Shown: positions 1-64,000 of the stretch, piece by piece
Numbering within the stretch: the first letter of the stretch is position 1
Layout of the letters: every line of letters begins with the position of its first letter
Assembly: GCA_051362555.1 (NCBI GenBank)
Contig: CM120643.1
Coordinates: 11,098,001-11,162,000 of the forward strand
DNA: 64,000 bases
Reading direction: 5' to 3'
Source: Lingula anatina
Lineage: Eukaryota > Animalia > Brachiopoda
Made by a program: the position numbers and the translations under genes
Notes under the pieces: model-generated
Seen by the model: the letters and a program-made list of their open reading frames with translations, nothing else
Told to the model about the DNA's origin: nothing
Database searches by the model: none

Positions 1-460
1 TGTTGTGCACAGTCTGCTATTCTAGTTCTTAATAAACTTGACCCAATATTCAATACATTTTAGTCATGTATGACACATAAAGAGGAACTCTACCAAATTC
101 GCTTAATGCTAGAAAATCTGTCACATTTTGTTTTAAGGAAGCCAGTCTTTTGCAAAAACGGGCATGGATTTGTTCGACTTTTGTGCACTGTTGAAATCAC
201 CATGGTTCTGCTGCATACAAGGTATATTAAAAGTAGTTTAACAGTTGCATCAAACAGTTTAGAGGCTTCTTGATGGTCATAATATCATAAGTATTTTTGA
301 CAACGGAATATTCCGTTAGATGCCTTTGTCGCTTGTAATGATAGGCGTTCCTGTGTTCTAGACCATGCTAATCGAAGGGTGAACAGGATTCCTAAGTATT
401 TGTAACTGGATACGACCTCAGTTCTATTTCCTTTATAAGTCCGTTTTTCACATTTTACCT
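1..460 (-). pseudogene. Degenerate non-LTR retrotransposon (LINE, RTE/RTEX-like) fragment: end of RT and downstream region
   Basis: Minus-strand translation gives EVVSSYKYLGILFT (YKYLG motif at the end of LINE RT). Across stops and frameshifts it continues KLFDATVK, ALSEFGRVPL and CIEYWVK, in the usual post-RT order LFD...GExGRxPL...IKYW. Clade assignment is from memory of motifs. Confidence 0.75.
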
Positions 461-859
461 GTAATACACAGTGGCGGGTTTCGATTTCTGGTCCCATCTC
501 GTAATTACATTTTTACAATCCTGGGCACTTTTCAGATTTGCCCACATATTGCTAATAAACAAATTACATACACACGATCAAAGAATTCTTATATCACTTT
601 GTTAGAGAATGGTGTAAGTAAACACTGAAAACAGAAACTAAATATCACCACCGAGTCCAAAGTTATGCTAAAGCATAGTCAGAAAAATTACCAAAAAGTT
701 TTCCCGTTTTAGTCATATGAAACAAAAAGCAATCTGAAATAAACTAAAGCAGTGTTTGGCATAGCATTTTTTTTGGATTATAAAACACTCAATAGCATGG
801 TAGAAGCAAAAAAAATTGAATATTAGCAGGTATGAGAAGTATCCCAGAAAAAAGTCCTT

Positions 860-918
860 TAATGGCATGATGGTATTTCCGTTGAAATGTCCATTCCGAA
901 ACAAAACAAAACAAAAAA

Positions 919-953
<35 letters not shown>

Positions 954-1165
954 AATAAAAATAAAAAAGGAAAATGAATTTCAGAAAATTTCATAAGGCA
1001 TACAGTATAATAAACTATCCTAATCATTACTTGGATGCATTGGTATTGTTTGTATCAAATAATGAAAGCCTTGTAATGATCCTGGAGCTTGACATCGAGT
1101 GCAAAATAACCCTGCCGTATTTTTTCCGTTAAATTTGTCCATTCCAAAACATTGGGTTTCTCTTA

Positions 1166-1205
<40 letters not shown>

Positions 1206-1280
1206 ATGTTGACACCTAGCCTGTAACAATATACATATATATTTCTATAAAGCCCGGGGCATACAGTATGTTATTTATTT
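860..1280. repeat. Diverged ~250-bp tandem duplication containing an (AAAT)n microsatellite (~917-965) and a poly-A run (~1166-1204)
   Basis: TTTCCGTTgAAaTGTCCATTCCgAAACA near 876 recurs near 1123; GGCATACAGTAT occurs near 997 and 1258. Confidence 0.5.
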
Positions 1281-1962
1281 TTATATAAGAAAACTCCCAT
1301 TCAACTGTGTTTTTTTTTTAGATGCCTGTTAAGTAGAATACAAAAAGCTGGTGACTATATGAGTATGTTGGAAACAAGAGGAGGCATATCAATCTGTTCA
1401 GCTGATTGCACTTAGCAAGAGTCCCCGCAGAGCTGGGTTGATCCACACAGACTGATGGTGTGTCTATAGGAATGGGGTCTTACATACATGACAAACAAAA
1501 ACTACAAAACAGTTTCACTTATTTGTTATGTCCTCTTGTATTGGGCATTGCACAACCCAAGCATAATAATAACCAAACCTTCTAGACTACTGGAACCTGC
1601 TCTTTTTGGCTTTAAGCAGTTCTTCTGTTGTGGGAGCAGGAACAGGTGCAGTATTTGGACTGAGGTTCCTTGGGTCCCATGGCTCAAGTTGCATCCGTGC
1701 TGTCATGGGACAAATGCTTGTCAGACTCAATGTCACTGCATGAGACTGTAACGTGGGAATGTAATGATATCTTTATAACTTTTTCCCCTTCTACATGTAC
1801 ACTGGATAGGCCACCCATGCTCTTATGTGCTTGCTAATCCAATTTCCATACCTACAAAGTGAGGATCAAATAATTATAATTATCATCTAGCTACATGTAA
1901 TTATAACTTGGACTTTAGAATGAAAAAAATTTTAATTCTTCCTTTGCTCTTAGATTAATTAT

Positions 1963-2120
1963 CCCAGCAGGCACACAACGTTGAATCAACGTTGGCAATT
2001 CAACGTTGAATCATGATTGATAGTTCAACATTGTTTCAACATTAGAAATCTCAATTAACGTTGATTATATGTTGATTTAGCATTGATTATATCTTGATTT
2101 AACATTAAATAAAAGTTGAG
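1963..2120. repeat. Left TIR plus subterminal TCAACGTTGA-like palindromic repeats
   Basis: Repeated CAACGTTGAATCAACGTTG and degenerate copies directly after the CCCAG terminus. Confidence 0.85.
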
Positions 2121-3004
2121 ACAAATAGCATTTTCAATGTCTTTATTTTGTCACTGCATAAAAGGAAAAATGCTGCTAATTTAAGTTAAAATATACATAG
2201 TTTACAACATAGCAATAATAAATAAAAAAAACTAAGAACAACACTTTTTTTTTTACAAAACAAAGCTGCACATCGAATCTGAACTAACACAAAAATTGTA
2301 ATTAAGTATGCATGTACATTGGGGAGGGGAGGGAGAGATTTTTGCACACCTTAACCTAAATTATACTGTACATTGTCATTTTTAAAGTAAATTATAATTC
2401 AAACATATCATTAATAATCATAATCGCTATAGTTCTGTATTAAATAAATCTTGAATAATGAATGAAAAAACATTGTTTTTTAGATGATGGAGAGTTCATT
2501 ATAACAAAATTATAAATAATTAATCATGCAGTAATTAACTGTTTCAATTCAACTTGCATGCTGTCTACAAACTCTGAAAAAAGAATTATGTATGGTACCC
2601 CAGCATAAAACCTCATGTCTCATATCAAACCCCATGTCCCTTTCACTACTACAAATTCAAAAAAGGGCTATGGAAGTTAAATGTCAAGCAACATATCTTG
2701 TCAAAACACTGTATACAGTACGCATGACAACAGAACCAAATTGTAGAGTGAGTGAGTTACTGGCTGCGCTCGGAGCAGATTCTTACATCTTGACGCATGT
2801 GCAGTTAAGTTAGAGAGATAGAAATGGCTGTTGTGGTTGCTTTGATAAATGTTTGTCGATTTTTGTGCAACAAGACGTAGAAGATGAGGTGCTTATACAC
2901 ACGACAGATATGAGTGCAATCTGATGAACTCCACAGTTTAGAGATATAACTGTAAGCATTCTAGCAACGTCCTTCACCAAAATAATAGTTCAACTTCCTA
3001 ATTG

Positions 3005-3111
3005 CTACTTTCTTCCTCCTCCATCTTTTCTTTCTGGTGCCCATTTTAGATACTTAACAATGCTGTCAGAGACTTCCTTCTCTGTAGATCTATATTTTGA
3101 CATCATGACAT
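3005..3111 (-). CDS. DUF4806-like gene, terminal exon 7 (DVMMSKYRSTEKEVSDSIVKYLKWAPERKDGGGRK*)
   Basis: Acceptor TTTTTTTCCAG; TAG stop at 3007-3005; characteristic LKxAPxRxxGGG terminus. Confidence 0.85.
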
Positions 3112-6100
3112 CTGGAAAAAAAAGTGAAGTAAAAATGTAAGCATTTATGTATCGAATGTATGCTGGCAGGTGTGCCTATCATAGCTCATTGAGGGATTCT
3201 AAGAATGAGGTTAAGATTGGGGTTAAATTCCAACTAGGGTGCAAAATGTAAGAACTATTTTTTTAGGCTTAGGTGCCCAAATTGTAGCTGATAGATAGCT
3301 GATAAGTTTATTACAAAAATCAAATTGGGCACAAATTACAGCAGTAAATGTAAAACACAATGCAACATTAATTTAATTACCTTTGATCACCCTACAAAAG
3401 TTGGTGTGCCCAAAAGGAAATTTATTTTTCTTTCCTGAGAAATTCATCGTAGACATGATTCTGTTTGTCATACACCTACAAATAATATTTATAAAACTAG
3501 AGGATCAGAGAGGCGATATCGCCTCTGGATATTGTACCACCAGCTGGAGTAAGCGCATTCATATGGAACCCCCCCCCCCACCAAAAATTTAAAAAATGGA
3601 CGCCACCACCAGTCTATAAAATGCAATAAACAAGAGTTCTAAAAATAAAAAAATAAAAAAAAAATCGAAAAACATAACTGTTAAAATGGTCCAATCAAGC
3701 AGATGTTCAAATTGACCTGTATTTTCCTAACACTGATCACTCCTGTGATTTTCTAGACAATAGGCCTACTGGTTTTCCTTGAAATGCGTTATCAGTATTG
3801 CATATATGCTGACAAAAGAGAAAACCTGGGGACAACAGTAAGCAGATCTCTGCTAGTTTTGAAGATATGAAGGGCAAGAAAATATGCAGAGTTCAGTTTG
3901 TGGTGAAAAAGTAGGTCAAAGGTCAATTTCAAGGTCACAGTATATGACTTCCTATATAAGTTCAATAGTAGCTATGGGCATTTCTTTGCGAATTATGGAG
4001 ATATGAAGGCCAAGAAACATGCAAAGTGCAGTCCATTATAAATAGTAGGTCAAAGGTCAATTTCAAGGTCACAGTAAGATTGCCTGTGTATGACTTCCTA
4101 TTCAAGTTCAATAGTAACTTTGGACGTATCTCTGCCAGTTTTCGAGATATAAGGGATAGAAAATTTGCAAAGTTCAGTTCATGGTGAAAAGTAGGTCAAA
4201 GATCAATTTCAAGGTCACAATAAGATTGCCAGTATATGGCTTCCTATTACAGTTCAACAGTAACTATGGGTGTATCTTTGCCAGTTTTGGAGATATAAGG
4301 GCTGGAAAATTTGCAAAGTTCAGTTCATGGTGAAAAGTAGGTCAAAGGTCAATTTCAGGGTCATATTTAGATTGCCAGTATATGACTTCCTATTCAAGTT
4401 CAATAGTAACTATGAGCGTATTTTTGCCAGTTTTGGAGATATAAAGATCAGAAAACTTGCAAAGTGCAGTACTGAAAAGTAGGTCAAAGGTCAATTTCAA
4501 GGTCACAGTAAGATTACCTGTATATGACTTCCTATTCAAGTTCAATAGTGACTATGGGCGTATCTTTGCCAATTTTGGAGATATAAAGATCAGAAAACTT
4601 GCAAAGTGCAGTTCATCATGAAAAGTAGGTCAAAGGTCAATTTCAAGGTCACAGTTAGATTACCAGTATATGACTTCCTATTCAAGTTCAATAGTAACTA
4701 TGGGCGTATCTCTGTTAATTTTGGAGTATTTCACATTTTCCCCATTGAATATTGCGATGTTGTAATTTTTGATATAGCACAACGCCTAAACCATATCGAA
4801 AACAAAAAAATGGACGCCACCTCCAGTATTGCACTTGACAAGGTCTACAAAATGCAATAAACAAGAGGTCTCTGGCATTTACCGTTCCAGAATTAGAGCG
4901 AGTTTTCAGTTTTATATCTAATGGCTACTTCTCCCGTGAAAATGCACTGATTGACCCCAAACTCCCAAAGATGAAAGGAGTCCCCAATGGTAACCCCTCA
5001 CTATAACAGGAGAGCTAAGGGCTGTGTAGTTTCCAAAAATTAGCACAAACAATTATTTTTTTGCAGAAAATTCCCATTTTTAGAAAATTTTAGCTTGTTT
5101 GACCTTGAAAAAAAGGTCAAAAGTCAAATCCAAGGGCATATTTGGAATCTCCACATATGACTTTCGGTCAGACTTCTATAGTAATTTTTCCCATAATTCC
5201 TTTGGTTTGGGAGATATTCAGCATTGAATTTTCAAAAATTTTGACAAGGGTGCGTTTCAACAAGTGTCACGCCCAGGCCAATGCACCAACTGAGACAAAA
5301 AAAAAACCAGGGTGTTCAAGTTGAGATTATATGTGACCTAAATCCAAGAGATGGGGACACAGGTCCTTGTGGTCTAGGAGGAGAAGCGGTAACGGTGACT
5401 TGTTTCCGGCGCCCGACTGCGGAGCCGGCGGAGCCGCAGGAGCCGGCAGAGCTGTACGAGACGGGTTGGGACTAAAACCATGAGTACCGCCAGCGTACAC
5501 GCTGGTGGTACTAATAAAGGATATATTGAATAAAATCAGAAATGTCTTGGTTTGATCAAGAAAAGTCCAAAAAATTGGAATAATAACCTGCACTTATTTT
5601 TAAAATTCTGATAAAAAGGTTTTTACTGCCAAACAAACCAGTATAACGTAGCTATACACATGTAGGTTCGACTTTTTAATGTAATTAATTTACTAACATA
5701 GACAGAAATGTGTCAAGTGTAAAAGTATTAGTTATCATTTCATAAAGGTTTGATCATTTCTTATACCCGAGTTCTAGGTTTCAGATAATGAAATGTATTT
5801 TACACATTAAACACAGGAAAAAATTAAGTAAATGCATATATATTAGTATTTGTCCTACCTTTGCATGGCCTTTTTAGTGTGATCACACATGTTAATCCCT
5901 CCTATTGCAGCAACTGTGGCTTTCTATCAAATGGAAAAAATAAATGTCATTATTATAAAAATAATAACTAGTTTTTGTAATTATATTATTGAAACTGTGT
6001 GACAAAACTTGCAAATATACAGGCATCAAACAGCAAAACATGCTTTCTTTTTGGTAATTTTAGGTACTGATGTTATATATGAAATGCCCACAGTCACAAG

Positions 6101-8671
6101 ATGGACAGAGACATACATATGTAACATTGATCCATATTGCATGAACTAATAAAAAAGGGAAAAAATCTTCATATTTGAGTTTTGAAAGAGTAAATCTTTT
6201 AAATTTTTAGCTACATGTACTTGTTTGAAATAATTGAATCAAATAAAAACCATAAGTACAAGCATGAAGTTGACTGATTATGTTGCCATTTTCTGCCTAA
6301 AATTAACTGAAATGTGATGAACTTTAACTGTTATAAGTATGTACACAAATAAGCATTTGTGAGGCTAATTTTCAAAATAAAAAATGCATCTTCCTCTCAC
6401 AGATTTGGCTTGTTGGATCAAATCAGTACAACACAAAGACGGTGGTGATTATTATTAGAGCAAGTGAAGAATGATTCAATTCAGTGAAAGATTTAAGTAG
6501 TTTTCAAGTTGTAGTTATACTGATCCTGATGTTACTCCATATCATTCTCATCATTTTTATCAAGTCCACCTGATCAATGATACATAGCATGGACATAATT
6601 TGAACAGAAAAGTAGTATACTTACACAAATATCATATTCTTCTTTGTCCTTCAATGCATTATCAAATTCACTGAAGGAATCCATGGTATCATGTTGTTGC
6701 ATTTGCATTGTTCTCATCTCTGTGTTGTTATTAGATTGATTTTTCTTCATTAGATCTCTTATTTCTGCTAATATGTATAATACTCTTCTCTGAAAACCTG
6801 TGGAAAAAATTTACACTACATATACAAAAAAGACAATTGAGGAATTAGCAAATTTGTCCTCATCCTATGTTACAGGGTACAATTAGGCACTGAAACTTCA
6901 TAAAATTTTTCCTTAGGTAAATTGCTATTTTTGCCCTTTCTAGTCATTGCCTGTCTCAAATATTCATTCAAATTCACCCAATTGCAAAGTCTCCATAAGT
7001 AAGTGTTTAAATTTTGACTTAACAAAATGAAAATTAGTGTCAAAGAAAGAACCTGTGCATTATGTTAAGATTAGTTTCATATTCCCTAATTATTATATCA
7101 TGTTCTATATATGGCATTAACCTAATTCTAAAATTTGAGAATAATAAATGACAACTTCACGTATGCCTTCTGCAAAAAAAAAAAAAAAAAAAAAAAAAAG
7201 GTTCACTCTTGGGGGTTGACATGTACAGATTTTGTCATGAAATTGAAAAAAAAAGTACATACGCTCTTCGGACATTGGAAATGTCGATCTCCTTGGTATT
7301 GGGCTACTTCTGCTATGATGACCCCCTCGACTCATACTCATGCTTCTCTGAGCCATGCGGTCACTGCTTCTGCTACATCTACCAACACGGTCCCTGCTTC
7401 TGCTACGTCTACCAACACGGTCCCTGCTTCTGCTACGTCTACCAACACGGTCCCTGCTTCTGCTACGTCTACCAACACGGTCACTGCTTCTGCTACGTCT
7501 ACCAACACGGTCACTGCTTCTGCTACGTCTACCAACACGGTCCCTGCTTCTGCTACGTCTACCAACACGGTCACTGCTTCTGCTACGTCTACCAAACCGG
7601 TCCCTGCTTCTGCTACGTCTACCAACACTGTCACTGCTTCTGCTACGTCTACCAACACGGTCACTGCTTCTGCTACGTCTACCAACAGGCACGCTCCTGT
7701 CAGGGGGCGTTGGGCTCCTTGGTGGTGGGCTTATTGTTCTAGGAGGAACCCTTCTGTCCATGTTAGCTGCCTCTAAAATGCCAATATACATTATGAGGCA
7801 TCAGTTTTTCTGTCTTTTACCTTTGGCAAAAATGTTTAAAAGATGGTGCTTCTTAACATTGCATACTGAATTTCTTATTAAGCAATTTCTTAGTAGCACT
7901 CTTACCGCTACTACTGCCCCCCGTGGTGAATTCTGCTCCAAAGGTTTTTTTCTTGGGGATTCTCTTCCTAAAAACTCCTAAGTCTTCTTCATCAGTATCT
8001 TCTGTGCAGGTAATGTTAACTGTCTCGCAATCTTTCTTGTTGTCTGTATAATTAAAATATATTATTATCATATCTTTTGTTCCATCTTATGCATGTATCT
8101 AACGTAACTTTCTGCTTTGGTCAAGCAATCTTATTTATAAAAATGAAAAGTGCAGTATTATTTTACAGTATTGAAAATATTCTGAATTCATAGTCAATGT
8201 AGACTAACTATGGGCATAGGCAGGAGAGAGAAATCTGCTCATTAACATGTCCCTTTGCCAATGGATAATTCCAAAACCCTGCATACATGTAGTATACTAC
8301 CTTTACTAATTAATATTGCCAGGTATGAAATGTAATAAATCTGCAATTTTCTTAATATTAAAACGGAGAAAATTTTCAAATGGCACAAACTAGATCTTTT
8401 GCAAACATAAATGATATTGTTTATGAAGCTAAAGCATTAGTAGTGTGTGAAGATTAAACAGAATTCTGTACTGACCAGATGATTTCTTTACCCGCACAAG
8501 AGGGTACTTGATCCAAGTATTTTCAGGTACCCATCTTTCTCTAATTGCTCTCATGGCACCAAGGTTAGTAACATTAGGCGGCCACAGAACCTCATCGTCC
8601 ACCACCCAGTGAGAAGGGATAACCTCCTCTACCTCCACATTGTTCTCCTCCCAAATAACTCTACTCCACAT
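3005..8671 (-). CDS. 7-exon DUF4806-like (BEN-like, TnpA-type accessory DNA-binding) protein, 427 aa, with internal RS-rich repeat
   Basis: Exons 8671-8476, 8043-7906, 7772-7263, 6797-6625, 5923-5859, 3475-3381, 3111-3005 total 1284 nt. All six introns are GT-AG with phases 1,1,1,0,2,1 and there are no internal stops. Motifs typical of DUF4806 proteins of animal EnSpm elements: N-terminal VIPSHWV..VLWPP, FQRRVLYILAEIRDL, IGG, NFSGKKNKFPF, C-terminal YLKWAPERKDGGGRK*. Confidence 0.85.
3381..3475 (-). CDS. DUF4806-like gene, exon 6 (CMTNRIMSTMNFSGKKNKFPFGHTNFCRVIK)
   Basis: Acceptor TTATTTGTAG, donor G|GTAATT; phases match both neighbours. Confidence 0.85.
3497..5514 (-). mobile_element. Non-autonomous Helentron-associated element (HINE/DINE-1-like), nested in intron 5 of the DUF4806-like gene
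   Basis: Read on the minus strand: T-rich flank; 5' subTIR GTACCACCAGC (5511-5501) with its inverted copy (5484-5494); GC-rich simple repeat (~5415-5450); central tandem repeats; 3' subTIR (3534-3544); perfect 18-bp palindrome AGAGGCGATATCGCCTCT (3509-3526); end CTAGTTTT. This is the canonical HINE architecture. Confidence 0.85.
3840..4730. repeat. ~146-bp tandem core repeats of the HINE, about 6 copies
   Basis: GTAGGTCAAAG(G)TCAATTTCA(A)GGTCA at 3911, 4045, 4191, 4337, 4479, 4625. Confidence 0.92.
5859..5923 (-). CDS. DUF4806-like gene, exon 5 (KATVAAIGGINMCDHTKKAMQR)
   Basis: Acceptor TTTGATAG, donor AG|GTAGGA; carries the IGG motif. Confidence 0.8.
6625..6797 (-). CDS. DUF4806-like gene, exon 4 (RFQRRVLYILAEIRDL...EEYDIC)
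   Basis: Acceptor TTTTTTCCACAG, donor T|GTAAGT; 173 nt, open frame. Confidence 0.85.
7263..7772 (-). CDS. DUF4806-like gene, exon 3 (Pro/Ser-rich plus RS-rich repeat)
   Basis: Acceptor ATTTTAG, donor C|GTATGT. The splice phases select the VGRRSRS(S/R)DR frame of ORF 7117..7791. Confidence 0.8.
7358..7687. repeat. 30-bp coding minisatellite, 11 copies
   Basis: CGGTC(A/C)CTGCTTCTGCTACGTCTACCAACA repeated 11 times, nearly perfect. Confidence 0.95.
7906..8043 (-). CDS. DUF4806-like gene, exon 2 (DNKKDCE...TGGSSS)
   Basis: Acceptor TTATACAG, donor G|GTAAGA. Acidic stretch followed by basic RKRIPKKK (NLS-like). Confidence 0.8.
8476..8671 (-). CDS. DUF4806-like gene, coding exon 1 (MWSRVIWEE...VKKSS)
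   Basis: The ATG directly follows the acceptor TTTATTACAG, so an upstream exon is implied. Donor G|GTCAGT. Confidence 0.85.
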
Positions 8672-8739
8672 CTGTAATAAACAGAAAAAGTGTGATCTAC
8701 TACATGCAGACCATTATTATGATGTGTCTGTACATATAT

Positions 8740-9125
8740 CCATCATCTGCGTCTGTCGTCGCCGTCGTTGCCGTCGCCGTGCACTTTTACCGATAACACG
8801 ATAAGTGGAAAACCATTTTACCTTTTGACTTGAAACTTGCAGAACTGATGAATATTCATAATACACAGGTCAAGTTCGAAAATCAGCATGATCGTGTCAC
8901 TTTTAGGGAATTTATGCTGTTTTTTCACTTTTTTCAGCATATATGCAGCACCGATAACACGATAAGTGGAAAACCATTTTACCTTTTGACTTGAAACTTA
9001 CAGAACTGATGAATATTCATAATACGCCAGTCAAGTTCGAAAATCAGCATGATTGGGCCATTTTTAGGGAATTTATGCTGTTTTTTCACTTTTTTCAATA
9101 TAAATGCAACACTGATAACACAATA
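8740..9125 (+). mobile_element. HINE-like fragment: (GCCGTC)n-like microsatellite plus two 161-bp core repeats
   Basis: GTCGTCGCCGTCGTTGCCGTCGCCGT is followed by units starting CCGATAACACGATAAGTGG at 8790 and 8951 that contain TTGAAACTT...GTCAAGTTCGAA. Termini not found. Confidence 0.65.
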
Positions 9126-9621
9126 TAAGAACAAGGCAGCAAAGCTGTCAAATGTACAGACAAAAACCAGAAAATAAAAACGCAGGAAATAGGATACTGT
9201 CAATTCTGATGAACTAATGTATTATGCTTACTGTAACTGCATAGCCAACATCAAATTCTTATTTTGCATAACATTGGATTAGGATGAAAGTAAAATGTGT
9301 ATCAAGCGTAAGACTAAGTTCCAATACCTAGATCAATCTAACAGGATCAATGCAACTCCAAGGGGTTTCTCACTAAATTGCTTTCAGTTTGAGAGTCTTA
9401 GGATTCTGGCATGCCAGTTTCAGTAGGCGTGACAGACAACTAAGCCACTTACATTGATTGCAATTTAGCGAGAATTCCCATGGAGATAGATCGATCCACA
9501 GTTAGCGTGATAGGGTCTGGAAATAGTCCCTAAGGTGTCAGGCTGATAAGAGTTAAACTTTGGAAATGCCAGAATGAGGTACAGTGAAAATTACACACAA
9601 AAAAAAATTGCTTAACTCATT

Positions 9622-9624
<3 letters not shown>

Positions 9625-9684
<60 letters not shown>
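9625..9684. repeat. (AT)30 microsatellite
   Basis: Seen directly. Confidence 0.97.
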
Positions 9685-9688
<4 letters not shown>

Positions 9689-11070
9689 AATTTTTTTTTT
9701 TGGGCTGTATGTCAATCCTAAGAATCATTCTTGTAACTTAACAAAATACAGAAAATGTTACAAAGTAAGAGTACAGGGCTCCTGGCAGATGGGAGTGATA
9801 AGTCACAACTTGAAAATGCCAGTATAGCACTCTATAAACCTGCATTGCCTCCAAAACAGAAAACAATCACACTGGTTTTCAAACACAAGCTGCGCACTTC
9901 TGTCTTATGAAACTTTTCACTAAGTTTCAGTATCGTAAGTAACATGGTTTTCCCTTTATCGCTATCCTGGCAGCAGTGTCCAAAATAGGGTTTTCTTCAA
10001 CTTTCATGCAATAAAACATAATACTTAACAGCATAATGACCATCAAATTTTTTATAAAAAAATAAAAGTATCATGAATATTCAGAAAATGTGATTTGGGA
10101 AGGTCTTCAAGGCCATGGAAGTTCAGAGTCACACTTTCAAAATGCCAAAATGTAAACAAGAGATAACTGTACTGAAATGATTTTCTTTCCATTTTCAACA
10201 CCTTTTTTAAAACAAAATGATCAATAAACTGTCATTTTTAAATGTTCAACTAGGAAAATTGTTGACATAGGAAAAATAGCAATAGAACAATTTTCAATGT
10301 CCAATTTGCTCCATTTGCAGATGCTGAACATAGTGAATGATTAAATCTGACAAACTGCAATGATGAGTTCCTTTCCATTTATGATACTTTATTACACAAT
10401 GCACAATATTATAACAGGTTTACCGTCATTTTTATATAATCAACAAACAATATTGTTAAGAAGCAGAAAATGTCAAAACAACACTTTTACATATCTTATT
10501 AGTTCCATAATGAGACTGTTAACATGCCTAAGAATTAAATCTGAAGAAATAACAATTATATAAATATACAAAAATACAGAAAATGCACAGCACTTCTGGT
10601 GGATGGGAGCATAAAATCACATCTTGAAGATGCTTGTGTTTGAAAAATAATTAAAAAAAATTTTTTAATAAAACGTAAAAAATTCCAATAAAGCTGCTAT
10701 TCAAACTTTTAATCTAGCTGTATTAACTTGATATTAATAACCCCACCAAGTTTGAGAAAAATAAAGCACTGTTATTCATCTATAGCATGTTGGCATAACA
10801 CAATCTTTTTGTTGTAAATTTATTTGCAATGTTAAACACCATTTATCTGCACAATTATCACCAAATCCTAATTTTGTGACACAGTTAAGAGAGCTAAACC
10901 TATGGGACTTTACAGGGAAATCTCAAGGAGTGTTTTATGTAATCTCATTTAATGGCCAATTGAAAATTAATGAGTAGGCAAGTGACTTTATAGACCTTAA
11001 TTTAATTAGTGATCACCCAAGGGACAATTTTATAGACTGTCATCCATACAGTACCATCATATAGCACAAA

Positions 11071-11445
11071 GGTGTTGCATACATGCTGAAAAAAGTGAAA
11101 AAACAGCATTACTTCCCTAAAAATGACCCGATGATGCTGATTTTCAAACTTGACCTGCATATTATGAATATTCATTAGTTCTGCAAGTTTCAAACCAAAA
11201 GGTAAAATGGTTTTCCACTTATCGTGTTATCGGTGCTGCATATATGTTGAAAAAAGTGAAAAAACAGCATATCTACCCTAATAATGACCCGATCATGCTG
11301 ATTTTCGAACTTGACCTGAATATTCATTAGTTCTGCAAGTTTCTGTGTCTGTACATAAAAACGGATTGGCCAATTGTCATTATCCTCACAGGAGTGGTCA
11401 ATCTTACTAAAATGCAGGTTGAGTTCGAAAATCAGCATCAATTAT
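11071..11445 (-). mobile_element. Inverted, diverged copy of the same 161-bp HINE-like core repeats
   Basis: Reverse complement of 8790-9120; unit starts at 11071 and 11232. Confidence 0.7.
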
Positions 11446-12208
11446 TAGGCACGTTATCAGTCTCATTATTGAACTAATAAGATGCGTAAAAGTGTTTGTT
11501 TGATATTTCCTGCATCTTTACAACTGTAAATTCTGTAGTGTACGTAGCTGTACGAAGACATTTTCATGACTTGACAATGATTAATCAACATAGACATTTT
11601 TTGACATGTAATTTATTTTTTAAAAATTATATGATATCTTGTTGGCGTAAATTTTTCAAAATATACATTTGAATTGCAGACTATTAACTACATGTAATAT
11701 TTAAATGTTAAAATTGCAATATTTCCTGAGCATTTTTTTTTTTTTGCTGATATATAAAAAGGTGCTAAAGGGAAATTGTACTAGTGTCTACAAGTCTTTC
11801 AAAAGTTAAATACCATATAAAAAATACTTCGCTATTAAAAAATGAAAAGAATGTACATTCAATGGAAATGTCTGCTTTTATTTCACAATAAAATATTGTA
11901 TGATGTACAGTTACATAAAGAAAAGATAAAGTAAAAAACAAGATCACAGTATTGTAGGCAGGATTAATGGGAAAAAATCCAAGGAAACAGAAGTAAACTT
12001 CTATTATTTCTGAGAAGAATCTTTTTGCAAATAAAATATATTATTCAAAAAGAAAACTGGTCATTTAGTAAAGGGGCGCTGGATAAAAATTAAATTTCAA
12101 TCTGCTTTAGAAATTTGTAAAAAAAAATTCATTAATCTAAATAGTGAAGTAATCATGCATGTAGCTGTTGTAAATTAACTTGAATGATGGATTCCTTCAT
12201 GTATCCTC

Positions 12209-12212
<4 letters not shown>

Positions 12213-12258
<46 letters not shown>
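12213..12258. repeat. (AT)23 microsatellite
   Basis: Seen directly. Confidence 0.97.
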
Positions 12259-12260
<2 letters not shown>

Positions 12261-12599
12261 TGAGGTGCCTTCAATTTAACTTGCATGTTGGCTTTTCTGG
12301 AAAGAAAAAAAAAGATTTAGATGTATTTAAAAAAGAGAATTCTAGATATGCAAAAATATTTGTGCACAATATCTTACTTACATTATGTAAATAGACTTGC
12401 AGTAACTGTTGTAAACTTATATGTTGGCTTCTCTGAAGAAAATACATATAAATGTATTTAAAAAAGAGAATTCTGGGTATACAAAAATATATCAGTGGAT
12501 ATAAGAATATGAAGAACACATGCACACACACACACACATACATTTTTTAGATAGAGAGAGGGACAACTCTTCCATTATAACTGACTAATTTAAATGTCA

Positions 12600-13044
12600 G
12601 TTCAATATGATTGAATCAATGTTGAATCAAGGTGAAAAACTTACTCAAACATCAACATTCAAAAATGCAAGTTGAATTAAAGTTGAAATATTGTTGGTTT
12701 ATCAACTCAATCTTACTTCAAACTTGAATCAATGTTGATATGCCAACTTTGAATTTGTTGTCGTTGAATCAAAGTTGAATCAATGTTGAAATGTCAACGT
12801 TGAATTTGTTGTCGTTGAATCAACGTTGAATCAACGTTGAAATGCCAATGTTGAATTTGTTGTCGTTGAATCAATGTTGAATCAATGTTGAAATGCCAAC
12901 GTTGAATTTGTTGTCGTTGAATCAACGTTGAAATGTCAACGTTGAATTATGGTCGTTGAATCAACATTGATTCAACGTTTATCAACGTCTCAACATAAAT
13001 TCAACATTGATTCAACGTTGAATCAACGTTGTGTGCCTGCTGGG
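12600..13044. repeat. Right subterminal repeat array plus right TIR
   Basis: Many TCAACGTTGA/TCAATGTTGA palindromes in an 11-bp register. They form 51-bp units starting near 12740, 12791, 12842 and a shorter one at 12893. The array ends in GTGTGCCTGCTGGG. Confidence 0.88.
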
Positions 13045-13199
13045 ATGCTTTTATATTTTCAAGAAAGTTGGGAACATCTAATTTAAAACATTTTATTATG
13101 TACCAGTTGACAGTATTTCATAAAAAAGTGTGAATAAATTGTGAGTCACAAAGCTGCTTTTCAGTTACAGTATCCAACAAACATTAAATATTTCAGTAG

Positions 13200-13545
13200 G
13201 TGAGAAAGCGCGTAACCATATGCTAAAGCTGCCGGTAGTAGCAATACCCAGTGCGAGTGTCTTGGGGACTGCGAATGTGTAACACGAGGAAACGTTAGCA
13301 CTTACGTACGCTACTTACCTTTCACTACCAGGCATTTTGGATTCCCGGCCACCTTCCTACATGTATTTGAAAACTGCCCATAGTGAATATAACTCGCTTA
13401 CCTGTTAAGGTTCTCTAAACATGGTCTATCTTCACCCATGATTTGTGTTTGTTTACATCTCGAATCTGACCAGAGACACCGCGTTATTTCAAACTGGGCC
13501 AATTAAGATGGCTTACAGACGGGGCGTGGCAGCTGCAGACGGTGA
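13200..13545 (-). promoter_or_regulatory. Candidate Pol II promoter and first exon oriented leftwards
   Basis: Local CpG enrichment. GC/KLF box GGGGCGTGGC (13521-13530), YY1-like AAGATGGC (13505-13512), CCAAT (13499-13503). Three minus-strand donor consensus sites follow: CAG|GTAAGC at 13402, AG|GTAAGT at 13319, GTAAGT near 13305. Motif-level evidence only. Confidence 0.4.
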
Positions 13546-15328
13546 TTATTATTATTATTATTATTTGCGATATTAAGGCACAATATTAGCACTTTCACAT
13601 AAATGTGATTTATTCTGAAATGAGAGGCCTATATATAAGTACCGGTAGCTATGGGCAAATGGCTTGGATAATATCAGTTTATTTTGTAATACGTTTATAT
13701 GCACACATCATGAAAACAATTGACAAATAATTTCCCATTGAAATGCCTGCAAAACTGTATGAATAAATAATTTGGTGAAATATTTCATAACCCTATGGAC
13801 AGCAGACTCACTGACATAACTGCCAATGACACAAAAATATACTGTCAAAATGTTACCGGTACTTTTCATAACGTCATGCAGTACTTGAACACGTGCACAC
13901 CCCTTGTGTGTAAACAAACCACTGCACTGCTCAAAGTCGGAAGCTCCCTCCGCCAGCGGTCTCACACGGCACAGTACCTGTGCCTGGTCCTGCAAAAAAA
14001 TTGATGCCTCAATTGACGCCCCAGCCTGCTCCTTGATATCAAAATTAAACCTAACAACACTAAAAAATACCAGAAAAAAAAAAAAAAAAAAAAAAAAAAC
14101 GGGAAAAATCACTAATTTTTTTCACAGCACTTCATTCGTTTATAACAATACGTGATTAGCCAGATAGGGTTGAAAAAATTTTTTTCTTCATTATTGTGAT
14201 CAGAAGGTGTGTTTGGTCATTTGTAGTCAGTATAAAGTACTAGAACAGTGGTTTTGTCAACATTAAGGAAGAAATAGCGCAAAAACTCTCCCTGCCCCCC
14301 TCTCTCCAAATCCTATTCTCAGGAGTGCTTTTTGGCAATCCTTAAAGCTGAAATTGGGGGCTTTAATGAAGTGACCTGGACGCGTTTCCACATTTTTTAA
14401 GAATGACAGGTGTGGTAGATTGATTACAGTCACATTTCGGAAAAATCAGAGACGGGTCGATCCTGGGTGATTTTGAGTGATTTTCATAAGGTCCGGATAT
14501 GGCAGTTTTCTTCAATTTTGGCCAGATAGGGTTGAAAAACTTTTTTCTTCATTATTGTGATCAGTAGGTGTGTTTGGTCATTTGTAGTCAGTATAAAGTA
14601 CAAGAACAGTGGTTTTGTCAACATTAAGGAAAAAATAGAGCAAAAACTCTCCCTGCCCCACCTCTCTCCAAATCCTGTTCTCAGGAGTGCTTTTTGGCAA
14701 TCTTTAAACCTGAAATTGGGGGCTTTAATAAAGTGACCCGGGCGCGTTTCCACATTTTTTATGAATGACAGGTGTGGGAGATTGATTTTAGTCACATTTC
14801 AGAAAAATCGGAGATGGGTCGATCCTGGGTGATTTTGAGTGATTTTCATAAGGTCCGGATATGACAGTTTTCTTCAATTTTGGCCAGATAGGATTGAAAA
14901 ATTTTTTTCTTCATTATAATGTCAGGTAGGTGTGTTCGGTCATTTGTAGTAAGAATAAAGTGCTGGAATAGTGGTGGTGTCAACATTAAGGAAGAAATAG
15001 AGCAAAAACTGTCTCCCTCTCAGATTCTGTTCTCAGAGCTTATTTTTGGATCATCTTTAAAGCTAGAATTGGGGGCCTTGATGAAGTGACCCGGGCGCGT
15101 TTCCACATTTTTTATGAATGACAGGTGTGGTAGATTGATTTTCGTCACTTTTTGGAAAAATCGGAGACGGGTCGATTTTTGGTGATTTTGAGTGATTTTG
15201 AACAGTGCCGGCACTGTGAGATTTCTTCAATTTTGGCCAGGTAGGGATGAAAATTTTTTTTCTTCATTATAGTGTCAGGTAGGTGTGTTCGGTCATTTGT
15301 AGTAAGAATAAAGTGCTGGAAGAGTGGT

Positions 15329-15790
15329 TGTTGCGGATCCCACATCAAAACAAACAAACGACGGGAAATGTTCACACTTTATTTCACGCACACTGACATG
15401 GATATGGTGAAACTAAAAATAACAAAATAATGAAATATAAATACCAAACTAATTATACAAAATACACAAATATAACATAAATTGAATACAAATATAAAAA
15501 GAAATAATAAATTAATTATAAGAAACGGAAATGTTGTGCAAATGATTAACAATAGAATTGAATACAATACGTACAGAGAAATGTGGCTTTCCCGTCCAAA
15601 TGTTGATCCACAAATTTTGCCTACTAAAACTTCAGACTCGGCGACCTGAGCCTTCGCTCGTCAAATACAACGTGGCCGCGCCCAGAAACTGCTGCATACA
15701 GTATATATACAGAGTAAATGATTTGCATAATAATACAAAGCTGACTAGTGATACGATTGTAAACGCAAATTGTTGGCATAAGCGACAACA
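15329..15790 (-). repeat. 3' LTR (462 bp), TGTTG...CAACA, preceded by short purine tract AAGTGGGAG
   Basis: TG...CA termini; AATAAA on the minus strand near 15378-15383; PPT-like tract at 15791-15799. Confidence 0.96.
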
Positions 15791-15931
15791 CTCCCACTTA
15801 AACAAAAAAAAAAAAATTAATTGTACAAACACACACACAAAAAATGCATTTATCTACCTCACTATATACTCAAACAAACACATATTCACTATATTATCTG
15901 TCACAAACAAACAAACAAAAATAAATAATAT

Positions 15932-16115
15932 TACTTATTCTTATTCAAATCTACTTACAATTTATTGTTTAAACAATGTCACTTAAAAAATATTGTAACA
16001 ATATAATACATATCTTAATAGTCTACTTATTCTTATACAAATTTACTTACAATTTATTGTTTAAACAATGTCACTTAAACAATATTGTAATAATATAACA
16101 CATATCTTAACAGTC
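15932..16115. repeat. 92-bp tandem duplication in the BEL 3' UTR, overlapping the stop codon
   Basis: TACTTATTCTTAT..AAAT.TACTTACAATTTATTGTTTAAACAATGTCACTTAAA occurs twice, 92 bp apart. Confidence 0.85.
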
Positions 16116-17063
16116 TCCCTCTAAAAATACTAATTTTGTGATGGGTCTATTATAGCGAGACGATTTAGTACGAACCGTAGCGCTACGCACTAAGCTATCT
16201 CTCCCAATCTTAACATTTTCTACTACAGCTAGAGGCCATGAACCACGGGGCATAGAAGCATCAACAATAAGGACAAGGTCCCCCTTCTTTAAAATTCGCT
16301 TGATCTCCCGCCACTTAGGTCTAGACTGAAGCAAAGATAAATATTCCCTAGTCCGTCGCTTCCAGAACTGGGAAACAAGAAATTGACAATGTCTCCACAA
16401 CCGTCTATACGCATCTGCTATTTCAAAATCACCCCAAGGAAGAGAGGGATTGTTACGGAGTAGTAACAGATGGTTAGGAGTAAGAGCGTCACAGTCATTT
16501 GAGTCAGTGCTGACTTTTGTCATGGGTCTTCCATTTATAATGCTTTCGCACTCACATAAAATTGTTTGTAATACCCAATCAGATAATGACTTGGTAGACA
16601 CATTTGACAACAGTGCTGTCAGGATTTTTCTGACAGTTCTTATCATGCGTTCCCAGATCCCTCCATGATGGGATGCATGTGGGGGGTTAAAATTCCACTC
16701 GACGCCTCTGCGTCTTGTTTCCCTAAGTATTTTACTCTTGTCAAGCTGACGTAAGCTTCGCGCTAGCTCACTTTGAGCACCAATAAAATTCGTAGCATTG
16801 TCACTATAAAGTTTGGAAGGACATCCTCTTCTCGCGACAAAACGGAAAAACCCATTGAGAAACGCGTCTGTACTCAAATTTTCCAACACCTCAATATGCA
16901 ACGCCCGTGTTTTGAAACAAGTAAAAATGCATCCATAACGCTTTACGTCAGAACGTCCTACTTTCACAACAAGTGGCCCGAAAATATCGATGACGACAAT
17001 ATCAAAAGGAGGCCCCCCTGCGCTACACCTGTCCTCGGGCAAATCCGCCATTTTCTGCGACAT
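16107..17063 (-). CDS. BEL/Pao integrase core and DUF5641-like C-terminus, separated from the polyprotein by a frameshift
   Basis: QKMADLP, DIFGP, SDNATNF, GGIWERM (DDE), LTPNHLL, FWKR..REYL, RPITKL. Confidence 0.92.
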   Translation of the reverse strand: MSQKMADLPEDRCSAGGPPFDIVVIDIFGPLVVKVGRSDVKRYGCIFTCFKTRALHIEVLENLSTDAFLNGFFRFVARRGCPSKLYSDNATNFIGAQSELARSLRQLDKSKILRETRRRGVEWNFNPPHASHHGGIWERMIRTVRKILTALLSNVSTKSLSDWVLQTILCECESIINGRPMTKVSTDSNDCDALTPNHLLLLRNNPSLPWGDFEIADAYRRLWRHCQFLVSQFWKRRTREYLSLLQSRPKWREIKRILKKGDLVLIVDASMPRGSWPLAVVENVKIGRDSLVRSATVRTKSSRYNRPITKLVFLEGDC

Positions 17064-20000
17064 AGAACGCGTAGAGCTTTTTGCAGATTACGCAGTTTTT
17101 GACGATTTTCTTCACCAAATTTCTTCCATCGACTATCCAGTACTTCCGACGGACAATACTATGGGTCCACTCAGTTCCCATATGTGCTCCACCGTGAAAG
17201 TCGCGAATGATTGAAGAGCAAATTTTGTGAGATCTGGGCAAAATGGGGGGCTGTTTACATGCTAATGATGAATGAATAAGCCGACCGCCAACAACTAAAA
17301 TCCCGTCCTTCACAATAGGAGATAACTTGTAGATTGCACTCGATCGCGAAATAACGCCGGACTCACTCAAAGATTGAATTTCACGACCGAATACTTCGCT
17401 TTGGACTGCTCTGAAGATGTAATAGAAATAATCAGGCATGACTTCCCATTTAATCCCGAGAGCCTTTGCATGAGAATCGAACGCTAATTCTTTCACCTCT
17501 TTAGCTCTGTCATCAACAGGGATAGCTCTATTTAATTCGAAGTCATTTACTACGAATTGAGTGAGATCGAAACCGCCGCGGCTCACCGCGCGTTTTGTGC
17601 CTTCAATGACCTCACGAGCCTCTTTTCTGGTTTTCACGGATTTGAACAAATCATCTACATAAAAAGATTTCAACACGGTGTTTCTGATCAATTCTGTGAC
17701 TTCATGGTCTTTTACTGTGCGTCTTAGAGCATAACAGCTTGCGCTCCCTGACCACTTTCCACCAAACAAATGGACGCGCATGCGATAGTGAACAAGATTT
17801 TCCCCGTCGCGCCATAAGAATCTGAGCGAATTTCTATCGCATTCGGGCACCATAACTTGATAGTACATGGCCTTGATGTCCGCCATTATCGCGTATTTAT
17901 GTTGACGAAATCGCAACAAAATACCTAACAGCTTGTTTATGAAATCTGGGCCTTGTTTGGTCTGAGAATTTAGACTAACACCCTGCCATTTGCACGCACA
18001 ATCATAAACAACTCGCAATTTCTCAGGTTTTGAGGGATTCAAAACATGTCTGTGCGGAATATACCATACTGTGCCGTCGCGCAGATCAATTTCATCATCT
18101 GGGACTTTCTCAACATAACTATCGGAAATCAAATCCAATATGTTGTCGTGATATTTTTCGTATAACCCGTCCTTCTCCAGCTTACGTTCTAAACTGTGTA
18201 AGCGGTCGAGCGCCACGTTCTTGTTATACGGAAATTTCGGACACCCTGTTTTCCACGGTATCGGTAACACGTAATGACCGTTGTCCTCACTAACAGTCGA
18301 TTCCCACAGGGCCAAAACTTCTCTATCTTCTTGCGAGAAAGAAACCGCGCTCTCATTTTCGAGTCGCCATAAATTCTCAATATTTTCTTCAACCGAGAGA
18401 AAATTGACTGAAATGTCAGATGCCAACTTTTCGTTCAACGGGCCGTTCAATGTCCAACCTAAGCGCGAACGAGACGCGTAAAGTTTCAAATTTCCGCTTT
18501 CATCGCAACGCGTCTCTAACGGCATGATCAAATGCGCGTTGTCCATTCCAATAATAATATCTGCGTGACCCGATCCTGTGTTACTGAAAGGTATATCTTT
18601 CAAATACGGATACGCATCAGTGTTAACTCGCGAATTCGCTCGCACACGAATTTGTGGGATAACTAACACATTTGACAAACAATAGGAGACATTCAAATCA
18701 TGAACAGGTGACACCTGAAATGACACAACGTGAGATTTTGTACTTTGTGAACAACTCAACGTGTTCATTTGATAGTTCAAGCTTTGTGAGTGTTTGAGAG
18801 AAAGTTCATTTGCAAGACGTTCAGAAATAAATGTTGAAGTAGAACCATTGTCCAAAAGAGCGGAAGCTATCACGTGTCCGTTTACTCTGACGGACACAAT
18901 GGGCAGATTCACATGATTGGAATTAGAGTGAACACTAGCGTTCGTCACGGTGTCTGAAATGCCGGTTCTTGCGGTTTTGGAGGACGACTTCTCACTTTGA
19001 CCGAAATGAATAAACTTTGAGTGCTTACGTCCACATCCTGGCACAGTACACACAGTATTTTTCCGACAATCTTTAGCAAAATGTCCAGCTGAAAAACAAT
19101 TGTGACACAAGCGATTTTGCTTTATGATATCAAAACGAGCTTGAACGCTTTTGGCCTTGAAGACCTCACAATGAAACAAATCATGCGGCTGATGACAGAC
19201 AACACATGGAGGGAGATCACGCTGAACAGGGGGTTCAAAAGGGGGGTCAATGGGCCCTTGGGCGGTATAGGAAAAAGTACTAGATGACTTACGGCCAGGA
19301 TGATATACAGGACTGTCCCCATAAACCGGGTCATTGGCCTCTGTTGCTTGTTGTGACACAAAATCTACAAATTGTGAGAATGTGGGATACCTTTTCTCAA
19401 CACTTTTAATTTTGAGTGCTTTATATCGCCATTTGTCTACTATCTTTACTCTACACCTTTTCACAGTATCTAAGATTGATTTTTGATTCTCAACCTCACT
19501 TAGCATGTCTAACTTTTCCAAAGTGACACTAGCAACTTGCAAATCATCTGCCAATTTTTGTAATTCATCTGGCGTATTTACATTTTTGCCTGATTTGAGA
19601 TCATTAATAATACGCTGGGCTACTAAGTGATCATTACCAAATCTGGCCTTCAAAATTTCCCGTGCTTTATCATTACCCGATTCACCAATTAGAACACAAT
19701 TTTTTATTGCATCTTTGGCAGCACCAGACGTGTATTGCAATAACCTGGTCAACTTGATATTTTTATCATCAATTTTGCTGTCAATAGTTTCGTCAAATAC
19801 TGCACAAAAGCTATAGAAATCAGATGGATTTCCAGAAAATGTGTCTATTTCTGCTTTTGGTAATGAAAGTAAATTGATAAGTTTTTGCTCAGATAATTGT
19901 TCAGATTCACTTTCTGGTTTTAGACTTTTCATGAAAGTAACACCTGCTCCAATACCTCTTATGTAGCTATCTTGTACCTGAGAAAACCAAGCTTCACTGG

Positions 20001-20223
20001 TTTCAATGTCAGAGTCAGTTTCAAGTAGAGAATGATACGCATCATGACAGTTTTCAAAGCTTGTAAACACTTCTTTCAACTTACTAACGTTTGCGTCGAC
20101 AGTCTTTGGTTCATCCGCGGCTATAGCACGCTCTATCACCCCAATCACTCGTGTAACAGCGCCCTTCCGTGCCCTACGTGCGAGTCGCAGCTTCTCGATT
20201 TCTTGATCCTTGCTTTCACTCAT
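17023..20223 (-). CDS. BEL/Pao Gag-Pol polyprotein: DUF1759-type Gag, 3 zinc knuckles, aspartic protease, RT, integrase zinc finger; RNase H region missing
   Basis: Knuckles CVVCHQPHDLFHC, CHNCFSAGHFAKDC, CTVPGCGRKHSKFIH; protease LLDNGS; RT KLRVVYDC, ADIKAMYYQV, FYVDDL; integrase H..AHMG...CVIC. No YDPLG/FSDAS block. Confidence 0.93.
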   Translation of the reverse strand: MSESKDQEIEKLRLARRARKGAVTRVIGVIERAIAADEPKTVDANVSKLKEVFTSFENCHDAYHSLLETDSDIETSEAWFSQVQDSYIRGIGAGVTFMKSLKPESESEQLSEQKLINLLSLPKAEIDTFSGNPSDFYSFCAVFDETIDSKIDDKNIKLTRLLQYTSGAAKDAIKNCVLIGESGNDKAREILKARFGNDHLVAQRIINDLKSGKNVNTPDELQKLADDLQVASVTLEKLDMLSEVENQKSILDTVKRCRVKIVDKWRYKALKIKSVEKRYPTFSQFVDFVSQQATEANDPVYGDSPVYHPGRKSSSTFSYTAQGPIDPPFEPPVQRDLPPCVVCHQPHDLFHCEVFKAKSVQARFDIIKQNRLCHNCFSAGHFAKDCRKNTVCTVPGCGRKHSKFIHFGQSEKSSSKTARTGISDTVTNASVHSNSNHVNLPIVSVRVNGHVIASALLDNGSTSTFISERLANELSLKHSQSLNYQMNTLSCSQSTKSHVVSFQVSPVHDLNVSYCLSNVLVIPQIRVRANSRVNTDAYPYLKDIPFSNTGSGHADIIIGMDNAHLIMPLETRCDESGNLKLYASRSRLGWTLNGPLNEKLASDISVNFLSVEENIENLWRLENESAVSFSQEDREVLALWESTVSEDNGHYVLPIPWKTGCPKFPYNKNVALDRLHSLERKLEKDGLYEKYHDNILDLISDSYVEKVPDDEIDLRDGTVWYIPHRHVLNPSKPEKLRVVYDCACKWQGVSLNSQTKQGPDFINKLLGILLRFRQHKYAIMADIKAMYYQVMVPECDRNSLRFLWRDGENLVHYRMRVHLFGGKWSGSASCYALRRTVKDHEVTELIRNTVLKSFYVDDLFKSVKTRKEAREVIEGTKRAVSRGGFDLTQFVVNDFELNRAIPVDDRAKEVKELAFDSHAKALGIKWEVMPDYFYYIFRAVQSEVFGREIQSLSESGVISRSSAIYKLSPIVKDGILVVGGRLIHSSLACKQPPILPRSHKICSSIIRDFHGGAHMGTEWTHSIVRRKYWIVDGRNLVKKIVKNCVICKKLYAFYVAENGGFARGQV

Positions 20224-20298
20224 ATTGTAGTTTCTTACATGGAAATGGTGTCGTCTAAGGGTAATTCAGTTGTCCAATGTCTAGATTTCTCTTTTCAC

Positions 20299-20760
20299 TA
20301 TTGCGGATCCCACATCAAAACAAACAAACGACGGGAAATGTTCACACTTTATTTCACGCACACTGACATGGATATGGTGAAACTAAAAATAACAAAATAA
20401 TGAAATATAAATACCAAACTAATTATACAAAATACACAAATATAACATAAATTGAATACAAATATAAAAAGAAATAATAAATTAATTATAAGAAACGGAA
20501 ATGTTGTGCAAATGATTAACAATAGAATTGAATACAATACGTACAGAGAAATGTGGCTTTCCCGTCCAAATGTTGATCCACAAATTTTGCCTACTAAAAC
20601 TTCAGACTCGGCGACCTGAGCCTTCGCTCGTCAAATACAACGTGGCCGCGCCCAGAAACTGCTGCATACAGTATATATACAGAGTAAATGATTTGCATAA
20701 TAATACAAAGCTGACTAGTGATACGATTGTAAACGCAAATTGTTGGCATAAGCGACAACA
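20299..20760 (-). repeat. 5' LTR (462 bp)
   Basis: Identical by eye to 15329-15790 except at 20300: minus-strand end ...GCAATA instead of ...GCAACA. Confidence 0.96.
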
Positions 20761-23700
20761 GTGGTGGTGTCAACATTAAGGAAGAAATAGAGCAAAAACT
20801 CTGTCTCCCCCCCCCCCCCTCTCAGATTCTGTTCTCAGAGCTTATTTTTGGATCATCTTTAAAGCTAGAATTGGGGGCCTTGATGAAGTGACCCGGGCGC
20901 GTTTCCACATTTTTTATGAATGACAGCTGTGGTAGATTGATTTTCGTCACTTTTTGGAAAAATCGGAGACGGGTCGATTTTTGGTGATTTTGAGTGATTT
21001 TGAACAGTGCCGGCACTGTGAGATTTCTTCAATTTTGGCCAGGTAGGGATGAAAATTTTTTTTCTTCATTATAGTGTCAGGTAGGTGTGTTCGGTCATTT
21101 GTAGTAAGAATAAAGTGCTGGAAGAGTGGTGGTGTCAACATTAAGGAAGAAATAGAGCAAAAACTCTGTCTCCCCCCCCTCTCAGATTCTGTTCTCAGAG
21201 CTTATTTTTGGATCATCTTTAAAGCTAGAATTGGGGGCCTTGATGAAGTGACCCGGGCGCGTTTCCACATTTTTTATGAATGACAGGTGTGGTAGATTGA
21301 TTTTCGTCACTTTTTAGAAAAATCGGAGACGGGTCGATTTTTGGTGATTTTGAGTGATTTTGAACAGTGCCAGCACTGTGAGATTTCTTCAATTTTGGCC
21401 AGGTAGGGATGAAAATTTTTTTTCTTCATTATAGTGTCAGGTAGGTGTGTTCGGTCATTTGTAGTAAGAATAAAGTGCTGGAAGAGTGGTGGTGTCAACA
21501 TTAAGGAAGAAATAGAGCAGAAACTCTGTCTCCCCCCCCCTCTCAGATTCTGTTCTCAGAGCTTATTTTTGGATCATCTTTAAAGCTAGAATTGGGGGCC
21601 TTGATGAAGTGACCCGGGCGCGTTTCCACATTTTTTATGAATGACAGGTGTGGTAGATTGATTTTCGTCACTTTTTGGAAAAATCGGAGACGGGTCGATT
21701 TTTGGTGATTTTGAGTGATTTTGAACAGTGCCGGCACTGTGAGATTTCTTCAATTTTGGCCAGGTAGGGATGAAAATTTTTTTTCGTCATTATAGTGTCA
21801 GGTAGGTGTGTTCGGTCATTTGTAGTAAGAATAAAGTGCTGGAAGAGTGGTGGTGTCAACATTAAGGAAGAAATAGAGCAAAAACTCTGTCTCCCCCCCC
21901 CTCTCAGATTCTGTTCTCAGAGCTAATTTTTGGATCATCTTTAAAGCTAGAATTGGGGGCCTTGATGAAGTGACCCGGGCGCGTTTCCACATTTTTTATG
22001 AATGACAGGTGTGGTAGATTGATTTTCGTCACTTTTTGGAAAAATCGGAGACGGGTCGATTTTTGGTGATTTTGAGTGATTTTGAACAGTGCCGGCACTG
22101 TGAGATTTCTTCAATTTTGGCCAGGTAGGGATGAAAATTTTTTTTCTTCATTATAGTGTCAGGTAGGTGTGTTCGGTCATTTGTAGTAAGAATAAAGTGC
22201 TGGAAGAGTGGTGGTGTCAACATTAAGGAAGAAATAGAGCAAAAACTCTGTCTCCCCCCCCTCTCAGATTCTGTTCTCAGAGCTTATTTTTGGATCATCT
22301 TTAAAGCTAGAATTGGGGGCCTTGATGAAGTGACCCGGGCGCGTTTCCACATTTTTTATAAATGACAGCTGTGGTAGATTGATTTTCGTCACTTTTTGGA
22401 AAAATCGGAGACGGGTCGATTTTTGGTGATTTTGAGTGATTTTGAACAGTGCCGGCACTGTGAGATTTCTTCAATTTTGGCCAGGTAGGGATGAAAATTT
22501 TTTTTCTTCATTATAGTGTCAGGTAGGTGTGTTCGGTCATTTGTAGTAAGAATAAAGTGCTGGAAGAGTGGTGGTGTCAACATTAAGGAAGAAATAGAGC
22601 AAAAACTCTGTCTCCCCCCCCCTCTCAGATTCTGTTCTCAGAGCTTATTTTTGGATCATCTTTAAAGCTAGAATTGGGGGCCTTGATGAAGTGACCCGGG
22701 CGCGTTTCCACATTTTTTATGAATGACAGCTGTGGTAGATTGATTTTCGTCACTTTTTGGAAAAATGGGAGACGGGTCGATTTTTGGTGATTTTGAGTGA
22801 TTTTGAACAGTGCCGGCACTGTGAGATTTCTTCAATTTTGGCCAGGTAGGGATGAAAATTTTTTTTCTTCATTATAGTGTCAGGTAGGTGTGTTCGGTCA
22901 TTTGTAGTAAGAATAAAGTGCTGGAAGAGTGGTGGTGTCAACATTAAGGAAGAAATAGAGCAAAAACTCTGTCTCCCCCCCCCCTCTCAGATTCTGTTCT
23001 CAGAGCTAATTTTTGGATCATCTTTAAAGCTAGAATTGGGGGCCTTGATGAAGTGACCCGGGCGCGTTTCCACATTTTTTATGAATGACAGGTGTGGTAG
23101 ATTGATTTTCGTCATTTTTTGGAAAAATCGGAGACGGGTCGATTTTTGGTGATTTTGAGTGATTTTGAACAGTGCCGGCACTGTGAGATTTCTTCAATTT
23201 TGGCCAGGTAGGGATGAAAATTTTTTTTCTTCATTATAGTGTCAGGTAGGTGTGTTCGGTCATTTGTAGTAAGAATAAAGTGCTGGAAGAGTGGTGGTGT
23301 CAACATTAAGGAAGAAATAGAGCAAAAACTCTGTCTCCCCCCCCCTCTCAGATTCTGTTCTCAGAGCTAATTTTTGGATCATCCTTAAAGCTAGAATTGG
23401 GGGCCTTGATGAAGTGACCTGGGCGCGTTTCCACATTTTTTATGAATGACAGGTGTGGTAGATTGATTTTCGTCATTTTTTGGAAAAATCGGAGACGGGT
23501 CGATTTTTGGTGATTTTGAGTGATTTTGAACAGTGCCGGCACTGTGAGATTTCTTCAATTTTGGCCAGGTAGGGATGAAAATTTTTTTTCTTCATTATAG
23601 TGTCAGGTAGGTGTGTTCGGTCATTTGTAGTAAGAATAAAGTGCTGGAAGAGTGGTGGTGTCAACATTAAGGAAGAAATAGAGCAAAAATTCTGTCTCCC

Positions 23701-26700
23701 CCCCCCCTCTCAGATTCTGTTCTCAGAGCTTATTTTTGGATCATCTTTAAAGCTAGAATTGGGGGACTTGATGAAGTGACCCGGGCGCGTTTCCACATTT
23801 TTTATGAATGACAGGTGTGGTAGATTGATTTTCGTCACTTTTTGGAAAAATCGGAGACGGGTCGATTTTTGGTGATTTTGAGTGATTTTGAACAGTGCTG
23901 GCACTGTGAGATTTCTTCAATTTTGGCCAGGTAGGGATGAAATTTTTTTTTTCTTCATTATAGTGTCAGGTAGGTGTGTTCGGTCATTTGTAGTAAGAAT
24001 AAAGTGCTGGAAGAGTGGTGGTGTCAACATTAAGGAAGAAATAAAGCAAAAACTCTGTCTCCCCCCCCCCCCCTCTCAGATTCTGTTCTCAGAGCTTATT
24101 TTTGGATCATCTTTAAAGCTAGAATTGGGGGCCTTGATGAAGTGACCCGGGCGCGTTTCCACATTTTTTATGAATGACAGGTGTGGTAGATTGATTTTCG
24201 TCACTCTTTAGAAAAATCGGAGACGGGTCGATTTTTGTTGATTTTGAGTGATTTTGAACAGTGCCGGCACTGTGAGATTTCTTCAATTTTGGCCAGGTAG
24301 GGATGAAAATTTTTTTTTTTCATTATAGTGTCAGGTAGGTGTGTTCGGTCATTTGTAGTAAGAATAAAGTGCTGGAAGAGTGGTGGTGTCAACATTAAGG
24401 AAGAAATAGAGCAAAAACTCTGTCTCCCCCCCCCCCCTCTCAGATTCTGTTCTCAGAGCTTATTTTTGGATCATCTTTAAAGCTAGAATTGGGGGCCTTG
24501 ATGAAGTGACCCGGGCGCGTTTCCACATTTTTTATGAATGACAGGTGTGGTAGATTGATTTTCGTCACTTTTTGGAAAAATCGGAGACGGGTCGATTTTT
24601 GGTGATTTTGAGTGATTTTGAACAGTGCCGGCACTGTGAGATTTCTTCAATTTTGGCCAGGTAGGGATGAAAATTTTTTTTCTTCATTATAGTGTCAGGT
24701 AGGTGTGTTCGGTCATTTGTAGTAAGAATAAAGTGCTGGAAGAGTGGTGGTGTCAACATTAAGGAAGAAATAGAGCAAAAACTCTGTCTCCCCCCCCCCC
24801 TCTCAGATTCTGTTCTCAGAGCTTATTTTTGGATCATCTTTAAAGCTAGAATTGGGGGCCTTGATGAAGTGACCCGGGCGCGTTTCCACATTTTTTATGA
24901 ATGACAGGTGTGGTAGATTGATTTTCGTCACTTTTTGGAAAAATCGGAGACGGGTCGATTTTTGGTGATTTTGAGTGATTTTGAACAGTGCCGGCACTGT
25001 GAGATTTCTTCAATTTTGGCCAGGTAGGGATGAAAATTTTTTTTCTTCATTATAGTGTCAGGTAGGTGTGTTCGGTCATTTGTAGTAAGAATAAAGTGCT
25101 GGAAGAGTGGTGGTGTCAACATTAAGGAAGAAATAAAGCAAAAACTCTGTCTCCCCCCCCCCCTCTCAGATTCTGTTCTCAGAGCTTATTTTTGGATCAT
25201 CTTTAAAGCTAGAATTGGGGGCCTTGATGAAGTGACCCGGGCGCGTTTCCACATTTTTTATGAATGACAGGTGTGGTAGATTGATTTTCGTCACTTTTTG
25301 GAAAAATCGGAGACGGGTTGATTTTTGGTGATTTTGAGTGATTTTGAACAGTGCCGGCACTGTGAGATTTCTTCAATTTTGGCCAGGTAGGGATGAAAAT
25401 TTTTTTTCTTCATTATAGTGTCAGGTAGGTGTGTTCGGTCATTTGTAGTAAGAATAAAGTGCTGGAAGAGTGGTGGTGTCAACATTAAGGAAGAAATAGA
25501 GCAAAAACTCTGTCTCCCCCCCCCCTCTCAGATTCTGTTCTCAGAGCTAATTTTTGGATCATCTTTAAAGCTAGAATTGGGGGCCTTGATGAAGTGACCC
25601 GGGCGCGTTTCCACATTTTTTATGAATGACAGGTGTGGTAGATTGATTTTCGTCATTTTTTGGAAAAATCGGAGACGGGTCTATTTTTGGTGATTTTGAG
25701 TGATTTTGAACAGTGCCGGCACTGTGAGATTTCTTCAATTTTGGCCAGGTAGGGATGAAAATTTTTTTTCTTCATTATAGTGTCAGGTAGGTGTGTTCGG
25801 TCATTTGTAGTAAGAATAAAGTGCTGGAAGAGTGGTGGTGTCAACATTAAGGAAGAAATAGAGCAAAAATTCTGTCTCCCCCCCCCCTCTCAGATTCTGT
25901 TCTCAGAGCTTATTTTTGGATCATCTTTAAAGCTAGAATTGGGGGACTTGATGAAGTGACCCGGGCGCGTTTCCACATTTTTTATGAATGACAGGTGTGG
26001 TAGATTGATTTTCGTCACTTTTTGGAAAAATCGGAGACGGGTCGATTTTTGGTGATTTTGAGTGATTTTGAACAGTGCCGGCACTGTGAGATTTCTTCAA
26101 TTTTGGCCAGGTAGGGATGAAAATTTTTTTTTCTTCATTATAGTGTCAGGTAGGTGTGTTCGGTCATTTGTAGTAAGAATAAAGTGCTGGAAGAGTGGTG
26201 GTGTCAACATTAAGGAAGAAATAAAGCAAAAACTCTGTCTCCCCCCCCCCCCCTCTCAGATTCTGTTCTCAGAGCTTATTTTTGGATCATCTTTAAAGCT
26301 AGAATTGGGGGCCTTGATGAAGTGACCCGGGCGCGTTTCCACATTTTTTATGAATGACAGGTGTGGTAGATTGATTTTCGTCACTTTTTGGAAAAATGGG
26401 AGACGGGTCGATTTTTGGTGATTTTGAGTGATTTTGAACAGTGCCGGCACTGTGAGATTTCTTCAATTTTGGCCAGGTAGGGATGAAAATTTTTTTTCTT
26501 CATTATAGTGTCAGGTAGGTGTGTTCGGTCATTTGTAGTAAGAATAAAGTGCTGGAAGAGTGGTGGTGTCAACATTAAGGAAGAAATAGAGCAAAAACTC
26601 TGTCTCCCCCCCCCCTCTCAGATTCTGTTCTCAGAGCTTATTTTTGGATCATCTTTAAAGCTAGAATTGGGGGCCTTGATGAAGTGACCCGGGCGCGTTT

Positions 26701-29700
26701 CCACATTTTTTATGAATGACAGGTGTGGTAGATTGATTTTCGTCACTCTTTAGAAAAATCGGAGACGGGTCGATTTTTGTTGATTTTGAGTGATTTTGAA
26801 CAGTGCCGGCACTGTGAGATTTCTTCAATTTTGGCCAGGTAGGGATGAAAATTTTTTTTTTTCATTATAGTGTCAGGTAGGTGTGTTCGGTCATTTGTAG
26901 TAAGAATAAAGTGCTGGAAGAGTGGTGGTGTCAACATTAAGGAAGAAATAGAGCAAAAACTCTGTCTCCCCCCCCCCCTCTCAGATTCTGTTCTCAGAGC
27001 TTATTTTTGGATCATCTTTAAAGCTAGAATTGGGGGCCTTGATGAAGTGACCCGGGCGCGTTTCCACATTTTTTATGAATGACAGGTGTGGTAGATTGAT
27101 TTTCGTCACTTTTTGGAAAAATCGGAGACGGGTCGATTTTTGGTGATTTTGAGTGATTTTGAACAGTGCCGGCACTGTGAGATTTCTTCAATTTTGGCCA
27201 GGTAGGGATGAAAATTTTTTTTCTTCATTATAGTGTCAGGTAGGTGTGTTCGGTCATTTGTAGTAAGAATAAAGTGCTGGAAGAGTGGTGGTGTCAACAT
27301 TAAGGAAGAAATAGAGCAAAAACTCTGTCTCCCCCCCCCCCTCTCAGATTCTGTTCTCAGAGCTTATTATTGGATCATCTTTAAAGCTAGAATTGGGGGC
27401 CTTGATGAAGTGACCCGGGCGCGTTTCCACATTTTTTATGAATGACAGGTGTGGTAGATTGATTTTCGTCACTTTTTGGAAAAATCGGAGACGGGTCGAT
27501 TTTTGGTGATTTTGAGTGATTTTGAACAGTGCCGGCACTGTGAGATTTCTTCAATTTTGGCCAGGTAGGGATGAACATTTTTTTCTTCATTATAGTGTCA
27601 GGTAGGTGTGTTCGGTCATTTGTAGTAAGAATAAAGTGCTGGAAGAGTGGTGGTGTCAACATTAAGGAAGAAATAAAGCAAAAACTCTGTCTCCCCCCCC
27701 CCCCCCTCTCAGATTCTGTTCTCAGAGCTTATTTTTGGATCATCTTTAAAGCTAGAATTGGGGGCCTTGATGAAGTGACCCGGGCGCGTTTCCACATTTT
27801 TTATGAATGACAAGTGTGGTAGATTGATTTTCGTCACTTTTTGGAAAAATCGGAGACGGGTTGATTTTTGGTGATTTTGAGTGATTTTGAACAGTGCCGG
27901 CACTGTGAGATTTCTTCAATTTTGGCCAGGTAGGGATGAAAATTTTTTTTCTTCATTATAGTGTCAGGTAGGTGTGTTCGGTCATTTGTAGTAAGAATAA
28001 AGTGCTGGAAGAGTGGTGGTGTCAACATTAAGGAAGAAATAGAGCAAAAACTCTGTCTCCCCCCCCCCTCTCAGATTCTGTTCTCAGAGCTAATTTTTGG
28101 ATCATCTTTAAAGCTAGAATTGGGGGCCTTGATGAAGTGACCCGGGCGCGTTTCCACATTTTTTATGAATGACAGGTGTGGTAGATTGATTTTCGTCATT
28201 TTTTGGAAAAATCGGAGACGGGTCGATTTTTGGTGATTTTGAGTGATTTTGAACAGTGCCGGCACTGTGAGATTTCTTCAATTTTGGCCAGGTAGGGATG
28301 AAAATTTTTTTTCTTCATTATAGTGTCAGGTAGGTGTGTTCGGTCATTTGTAGTAAGAATAAAGTGCTGGAAGAGTGGTGGTGTCAACATTAAGGAAGAA
28401 ATAGAGCAAAAATTCTGTCTCCCCCCCCCCTCTCAGATTCTGTTCTCAGAGCTTATTTTTGGATCATCTTTAAAGCTAGAATTGGGGGACTTGATGAAGT
28501 GACCCGGGCGCGTTTCCACATTTTTTATGAATGACAGGTGTGGTAGATTGATTTTCGTCACTTTTTGGAAAAATCGGAGACGGGTCGATTTTTGGTGATT
28601 TTGAGTGATTTTGAACAGTGCCGGCACTGTGAGATTTCTTCAATTTTGGCCAGGTAGGGATGAAAATTTTTTTTTCTTCATTATAGTGTCAGGTAGGTGT
28701 GTTCGGTCATTTGTAGTAAGAATAAAGTGCTGGAAGAGTGGTGGTGTCAACATTAAGGAAGAAATAAAGCAAAAACTCTGTCTCCCCCCCCCCCCCCTCT
28801 CAGATTCTGTTCTCAGAGCTTATTTTTGGATCATCTTTAAAGCTAGAATTGGGGGCCTTGATGAAGTGACCCGGGCGCGTTTCCACATTTTTTATGAATG
28901 ACAGGTGTGGTAGATTGATTTTCGTCACTTTTTGGAAAAATGGGAGACGGGTCGATTTTTGGTGATTTTGAGTGATTTTGAACAGTGCCGGCACTGTGAG
29001 ATTTCTTCAATTTTGGCCAGGTAGGGATGAAAATTTTTTTTCTTCATTATAGTGTCAGGTAGGTGTGTTCGGTCATTTGTAGTAAGAATAAAGTGCTGGA
29101 AGAGTGGTGGTGTCAACATTAAGGAAGAAATAGAGCAAAAACTCTGTCTCCCCCCCCCCTCTCAGATTCTGTTCTCAGAGCTTATTTTTGGATCATCTTT
29201 AAAGCTAGAATTGGGGGCCTTGATGAAGTGACCCGGGCGCGTTTCCACATTTTTTATGAATGACAGGTGTGGTAGATTGATTTTCGTCACTCTTTAGAAA
29301 AATCGGAGACGGGTCGATTTTTGTTGATTTTGAGTGATTTTGAACAGTGCCGGCACTGTGAGATTTCTTCAATTTTGGCCAGGTAGGGATGAAAATTTTT
29401 TTTTTTCATTATAGTGTCAGGTAGGTGTGTTCGGTCATTTGTAGTAAGAATAAAGTGCTGGAAGAGTGGTGGTGTCAACATTAAGGAAGAAATAGAGCAA
29501 AAACTCTGTCTCCCCCCCCCCTCTCAGATTCTGTTCTCAGAGCTTATTTTTGGATCATCTTTAAAGCTAGAATTGGGGGCCTTGATGAAGTGACCCGGGC
29601 GCGTTTCCACATTTTTTATGAATGACAGGTGTGGTAGATTGATTTTCGTCACTTTTTGGAAAAATCGGAGACGGGTCGATTTTTGGTGATTTTGAGTGAT

Positions 29701-32700
29701 TTTGAACAGTGCCGGCACTGTGAGATTTCTTCAATTTTGGCCAGGTAGGGATGAAAATTTTTTTTCTTCATTATAGTGTCAGGTAGGTGTGTTCGGTCAT
29801 TTGTAGTAAGAATAAAGTGCTGGAAGAGTGGTGGTGTCAACATTAAGGAAGAAATAGAGCAAAAACTCTGTCTCCCCCCCCCCTCTCAGATTCTGTTCTC
29901 AGAGCTTATTATTGGATCATCTTTAAAGCTAGAATTGGGGGCCTTGATGAAGTGACCCGGGCGCGTTTCCACATTTTTTATGAATGACAGGTGTGGTAGA
30001 TTGATTTTCGTCACTTTTTGGAAAAATCGGAGACGGGTCGATTTTTGGTGATTTTGAGTGATTTTGAACAGTGCCGGCACTGTGAGATTTCTTCAATTTT
30101 GGCCAGGTAGGGATGAACATTTTTTTCTTCATTATAGTGTCAGGTAGGTGTGTTCGGTCATTTGTAGTAAGAATAAAGTGCTGGAAGAGTGGTGGTGTCA
30201 ACATTAAGGAAGAAATAGAGCAAAAACTCTGTCTCCCCCCCCCCCCCTCTCAGATTCTGTTCTCAGAGCTTATTTTTGGATCATCTTTAAAGCTAGAATT
30301 GGGGGCCTTGATGAAGTGACCCAGGCGCGTTTCCACATTTTTTATGAATGACAGGTGTGGTAGATTGATTTTCGTCACTTTTTGGAAAAATCGGAGACGG
30401 GTCGATTTTTGGTGATTTTGAGTGATTTTGAACAGTGCCGGCACTGTGAGATTTCTTCAATTTTGGCCAGGTAGGGATGAAAATTTTTTTTCTTCATTAT
30501 AGTGTGAGGTAGGTGTGTTCGGTCATTAGTAGTAAGAATAAAATGCTGGAAGAGTGGGGGTGTCAACATTAAGGAAGAAATAGAGCAAAAACTCTGTCTC
30601 CCCCCCCCCCCCCCCTCTCAGATTCTGTTCTCAGAGCTTATTTTTGGATCATCTTTAAAGCTAGAATTGGGGGCCTTGATGAAGTGACCCGGGTGCGTTT
30701 CCACATTTTTTATGAATGACAGGTGTGGTACATTGATTTTCGTCACTTTTTGGAAAAATCGGAGACGGGTCGATTTTTGGATCATCTTTAAAGCTATAAT
30801 TGGGGGCCTTGATGAAGTGACCCGGGCGCGTTTCCACATTTTTTATGAATGACAGGTGTGGTAGATTGATTTTCGTCACTTTTTGGAAAAATCGGAGACG
30901 GGTCGATTTTTGGTGATTTTGAGTGATTTTGAACAGTGCCGGCACTGTGAGATTTCTTCAATTTTGGCCAGGTAGGGATGAAAAATTTTTTTCTTCATTA
31001 TAGTGTCAGGTAGGTGTGTTCGGTCATTTGTAGTAAGAATAAAGTGCTGGAAGAGTGGTGGTGTCAACATTAAGGAAGAAATAGAGCAAAAACTCTGTCT
31101 CCCCCCCCCCCCCTCTCAGATTCTGTTCTCAGAGCTTATTTTTGGATCATCTTTAAAGCTAGAATTGGGGGCCTTGATGAAGTGACCTGGGCGCGTTTCC
31201 ACATTTTTTATGAATGACAGGTGTGGTAGATTGATTTTCGTCACTTTTTGGAAAAATCGGAGACGGGTCGATTTTTGGTGATTTTGAGTGATTTTGAACA
31301 GTGCCGGCAATGTGAGATTTCTTCAATTTTGGCCAGGTAGGGATGAAAATTTTTTTTCTTCATTATAGTGTCATGTAGGTGTGTTCGGTCATTTGTAGTA
31401 AGAATAAAGTGCTGGAAGAGTGGTGGTGTCAACATTAAGGAAGAAATAGAGCAAAAACTCTGTCTCCCCCCCCTCTCAGATTCTGTTCTCAGAGCTTATT
31501 TTTGGATCATCTTTAAAGCTAGAATTGGGGGCCTTGATGAAGTGACCCGGGCGCCTTTCCACATTTTTTATGAATGACAGGTGTGGTAGATTGATTTTCG
31601 TCACTTTTTGGAAAAATCGGAGACGGGTCGATTTTTGGTGATTTTGAGTGATTTTGAACAGTGCCGGCACTGTGAGATTTCTTCAATTTTGGCCAGGTAG
31701 GGATGAAAATTTTTTTTCTTCATTATAGTGTCAGGTAGGTGTGTTCGGTCATTTGTAGTAAGAATAAAGTGCTGGAAGAGTGGTGGTGTCAACATTAAGG
31801 AAGAAATAGAGCAAAAACTCTGTCTCCCCCCCCCCCCCCCTCTCAGATTCTGTTCTCAGAGCTTATTTTTGGATCATCTTTAAAGCTAGAATTGGGGGCC
31901 TTGAAGTGACCCGGGCGCGTTTCCACATTTTTTATGAATGACAGGTGTGGTAGATTGATTTTCGTCACTTTTTGGAAAAATCGGAGACGGGTCGATTTTT
32001 GGTGATTTTGAGTGATTTTGAACAGTGCCGGCACTGTGAGATTTCTTCAATTTTGGCCAGGTAGGGATGAAAAATTTTTTTCTTCATTATAGTGTCAGGT
32101 AGGTGTGTTCGGTCATTTGTAGTAAGAATAAAGTGCTGGAAGAGTGGTGGTGTCAACATTAAGGAAGAAATAGAGCAAAAACTCTGTCTCCCCCCCCTCT
32201 CAGATTCTGTTCTCAGAGCTTATTCTTGGATCATCTTTAAAGCTAGAATTGGGGGCCTTGATGAAGTGACCCGGGCGCGTTTCCACATTTTTTATGAATG
32301 ATGGATGAAAATTTTTTTTCTTCATTATAGTGTCAGGTAGGTGTGTTCGGTCATTTGTAGTAAGAATAAAGTGCTGGAAGAGTGGTGGTGTCAACATTAA
32401 GGAAGAAATAGAGCAAAAACTCTGTCTCCCCCCCCCTCTCAGATTCTGTTCTCAGAGCTTATTTTTGGATCATCTTTAAAGCTAGAATTGGGGGCCTTGA
32501 TGAAGTGACCCGGGCGCGTTTCCACATTTTTTATGAATGACAGGTGTGGTAGATTGATTTTCGTCACTTTTTGGAAAAATCGGAGTCGGGTCGATTTTTG
32601 GTGATTTTGAGTGATTTTGAACAGTGCCGGCACTGTGAGATTTATTCAATTTTGGCCAGGTAGGGATGAAAATTTTTTTTCTTCATTATAGTGTCAGGTA

Positions 32701-35700
32701 GGTGTGTTCGGTCATTTGTAGTAAGAATAAAGTGCTGGAAGAGTGGTGGTGTCAACATTAAGGAAGAAATAGAGCAAAAACTCTGTCTCCCCCCCCTCTC
32801 AGATTCTGTTCTCAGAGCTTATTTTTGGATCATCTTTAAAGCTAGAATTGGGGGCCTTGATGAAGTGACCCGGGCACGTTTCCACATTTTTTATGAATGA
32901 CAGGTGTGGTAGATTGATTTTCGTCACTTTTTGGAAAAAATCGGAGACAGGTCGATTTTTGGTGATTTTGAGTGATTTTGAACAGTGCCGGCACTGTGAG
33001 ATTTCTTCAATTTTGGCCAGGTAGGGATGAAAATTTTTTTCCTTCATTATAGTGTCAGGTAGGTGTGTTCGGTCATTTGTAGTAAGAATAAAGTGCTGGA
33101 AGAGTGGTGGTTTCAACATTAAGGAAGAAATAGAGCAAAAACTCTGTCTCCCCCATCCCTCTCAGATTCTGTTCTCAGAGCTTATTTTTGGATCATCTTT
33201 AAAGCTAGAATTGGGGGCCTTGATGAAGTAACCCGGGCGCGTTTCCACATTTTTTATGAATGACAGGTGTGGTAGATTGATTTTCGTCACTTTTTGGAAA
33301 AATCGGAGACGGGTCGATTTTTGGTGATTTTGAGTGATTTTGAACAGTGCCGGCACTGTGAGATTTCTTCAATTTTGGCCAGGTAGGGATGAAAATTTTT
33401 TTTCTTCATTATAGTGTCAGGTAGGTGTGTTCGGTCATTTGTAGTAGGAATAAAGTGCTGGAAGAGTGGTGGTGTCAACATTAAGGAAGAAATAGAGCAA
33501 AAACTCTGTCTCCCCCCCCCTCTCAGATTCTGTTCTCAGAGCTTATTTTTGGATTATCTTTAAAGCTAGAATTGGGGGCTTTGATGAAGTGACCCGGGCG
33601 CGTTTCCACATTTTTTATGAATGACAGGTGTGGTAGATTGATTTTCGTCACTTTTTGGAAAAATCGGAGACGGGTCGATTTTTGGTGATTTTGAGTGATT
33701 TTGAACAGTGCCGGCACTGTGAGATTTCTTCAATTTTGGCCAGTTAGGGATGAAAATTTTTTTTCTTCATTATAGTGTCAGATAGGTGTGTTTGGTCATT
33801 TGTAGTAAGAATAAAGTGCTGGAAGAGTGGTGGTGTCAACATTAAGGAAGAAATAGAGCAAAAACTCTGTCTCCCCCCCCCTCTCAGATTCTGTTCTCAG
33901 AGCTTATTTTTGGATCATCTTTAAAGCTATAATTGGGGGCCTTGATGAAGTGACCCGGGCGCGTTTCCACATTTTTTATGAATGACAGGTGTGGTAGATT
34001 GATTTTCGTCACTTTTTGGAAAAATCGGAGACGGGTCGATTTTTGGTGATTTTGAGTGATTTTGAACAGTGCCGGCACTGTGAGATTTCTTCAATTTTGG
34101 CCAGGTAGGGATGAAAATTTTTTTTCTTCATTATAGTGTCAGGTAGGTGTGTTCGGTCATTTGTAGTAAGAATAAAGTGCTGGAAGAGTGGTGGTGTCAA
34201 CATTAAGGAAGAAATAGAGCAAAAACTCTGTCTCCCCCCCCCCTCTCAGATTCTGTTCTCAGAGCTTATTTTTGGATCATCTTTAAAGCTAGAATTGGGG
34301 GCCTTGATGAAGTGACCCGGGCGCGTTTCCACATTTTTTATGAATGACAGGTGTGGTAGATTGATTTTCGTCACTTTTTGGAAAAAATGGGAGATGGGTC
34401 GATTTTTGGTGATTTTGAGTGATTTTGAACAGTGCCGGCACTGTGAGATTTCTTCAATTTTGGCCAGGTAGGGATGAAAATTTTTTTTCTTCATTATAGT
34501 GTCAGGTAGGTGTGTTCGGTCATTTGTAGTAAGAATAAAGTGCTGGAAGAGTGGTGGTGTCAACATTAAGGAAGAAATAGAGCAAAAACTCTATCTCCCC
34601 CCCCCCTCTCAGATTCTGTTCTCAGAGCTTATTTTTGGATCATCTTTAAAGCTAGAATTGGGGGCCTTGATGAAGTGACCCGGGCGCGTTTCCACATTTT
34701 TTATGAATGACAGGTGTGGTAGATTGATTTTCGTCACTTTTTGGAAAAAATGGGAGATGGGTCGATTTTTGGTGATTTTGAGTGATTTTGAACAGTGCCG
34801 GCACTGTGAGATTTCTTCAATTTTGGCCAGGTAGGGATGAAAATTTTTTTTCTTCATTATAGTGTCAGGTAGGTGTGTTCGGTCATTTGTAGTAAGAATA
34901 AAGTGCTGGAAGAGTGGTGGTGTCAACATTAAGGAAGAAATAGAGCAAAAACTCTATCTCCCCCCCCCCCCTCTCAGATTCTGTTCTCAGAGCTTATTTT
35001 TGGATCATCTTTAAAGCTAGAATTGGGGGCCTTGATGAAGTGACGCGGGCGCGTTTCCACATTTTTTATGAATGAGAGGTGTGGTAGATTGATTTTCGTC
35101 ACTTTTTGGAAAAATCGGAGACGGGTCGATTTTTGGTGATTTTGAGTGATTTTGAACAGTGCCGGTACTGTGAGATTTCTTCAGTTTTGGCCAGTTAGGG
35201 ATTAAAATTTTTTTTCTTCATTATAGTGTCAGATAGGTGTGTTTGGTCATTTGTAGTAAGAATAAAGTGCTGGAAGAGTGGTGGTGTCAACATTAAGGAA
35301 GAAATAGAGCAAAAACTCTGTCTCCCCCCCCCTCTCAGATTCTGTTCTCAGAGCTTATTTTTGGATCATCTTTAAAGCTAGAATTGGGGGCCTTGATGAA
35401 GTGACCCGGGCGCGTTTCCACATTTTTTATGAATGACAGGTGTGGTAGATTGATTTTCGTCACTTTTTGGAAAAATCGGAGACGGGTCGATTTTTGGTGA
35501 TTTTGAGTGATTTTGAACAGTGCCGGCACTGTGAGATTTCTTCAATTTTGGCCAGGTAGGGATGAAAATTTTTTTTCTTCATTATAGTGTCAGGTAGGTG
35601 TGTTCGGTCATTTGTAGTAAGAATAAAGTGCTGGAAGAGTGGTGGTGTCAACATTAAGGAAGAAATAGAGCAAAAACTCTGTCTCCCCCCCCCCCCCTCT

Positions 35701-36709
35701 CAGATTCTGTTCTCAGAGCTTATTTTTGGATCATCTTTAAAGCTAGAATTGGGGGCCTTGATGAAGTGACCCGGGCGCGTTTCCACATTTTTTATGAATG
35801 ACAGCTGTGGTAGATTGATTTTCGTCACTTTTTGGAAAAAATCGGAGATGGGTCGATTTTTGGTGATTTTGAGTGATTTTGAACAGTGCCGGCACTGTGA
35901 GATTTCTTCAATTTTGGCCAGGTAGGGATGAAAATTTTTTTTCTTCATTATAGTGTCAGGTAGGTGTGTTCGGTCATTTGTAGTAAGAATAAAGTGCTGG
36001 AAGAGTGGTGGTGTCAACATTAAGGAAGAAATAGAGCAAAAACTCTATCTCCCCCCCCCCCTCTCAGATTCTGTTCTCAGAGCTTATTTTTGGATCATCT
36101 TTAAAGCTAGAATTGGGGGCCTTGATGAAGTGACCCGGGCGAGTTTCCACATTTTTTATGAATGAGAGGTGTGGTAGATTGATTTTCGTCACTTTTTGGA
36201 AAAATCGGAGACGGGTCGATTTTTGGTGATTTTGAGTGATTTTGAACAGTGCCGGCACTGTGAGATTTCTTCAGTTTTGGCCAGTTAGGGATTAAAATTT
36301 TTTTCTTCATTATAGTGTCAGATAGGTGTGTTTGGTCATTTGTAGTAAGAATAAAGTGCTGGAAGAGTGGTGGTGTCAACATTAAGGAAGAAATAGAGCA
36401 AAAACTCTGTCTCCCCCCCCCCTCTCAGATTCTGTTCTCAGAGCTTATTTTTGGATCATCTTTAAAGCTAGAATTGGGGGCCTTGATGAAGTGACCCGGG
36501 CGCGTTTCCACATTTTTTATGAATGACAGGTGTGGTAGATTGATTTTCGTCACTTTTTGGAAAAATCGGAGACGGGTCGATTTTTGGTGATTTTGAGTGA
36601 TTTTGAACAGTGCCGGTGTAACATGAAAATCTGACTCCCATGAAAATGTGACTCCCCAGTCAGATTTTCATTATGAAAATGTGACTCCCCAGTCAGATTT
36701 TCATAATGA

Positions 36710-37790
36710 AAATCTGACTCCCCCCATGAAAATTTGACTCCCCCTCCACAAAACTTCATACATCTTATTTTATTTGAGTATATGACTGTGATCTTGTAGT
36801 ATGTAAAATGGATGATACGTTGGCACATTTTTTGTAGTTTGCACTGAAAATTTTAATGAAAAAATTAGAAAATTAAAAATGTGCACATAATGAAAATCTG
36901 ACTCCTCTATGAAAATTTGATTCCCCTATAAAAAACTTCATAAATTTTATTTTATTTTGGGTATATGACTGTAATCTTGTTGTATGTAAAAAGGAGGATA
37001 GATTGGCACATTTTTTGTAGTTTGCAGTGAAAATTTTAATGAAAAAATAAGAAAATTAAAAATGAGCACATAATGAAAATCTGACTCCCCTATCGTAAAA
37101 CTTTATAAATCTTATTTTATTTTGGGTATATGTCTGTGATCTTGTAGTATGTAAAATGGAGGATACATTGGCACATTTTTTGTAGTTTGCAGGTGAAAAT
37201 TTTAATGAAAAATAAAGAAAATTAAAATGTGCACAAAAGGAAAATTTGATTCCCCTGTGAAAATTGAACTCCCCCATCATAAAACTTCATAAAACTTTCT
37301 TTATTTTGAGTATATGTCTGTGATCTTGTAGAATGTAAAATGGAGGATACATTGGCACATTTTTTGTAGTTCGAAGGTGAAAATTTTAATGAAAAAATAA
37401 GAAAATTAAAAATGAGCATGTAATGAAAATGTGACTCCCCCATGAAAATGTGACTCCCCCATCATAAAACTTCATAAATCTTATTTTATTTTGAGTATAT
37501 GACTGTGATCTTGTAGTAGGCCTATGTAAAAAGGAGGATAGATTGGCACATTTGTTGTAGTTTGCAGGTGAAAAATTATGTGAAAAAGTAAGAAAATTAA
37601 AAAATGAGCAAATTATGAAAATCTGACTCCCCCATGAAAATATGACTCCCCCTCCACAAAACTTCATAAATCTTATTTTATTTTGAGTATGTGACTGTGA
37701 TCTTGTAGTATGTGAAATGGAGGATAAATTGGTGCTTTTTTGTAATTTGCAGATGAAAATTTTCATGAAAAAATAAGAAAATTAAAAATG
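36710..37790 (+). repeat. ~185-bp internal tandem repeats of the Ginger-like element, about 6 copies (left arm)
   Basis: AAACTTCATA motif near 36751, 36933, 37097, 37281, 37466, 37658. Confidence 0.85.
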
Positions 37791-38434
37791 TCCACTTAAT
37801 CGCCTATTGTCTCCCCTATGTTATTTAATATTCAATGATCATTTCAACACCTTTTCTTTTAGGATACTTTATGAAAAATATATTGGAAATATTTAAAGGT
37901 TTGTTGATAAAATAGTGAAAGCATTAAAAAGAAATCATGAAAATCTTTATTTTTACACCCATGAGATTTGGACTCCCATGGAGAAAAGGACCTATTTTGT
38001 ATTCAGTGACCATACCACTGTTTTCCACATTGTTTACATAGAGATGGATATTTTGTCATTATTTGAAAGTTTGATGATGAAAATTTTGGTCAATATTTAA
38101 AAAACAAGTATCCATCTTTATTCTTGTAGGTTTTGCACTCCCATTTCAAAACACTACATTTTTAAGACAAGAAATTGGCCCCATCGCCTTTTTGATTTAA
38201 TTCTTCCTATATGGCATACCCAGCAAAACACTTCCTTTTGTTTTCCCATTATTTTCCCCAAAGCTGGATGAAAGATGGGGGTTAATTAAGCAAAAAGGAT
38301 AATAAGTATGCATTCTTGCGCCCAAAGGACTTTGACGACCCATCTTACAAATCAAATGTTTCATATTTAATATTTTTTTTCCTTTAAGCTACGACATATG
38401 ATTAAGCTACCACCAAGCATGTCACAGTCATATC

Positions 38435-38980
38435 ACATTTTCAATTTTCTCATTTTTTCATTAAAATGTTCACTGCAAACTACAAAAAAATGTGCCAATG
38501 TATCAACCATTTTACATAATACAAGATCACAGTCATATACTCAAAATAAAATAAGATTTATGAAGTTTTGTGGCGGGGGAGTCAAATTTTCATGGGGGAG
38601 TCAGATTTTCATTATGTGCACATTTTTAATTTTTCTTTTTTTTTTGAAAAATTTCACCTGCAAACTACAAAAAAGTGCCAATGTATCATCCATTATGCAT
38701 ACTACAAAATCATAGTCATTTTCTAAATTAATTAGAGATTAATGAATGTTTTTTGTAGGGGAGTCAAATTTTCATAGGGGAACCACATTTTCATTATGTG
38801 CACATTTTTAATTTTTCTTTTTTTTAATGAAAATTTTCACCTGCAAACTACAAAAAAGTGCCAATGTATCATCCATTATAATACTACAAAATCATAGTCA
38901 TTTACTCAAATAAAATGAGATTAAAGAATTTTTTTTGGGGGGGGAGTCAAAATTTCATAGGGGGAGTCACATTTTCATTA
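38435..38980 (-). repeat. Same ~185-bp repeat in inverted orientation, about 3 copies (right arm)
   Basis: CTGCAAACTACAAAAAA.TGCCAATGTATC recurs three times and is the reverse complement of the left-arm units. Confidence 0.85.
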
Positions 38981-41900
38981 TGAAAATCTGACTGGGGAGT
39001 CACATTTTCATAATGAAAATCTGACTGGGGAGTCACATTTTAGGGGAGTCAGATTTTCATGGTACACCGGCACTGAGAAATTTCTTCAATTTTGGCCAGG
39101 TAGGGATGAAAATTTTTTTTCTTCATTATAGTGTCAGGTAGGTGTGTTCGGTCATTTGTAGTAAGAATAAAGTGCTGGAAGAGTGGTGGTGTCAACATTA
39201 AGGAAGAAATAGAGCAAAAACTCTGTCTCCCCCCCCTCTCAGATTCTGTTCTCAGAGCTTATTTTTGGATCATCTTTAAAGCTAGAATTGGGGGCCTTGA
39301 TGAAGTGACCCGGGCGCGTTTCCACATTTTTTATGAATGACAGGTGTGGTAGATTGATTTTCGTCACTTTTTGAAAAAATCGGAGACGGGTCAATTTTTG
39401 GTGATTTTGAGTGATTTTGAACAGTGCCGGCACTGTGAGATTTCTTCAATTTTGGCCAGGTAGGGATGAAAATTTTTTTTCTTCATTATAGTGTCAGGTA
39501 GGTGTGTTCGGTCATTTGTAGTAAGAATAAAGTGCTGGAAGAGTGGTGGTGTCAACATTAAGGAAGAAATAGAGCAAAAACTCTGTCTCCCCCCCTCTCA
39601 GATTCTGTTCTCAGAGCTTATTTTTGGATCATCTTTAAAGCTAGAATTGGGGGCCTTGATGAAGTGACCCGGGCGCGTTTCCACATTTTTTATGAATGAC
39701 AGGTGTGGTAGATTGATTTTCGTCACTTTTTGGAAAAATCGGAGACGGGTCGATTTTTGGTGATTCTGAGTGATTTTGAAAAGTGCCGGCACTGTGAGAT
39801 TTCTTCAATTTTGGCCAGGTAGGGATGAAAATTTTTTTTCTTCATTATAGTGTCAGGTAGGTGTGTTCGGTCATTTGTAGTAAGAATAAAGTGCTGGAAG
39901 AGTGGTGGTGTCAACATTAAGGAAGAAATAGAGCAAAAACTCTGTCTCCCCCCCCCCCCTCTCAGATTCTGTTCTCAGAGCTTATTTTTGGATCATCTTT
40001 AAAGCTAGAATTGGGGGCCTTGATGAAGTGACCCGGGCGCGTTTCCACATTTTTTATGAATGACAGCTGTGGTAGATTGATTTTCGTCACTTTTTGGAAA
40101 AAATCGGAGATGGGTCGATTTTTGGTGATTTTGAGTGATTTTGAACAGTGCCGGCACTGTGAGATTTCTTCAATTTTGGCCAGGTAGGGATGAAAATTTT
40201 TTTTCTTCATTATAGTGTCAGGTAGGTGTGTTCGGTCATTTGTAGTAAGAATAAAGTGCTGGAAGAGTGGTGGTGTCAACATTAAGGAAGAAATAGAGCA
40301 AAAACTCTATCTCCCCCCCCCCCCTCTCAGATTCTGTTCTCAGAGCTTATTTTTGGATCATCTTTAAAGCTAGAATTGGGGGCCTTGATGAAGTGACCCG
40401 GGCGAGTTTCCACATTTTTTATGAATGAGAGGTGTGGTAGATTGATTTTCGTCACTTTTTGGAAAAATCGGAGACGGGTCGATTTTTGGTGATTTTGAGT
40501 GATTTTGAACAGTGCCGGCACTGTGAGATTTCTTCAGTTTTGGCCAGTTAGGGATTAAAATTTTTTTCTTCATTATAGTGTCAGATAGGTGTGTTTGGTC
40601 ATTTGTAGTAAGAATAAAGTGCTGGAAGAGTGGTGGTGTCAACATTAAGGAAGAAATAGAGCAAAAACTCTGTCTCCCCCCCCCCTCTCAGATTCTGTTC
40701 TCAGAGCTTATTTTTGGATCATCTTTAAAGCTAGAATTGGGGGCCTTGATGAAGTGACCCGGGCGCGTTTCCACATTTTTTATGAATGACAGGTGTGGTA
40801 GATTGATTTTCGTCACTTTTTGGAAAAATCGGAGACGGGTCGATTTTTGGTGATTTTGAGTGATTTTGAACAGTGCCGGCACTGAGAAATTTCTTCAATT
40901 TTGGCCAGGTAGGGATGAAAATTTTTTTTCTTCATTATAGTGTCAGGTAGGTGTGTTCGGTCATTTGTAGTAAGAATAAAGTGCTGGAAGAGTGGTGGTG
41001 TCAACATTAAGGAAGAAATAGAGCAAAAACTCTGTCTCCCCCCGCCCTCTCAGATTCTGTTCTCAGAGCTTATTTTTGGATCATCTTTAAAGCTAGAATT
41101 GGGGGCCTTGATGAAGTGACCCGGGCGCGTTTCCACATTTTTTATGAATGACAGGTGTGGTAGATTGATTTTCGTCACTTTTTGAAAAAATCGGAGACGG
41201 GTCAATTTTTGGTGATTTTGAGTGATTTTGAACAGTGCCGGCACTGTGAGATTTCTTCAATTTTGGCCAGGTAGGGATGAAAATTTTTTTTCTTCATTAT
41301 AGTGTCAGGTAGGTGTGTTCGGTCATTTGTAGTAAGAATAAAGTGCTGGAAGAGTGGTGGTGTCAACATTAAGGAAGAAATAGAGCAAAAACTCTGTCTC
41401 CCCCCCCCCTCTCAGATTCTGTTCTCAGAGCTTATTTTTGGATCATCTTTAAAGCTAGAATTGGGGGCCTTGATGAAGTGACCCGGGCGCGTTTCCACAT
41501 TTTTTATGAATGACAGGTGTGGTAGATTGATTTTCGTCACTTTTTGGAAAAATCGGAGACGGGTCGATTTTTGGTGATTCTGAGTGATTTTGAAAAGTGC
41601 CGGCACTGTGAGATTTCTTCAATTTTGGCCAGGTAGGGATGAAAATTTTTTTCTTCATTATAGTGTCAGGTAGGTGTGTTCGGTCATTTGTAGTAAGAAT
41701 AAAGTGCTGGAAGAGTGGTGGTGTCAACATTAAGGAAGAAATAGAGCAAAAACTCTGTCTCCCCCCCTCAGATTCTGTTCTCAGAGCTTATTTTTGGATC
41801 ATCTTTAAAGCTAGAATTGGGGGCCTTGATGAAGTGACCCGGGCGCGTTTCCACATTGTTTATGAATGACAGGTGTGGTAGATTGATTTTCGTCACTTTT

Positions 41901-44900
41901 TGGAAAAATCGGAGACGGGTCGATTTTTGGTGATTTTGAGTGATTTTGAACAGTGCCGGCACTGTGAGATTTATTCAATTTTGGCCAGGTAGGGATGAAA
42001 ATTTTTTTTCTTCATTATAGTGTCAGGTAGGTGTGTTCGGTCATTTGTAGTAAGAATAAAGTGCTGGAAGAGTGGTGGTGTCAACATTAAGGAAGAAATA
42101 GAGCAAAAACTCTGTCTCCCCCCCCCCTCTCAGATTCTGTTCTCAGAGCTTATTTTTGGATCATCTTTAAAGCTAGAATTGGGGGCCTTGATGAAGTGAC
42201 CCGGGCACGTTTCCACATTTTTTATGAATGACAGGTGTGGTAGATTGATTTTCGTCACTTTTTGGAAAAATCGGAGACGGGTCGATTTTTGGTGATTTTG
42301 AGTGATTTTGAACAGTGCCGGCACTGTGAGATTTCTTCAATTTTGGCCAGGTAGGGATGAAAATTTTTTTCCTTCATTATTGTGTCAGGTAGGTGTGTTG
42401 GGTCATTTGTAGTAAGAATAAAGTGCTGGAAGAGTGGTGGTGTCAACATTAAGGAAGAAATAGAGCAAAAACTCTGTCTCCCCCATCCCTCTCAGATTCT
42501 GTTCTCAGAGCTTATTTTTGGATCATCTTTAAAGCTAGAATTGGGGGCCTTGATGAAGTGACCCGGGCGCGTTTCCACATTTTTTATGAATGACAGGTGT
42601 GGTAGATTGATTTTCGTCACTTTTTGGAAAAATCGGAGACGGGTCGATTTTTGGTGATTTTGAGTGATTTTGAACAGTGCCGGCACTGTGAGATTTCTTC
42701 AATTTTGGCCAGGTAGGGATGAAAATTTTTTTTCTTCATTATAGTGTCAGGTAGGTGTGTTCGGTCATTTGTAGTAGGAATAAAGTGCTGGAAGAGTGGT
42801 GGTGTCAACATTAAGGAAGAAATAGAGCAAAAACTCTGTCTCCCCCCCCCTCTCAGATTCTGTTCTCAGAGCTTATTTTTGGATCATCTTTAAAGCTAGA
42901 ATTGGGGGCCTTGATGAAGTGACCCGGGCGCGTTTCCACATTTTTTATGAATGACAGGTGTGGTAGATTGATTTTCGTCACTTTTTGGAAAAATCGGAGA
43001 CGGGTCGATTTTTGGTGATTTTGAGTGATTTTGAACAGTGCCGGCACTGTGAGATTTCTTCAATTTTGGCCAGGTAGGGATGAAAATTTTTTTTCTTCAT
43101 TATAGTGTCAGGTAGGTGTGTTCGGTCATTTGTAGTAAGAATAAAGTGCTGGAAGAGTGGTGGTGTCAACATTAAGGAAGAAATAGAGCAAAAACTCTGT
43201 CTCCCCCCCCTCTCAGATTCTGTTCTCAGAGCTTATTTTTGGATCATCTTTAAAGCTAGAATTGGGGGCCTTGATGAAGTGACCCGGGCGCGTTTCCACA
43301 TTTTTTATGAATGACAGGTGTGGTAGATTGATTTTCGTCACTTTTTGGAAAAAATCGGAGATGGGTCGATTTTTGGTGATTTTGAGTGATTTTGAACAGT
43401 GCCGGCACTGTGAGATTTATTCAATTTTGGCCAGGTAGGGATGAAAATTTTTTTTCTTCATTATAGTGTCGGGTAGGTGTGTTCGGTCATTTGTAGTAAG
43501 AATAAAGTGCTGGAAGAGTGGTGGTGTCAACATTAAGGAAGAAATAGAGCAAAAACTCTATCTCCCCCCCCCTCTCAGATTCTGTTCTCAGAGCTTATTT
43601 TTGGATCATCTTTAAAGCTAGAATTGGGGGCCTTGATGAAGTGACCCGGGCGCGTTTCCACATTTTTTATGAATGACAGGTGTGGTAGATTGATTTTCGT
43701 CACTTTTTGGAAAAATCGGAGACGGGTCGATTTTTGGTGATTTTGAGTGATTTTGAACAGTGCCGGCACTGTGAGAGTTCTTCAATTTTGGCCAGGTAGG
43801 GATGAAAATTTTTTTTCTTCATTATAGTGTCAGATAGGTGTGTTTGGTCATTTGTAGTAAGAATAAAGTGCTGGAAGAGTGGTGGTGTCAACATTAAGGA
43901 AGAAATAGAGCAAAAACTCTGTCTCCCCCCCCCTCTCAGATTCTGTTCTCAGAGCTTATTTTTGGATCATCTTTAAAGCTAGAATTGGGGGCCTTGATGA
44001 AGTGACCCGGGCACGTTTCCACATTTTTTATGAATGACAGGTGTGGTAGATTGATTTTCGTCACTTTTTGGAAAAATCGGAGACGGGTCGATTTTTGGTG
44101 ATTTTGAGTGATTTTGAACAGTGCCGGCACTGAGAGATTTCTTCAATTTTGGCCAGGTAGGGATGAAAATTTTTTTTCTTCATTATAGTGTCAGGTAGGT
44201 GTGTTCGGTCATTTGTAGTAAGAATAAAGTGCTGGAAGAGTGGTGGTGTCAACATTAAGGAAGAAATAGAGCAAAAACTCTGTCTCCCCCCCCCCCCCCC
44301 CTCTCAGATTCTGTTCTCAGAGCTTATTTTTGGATTATCTTTAAAGCTAGAATTGGGGGCCTTGATGAAGTGACCCGGGCGCGTTTCCACATTTTTTATG
44401 AATGACAGGTGTGGTAGATTGATTTTCGTCACTTTTTGGAAAAATCGGAGACGGGTCGATTTTTGGTGATTTTGAGTGATTTTGAACAGTGCCGGCACTT
44501 TGAGATTTCTTCAATTTTGGCCAGGTAGGGATGAAAATTTTTTTTCTTCATTATAGTGTCAGGTAGGTGTGTTCGGTCATTTGTAGTAAGAATAAAGTGC
44601 TGGAAGAGTGGTGGTGTCAACATTAAGGAAGAAATAGAGCAAAAACTCTATCTCCCCCCCTCCCTCTCAGATTCTGTTCTCAGAGCTTATTTTTGGATCA
44701 TCTTTAAAGCTAGAATTGGGGGCCTTGATGAAGTGACCCGGGCGCGTTTCCACTTTTTTTATGATTGACAGGTGTGGTAGATTGATTTTCGTCACTTTTT
44801 GGAAAAATCGGAGACGGGTCGATTTTTGGTGATTTTGAGTGATTTTGAACAGTGCCGGCACTGTGAGATTTCTTCAATTTTGGCCAGGTAGGGATGAAAT

Positions 44901-47900
44901 TTTTTTTTCTTCATTATAGTGTCAGGTAGATGTGTTCAGTCATTTGTAGTAAGAATAAAGTGCTGGAAGAGTGGTGGTGTCAACATTAAGGAAGAAATAG
45001 AGCAAAAAATCTGTCTCCCCCCCCCGCCCTCTTAGATTCTGTTCTCAGAGCTTATTTTTGGATCATCTTTAAAGCTAGAATTGGGGGCTTTGATGAAGTG
45101 ACCCGGGCGCGTTTCCACATTTTTTATGAATGACAGGTGTGGTAGATTGATTTTAGTCACTTTTTGAAAAAAATCGGAGACGGGTCGATTTTTGGTGATT
45201 TTGAGTGATTTTGAACAGTGCCGGCACTGTGGGAGTTCTTTAATTTTGGCCAGGTAGGGATGAAAATTTTTTTTCTTCATTATAGTGTCAGGTAGGTGTG
45301 TTCGGTCATTTGTAGTAAGAATAAAGTGCTGGAAGAGTGGTGGTGTCAACATTAAGGAAGAAATAGAGCAAAAACTCTGTCTCCCCCCCCCTCTCAGATT
45401 CTGTTCTCAGAGCTTATTTTTGGATCATCTTTAAAGCTAGAATTGGGGGCCTTGATGAAGTGACCCGGGCGTGTTTCCACATTTTTTATGAATGACAGGT
45501 GTGGTAGATTGATTTTCTTCACTTTTTGGAAAAATCGGAGACGGGTCGATTTTTGGTGATTTTGAGTGATTTTGAACAGTGCCGGCACTGAGAGATTTCT
45601 TCAATTTTGGCCAGGTAGGGATGAAAATTTTTTTTCTTCATTATAGTGTCAGGTAGGTGTGTTCGGTCATTTGTAGTAAGAATAAAGTGCTGGAAGAGTG
45701 GTGGTGTCAACATTAAGTAAGAAATAGAGCAAAAACTCTGTCTCCCCCCCCCCTCTCAGATTCTGTTCTCAGAGCTTATTTTTGGATCATCTTTAAAGCT
45801 AGAATTGGGGGCCTTGATGAAGTGACCCGGGCGCGTTTCCACATTTTTTATGAATGACAGGTGTGGTAGATTGATTTTCGTCACTTTTTGGAAAAAATCG
45901 GAGATGGGTCGATTTTTGGTGATTTTGAGTGATTTTGAACAGTGCCGGCACTGTGAGATTTCTTCAATTTTGGCCAGGTAGGGATGAAAATTTTTTTTCT
46001 TCATTATAGTGTCGGGTAGGTGTGTTCGGTCATTTGTAGTAAGAATAAAGTGCTGGAAGAGTGGTGGTGTCAACATTAAGGAAGAAATAGAGCAAAAACT
46101 CTGTCTCCCCCCCCCTCTCAGATTCTGTTCTCAGAGCTTATTTTTGGATCATCTTTAAAGGTAGAATTGGGGGCCTTGATGAAGTGACCCGGGCGCGTTT
46201 CCACATTTTTTATGAATGACAGGTGTGGTAGATTGATTTTCGTCACTTTTTGGAAAAAATCGGAGATGGGTCGATTTTTGGTGATTTTGAGTGATTTTGA
46301 ACAGTGCCGGCACTGTGAGATTTCTTCAATTTTGGCCAGGTAGGGATGAAAATTTTTTTTCTTCATTATAGTGTCGGGTAGGTGTGTTCGGTCATTTGTA
46401 GTAAGAATAAAGTGCTGGAAGAGTGGTGGTGTCAACATTAAGGAAGAAATAGAGCAAAAACTCTATCTCCCCCCCCCCCCTCTCAGATTCTGTTCTCAGA
46501 GCTTATTTTTGGATCATCTTTAAAGCTAGAATTGGGGGCCTTGATGAAGTGACCCGGGCGCGTTTCCACATTTTTTATGAATGACAGGTGTGGTAGATTG
46601 ATTTTCGTCACTTTTTGGAAAAATCGGAGACGGGTCGATTTTTGGTGATTTTGAGTGATTTTGAACAGTGCCGGCACTGTGAGAGTTCTTCAATTTTGGC
46701 CAGGTAGGGATGAAAATTTTTTTTCTTCATTATAGTGTCAGGTAGGTGTGTTCGGTCATTTGTAGTAAGAATAAAGTGCTGGAAGAGTGGTGGTGTCAAC
46801 ATTAAGGAAGAAATAGAGCAAAAACTCTGTCTCCCCCCCCCTCTCAGATTCTGTTCTCAGAGCTTATTTTTGGATCATCTTTAAAGCTAGAATTGGGGGC
46901 CTTGATGAAGTGACCCAGCGGTGTTTCCACATTTTTTATGAATGACAGGTGTGGTAGATTGATTTTCGTCACTTTTTGGAAAAATCGGAGACGGGTCGAT
47001 TTTTGGTGATTTTGAGTGATTTTGAACAGTGCCGGCACTGTGAGATTTCTTCAATTTTGGCCAGTTAGGGATTAAAATTTTTTTTCTTCATTATAGTGTC
47101 AGATAGGTGTGTTTGGTCATTTGTAGTAAGAATAAAGTGCTGGAAGAGTGGTGGTGTCAACATTAAGGAAGAAATAGAGCAAAAACTCTATCTCCCCCCC
47201 CCCTCTCAGATTCTGTTCTCAGAGCTTATTTTTGGATCATCTTTAAAGCTAGAATTGGGGGCCTTGATGAAGTGACCCGGGCGTGTTTCCACATTTTTTA
47301 TGAATGACAGGTGTGGTAGATTGATTTTCGTCACTTTTTGGAAAAATCGGAGACGGGTCGATTTTTGGTGATTTTGAGTGATTTTGAACAGTGCCGGCAC
47401 TGAGAGATTTCTTCAATTTTGGCCAGGTAGGGATGAAAATTTTTTTTCTTCATTATAGTGTCAGGTAGGTGTGTTCGGTCATTTGTAGTAAGAATAAAGT
47501 GCTGGAAGAGTGGTGGTGTCAACATTAAGTAAGAAATAGAGCAAAAACTCTGTCTCCCCCCCCCCCCTCTCAGATTCTGTTCTCAGAGCTTATTTTTGGA
47601 TCATCTTTAAAGCTAGAATTGGGGGCCTTGATGAAGTGACCCGGGCGCGTTTCCACATTTTTTATGAATGACAGGTGTGGTAGATTGATTTTCGTCACTT
47701 TTTGGAAAAAATCGGAGATGGGTCGATTTTTGGTGATTTTGAGTGATTTTGAACAGTGCCGGCACTGTGAGATTTCTTCAATTTTGGCCAGGTAGGGATG
47801 AAAATTTTTTTTCTTCATTATAGTGTCGGGTAGGTGTGTTCGGTCATTTGTAGTAAGAATAAAGTGCTGGAAGAGTGGTGGTGTCAACATTAAGGAAGAA

Positions 47901-50900
47901 ATAGAGCAAAAACTCTATCTCCCCCCCCCTCTCAGATTCTGTTCTCAGAGCTTATTTTTGGATCATCTTTAAAGCTAGAATTGGGGGCCTTGATGAAGTG
48001 ACCCGGGCGCGTTTCCACTTTTTTTATGATTGACAGGTGTGGTAGATTGATTTTCGTCACTTTTTGGAAAAATCGGAGACGGGTCGATTTTTGGTGATTT
48101 TGAGTGATTTTGAACAGTGCCGGCACTGTGAGATATCTTCAGTTTTGGCCAGTTAGGGATTAAAATTTTTTTTCTTCATTATAGTGTCAGATAGGTGTGT
48201 TTGGTCATTTGTAGTAAGAATAAAGTGCTGGAAGAGTGGTGGTGTCAACATTAAGGAAGAAATAGAGCAAAAACTCTGTCTCCCCCCCCTCTCAGATTCT
48301 GTTCTCAGAGCTTATTTTTGGATCATCTTTAAAGCTAGAATTGGGGGCCTTGATGAAGTGACCCGGGCGCGTTTCCACATTTTTTATGAATGACAGGTGT
48401 GGTAGATTGATTTTCGTCACTTTTTGGAAAAATCGGAGACGGGTCGATTTTTGGTGATTTTGAGTGATTTTGAACAGTGCCGGCACTGTGAGATATCTTC
48501 AGTTTTGGCCAGTTAGGGATTAAAATTTTTTTTCTTCATTATAGTGTCAGATAGGTGTGTTTGGTCATTTGTAGTAAGAATAAAGTGCTGGAAGAGTGGT
48601 GGTGTCAACATTAAGGAAGAAATAGAGCAAAAACTCTGTCTCCCTCCCCCTCTCAGATTATGTTCTCAGAGCTTATTTTTGGATCATCTTTAAAGCTAGA
48701 ATTGGGGGCCTTGATGAAGTAACCCGGGCGCGTTTCCACATTTTTTATGAATGACAGGTGTGGTAGATTGATTTTCGTCACTTTTTGGAAAAATCGGAGA
48801 CGGGTCGATTTTTGGTGATTTTGAGTGATTTTGAACAGTGCCGGCACTGAGAGATTTCTTCAATTTTGGCCAGGTAGGGATGAAAATTTTTTTTCTTCAT
48901 TATAGTGTCAGGTAGGTGTGTTCGGTCATTTGTAGTAAGAATAAAGTGCTGGAAGAGTGGTGGTGTCAAGATTAAGGAAGAAATAGAGCAAAAACTCTGT
49001 CTCCCCCCCCTCTCAGATTCTGTTCTCAGAGCTTATTTTTGGATCATCTTTAAAGCTAGAATTGGGGGCCTTGATGAAGTGACCCGGGCGCGTTTCCACA
49101 TTTTTTATGAATGACAGGTGTGGTAGATTGATTTTCGTCACTTTTTGGAAAAATCGGAGACGGGTCGATTTTTGGTGATTTTGAGTGATTTTGAACAGTG
49201 CCGGCACTGTGAGATTTCTTCAATTTTGGCCAGGTAGGGATGAAAATTTTTTTTCTTCATTATAGTGTCAGGTAGGTGTGTTCGGTCATTTGTAGTAAGA
49301 ATAAAGTGCTGGAAGAGTGGTGGTGTCAACATTAAGGAAGAAATAGAGCAAAAAATCTGTCTCCCCCCCCCCCGCCCTCTTAGATTCTGTTCTCAGAGCT
49401 TATTTTTGGATCATCTTTAAAGCTAGAATTGGGGGCCTTGATGAAGTGACCCGGGCGCGTTTCCACATTTTTTATGAATGACAGGTGTGGTAGATTGATT
49501 TTCGTCACTTTTTGAAAAAAATCTGAGACGGGTCGATTTTTGGTGATTTTGAGTGATTTTGAACAGTGCCGGCACTGTGAGAGTTCTTTAATTTTGGCCA
49601 GGTAGGGATGAAAATTTTTTTTCTTCATTATAGTGTCAGGTAGGTGTGTTCGGTCATTTGTAGTAAGAATAAAGTGCTGGAAGAGTGGTGGTGTCAACAT
49701 TAAGGAAGAAATAGAGCAAAAACTCTGTCTCCCCCCCCCTCTCAGATTCTGTTCTCAGAGCTTATTTTTGGATCATCTTTAAAGCTAGAATTGGGGGCCT
49801 TGATGAAGTGACCCGGGCATGTTTCCACATTTTTTATGAATGACAGGTGTGGTAGATTGATTTTCGTCACTTTTTGGAAAAATCGGAGACGGGTCAATTT
49901 TTGGTGATTTTGAGTGATTTTGAACAGTGCCGGCACTGAGAGATTTCTTCAATTTTGGCCAGGTAGGGATGAAAATTTTTTTTCTTCATTATAGTGTCAG
50001 GTAGGTGTGTTCGGTCATTTGTAGTAAGAATAAAGTGATGGAAGAGTGGTGGTGTCAACATTAAGTAAGAAATAGAGCAAAAACTCTGTCTCCCCCCCCC
50101 CCCTCTCAGATTCTGTTCTCAGAGCTTATTTTTGGATCATCTTTAAAGCTAGAATTGGGGGCCTTGATGAAGTGACCCGGGCGCGTTTCCACATTTTTTA
50201 TGAATGACAGGTGTGGTAGATTGATTTTCGTCACTTTTTGGAAAAATCGGAGACGGGTCGATTTTTGGTGATTTTGAGTGATTTTGAACAGTGCCGGCAC
50301 TGTGAGAGTTCTTCAATTTTGGCCAGGTAGGGATGAAAATTTTTTTTCTTCATTATAGTGTCAGGTAGGTGTGTTCGGTCATTTGTAGTAAGAATAAAGT
50401 GCTGAAAGAGTGGTGGTGTCAACATTAAGGAAGAAATAGAGCAAAAACTCTGTCTCCCCCCCCCCCCGCCCTCTTAGATTCTGTTCTCAGAGCTTATTTT
50501 TGGATCATCTTTAAAGCTAGAATTGGGGGCCTTGATGAAGTGACCCGGGCGCGTTTCCACATTTTTTATGAATGACAGGTGTGGTAGATTGATTTTCGTC
50601 ACTTTTTGGAAAAATCGGAGACGGGTCGATTTTTGGTGATTTTGAGTGATTTTGAACAGTGCCGGCACTGTGAGATTTCTTCAATTTTGGCCAGGTAGGG
50701 ATGAAAATTTTTTTTCTTCATTATAGTGTCAGGTAGGTGTGTTCGGTCATTTGTAGTAAGAATAAAGTGCTGGAAGAGTGGTGGTGTCAACATTAAGGAA
50801 GAAATAGAGCAAAAAATCTGTCTCCCCCCCCCGCCCTCTTAGATTCTGTTCTCAGAGCTTATTTTTGGATCATCTTTAAAGCTAGAATTGGGGGCCTTGA

Positions 50901-53900
50901 TGAAGTGACCCGGGCGCGTTTCTACATTTTTTATGAATGACAGGTGTGGTAGATTGATTTTCGTCACTTTTTGAAAAAAATCGGAGATGGGTCGATTTTT
51001 GGTGATTTTGAGTGATTTTGAACAGTGCCGGCACTGTGAGAGTTCTTTAATTTTGGCCAGGTAGGGATGAAAATTTTTTTTCTTCATTATAGTGTCAGGT
51101 AGGTGTGTTCGGTCATTTGTAGTAAGAATAAAGTGCTGGAAGAGTGGTGGTGTCAACATTAAGGAAGAAATAGAGCAAAAACTCTGTCTCCCCCCCCCTC
51201 TCAGATTCTGTTCTCAGAGCTTATTTTTGGATCATCTTTAAAGCTAGAATTGGGGGCCTTGATGAAGTAACCCGGGCGCGTTTCCACATTTTTTATGAAT
51301 GACAGGTGTGGTAGATTGATTTTCGTCACTTTTTGGAAAAATCGGAGACGGGTCGATTTTTGGTGATTTTGAGTGATTTTGAACAGTGCCGGCACTGTGA
51401 GATTTCTTCAATTTTGGCCAGGTAGGGATGAAAATTTTTTTTCTTCATTATAGTGTCGGGTAGGTGTGTTCGGTCATTTGTAGTAAGAATAAAGTGCTGG
51501 AAGAGTGGTGGTGTCAACATTAAGGAAGAAATAGAGCAAAAACTCTGTCTCCCCCCCCCTCTCAGATTCTGTTCTCAGAGCTTATTTTTGGATCATCTTT
51601 AAAGCTAGAATTGGGGGCCTTGATGAAGTGACCCGGGCACGTTTCCACATTTTTTATGAATGACAGGTGTGGTAGATTGATTTTCGTCACTTTTTGGAAA
51701 AATCGGAGACGGGTCGATTTTTGGTGATTTTGAGTGATTTTGAACAGTGCCGGCACTGTGAGATTTCTTCAATTTTGGCCAGGTAGGGATGAAAATTTTT
51801 TTCCTTCATTATAGTGTCAGGTAGGTGTGTTCGGTCATTTGTAGTAAGAATAAAGTGCTGGAAGAGTGGTGGTGTCAACATTAAGGAAGAAATAGAGCAA
51901 AAACTCTGTCTCCCCCATCCCTCTCAGATTCTGTTCTCAGAGCTTATTTTTGGATCATCTTTAAAGCTAGAATTGGGGGCCTTGATGAAGTGACCCGGGC
52001 GCGTTTCCACATTTTTTATGAATGACAGGTGTGGTAGATTGATTTTCGTCACTTTTTGGAAAAATCGGAGATGGGTCGATTTTTGGTGATTTTGAGTGAT
52101 TTTGAACAGTGCCGGCACTGTGAGATTTCTTCAATTTTGGCCAGGTAGGGATGAAAATTTTTTTTCTTCATTATAGTGTCAGGTAGGTGTGTTCGGTCAT
52201 TTGTAGTAGGAATAAAGTGCTGGAAGAGTGGTGGTGTCAACATTAAGGAAGAAATAGAGCAAAAACTCTGTCTCCCCCCCCCCTCTCAGATTCTGTTCTC
52301 AGAGTATTTTTGGATCATCTTTAAAGCTAGAATTGGGGGCCTTGATGAAGTGACCTGGGCGCGTTTCCACATTTTTTATGAATGACAGGTGTGGTAGATT
52401 GATTTTCGTCACTTTTTGGAAAAATCGGAGACGGGTCGATTTTTGGTGATTTTGAGTGATTTTGAACAGTGCCGGCACTGTGAGATTTCTTCAATTTTGG
52501 CCAGGTAGGGATGAAAATTTTTTTTCTTCATTATAGTGTCAGATAGGTGTGTTCGGTCATTTGTAGTAAGAATAAAGTGCTGGAAGAGTGGTGGTGTCAA
52601 CATTAAGGAAGAAATAGAGCAAAAACTCTGTCTCCCCCCCCCCCCTCTCAGATTCTGTTCTCAGAGCTTATTTTTGGATCATCTTTAAAGCTAGAATTGG
52701 GGGCCTTGATGAAGTGACCCGGGCGCGTTTCCACATTTTTTTTGAATGACAGGTGTGGTAGATTGATTTTCGTCACTTTTTGGAAAAATCGGAGACGGGT
52801 CGATTTTTGGTGATTTTGAGTGATTTTGAACAGTGCCGGCACTGTGAGATTTCTTCAATGTTGGCCAGGTAGGGATGAAAATTTTTTTTCTTCATTATAG
52901 TGTCAGGTAGGTGTGTTCGGTCATTTGTAGTAAGAATAAAGTGCTGGAAGAGTGGTGGTGTCAACATTAAGGAAGAAATAGAGCAAAAACTCTGTCTCCC
53001 CCCCCCCCCCTCTTAGATTCTGTTCTCAGAGCTTATTTTTGGATCATCTTTAAAGCTAGAATTGGGGGCCTTGATGAAGTGACCCGGGCGCGTTTCCACA
53101 TTTTTTATGAATGACAGGTGTGGTAGATTGATTTTCGTCACTTTTTGGAAAAATCGGAGACGGGTCGATTTTTGGTGATTTTGAGTGATTTTGAACAGTG
53201 CCGGCACTGTGAGATTTCTTCAATTTTGGCCAGGTAGGGATGAAAATTTTTTTTCTTCATTATAGTGTCAGGTAGGTGTGTTCGGTCATTTGTAGTATGA
53301 ATAAAGTGCTGGAAGAGTGGTGGTGTCAACATTAAGGAAGAAATAGAGCAAAAACTCTGTCTCCCCCCCCTCTCAGATTCTGTTCTCAGAGCTTATTTTT
53401 GGATCATCTTTAAAGCTAGAATTGGGGGCCTTGATGAAGTGACCCGGGAGTGTTTCCACATTTTTTATGAATGACAGGTGTGGTAGATTGATTTTCGTCA
53501 CTTTTTGGAAAAATCGGAGACGGGTCGATTTTTGGTGATTTTGAGTGATTTTGAACAGTGCCGGCACTGTGAGATTTCTTCAATTTTGGCCAGTTAGGGA
53601 TTAAAATTTTTTTTCTTCATTATAGTGTCAGATAGGTGTGTTTGGTCATTTGTAGTAAGAATAAAGTGCTGGAAGAGTGGTGGTGTCAACATTAAGGAAG
53701 AAATAGAGCAAAAACTCTGTCTCCCCCCCCCCCTCTCAGATTCTGTTCTCAGAGCTTATTTTTGGATCATCTTTAAAGCTAGAATTGGGGGCCTTGATGA
53801 AGTGACCCGGGCGCGTTTCCACATTTTTTATGAATGACAGGTGTGGTAGATTGATTTTCGTCACTTTTTGGAAAAATCGGAGACGGGTCGATTTTTGGTG

Positions 53901-56900
53901 ATTTTGAGTGATTTTGAACAGTGCCGGCACTGTGAGATTTCTTCAATTTTGGCCAGGTAGGGATGAAAATTTTTTTTCTTCATTATAGTGTCAGGTAGGT
54001 GTGTTCGGTCATTTGTAGTAAGAATAAAGTGCTGGAAGAGTGGTGGTGTCAACATTAAGGAAGAAATAGAGCAAAAACTCTGTCTCCCCCCCCCCCTCTC
54101 AGATTCTGTTCTCAGAGCTTATTTTTGGATCATCTTTAAAGCTAGAATTGGGGGCCTTGATGAAGTGACCCGGGCGCGTTTCCACATTTTTTATGAATGA
54201 CAGGTGTGGTAGATTGATTTTCGTCACTTTTTGGAAAAAATCGGAGATGGGTCGATTTTTGGTGATTTTGAATGATTTTGAACAGTGCCGGCACTGTGAG
54301 ATTTCTTCAATTTTGGCCAGGTAGGGATGAAAATTTTTTTTCTTCATTATAGTGTCGGGTAGGTGTGTTCGGTCATTTGTAGTAAGAATAAAGTGCTGGA
54401 AGAGTGGTGGTGTCAACATTAAGGAAGAAATAGAGCAAAAACTCTGTCTCCCCCCCCTCTCAGATTCTGTTCTCAGAGCTTATTTTTGGATCATCTTTAA
54501 AGCTAGAATTGGGGGCCTTGATGAAGTGACCCGGGCACGTTTCCACATTTTTTATGAATGACAGGTATGGTAGATTGATTTTCGTCACTTTTTGGAAAAA
54601 TCGGAGACGGGCTGATTTTTGGTGATTTTGAGTGATTTTGAACAGTGCCGGCACTGTGAGATTTCTTCAATTTTGGCCAGGTAGGGATGAAAATTTTTTT
54701 TCTTCATTATAGTGTCGGGTAGGTGTGTTCGGTCATTTGTAGTAAGAATAAAGTGCTGGAAGAGTGGTGGTGTCAACATTAAGGAAGAAATAGAGCAAAA
54801 ACTCTGTCTCCCCCCCCCCCTCTCAGATTCTGTTCTCAGAGCTTATTTTTGGATCATCTTTAAAGCTAGAATTGGGGGCCTTGATGAAGTGACCCGGGCA
54901 CGTTTCCACATTTTTTATGAATGACAGGTGTGGTAGATTGATTTTCGTCACTTTTTGGAAAAATCGGAGACGGGTCGATTTTTGGTGATTTTGAGTGATT
55001 TTGAACAGTGCCGGCACTGTGAGATTTCTTCAATTTTGGCCAGGTAGGGATGAAAATTTTTTTCCTTCATTATAGTGTCAGGTAGGTGTGTTCGGTCATT
55101 TGTAGTAAGAATAAAGTGCTGGAAGAGTGGTGGTGTCAACATTAAGGAAGAAATAGAGCAAAAACTCTGTCTCCCCCATCCCTCTCAGATTCTGTTCTCA
55201 GAGCTTATTTTTGGATCATCTTTAAAGCTAGAATTGGGGGCCTTGATGAAGTGACCCGGGCGCGTTTCCACATTTTTTATGAATGACAGGTGTGGTAGAT
55301 TGATTTTCGTCACTTTTTGGAAAAATCGGAGACGGGTCGATTTTTGGTGATTTTGAGTGATTTTGAACAGTGCCGGCACTGTGAGATTTCTTCAATTTTG
55401 GCCAGGTAGGGATGAAAATTTTTTTCCTTCATTATAGTGTCAGGTAGGTGTGTTCGGTCATTTGTAGTAAGAATAAAGTGCTGGAAGAGTGGTGGTGTCA
55501 ACATTAAGGAAGAAATAGAGCAAAAACTCTGTCTCCCCCCCCCCTCTCAGATTCTGTTCTCAGAGTATTTTTGGATCATCTTTAAAGCTAGAATGGGGGG
55601 CCTTGATGAAGTGACCCGGGCGCGTTTCCACATTTTTTATGAATGACAGGTGTGGTAGATTGATTTTCGTCACTTTTTGGAAAAATCGGAGACGGGTCGA
55701 TTTTTGGTGATTTTGAGTGATTTTGAACAGTGCCGGCACTGTGAGATTTCTTCAATTTTGGCCAGGTAGGGATGAAAATTTTTTTTCTTCATTATAGTGT
55801 CAGATAGGTGTGTTCGGTCATTTGTAGTAAGAATAAAGTGCTGGAAGAGTGGTGGTGTCAACATTAAGGAAGAAATAGAGCAAAAACTCTGTCTCCCCCC
55901 CCCCTCTCAGATTCTGTTCTCAGAGCTTATTTTTGGATCATCTTTAAAGCTAGAATTGGGGGCCTTGATGAAGTGACCCGGGCGCGTTTCCACATTTTTT
56001 TTGAATGACAGGTGTGGTAGATTGATTTTCGTCACTTTTTGGAAAAATCGGAGACGGGTCGATTTTTGGTGATTTTGAGTGATTTTGAACAGTGCCGGCA
56101 CTGTGAGATTTCTTCAATGTTGGCCAGGTAGGGATGAAAATTTTTTTTCTTCATTATAGTGTCAGGTAGGTGTGTTCGGTCATTTCTAGTAAGAATAAAG
56201 TGCTGGAAGAGTGGTGGTGTCAACATTAAGGAAGAAATAGAGCAAAAACTCTGTCTCCCCCCCCCCTCTTAGATTCTGTTCTCAGAGCTTATTTTTGGAT
56301 CATCTTTAAAGCTAGAATTGGGGGCCTTGATGAAGTGACCCGGGCGCGTTTCCACATTTTTTATGAATGACAGGTGTGGTAGATTGATTTTCGTCACTTT
56401 TTGGAAAAAATCGGAGATGGGTCGATTTTTGGTGATTTTGAATGATTTTGAAAAGTGCCGGCACTGTGAGATTTCTTCAATTTTGGCCAGTTAGGGATTA
56501 AAATTTTTTTTCTTCATTATAGTGTCAGATAGGTGTGTTTGGTCATTTGTAGTAAGAATAAAGTGCTGGAAGAGTGGTGGTGTCAACATTAAGGAAGAAA
56601 TAGAGCAAAAACTCTGTCTCCCCCCCCCCCCCTCTCAGATTCTGTTCTCAGAGCTTATTTTTGGATCATCTTTAAAGCTAGAATTGGGGGCCTTGATGAA
56701 GTGACCCGGGCGCGTTTCCACATTTTTTATGAAGGACAGGTGTGGTAGATTGATTTTCGTCACTTTTTGGAAAAATCGGAGACGGGTCGATTTTTGGTGA
56801 TTTTGAGTGATTTTGAACAGTGCCGGCACTGAGAGATTTCTTCAATTTTGGCCAGGTAGGGATGAAAATTTTTTTTCTTCATTATAGTGTCAGGTAGGTG

Positions 56901-59900
56901 TGTTCGGTCATTTGTAGTAAGAATAAAGTGCTGGAAGAGTGGTGGTGTCAACATTAAGGAAGAAATAGAGCAAAAACTCTGTCTCCCCCCCCCCTCTCAG
57001 ATTCTGTTCTCAGAGCTTATTTTTGGATCATCTTTAAAGCTAGAATTGGGGGCCTTGATGAAGTGACCCGGGCGCGTTTCCACATTTTTTATGAATGACA
57101 GGTGTGGTAGATTGATTTTCGTCACTTTTTGGAAAAAATCAGAGATGGGTCGATTTTTGGTGATTTTGAGTGATTTTGAACAGTGCCGGCACTGTGAGAT
57201 TTCTTCAATTTTGGCCAGGTAGGGATGAAAATTTTTTTTCTTCATTATAGTGTCGGGTAGGTGTGTTCGGTCATTTGTAGTAAGAATAAAGTGCTGGAAG
57301 AGTGGTGGTGTCAACATTAAGGAAGAAATAGAGCAAAAACTCTATCTCCCCCCCCCTCTCAGATTCTGTTCTCAGAGCTTATTTTTGGATCATCTTTAAA
57401 GCTAGAATTGGGGGCCTTGATGAAGTGACCCGGGCGCGTTTCCACTTTTTTTATGATTGACAGGTGTGGTAGATTGATTTTCGTCACTTTTTGGAAAAAT
57501 CGGAGACGGGTCGATTTTTGGTGATTTTGAGTGATTTTGAACAGTGCCGGCACTGTGAGATTTCTTCAATTTTGGCCAGGTAGGGATGAAAATTTTTTTT
57601 CTTCATTATAGTGTCAGGTAGGTGTGTTCGGTCATTTGTAGTAAGAATATAGTGCTGGAAGAGTGGTGGTGTCAACATTAAGGAAGAAATAGAGCAAAAA
57701 CTCTGTCTCCCCCCCCCCCTCTCAGATTCTCTTCTCAGAGCTTATTTTTGGATCATCTTTAAAGCTAGAATTGGGGGCCTTGATGAAGTGACCCGGGCGC
57801 GTTTCCACATTTTTTATGAATGAGAGGTGTGGTAGATTGATTTTCGTCACTTTTTGGAAAAATCGGAGACGGGTCGATTTTTGGTGATTTTGAGTGATTT
57901 TGAACAGTGCCGGCACTGTGAGATTTCTTCAGTTTTGGCCAGTTAGGGATTAAAATTTTTTTTCTTCATTATAGTGTCAGATAGGTGTGTTTGGTCATTT
58001 GTAGTAAGAATAAAGTGCTGGAAGAGTGGTGGTGTCAACATTAAGGAAGAAATAGAGCAAAAACTCTGTCTCCCCCCCCTCTCAGATTCTGTTCTCAGAG
58101 CTTATTTTTGGATCATCTTTAAAGCTAGAATTGGGGGCCTTGATGAAGTGACCCGGGCGCGTTTCCACATTTTTTATGAATGACAGGTGTGGTAGATTGA
58201 TTTTCGTCACTTTTTGGAAAAATCGGAGACGGGTCGATTTTTGGTGATTTTGAGTGATTTTGAACAGTGCCGGCACTGAGAGATTTCTTCAATTTTGGCC
58301 AGGTAGGGATGAAAATTTTTTTTCTTCATTATAGTGTCAGGTAGGTGTGTTCGGTCATTTGTAGTAAGAATAAAGTGCTGGAAGAGTGGTGGTGTCAACA
58401 TTAAGGAAGAAATAGAGCAAAAACTCTGTCTCCCCCCCCTCTCAGATTCTGTTCTCAGAGCTTATTTTTGGATCATCTTTAAAGCTAGAATTGGGGGCCT
58501 TGATGAAGTGACCCGGGCGCGTTTCCACATTTTTTATGAATGACAGGTGTGGTAGATTTATTTTCGTCACTTTTTGGAAAAATCGGAGACGGGTTGATTT
58601 TTGGTGATTTTGAGTGATTTTGAACAGTGCCGGCACTGTGAGATTTATTCAATTTTGGCCAGGTAGGGATGAAAATTTTTTTTCTTCATTATAGTGTCAG
58701 GTAGGTGTGTTCGGTCATTTGTAGTAAGAATAAAGTGCTGGAAGAGTGGTGGTGTCAACATTAAGGAAGAAATAGAGCAAAAACTCTGTCTCCCCCCCCC
58801 TCTCAGATTCTGTTCTCAGAGCTTATTTTTGGATCATCTTTAAAGCTAGAATTGGGGGCCTTGATGAAGTGACCCGGGCACGTTTCCACATTTTTTATGA
58901 ATGACAGGTGTGGTAGATTGATTTTCGTCACTTTTTGGAAAAATCGGAGACGGGTCGATTTTTGGTGATTTTGAGTGATTTTGAACAGTGCCGGCACTGT
59001 GAGATTTCTTCAATTTTGGCCAGGTAGGGATGAAAATTTTTTTCCTTCATTATAGTGTCAGGTAGGTGTGTTCGGTCATTTGTAGTAAGAATAAAGTGCT
59101 GGAAGAGTGGTGGTGTCAACATTAAGGAAGAAATAGAGCAAAAACTCTGTCTCCCCCATCCCTCTCAGATTCTGTTCTCAGAGCTTATTTTTGGATCATC
59201 TTTAAAGCTAGAATTGGGGGCCTTGATGAAGTGACCCGGGCGCGTTTCCACATTTTTTATGAATGACAGGTGTGGTAGATTGATTTTCGTCACTTTTTGG
59301 AAAAATCGGAGACGGGTCGATTTTTGGTGATTTTGAGTGATTTTGAACAGTGCCGGCACTGTGAGATTTCTTCAATTTTGGCCAGGTAGGGATGAAAATT
59401 TTTTTTCTTCATTATAGTGTCAGGTAGGTGTGTTCGGTCATTTGTAGTAGGAATAAAGTGCTGGAAGAGTGGTGGTGTCAACATTAAGGAAGAAATAGAG
59501 CAAAAACTCTGTCTCCCCCCCCCTCTCAGATTCTGTTCTCAGAGCTTATTTTTGGATCATCTTTAAAGCTAGAATTGGGGGCCTTGATGAAGTGACCCGG
59601 GTGCGTTTCCACATTTTTTATGAATGACAGGTGTGGTAGATTGATTTTCGTCACTTTTTGGAAAAATCGGAGACGGGTCGATTTTTGGTGATTTTGAGTG
59701 ATTTTGAACAGTGCCGGCACTGTGAGATTTCTTCAATTTTGGCCAGGTAGGGATGAAAATTTTTTTCCTTCATTATAGTGTCAGGTAGGTGTGTTCGGTC
59801 ATTTGTAGTAAGAATAAAGTGCTGGAAGAGTGGTGGTTTCAACATTAAGGAAGAAATAGAGCAAAAACTCTGTCTCCCCCATCCCTCTCAGATTCTGTTC

Positions 59901-62900
59901 TCAGAGCTTATTTTTGGATCATCTTTAAAGCTAGAATTGGGGGCCTTGATGAAGTAACCCGGGCGCGTTTCCACATTTTTTATGAATGACAGGTGTGGTA
60001 GATTGATTTTCGTCACTTTTTGGAAAAATCGGAGACGGGTCGATTTTTGGTGATTTTGAGTGATTTTGAACAGTGCCGGCACTGTGAGATTTCTTCAATT
60101 TTGGCCAGATAGGGATGAAAATTTTTTTTCTTCATTATAGTGTCAGGTAGGTGTGTTTGGTCATTTGTAGTAAGAATAAAGTGCTGGAAGAGTGGTGGTG
60201 TCAACATTAAGGAAGAAATAGAGCAAAAACTCTGTCTCCCCCCCCCTCTCAGATTCTGTTCTCAGAGCTTATTTTTGGATCATCTTTAAAGCTAGAATTG
60301 GGGGCCTTGATGAAGTGACCCGGGCACGTTTCCACATTTTTTATGAATGACAGGTGTGGTAGATTGATTTTCGTCACTTTTTGGAAAAATCGGAGACGGG
60401 TCGATTTTTGGTGATTTTGAGTGATTTTGAACAGTGCCGGCACTGTGAGATTTCTTCAATTTTGGCCAGGTAGGGATGAAAATTTTTTTCCTTCATTATA
60501 GTGTCAGGTAGGTGTGTTCGGTCATTTGTAGTAAGAATAAAGTGCTGGAAGAGTGGTGGTGTCAACATTAAGGAAGAAATAGAGCAAAAACTCTGTCTCC
60601 CCCATCCCTCTCAGATTCTGTTCTCAGAGCTTATTTTTGGATCATCTTTAAAGCTAGAATTGGGGGCCTTGATGAAGTGACCCGGGCGCGTTTCCACATT
60701 TTTTATGAATGACAGGTGTGGTAGATTGATTTTCGTCACTTTTTGGAAAAATCGGAGACGGGTCGATTTTTGGTGATTTTGAGTGATTTTGAACAGTGCT
60801 GGCACTGTGAGATTTCTTCAATTTTGGCCAGGTAGGGATGAAAATTTTTTTTCTTCATTATAGTGTCAGGTAGGTGTGTTCGGTCATTTGTAGTAGGAAT
60901 AAAGTGCTGGAAGAGTGGTGGTGTCAACATTAAGGAAGAAATAGAGCAAAAACTCTGTCTCCCCCCCCCTCTCAGATTCTGTTCTCAGAGCTTATTTTTG
61001 GATCATCTTTAAAGCTAGAATTGGGGGCCTTGATGAAGTGACCCGGGTGCGTTTCCACATTTTTTATGAATGACAGGTGTGGTAGATTGATTTTCGTTAC
61101 TTTTTGGAAAAAATCGGAGACGGGTCGATTTTTGGTGATTTTGAGTGATTTTGAACAGTGCCGGCACTGTGAGATTTCTTCAATTTTGGCCAGGTAGGGA
61201 TGAAAATTTTTTTCCTTCATTATAGTGTCAGGTAGGTGTGTTCGGTCATTTGTAGTAAGAATAAAGTGCTGGAAGAGTGGTGGTTTCAACATTAAGGAAG
61301 AAATAGAGCAAAAACTCTGTCTCCCCCATCCCTCTCAGATTCTGTTCTCAGAGCTTATTTTTGGATCATCTTTAAAGCTAGAATTGGGGGCCTTGATGAA
61401 GTAACCCGGGCGCGTTTCCACATTTTTTATGAATGACAGGTGTGGTAGATTGATTTTCGTCACTTTTTGGAAAAATCGGAGACGGGTCGATTTTTGGTGA
61501 TTTTGAGTGATTTTGAACAGTGCCGGCACTGTGAGATTTCTTCAATTTTGGCCAGGTAGGGATGAAAATTTTTTTTCTTCATTATAGTGTCAGGTAGGTG
61601 TGTTCGGTCATTTGTAGTAAGAATAAAGTGCTGGAAGAGTGGTGGTGTCAACATTAAGGAAGAAATAGAGCAAAAACTCTGTCTCCCCCCCCCCCTCTCA
61701 GATTCTGTTCTCAGAGCTTATTTTTGGATCATCTTTAAAGCTAGAATTGGGGGCCTTGATGAAGTGACCCGGGCGCGTTTCCACATTTTTTATGAATGAC
61801 AGGTGTGGTAGATTGATTTTCGTCACTTTTTGGAAAAATCGGAGACGGGTCGATTTTTGGTGATTTTGAGTGATTTTGAACAGTGCCGGCACTGTGAGAT
61901 TTCTTCAATTTTGGCCAGATAGGGATGAAAATTTTTTTTCTTCATTATAGTGTCAGGTAGGTGTGTTTGGTCATTTGTAGTAAGAATAAAGTGCTGGAAG
62001 AGTGGTGGTGTCAACATTAAGGAAGAAATAGAGCAAAAACTCTGTCTCCCCCCCCCCCCCTCTCAGATTCTGTTCTCAGAGCTTATTTTTGGATTATCTT
62101 TAAAGCTAGAATTGGGGGCCTTGATGAAGTGACCCGGGCGCGTTTCCACATTTTTTATGAATGACAGGTGTGGTAGATTGATTTTCGTCACTTTTTGGAA
62201 AAATCGGAGACGGGTCGATTTTTGGTGATTTTGAGTGATTTTGAACAGTGCCGGCACTGTGAGATTTCTTCAATTTTGGCCAGGTAGGGATGAAAATTTT
62301 TTTTCTTCATTATAGTGTCAGGTAGGTGTGTTTGGTCATTTGTAGTAAGAATAAAGTGCTGGAAGAGTGGTGGTGTCAACATTAAGGAAGAAATAGAGCA
62401 AAAACTCTGTCTCCCCCCCCCCCCTCTCAGATTCTGTTCTCAGAGCTTATTTTTGGATCATCTTTAAAGCTAGAATTGGGGGCCTTGATGAAGTGACCCG
62501 GGCGCGTTTCCACATTTTTTATGAATGACAATTGTGGTAGATTGATTTTCGTCACTTTTTGGAAAAATCGGAGACGGGTCGATTTTTGGTGATTTTGAGT
62601 GATTTTGAACAGTGCCGGCACTGTGAGATTTCTTCAATTTTGGCCAGATAGGGATGAAAATTTTTTTTCTTCATTATAGTGTCAGGTAGGTGTGTTCGGT
62701 CATTTGTAGTAAGAATATAGTGCTGGAAGAGTGGTGGTGTCAACATTAAGGAAGAAATAGAGCAAAAACTCTGTCTCCCCCCCCCCCCCTCTCAGATTCT
62801 CTTCTCAGAGCTTATTTTTGGATCATCTTTAAAGCTAGAATTGGGGGCCTTGATGAAGTGACCCGGGCGCGTTTCCACATTTTTTATGAATGAGAGGTGT

Positions 62901-64000
62901 GGTAGATTGATTTTCGTCACTTTTTGGAAAAATCGGAGACGGGTCGATTTTTGGTGATTTTGAGTGATTTTGAACAGTGCCGGCACTGTGAGATTTCTTC
63001 AGTTTTGGCCAGTTAGGGATTAAAATTTTTTTTCTTCATTATAGTGTCAGATAGGTGTGTTTGGTCATTTGTAGTAAGAATAAAGTGCAGGAAGAGTGGT
63101 GGTGTCAACATTAAGGAAGAAATAGAGCAAAAACTCTGTCTCCCCCCCCTCTCAGATTCTGTTCTCAGAGCTTATTTTTGGATCATCTTTAAAGCTAGAA
63201 TTGGGGGCCTTGATGAAGTGACCCGGGCGCGTTTCCACATTTTTTATGAATGACAATTGTGGTAGATTGATTTTCGTCACTTTTTGGAAAAATCGGAGAC
63301 GGGTCGATTTTTGGTGATTTTGAGTGATTTTGAACAGTGCCGGCACTGTGAGATTTCTTCAATTTTGGCCAGATAGGGATGAAAATTTTTTTTCTTCATT
63401 ATAGTGTCAGGTAGGTGTGTTCGGTCATTTGTAGTAAGAATATAGTGCTGGAAGAGTGGTGGTGTCAACATTAAGGAAGAAATAGAGCAAAAACTCTGTC
63501 TCCCCCCCCCCCCCTCTCAGATTCTCTTCTCAGAGCTTATTTTTGGATCATCTTTAAAGCTAGAATTGGGGGCCTTGATGAAGTGACCCGGGCGCGTTTC
63601 CACATTTTTTATGAATGAGAGGTGTGGTAGATTGATTTTCGTCACTTTTTGGAAAAATCGGAGACGGGTCGATTTTTGGTGATTTTGAGTGATTTTGAAC
63701 AGTGCCGGCACTGTGAGATTTCTTCAGTTTTGGCCAGTTAGGGATTAAAATTTTTTTTCTTCATTATAGTGTCAGATAGGTGTGTTTGGTCATTTGTAGT
63801 AAGAATAAAGTGCTGGAAGAGTGGTGGTGTCAACATTAAGGAAGAAATAGAGCAAAAACTCTGTCTCCCCCCCCTCTCAGATTCTGTTCTCAGAGCTTAT
63901 TTTTGGATCATCTTTAAAGCTAGAATTGGGGGCCTTGATGAAGTGACCCGGGCGCGTTTCCACATTTTTTATGAATGACAGGTGTGGTAGATTGATTTTC

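What the first reader, a model, noticed from the sequence alone, without database searches (positions are those of the whole stretch)
1963..13044. Transposase-less 11-kb EnSpm/CACTA-type element that keeps a fully intact spliced DUF4806/BEN-like gene
Seen: TIRs, AT TSD and subterminal arrays are intact, and a 7-exon, 427-aa stop-free gene missed by the ORF track can be assembled with canonical splice sites. No transposase ORF is apparent. Secondary insertions (HINE, HINE fragments, microsatellites) all fall outside coding exons. Known: CACTA elements typically pair a TnpD transposase with a TnpA-type protein that binds subterminal repeats. Inference: this is either a family that keeps only the accessory protein and borrows transposase in trans, or a gene being domesticated next to a satellite array. 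The exons are a small target, so their avoidance is only weak evidence of selection.
Basis: partly seen in the sequence, partly recalled or inferred. Interest (0 to 1): 0.8.

Follow-up and report, generated by a model that had tools for sequence, protein, structure and literature searches.

The report
Transposase-less transposon keeps intact helper gene
An 11-kb cut-and-paste transposon, likely from a lamp shell (brachiopod), shows no transposase but carries an unbroken seven-exon gene predicted to make a BEN-type DNA-binding protein, likely the element's own helper; we saw almost no RNA from it, so it is likely an ordinary young, non-autonomous copy and not a tamed host gene.

Summary
Observation confirmed: 32-bp TIRs (31/32, CCC..GGG), AT on both flanks, subterminal arrays, and a 7-exon, 427-codon minus-strand gene with six GT-AG introns. 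A Lingula anatina RefSeq model aligns across all six junctions (392/415 identical) but has a frameshifted tail. Pfam misses the protein itself. However, 61 of 105 homologues hit DUF4806, and a model of a Lingula sibling matches BEN domains best (top five, Z 10.3-6.0). No transposase family was found in 75 of 105 upstream frames; that region is mostly nested repeats. Lingula has sibling genes, and one contig joins the TIR to a diverged last exon, so the gene belongs to a transposon family. Four RNA runs gave almost no exon reads and no listed junction. Selection is not shown (p=0.09), and a young copy could be intact by chance. New here: the arms hold 24 CAACGTTG-like motifs (interior 0), and 9 of 13 variants are CpG transitions; this is a candidate methylation-sensitive binding site. 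Helper-only Harbinger elements are a published parallel. This scan already noted DUF4806/BEN genes in such elements in other genomes. Verdict: a variant of a known kind; domestication unlikely.

The parts
1961..1962 (.). left copy of 2-bp target-site duplication (AT)
1963..1994 (+). left TIR, 32 bp, starts CCC
   Evidence: 31/32 identical to right TIR
1976..2119 (.). left subterminal repeats (5 CAACGTTG-like motifs)
2176..2600 (.). segment with far higher summed DNA-contig depth than its neighbours; unresolved high-copy repeat in the 3' untranslated side
   Evidence: table 2
3005..3111 (-). coding exon 7 with stop; end of the DUF4806/BEN-like domain
3381..3475 (-). coding exon 6
3495..5520 (-). 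HINE-like nested element in intron 5: central 146-bp array (3938-4726) and a palindrome near each end; its end lies about 18 nt from the exon-6 acceptor
   Evidence: (loose ends at 3494/3495); layout as in PMC7492417 passages
5859..5923 (-). coding exon 5
6625..6797 (-). coding exon 4; start of the conserved C-terminal region
7263..7772 (-). coding exon 3 with 11 x 30-bp Arg/Ser repeat (7358-7687)
7906..8043 (-). coding exon 2 (acidic/basic linker)
8476..8671 (-). coding exon 1: conserved Trp-rich beta domain; the ATG directly follows an AG acceptor
8718..11524 (.). nested dispersed repeats (161-bp units in inverted pairs, related to part of the intron-5 insert; AT microsatellite); likely where the transposase once lay (inferred)
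11525..12600 (.). AT-rich stretch (GC 25.7%), longest open frame 91 aa; likely promoter and non-coding first exon (inferred; donor-like sites near 12377/12381)
12611..13031 (.). right subterminal array (51-bp units; 19 CAACGTTG-like motifs)
13013..13044 (-). right TIR
13045..13046 (.). right copy of TSD (AT)

Best explanation
This is an 11-kb DNA transposon with intact CCC ends and a 2-bp duplication, likely a young deletion derivative of an animal CACTA/EnSpm (TRC) element that lost its transposase and kept its own second gene, whose protein is predicted to fold as a BEN DNA-binding domain and would bind the CpG-centred CAACGTTG repeats in the element's arms, as maize TnpA is recalled to do for Spm. 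Shown: ends, gene anatomy, family membership of the protein, sibling genes in the species, near-silence in four RNA runs. Inferred: a non-coding first exon near the right end would splice to exon 1; movement needs a transposase from an autonomous relative; the arms have been methylated; the reading frame is open mainly because the copy is recent, not because the host needs it.
For: Ends; CCC termini with a 2-bp TSD are described for animal TRC elements (PMC1636069 passages; PMC4298943 passages). Gene. DUF4806: 61 of 105 aligned homologues at E<=0.01; the Mytilus homologue, 44% identical over 137 aa, reaches the Pfam cut-off; a profile of 24 homologues (the two Lingula siblings left out) scores residues 283-427 at E 5e-52. 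BEN fold: model of sibling P0005 (73/88 identical, pLDDT 83.8); the five best of 48,161 chains are all BEN domains, Z 10.3 (rmsd 2.1, 82 aligned) to 6.0, next unrelated 5.5; Foldseek's first 12 rows are BEN domains. Family: three Lingula models on contigs of three different lengths; contig X3 record 23 joins 27 TIR letters to a last exon and adjoining intron with 25 differences over 3039-3217; named homologues come from bivalves, fish, a nemertean, a coral, Hydra and crayfish (21 of 150 looked up). Motif: 24 copies within one mismatch in 623 bp of arms, 0 in 10,460 bp of interior; 9 of 13 variants are CpG transitions. Youth is enough: modelled chance of an open frame is 0.45 at 0.5% and 0.20 at 1% neutral divergence (assumed indel rate).
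Against: Pfam gives no family for the single exons or for P0001 at E<=1. No Foldseek row reaches E<=0.001, and the tool warns that Z below about 13 can be a common arrangement for helical proteins. The fold was modelled on a sibling, not on the window's protein. No transposase of this family was found, so the superfamily rests on the ends; against two printed TRC/EnSpm TIRs the match is 8 of 11 and 6 of 10 (compared by eye), short of Repbase's 10-of-11 rule. Binding to the repeats was not tested. Several large nested insertions suggest some age; at 2% divergence the chance of an open frame falls to 0.04. The CpG variants are not independent because units were duplicated in tandem.
Confidence: 0.68

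Rival explanations
1. Division of labour: a helper-only subfamily spreads and is selected to keep the BEN gene, because it supplies the DNA-binding partner while a rare copy supplies transposase, as proposed for MADF-only Harbinger-1M in Caenorhabditis inopinata.
For: Open 427-codon frame with canonical splice sites despite nested insertions. Sibling changes in exon 7 lean synonymous, 4 of 9 against 20% of sites. Interior contig depth is about twice the flank in X1 (284-420 against 153-172). Precedent: PMC13668399 abstract and passages, which itself calls the trans supply hypothetical.
Against: p=0.086 on an incomplete list (137 rows hidden), and the sibling may be an autonomous family. The closest database copy is frameshifted in the conserved tail. 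Exons 1-4 have mean depth 0-1.7 in four RNA runs. Contig depth is not a copy number by the tool's own warning.
Confidence: 0.18
2. The gene is being domesticated by the host, for example as a chromatin or satellite-binding factor beside the 362-bp satellite.
For: Intact frame; BEN domains are host transcription factors (PDB titles); the satellite begins about 1.1 kb from the right TIR.
Against: Both TIRs and the TSD are intact; siblings exist; near-identical copy frameshifted; almost no RNA; no exact arm motif occurs in the satellite.
Confidence: 0.05
3. The ends belong to another superfamily with 2-bp duplications, or the gene is captured host cargo and not part of the transposition machinery.
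For: No transposase seen; 2-bp TSDs also occur in Harbinger relatives and Plavaka (PMC12730594 passages); the strict terminal rule is not met with the two TIRs in print.
Against: CCC ends, 2-bp TSD and subterminal arrays fit TRC; a diverged sibling has the same end beside the same gene; DUF4806 is expanded in Hydra in a table dominated by transposon domains (PMC7642931 passage).
Confidence: 0.09

Closest known systems
Animal TRC / EnSpm elements: SmTRC1 and relatives (PMC1636069: abstract, passages, section 8); Spongebob_HMa = EnSpm-4N1_HM (PMC4298943: passages)
   Same: CCC termini, 2-bp TSD, spliced non-transposase product; SmTRC1's abundant short transcripts skip the transposase ORF and probably come from truncated copies.
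   Different: No Transposase_21 ORF here. The passages read do not assign the non-transposase protein to a family; here it is DUF4806/BEN-like.
Maize En/Spm TnpA/TnpD (as summarised in PMC1636069 passages; primary paper PMC21109 not held)
   Same: Two-protein design, subterminal repeats, a DNA-binding partner tied to methylation state (analogy).
   Different: CACTA ends and 3-bp TSD in plants (3 bp recalled); no sequence homology to TnpA was tested; binding here is predicted only.
Harbinger-1M_cIno, MADF-only PIF/Harbinger elements (PMC13668399: abstract, passages)
   Same: Transposase-less element with an intact DNA-binding partner gene.
   Different: Other superfamily and domain. There a new insertion was caught and 14 of 19 MADF-only loci are intact; here one intact copy is seen and activity is not shown.
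DUF4806 (PF16064), a BEN subtype according to Pan et al. 2023 (not held; seen only as cited in 10.1101/2023.12.06.570431 and PMC10789644 passages)
   Same: Homologues hit DUF4806; the sibling model matches BEND6, Bsg25A, BANP, NACC1, BEND3.
   Different: This protein is below Pfam detection, has an unclassified N-terminal beta domain and an Arg/Ser linker, and sits inside a transposon.

Membership tests
Animal TRC (CACTA/EnSpm) | TIRs beginning CCC | tested here: met
Animal TRC (CACTA/EnSpm) | 2-bp direct repeat at both flanks | tested here: met
   no empty site seen, so duplication itself is not proven
Animal TRC (CACTA/EnSpm) | Repbase rule for non-autonomous elements: terminal 11 bases match a member with at most one mismatch | tested here: inconclusive
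   8/11 to EnSpm-4N1_HM and 6/10 to the Aedes TRC as printed; Repbase itself not available
Animal TRC (CACTA/EnSpm) | CMC-type DDE transposase (Transposase_21) in the element or in a TIR-matching partner | tested here: inconclusive
Animal TRC (CACTA/EnSpm) | repeated motifs inside both ends | tested here: met
Animal TRC (CACTA/EnSpm) | several copies or related elements in the genome | tested here: met
   sibling gene models; TIR-to-exon contig; copy number not measured
Animal TRC (CACTA/EnSpm) | alternatively spliced transcripts | tested here: inconclusive
   none of the 15 listed joints is a predicted intron (235 hidden); exons nearly uncovered; tissues unknown
DUF4806 (PF16064) | score above the Pfam cut-off | tested here: not met
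   exons singly and P0001: no hit at E<=1; the joined window protein was not scanned
DUF4806 (PF16064) | homology to DUF4806-positive proteins over the domain | tested here: met
BEN domain | BEN fold | tested here: met
   sibling model; five best VIA matches all BEN; Foldseek agrees in rank but no E<=0.001
BEN domain | sequence-specific DNA binding | not testable with these tools
   needs a binding assay
Tudor-like domain (exon 1) | Tudor fold | tested here: inconclusive
   confident model (pLDDT 93.2); best Z 3.5 to eRF1, Tudor rows 3.2, 3.2, 2.9; nothing clear in Foldseek
Domesticated transposon gene | loss of mobile ends and of sibling copies | tested here: not met
Domesticated transposon gene | expression and purifying selection | tested here: inconclusive
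HINE (intron-5 insert) | central tandem array, terminal palindrome, dispersed copies | tested here: met
   subTIRs not mapped

The most novel reading that the evidence does not exclude
A brachiopod CACTA family has split its two genes: helper-only copies are selected to make a BEN protein that reads the methylation state of CAACGTTG repeats at the element ends and licenses a rare transposase copy, the animal counterpart of TnpA working purely in trans.
Probability: 0.15. Interest if true: 0.72.

Novelty: new variant of a known kind. Interest (0 to 1): 0.38.

Why it matters
The partner protein of animal CACTA elements is poorly described. I found no paper linking DUF4806 or BEN to EnSpm/CACTA in the listings (open-access library only; Repbase Reports and Pan et al. 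2023 were not readable). This copy offers an intact gene and its likely binding array side by side, so the TnpA analogy and its methylation sensitivity can be tested with one binding assay. It also warns that RefSeq names such as 'kinase fray2-like' or 'SRRM2-like' hide these genes. As a locus it is probably a silent non-autonomous copy, and this scan has already noted the gene-element link in other genomes.

Tried and rejected
No whole genome is held, so there was no genome-wide TIR search or dN/dS. No RNA holder was listed by the run index; raw RNA runs were laid instead. Pfam on single exons and on P0001 gave nothing. PDB sequence searches with both domain profiles gave nothing credible. 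TIR patterns: 0 metagenome hits for the 28-mer, 6 for a 22-mer; none of the 6 had a paired end, a related gene or an evident transposase frame; 0 in viral contigs. Related-locus scans found nothing in viral or prokaryotic collections. P0068's N-terminus looked from memory like an EnSpm transposase start, but neither a homologue search nor the Atlas supported it; dropped. No transposase domain among 18 longer homologues. With no transposase probe in hand, the suggested tBLASTn was not run; tblastn of 183 stored proteins against 8672-13044 gave one 27-residue hit (E 0.001), taken as chance. An empty site could not be read from the DNA lay: three listed contigs stop at 1956-1957, and the tables were cut. 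The Atlas gave only unnamed or DUF4806-bearing clusters among its leading hits for the N-domain. Exon avoidance by insertions rejected as evidence. Of the 150 representative hits, 26 matched neither conserved domain and were dropped; 105 of the remaining proteins went into A1. PMC6431247 passages added nothing. No complex prediction was run.
Full report
Observation. The element runs from 1963 to 13044. Its TIRs match at 31 of 32 positions, start with CCC, and are the only such pair in the window. AT flanks both ends. The arms carry an 8-bp palindrome, CAACGTTG: 11 exact copies, all in the arms, against 0.74 expected; 24 copies within one mismatch in 623 bp, none in the 10,460-bp interior. Seven minus-strand exons join into 427 codons and a stop, with six GT-AG introns. 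The start codon directly follows an acceptor, which implies a non-coding first exon (inference).

Independent check of the gene. An exon-1 search returned one protein, Lingula anatina RefSeq XP_013403246.1. It aligns without gaps across all six junctions at 392 of 415 residues, lacks one 10-residue repeat unit, and differs at five positions outside the repeat. After residue 411 it reads into another frame of exon 7 and loses the family's conserved tail. Whether it is an allele, a sibling or an assembly error I cannot tell. The window's tail matches that of two further Lingula models (73 and 77 of 88 identical) and of homologues, so the window copy has the family-typical end.

What the protein is. 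Pfam finds nothing in the exons or in P0001. A full HMMER search gave 397 hits at E<=0.001. Of the 150 listed, 38 match both conserved domains, 51 the C-terminal one, 35 the N-terminal one and 26 neither. Of 105 aligned, 61 hit DUF4806. A model of sibling P0005 has five BEN domains as its five best matches among 48,161 chains (Z 10.3, 8.8, 8.3, 7.1, 6.0; next 5.5). Foldseek ranks BEN domains first but none reaches E<=0.001. DUF4806 is called a BEN subtype in a paper citing Pan et al. 2023 (passage); the original was not held. The exon-1 domain folds confidently but matches only weakly, Tudor domains among the rows; I leave it unassigned. An Arg/Ser repeat links the two domains.

Transposase. 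Of 105 stop-to-stop frames of 25 aa or more overlapping 8700-12700, 75 were scanned, plus 8 elsewhere; none hit a transposase family. RNA reads of mostly 90-95% likeness with many loose ends cover 8718-11524, marking it as dispersed repeats, partly related to the intron-5 insert. What remains is about 1.1 kb at 25.7% GC with no frame above 91 aa, shorter than the 1,683-bp SmTRC1 ORF. An intact transposase does not fit; decayed traces are not excluded because no probe was available. That the transposase lay here, upstream of the gene, rests on unchecked notes of this scan from other genomes, which I could not test.

Family or single host gene. Three Lingula models lie on contigs of different lengths. 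In DNA contigs of four runs the left end and the gene's 3' part are laid more deeply than the flank (X1: flank 153-172, interior 284-420, left arm 1292), though the tool says depth is no copy number. One 651-base contig carries 27 TIR letters and, some 445 bases on, a last exon and adjoining intron with 25 differences. I read this as a related element with the same end and gene. Named homologues come from mussels, oysters, fish, a nemertean, a coral, Hydra and crayfish.

Expression and selection. Four RNA runs (1.3-1.8 billion letters each; 3 studies at most; tissues unknown) gave mean depth 0-1.7 over the bins holding exons 1-4, while nested repeats reached about 1,100. None of the 15 listed joints is a predicted intron; 235 were hidden. 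Low minus-strand signal near the 3' end (up to 3.5) may come from siblings. Nine listed sibling differences in exon 7 are 4 synonymous and 5 not, p=0.086. Insertions would miss the exons by chance with probability 0.25-0.63, and an unselected frame stays open with probability 0.45, 0.20 and 0.04 at 0.5, 1 and 2% divergence. Selection is therefore neither shown nor excluded.

Mechanism. I commit to a non-autonomous TRC/EnSpm derivative (0.68) whose second gene is the element's helper. By analogy with maize TnpA, which is needed for transposition and acts on methylated Spm promoters (passages), the BEN domain would bind the arm repeats and help a transposase supplied in trans. Nine of 13 motif variants are CpG transitions (2 of 24 possible changes; nominal p 1e-7, overstated by tandem copying), which suggests methylated arms. 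Solved BEN domains include complexes with methylated DNA (titles). Binding is untested. Rivals: selected helper-only family (0.18), other superfamily or cargo (0.09), domestication (0.05).

Comparison and novelty. It works like a truncated SmTRC1 and parallels MADF-only Harbinger-1M. Membership in TRC rests on ends and arrays; the strict 11-base rule was not met with the two TIRs I saw in print. I found no paper linking DUF4806/BEN with EnSpm in the listings, but this scan has noted it in other genomes, including broken transposase-less copies. What this locus adds is an intact helper gene beside a CpG-decayed candidate binding array. No supplements were read. New variant of a known kind; interest 0.38.

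Noticed in passing
window 15329-20760: BEL/Pao-like LTR retrotransposon on the minus strand inside the 362-bp satellite: 5-bp TSD, LTRs identical over the 451 bases compared, two frames of 1080 and 326 aa (DUF1759, protease, weak RT, integrase zinc finger; DUF5641); at 5.4 kb it looks internally shortened.
   Followed up: partly
window 14156-15329 and 20760-64000: 362-bp satellite, 97-98% homogeneous in the long arrays, more diverged (89%) in the first copies beside the element.
   Followed up: no
window about 36617-39066: Insert in the satellite with 184-bp tandem arrays at both ends and 33-bp repeats in opposite orientation; looks like a foldback or non-autonomous DNA element.
   Followed up: no
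window 7358-7687: The Arg/Ser repeat varies in unit number between the window and the RefSeq copy; RS-rich linkers recur in bivalve and fish homologues and lead to RefSeq names such as SRRM2-like, SON-like, PRP4-like.
   Followed up: partly
window 3477-3495: The HINE-like insert ends about 18 nt from the exon-6 acceptor and may disturb the branch point of intron 5.
   Followed up: no
window 8476-8671: The exon-1 domain has five invariant tryptophans in 23 sequences, folds confidently, and has no Pfam family or clear PDB match.
   Followed up: partly
L002:87, L003:3789, L004:6382, L005:6105: Single ends with nearly the same TIR and 3-6 arm motifs within 500 bp in metagenome contigs; similar ends therefore occur in other DNA, host organisms unknown.
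   Followed up: partly
window about 1340-1460: Short very high-copy repeat in the left flank.
   Followed up: no
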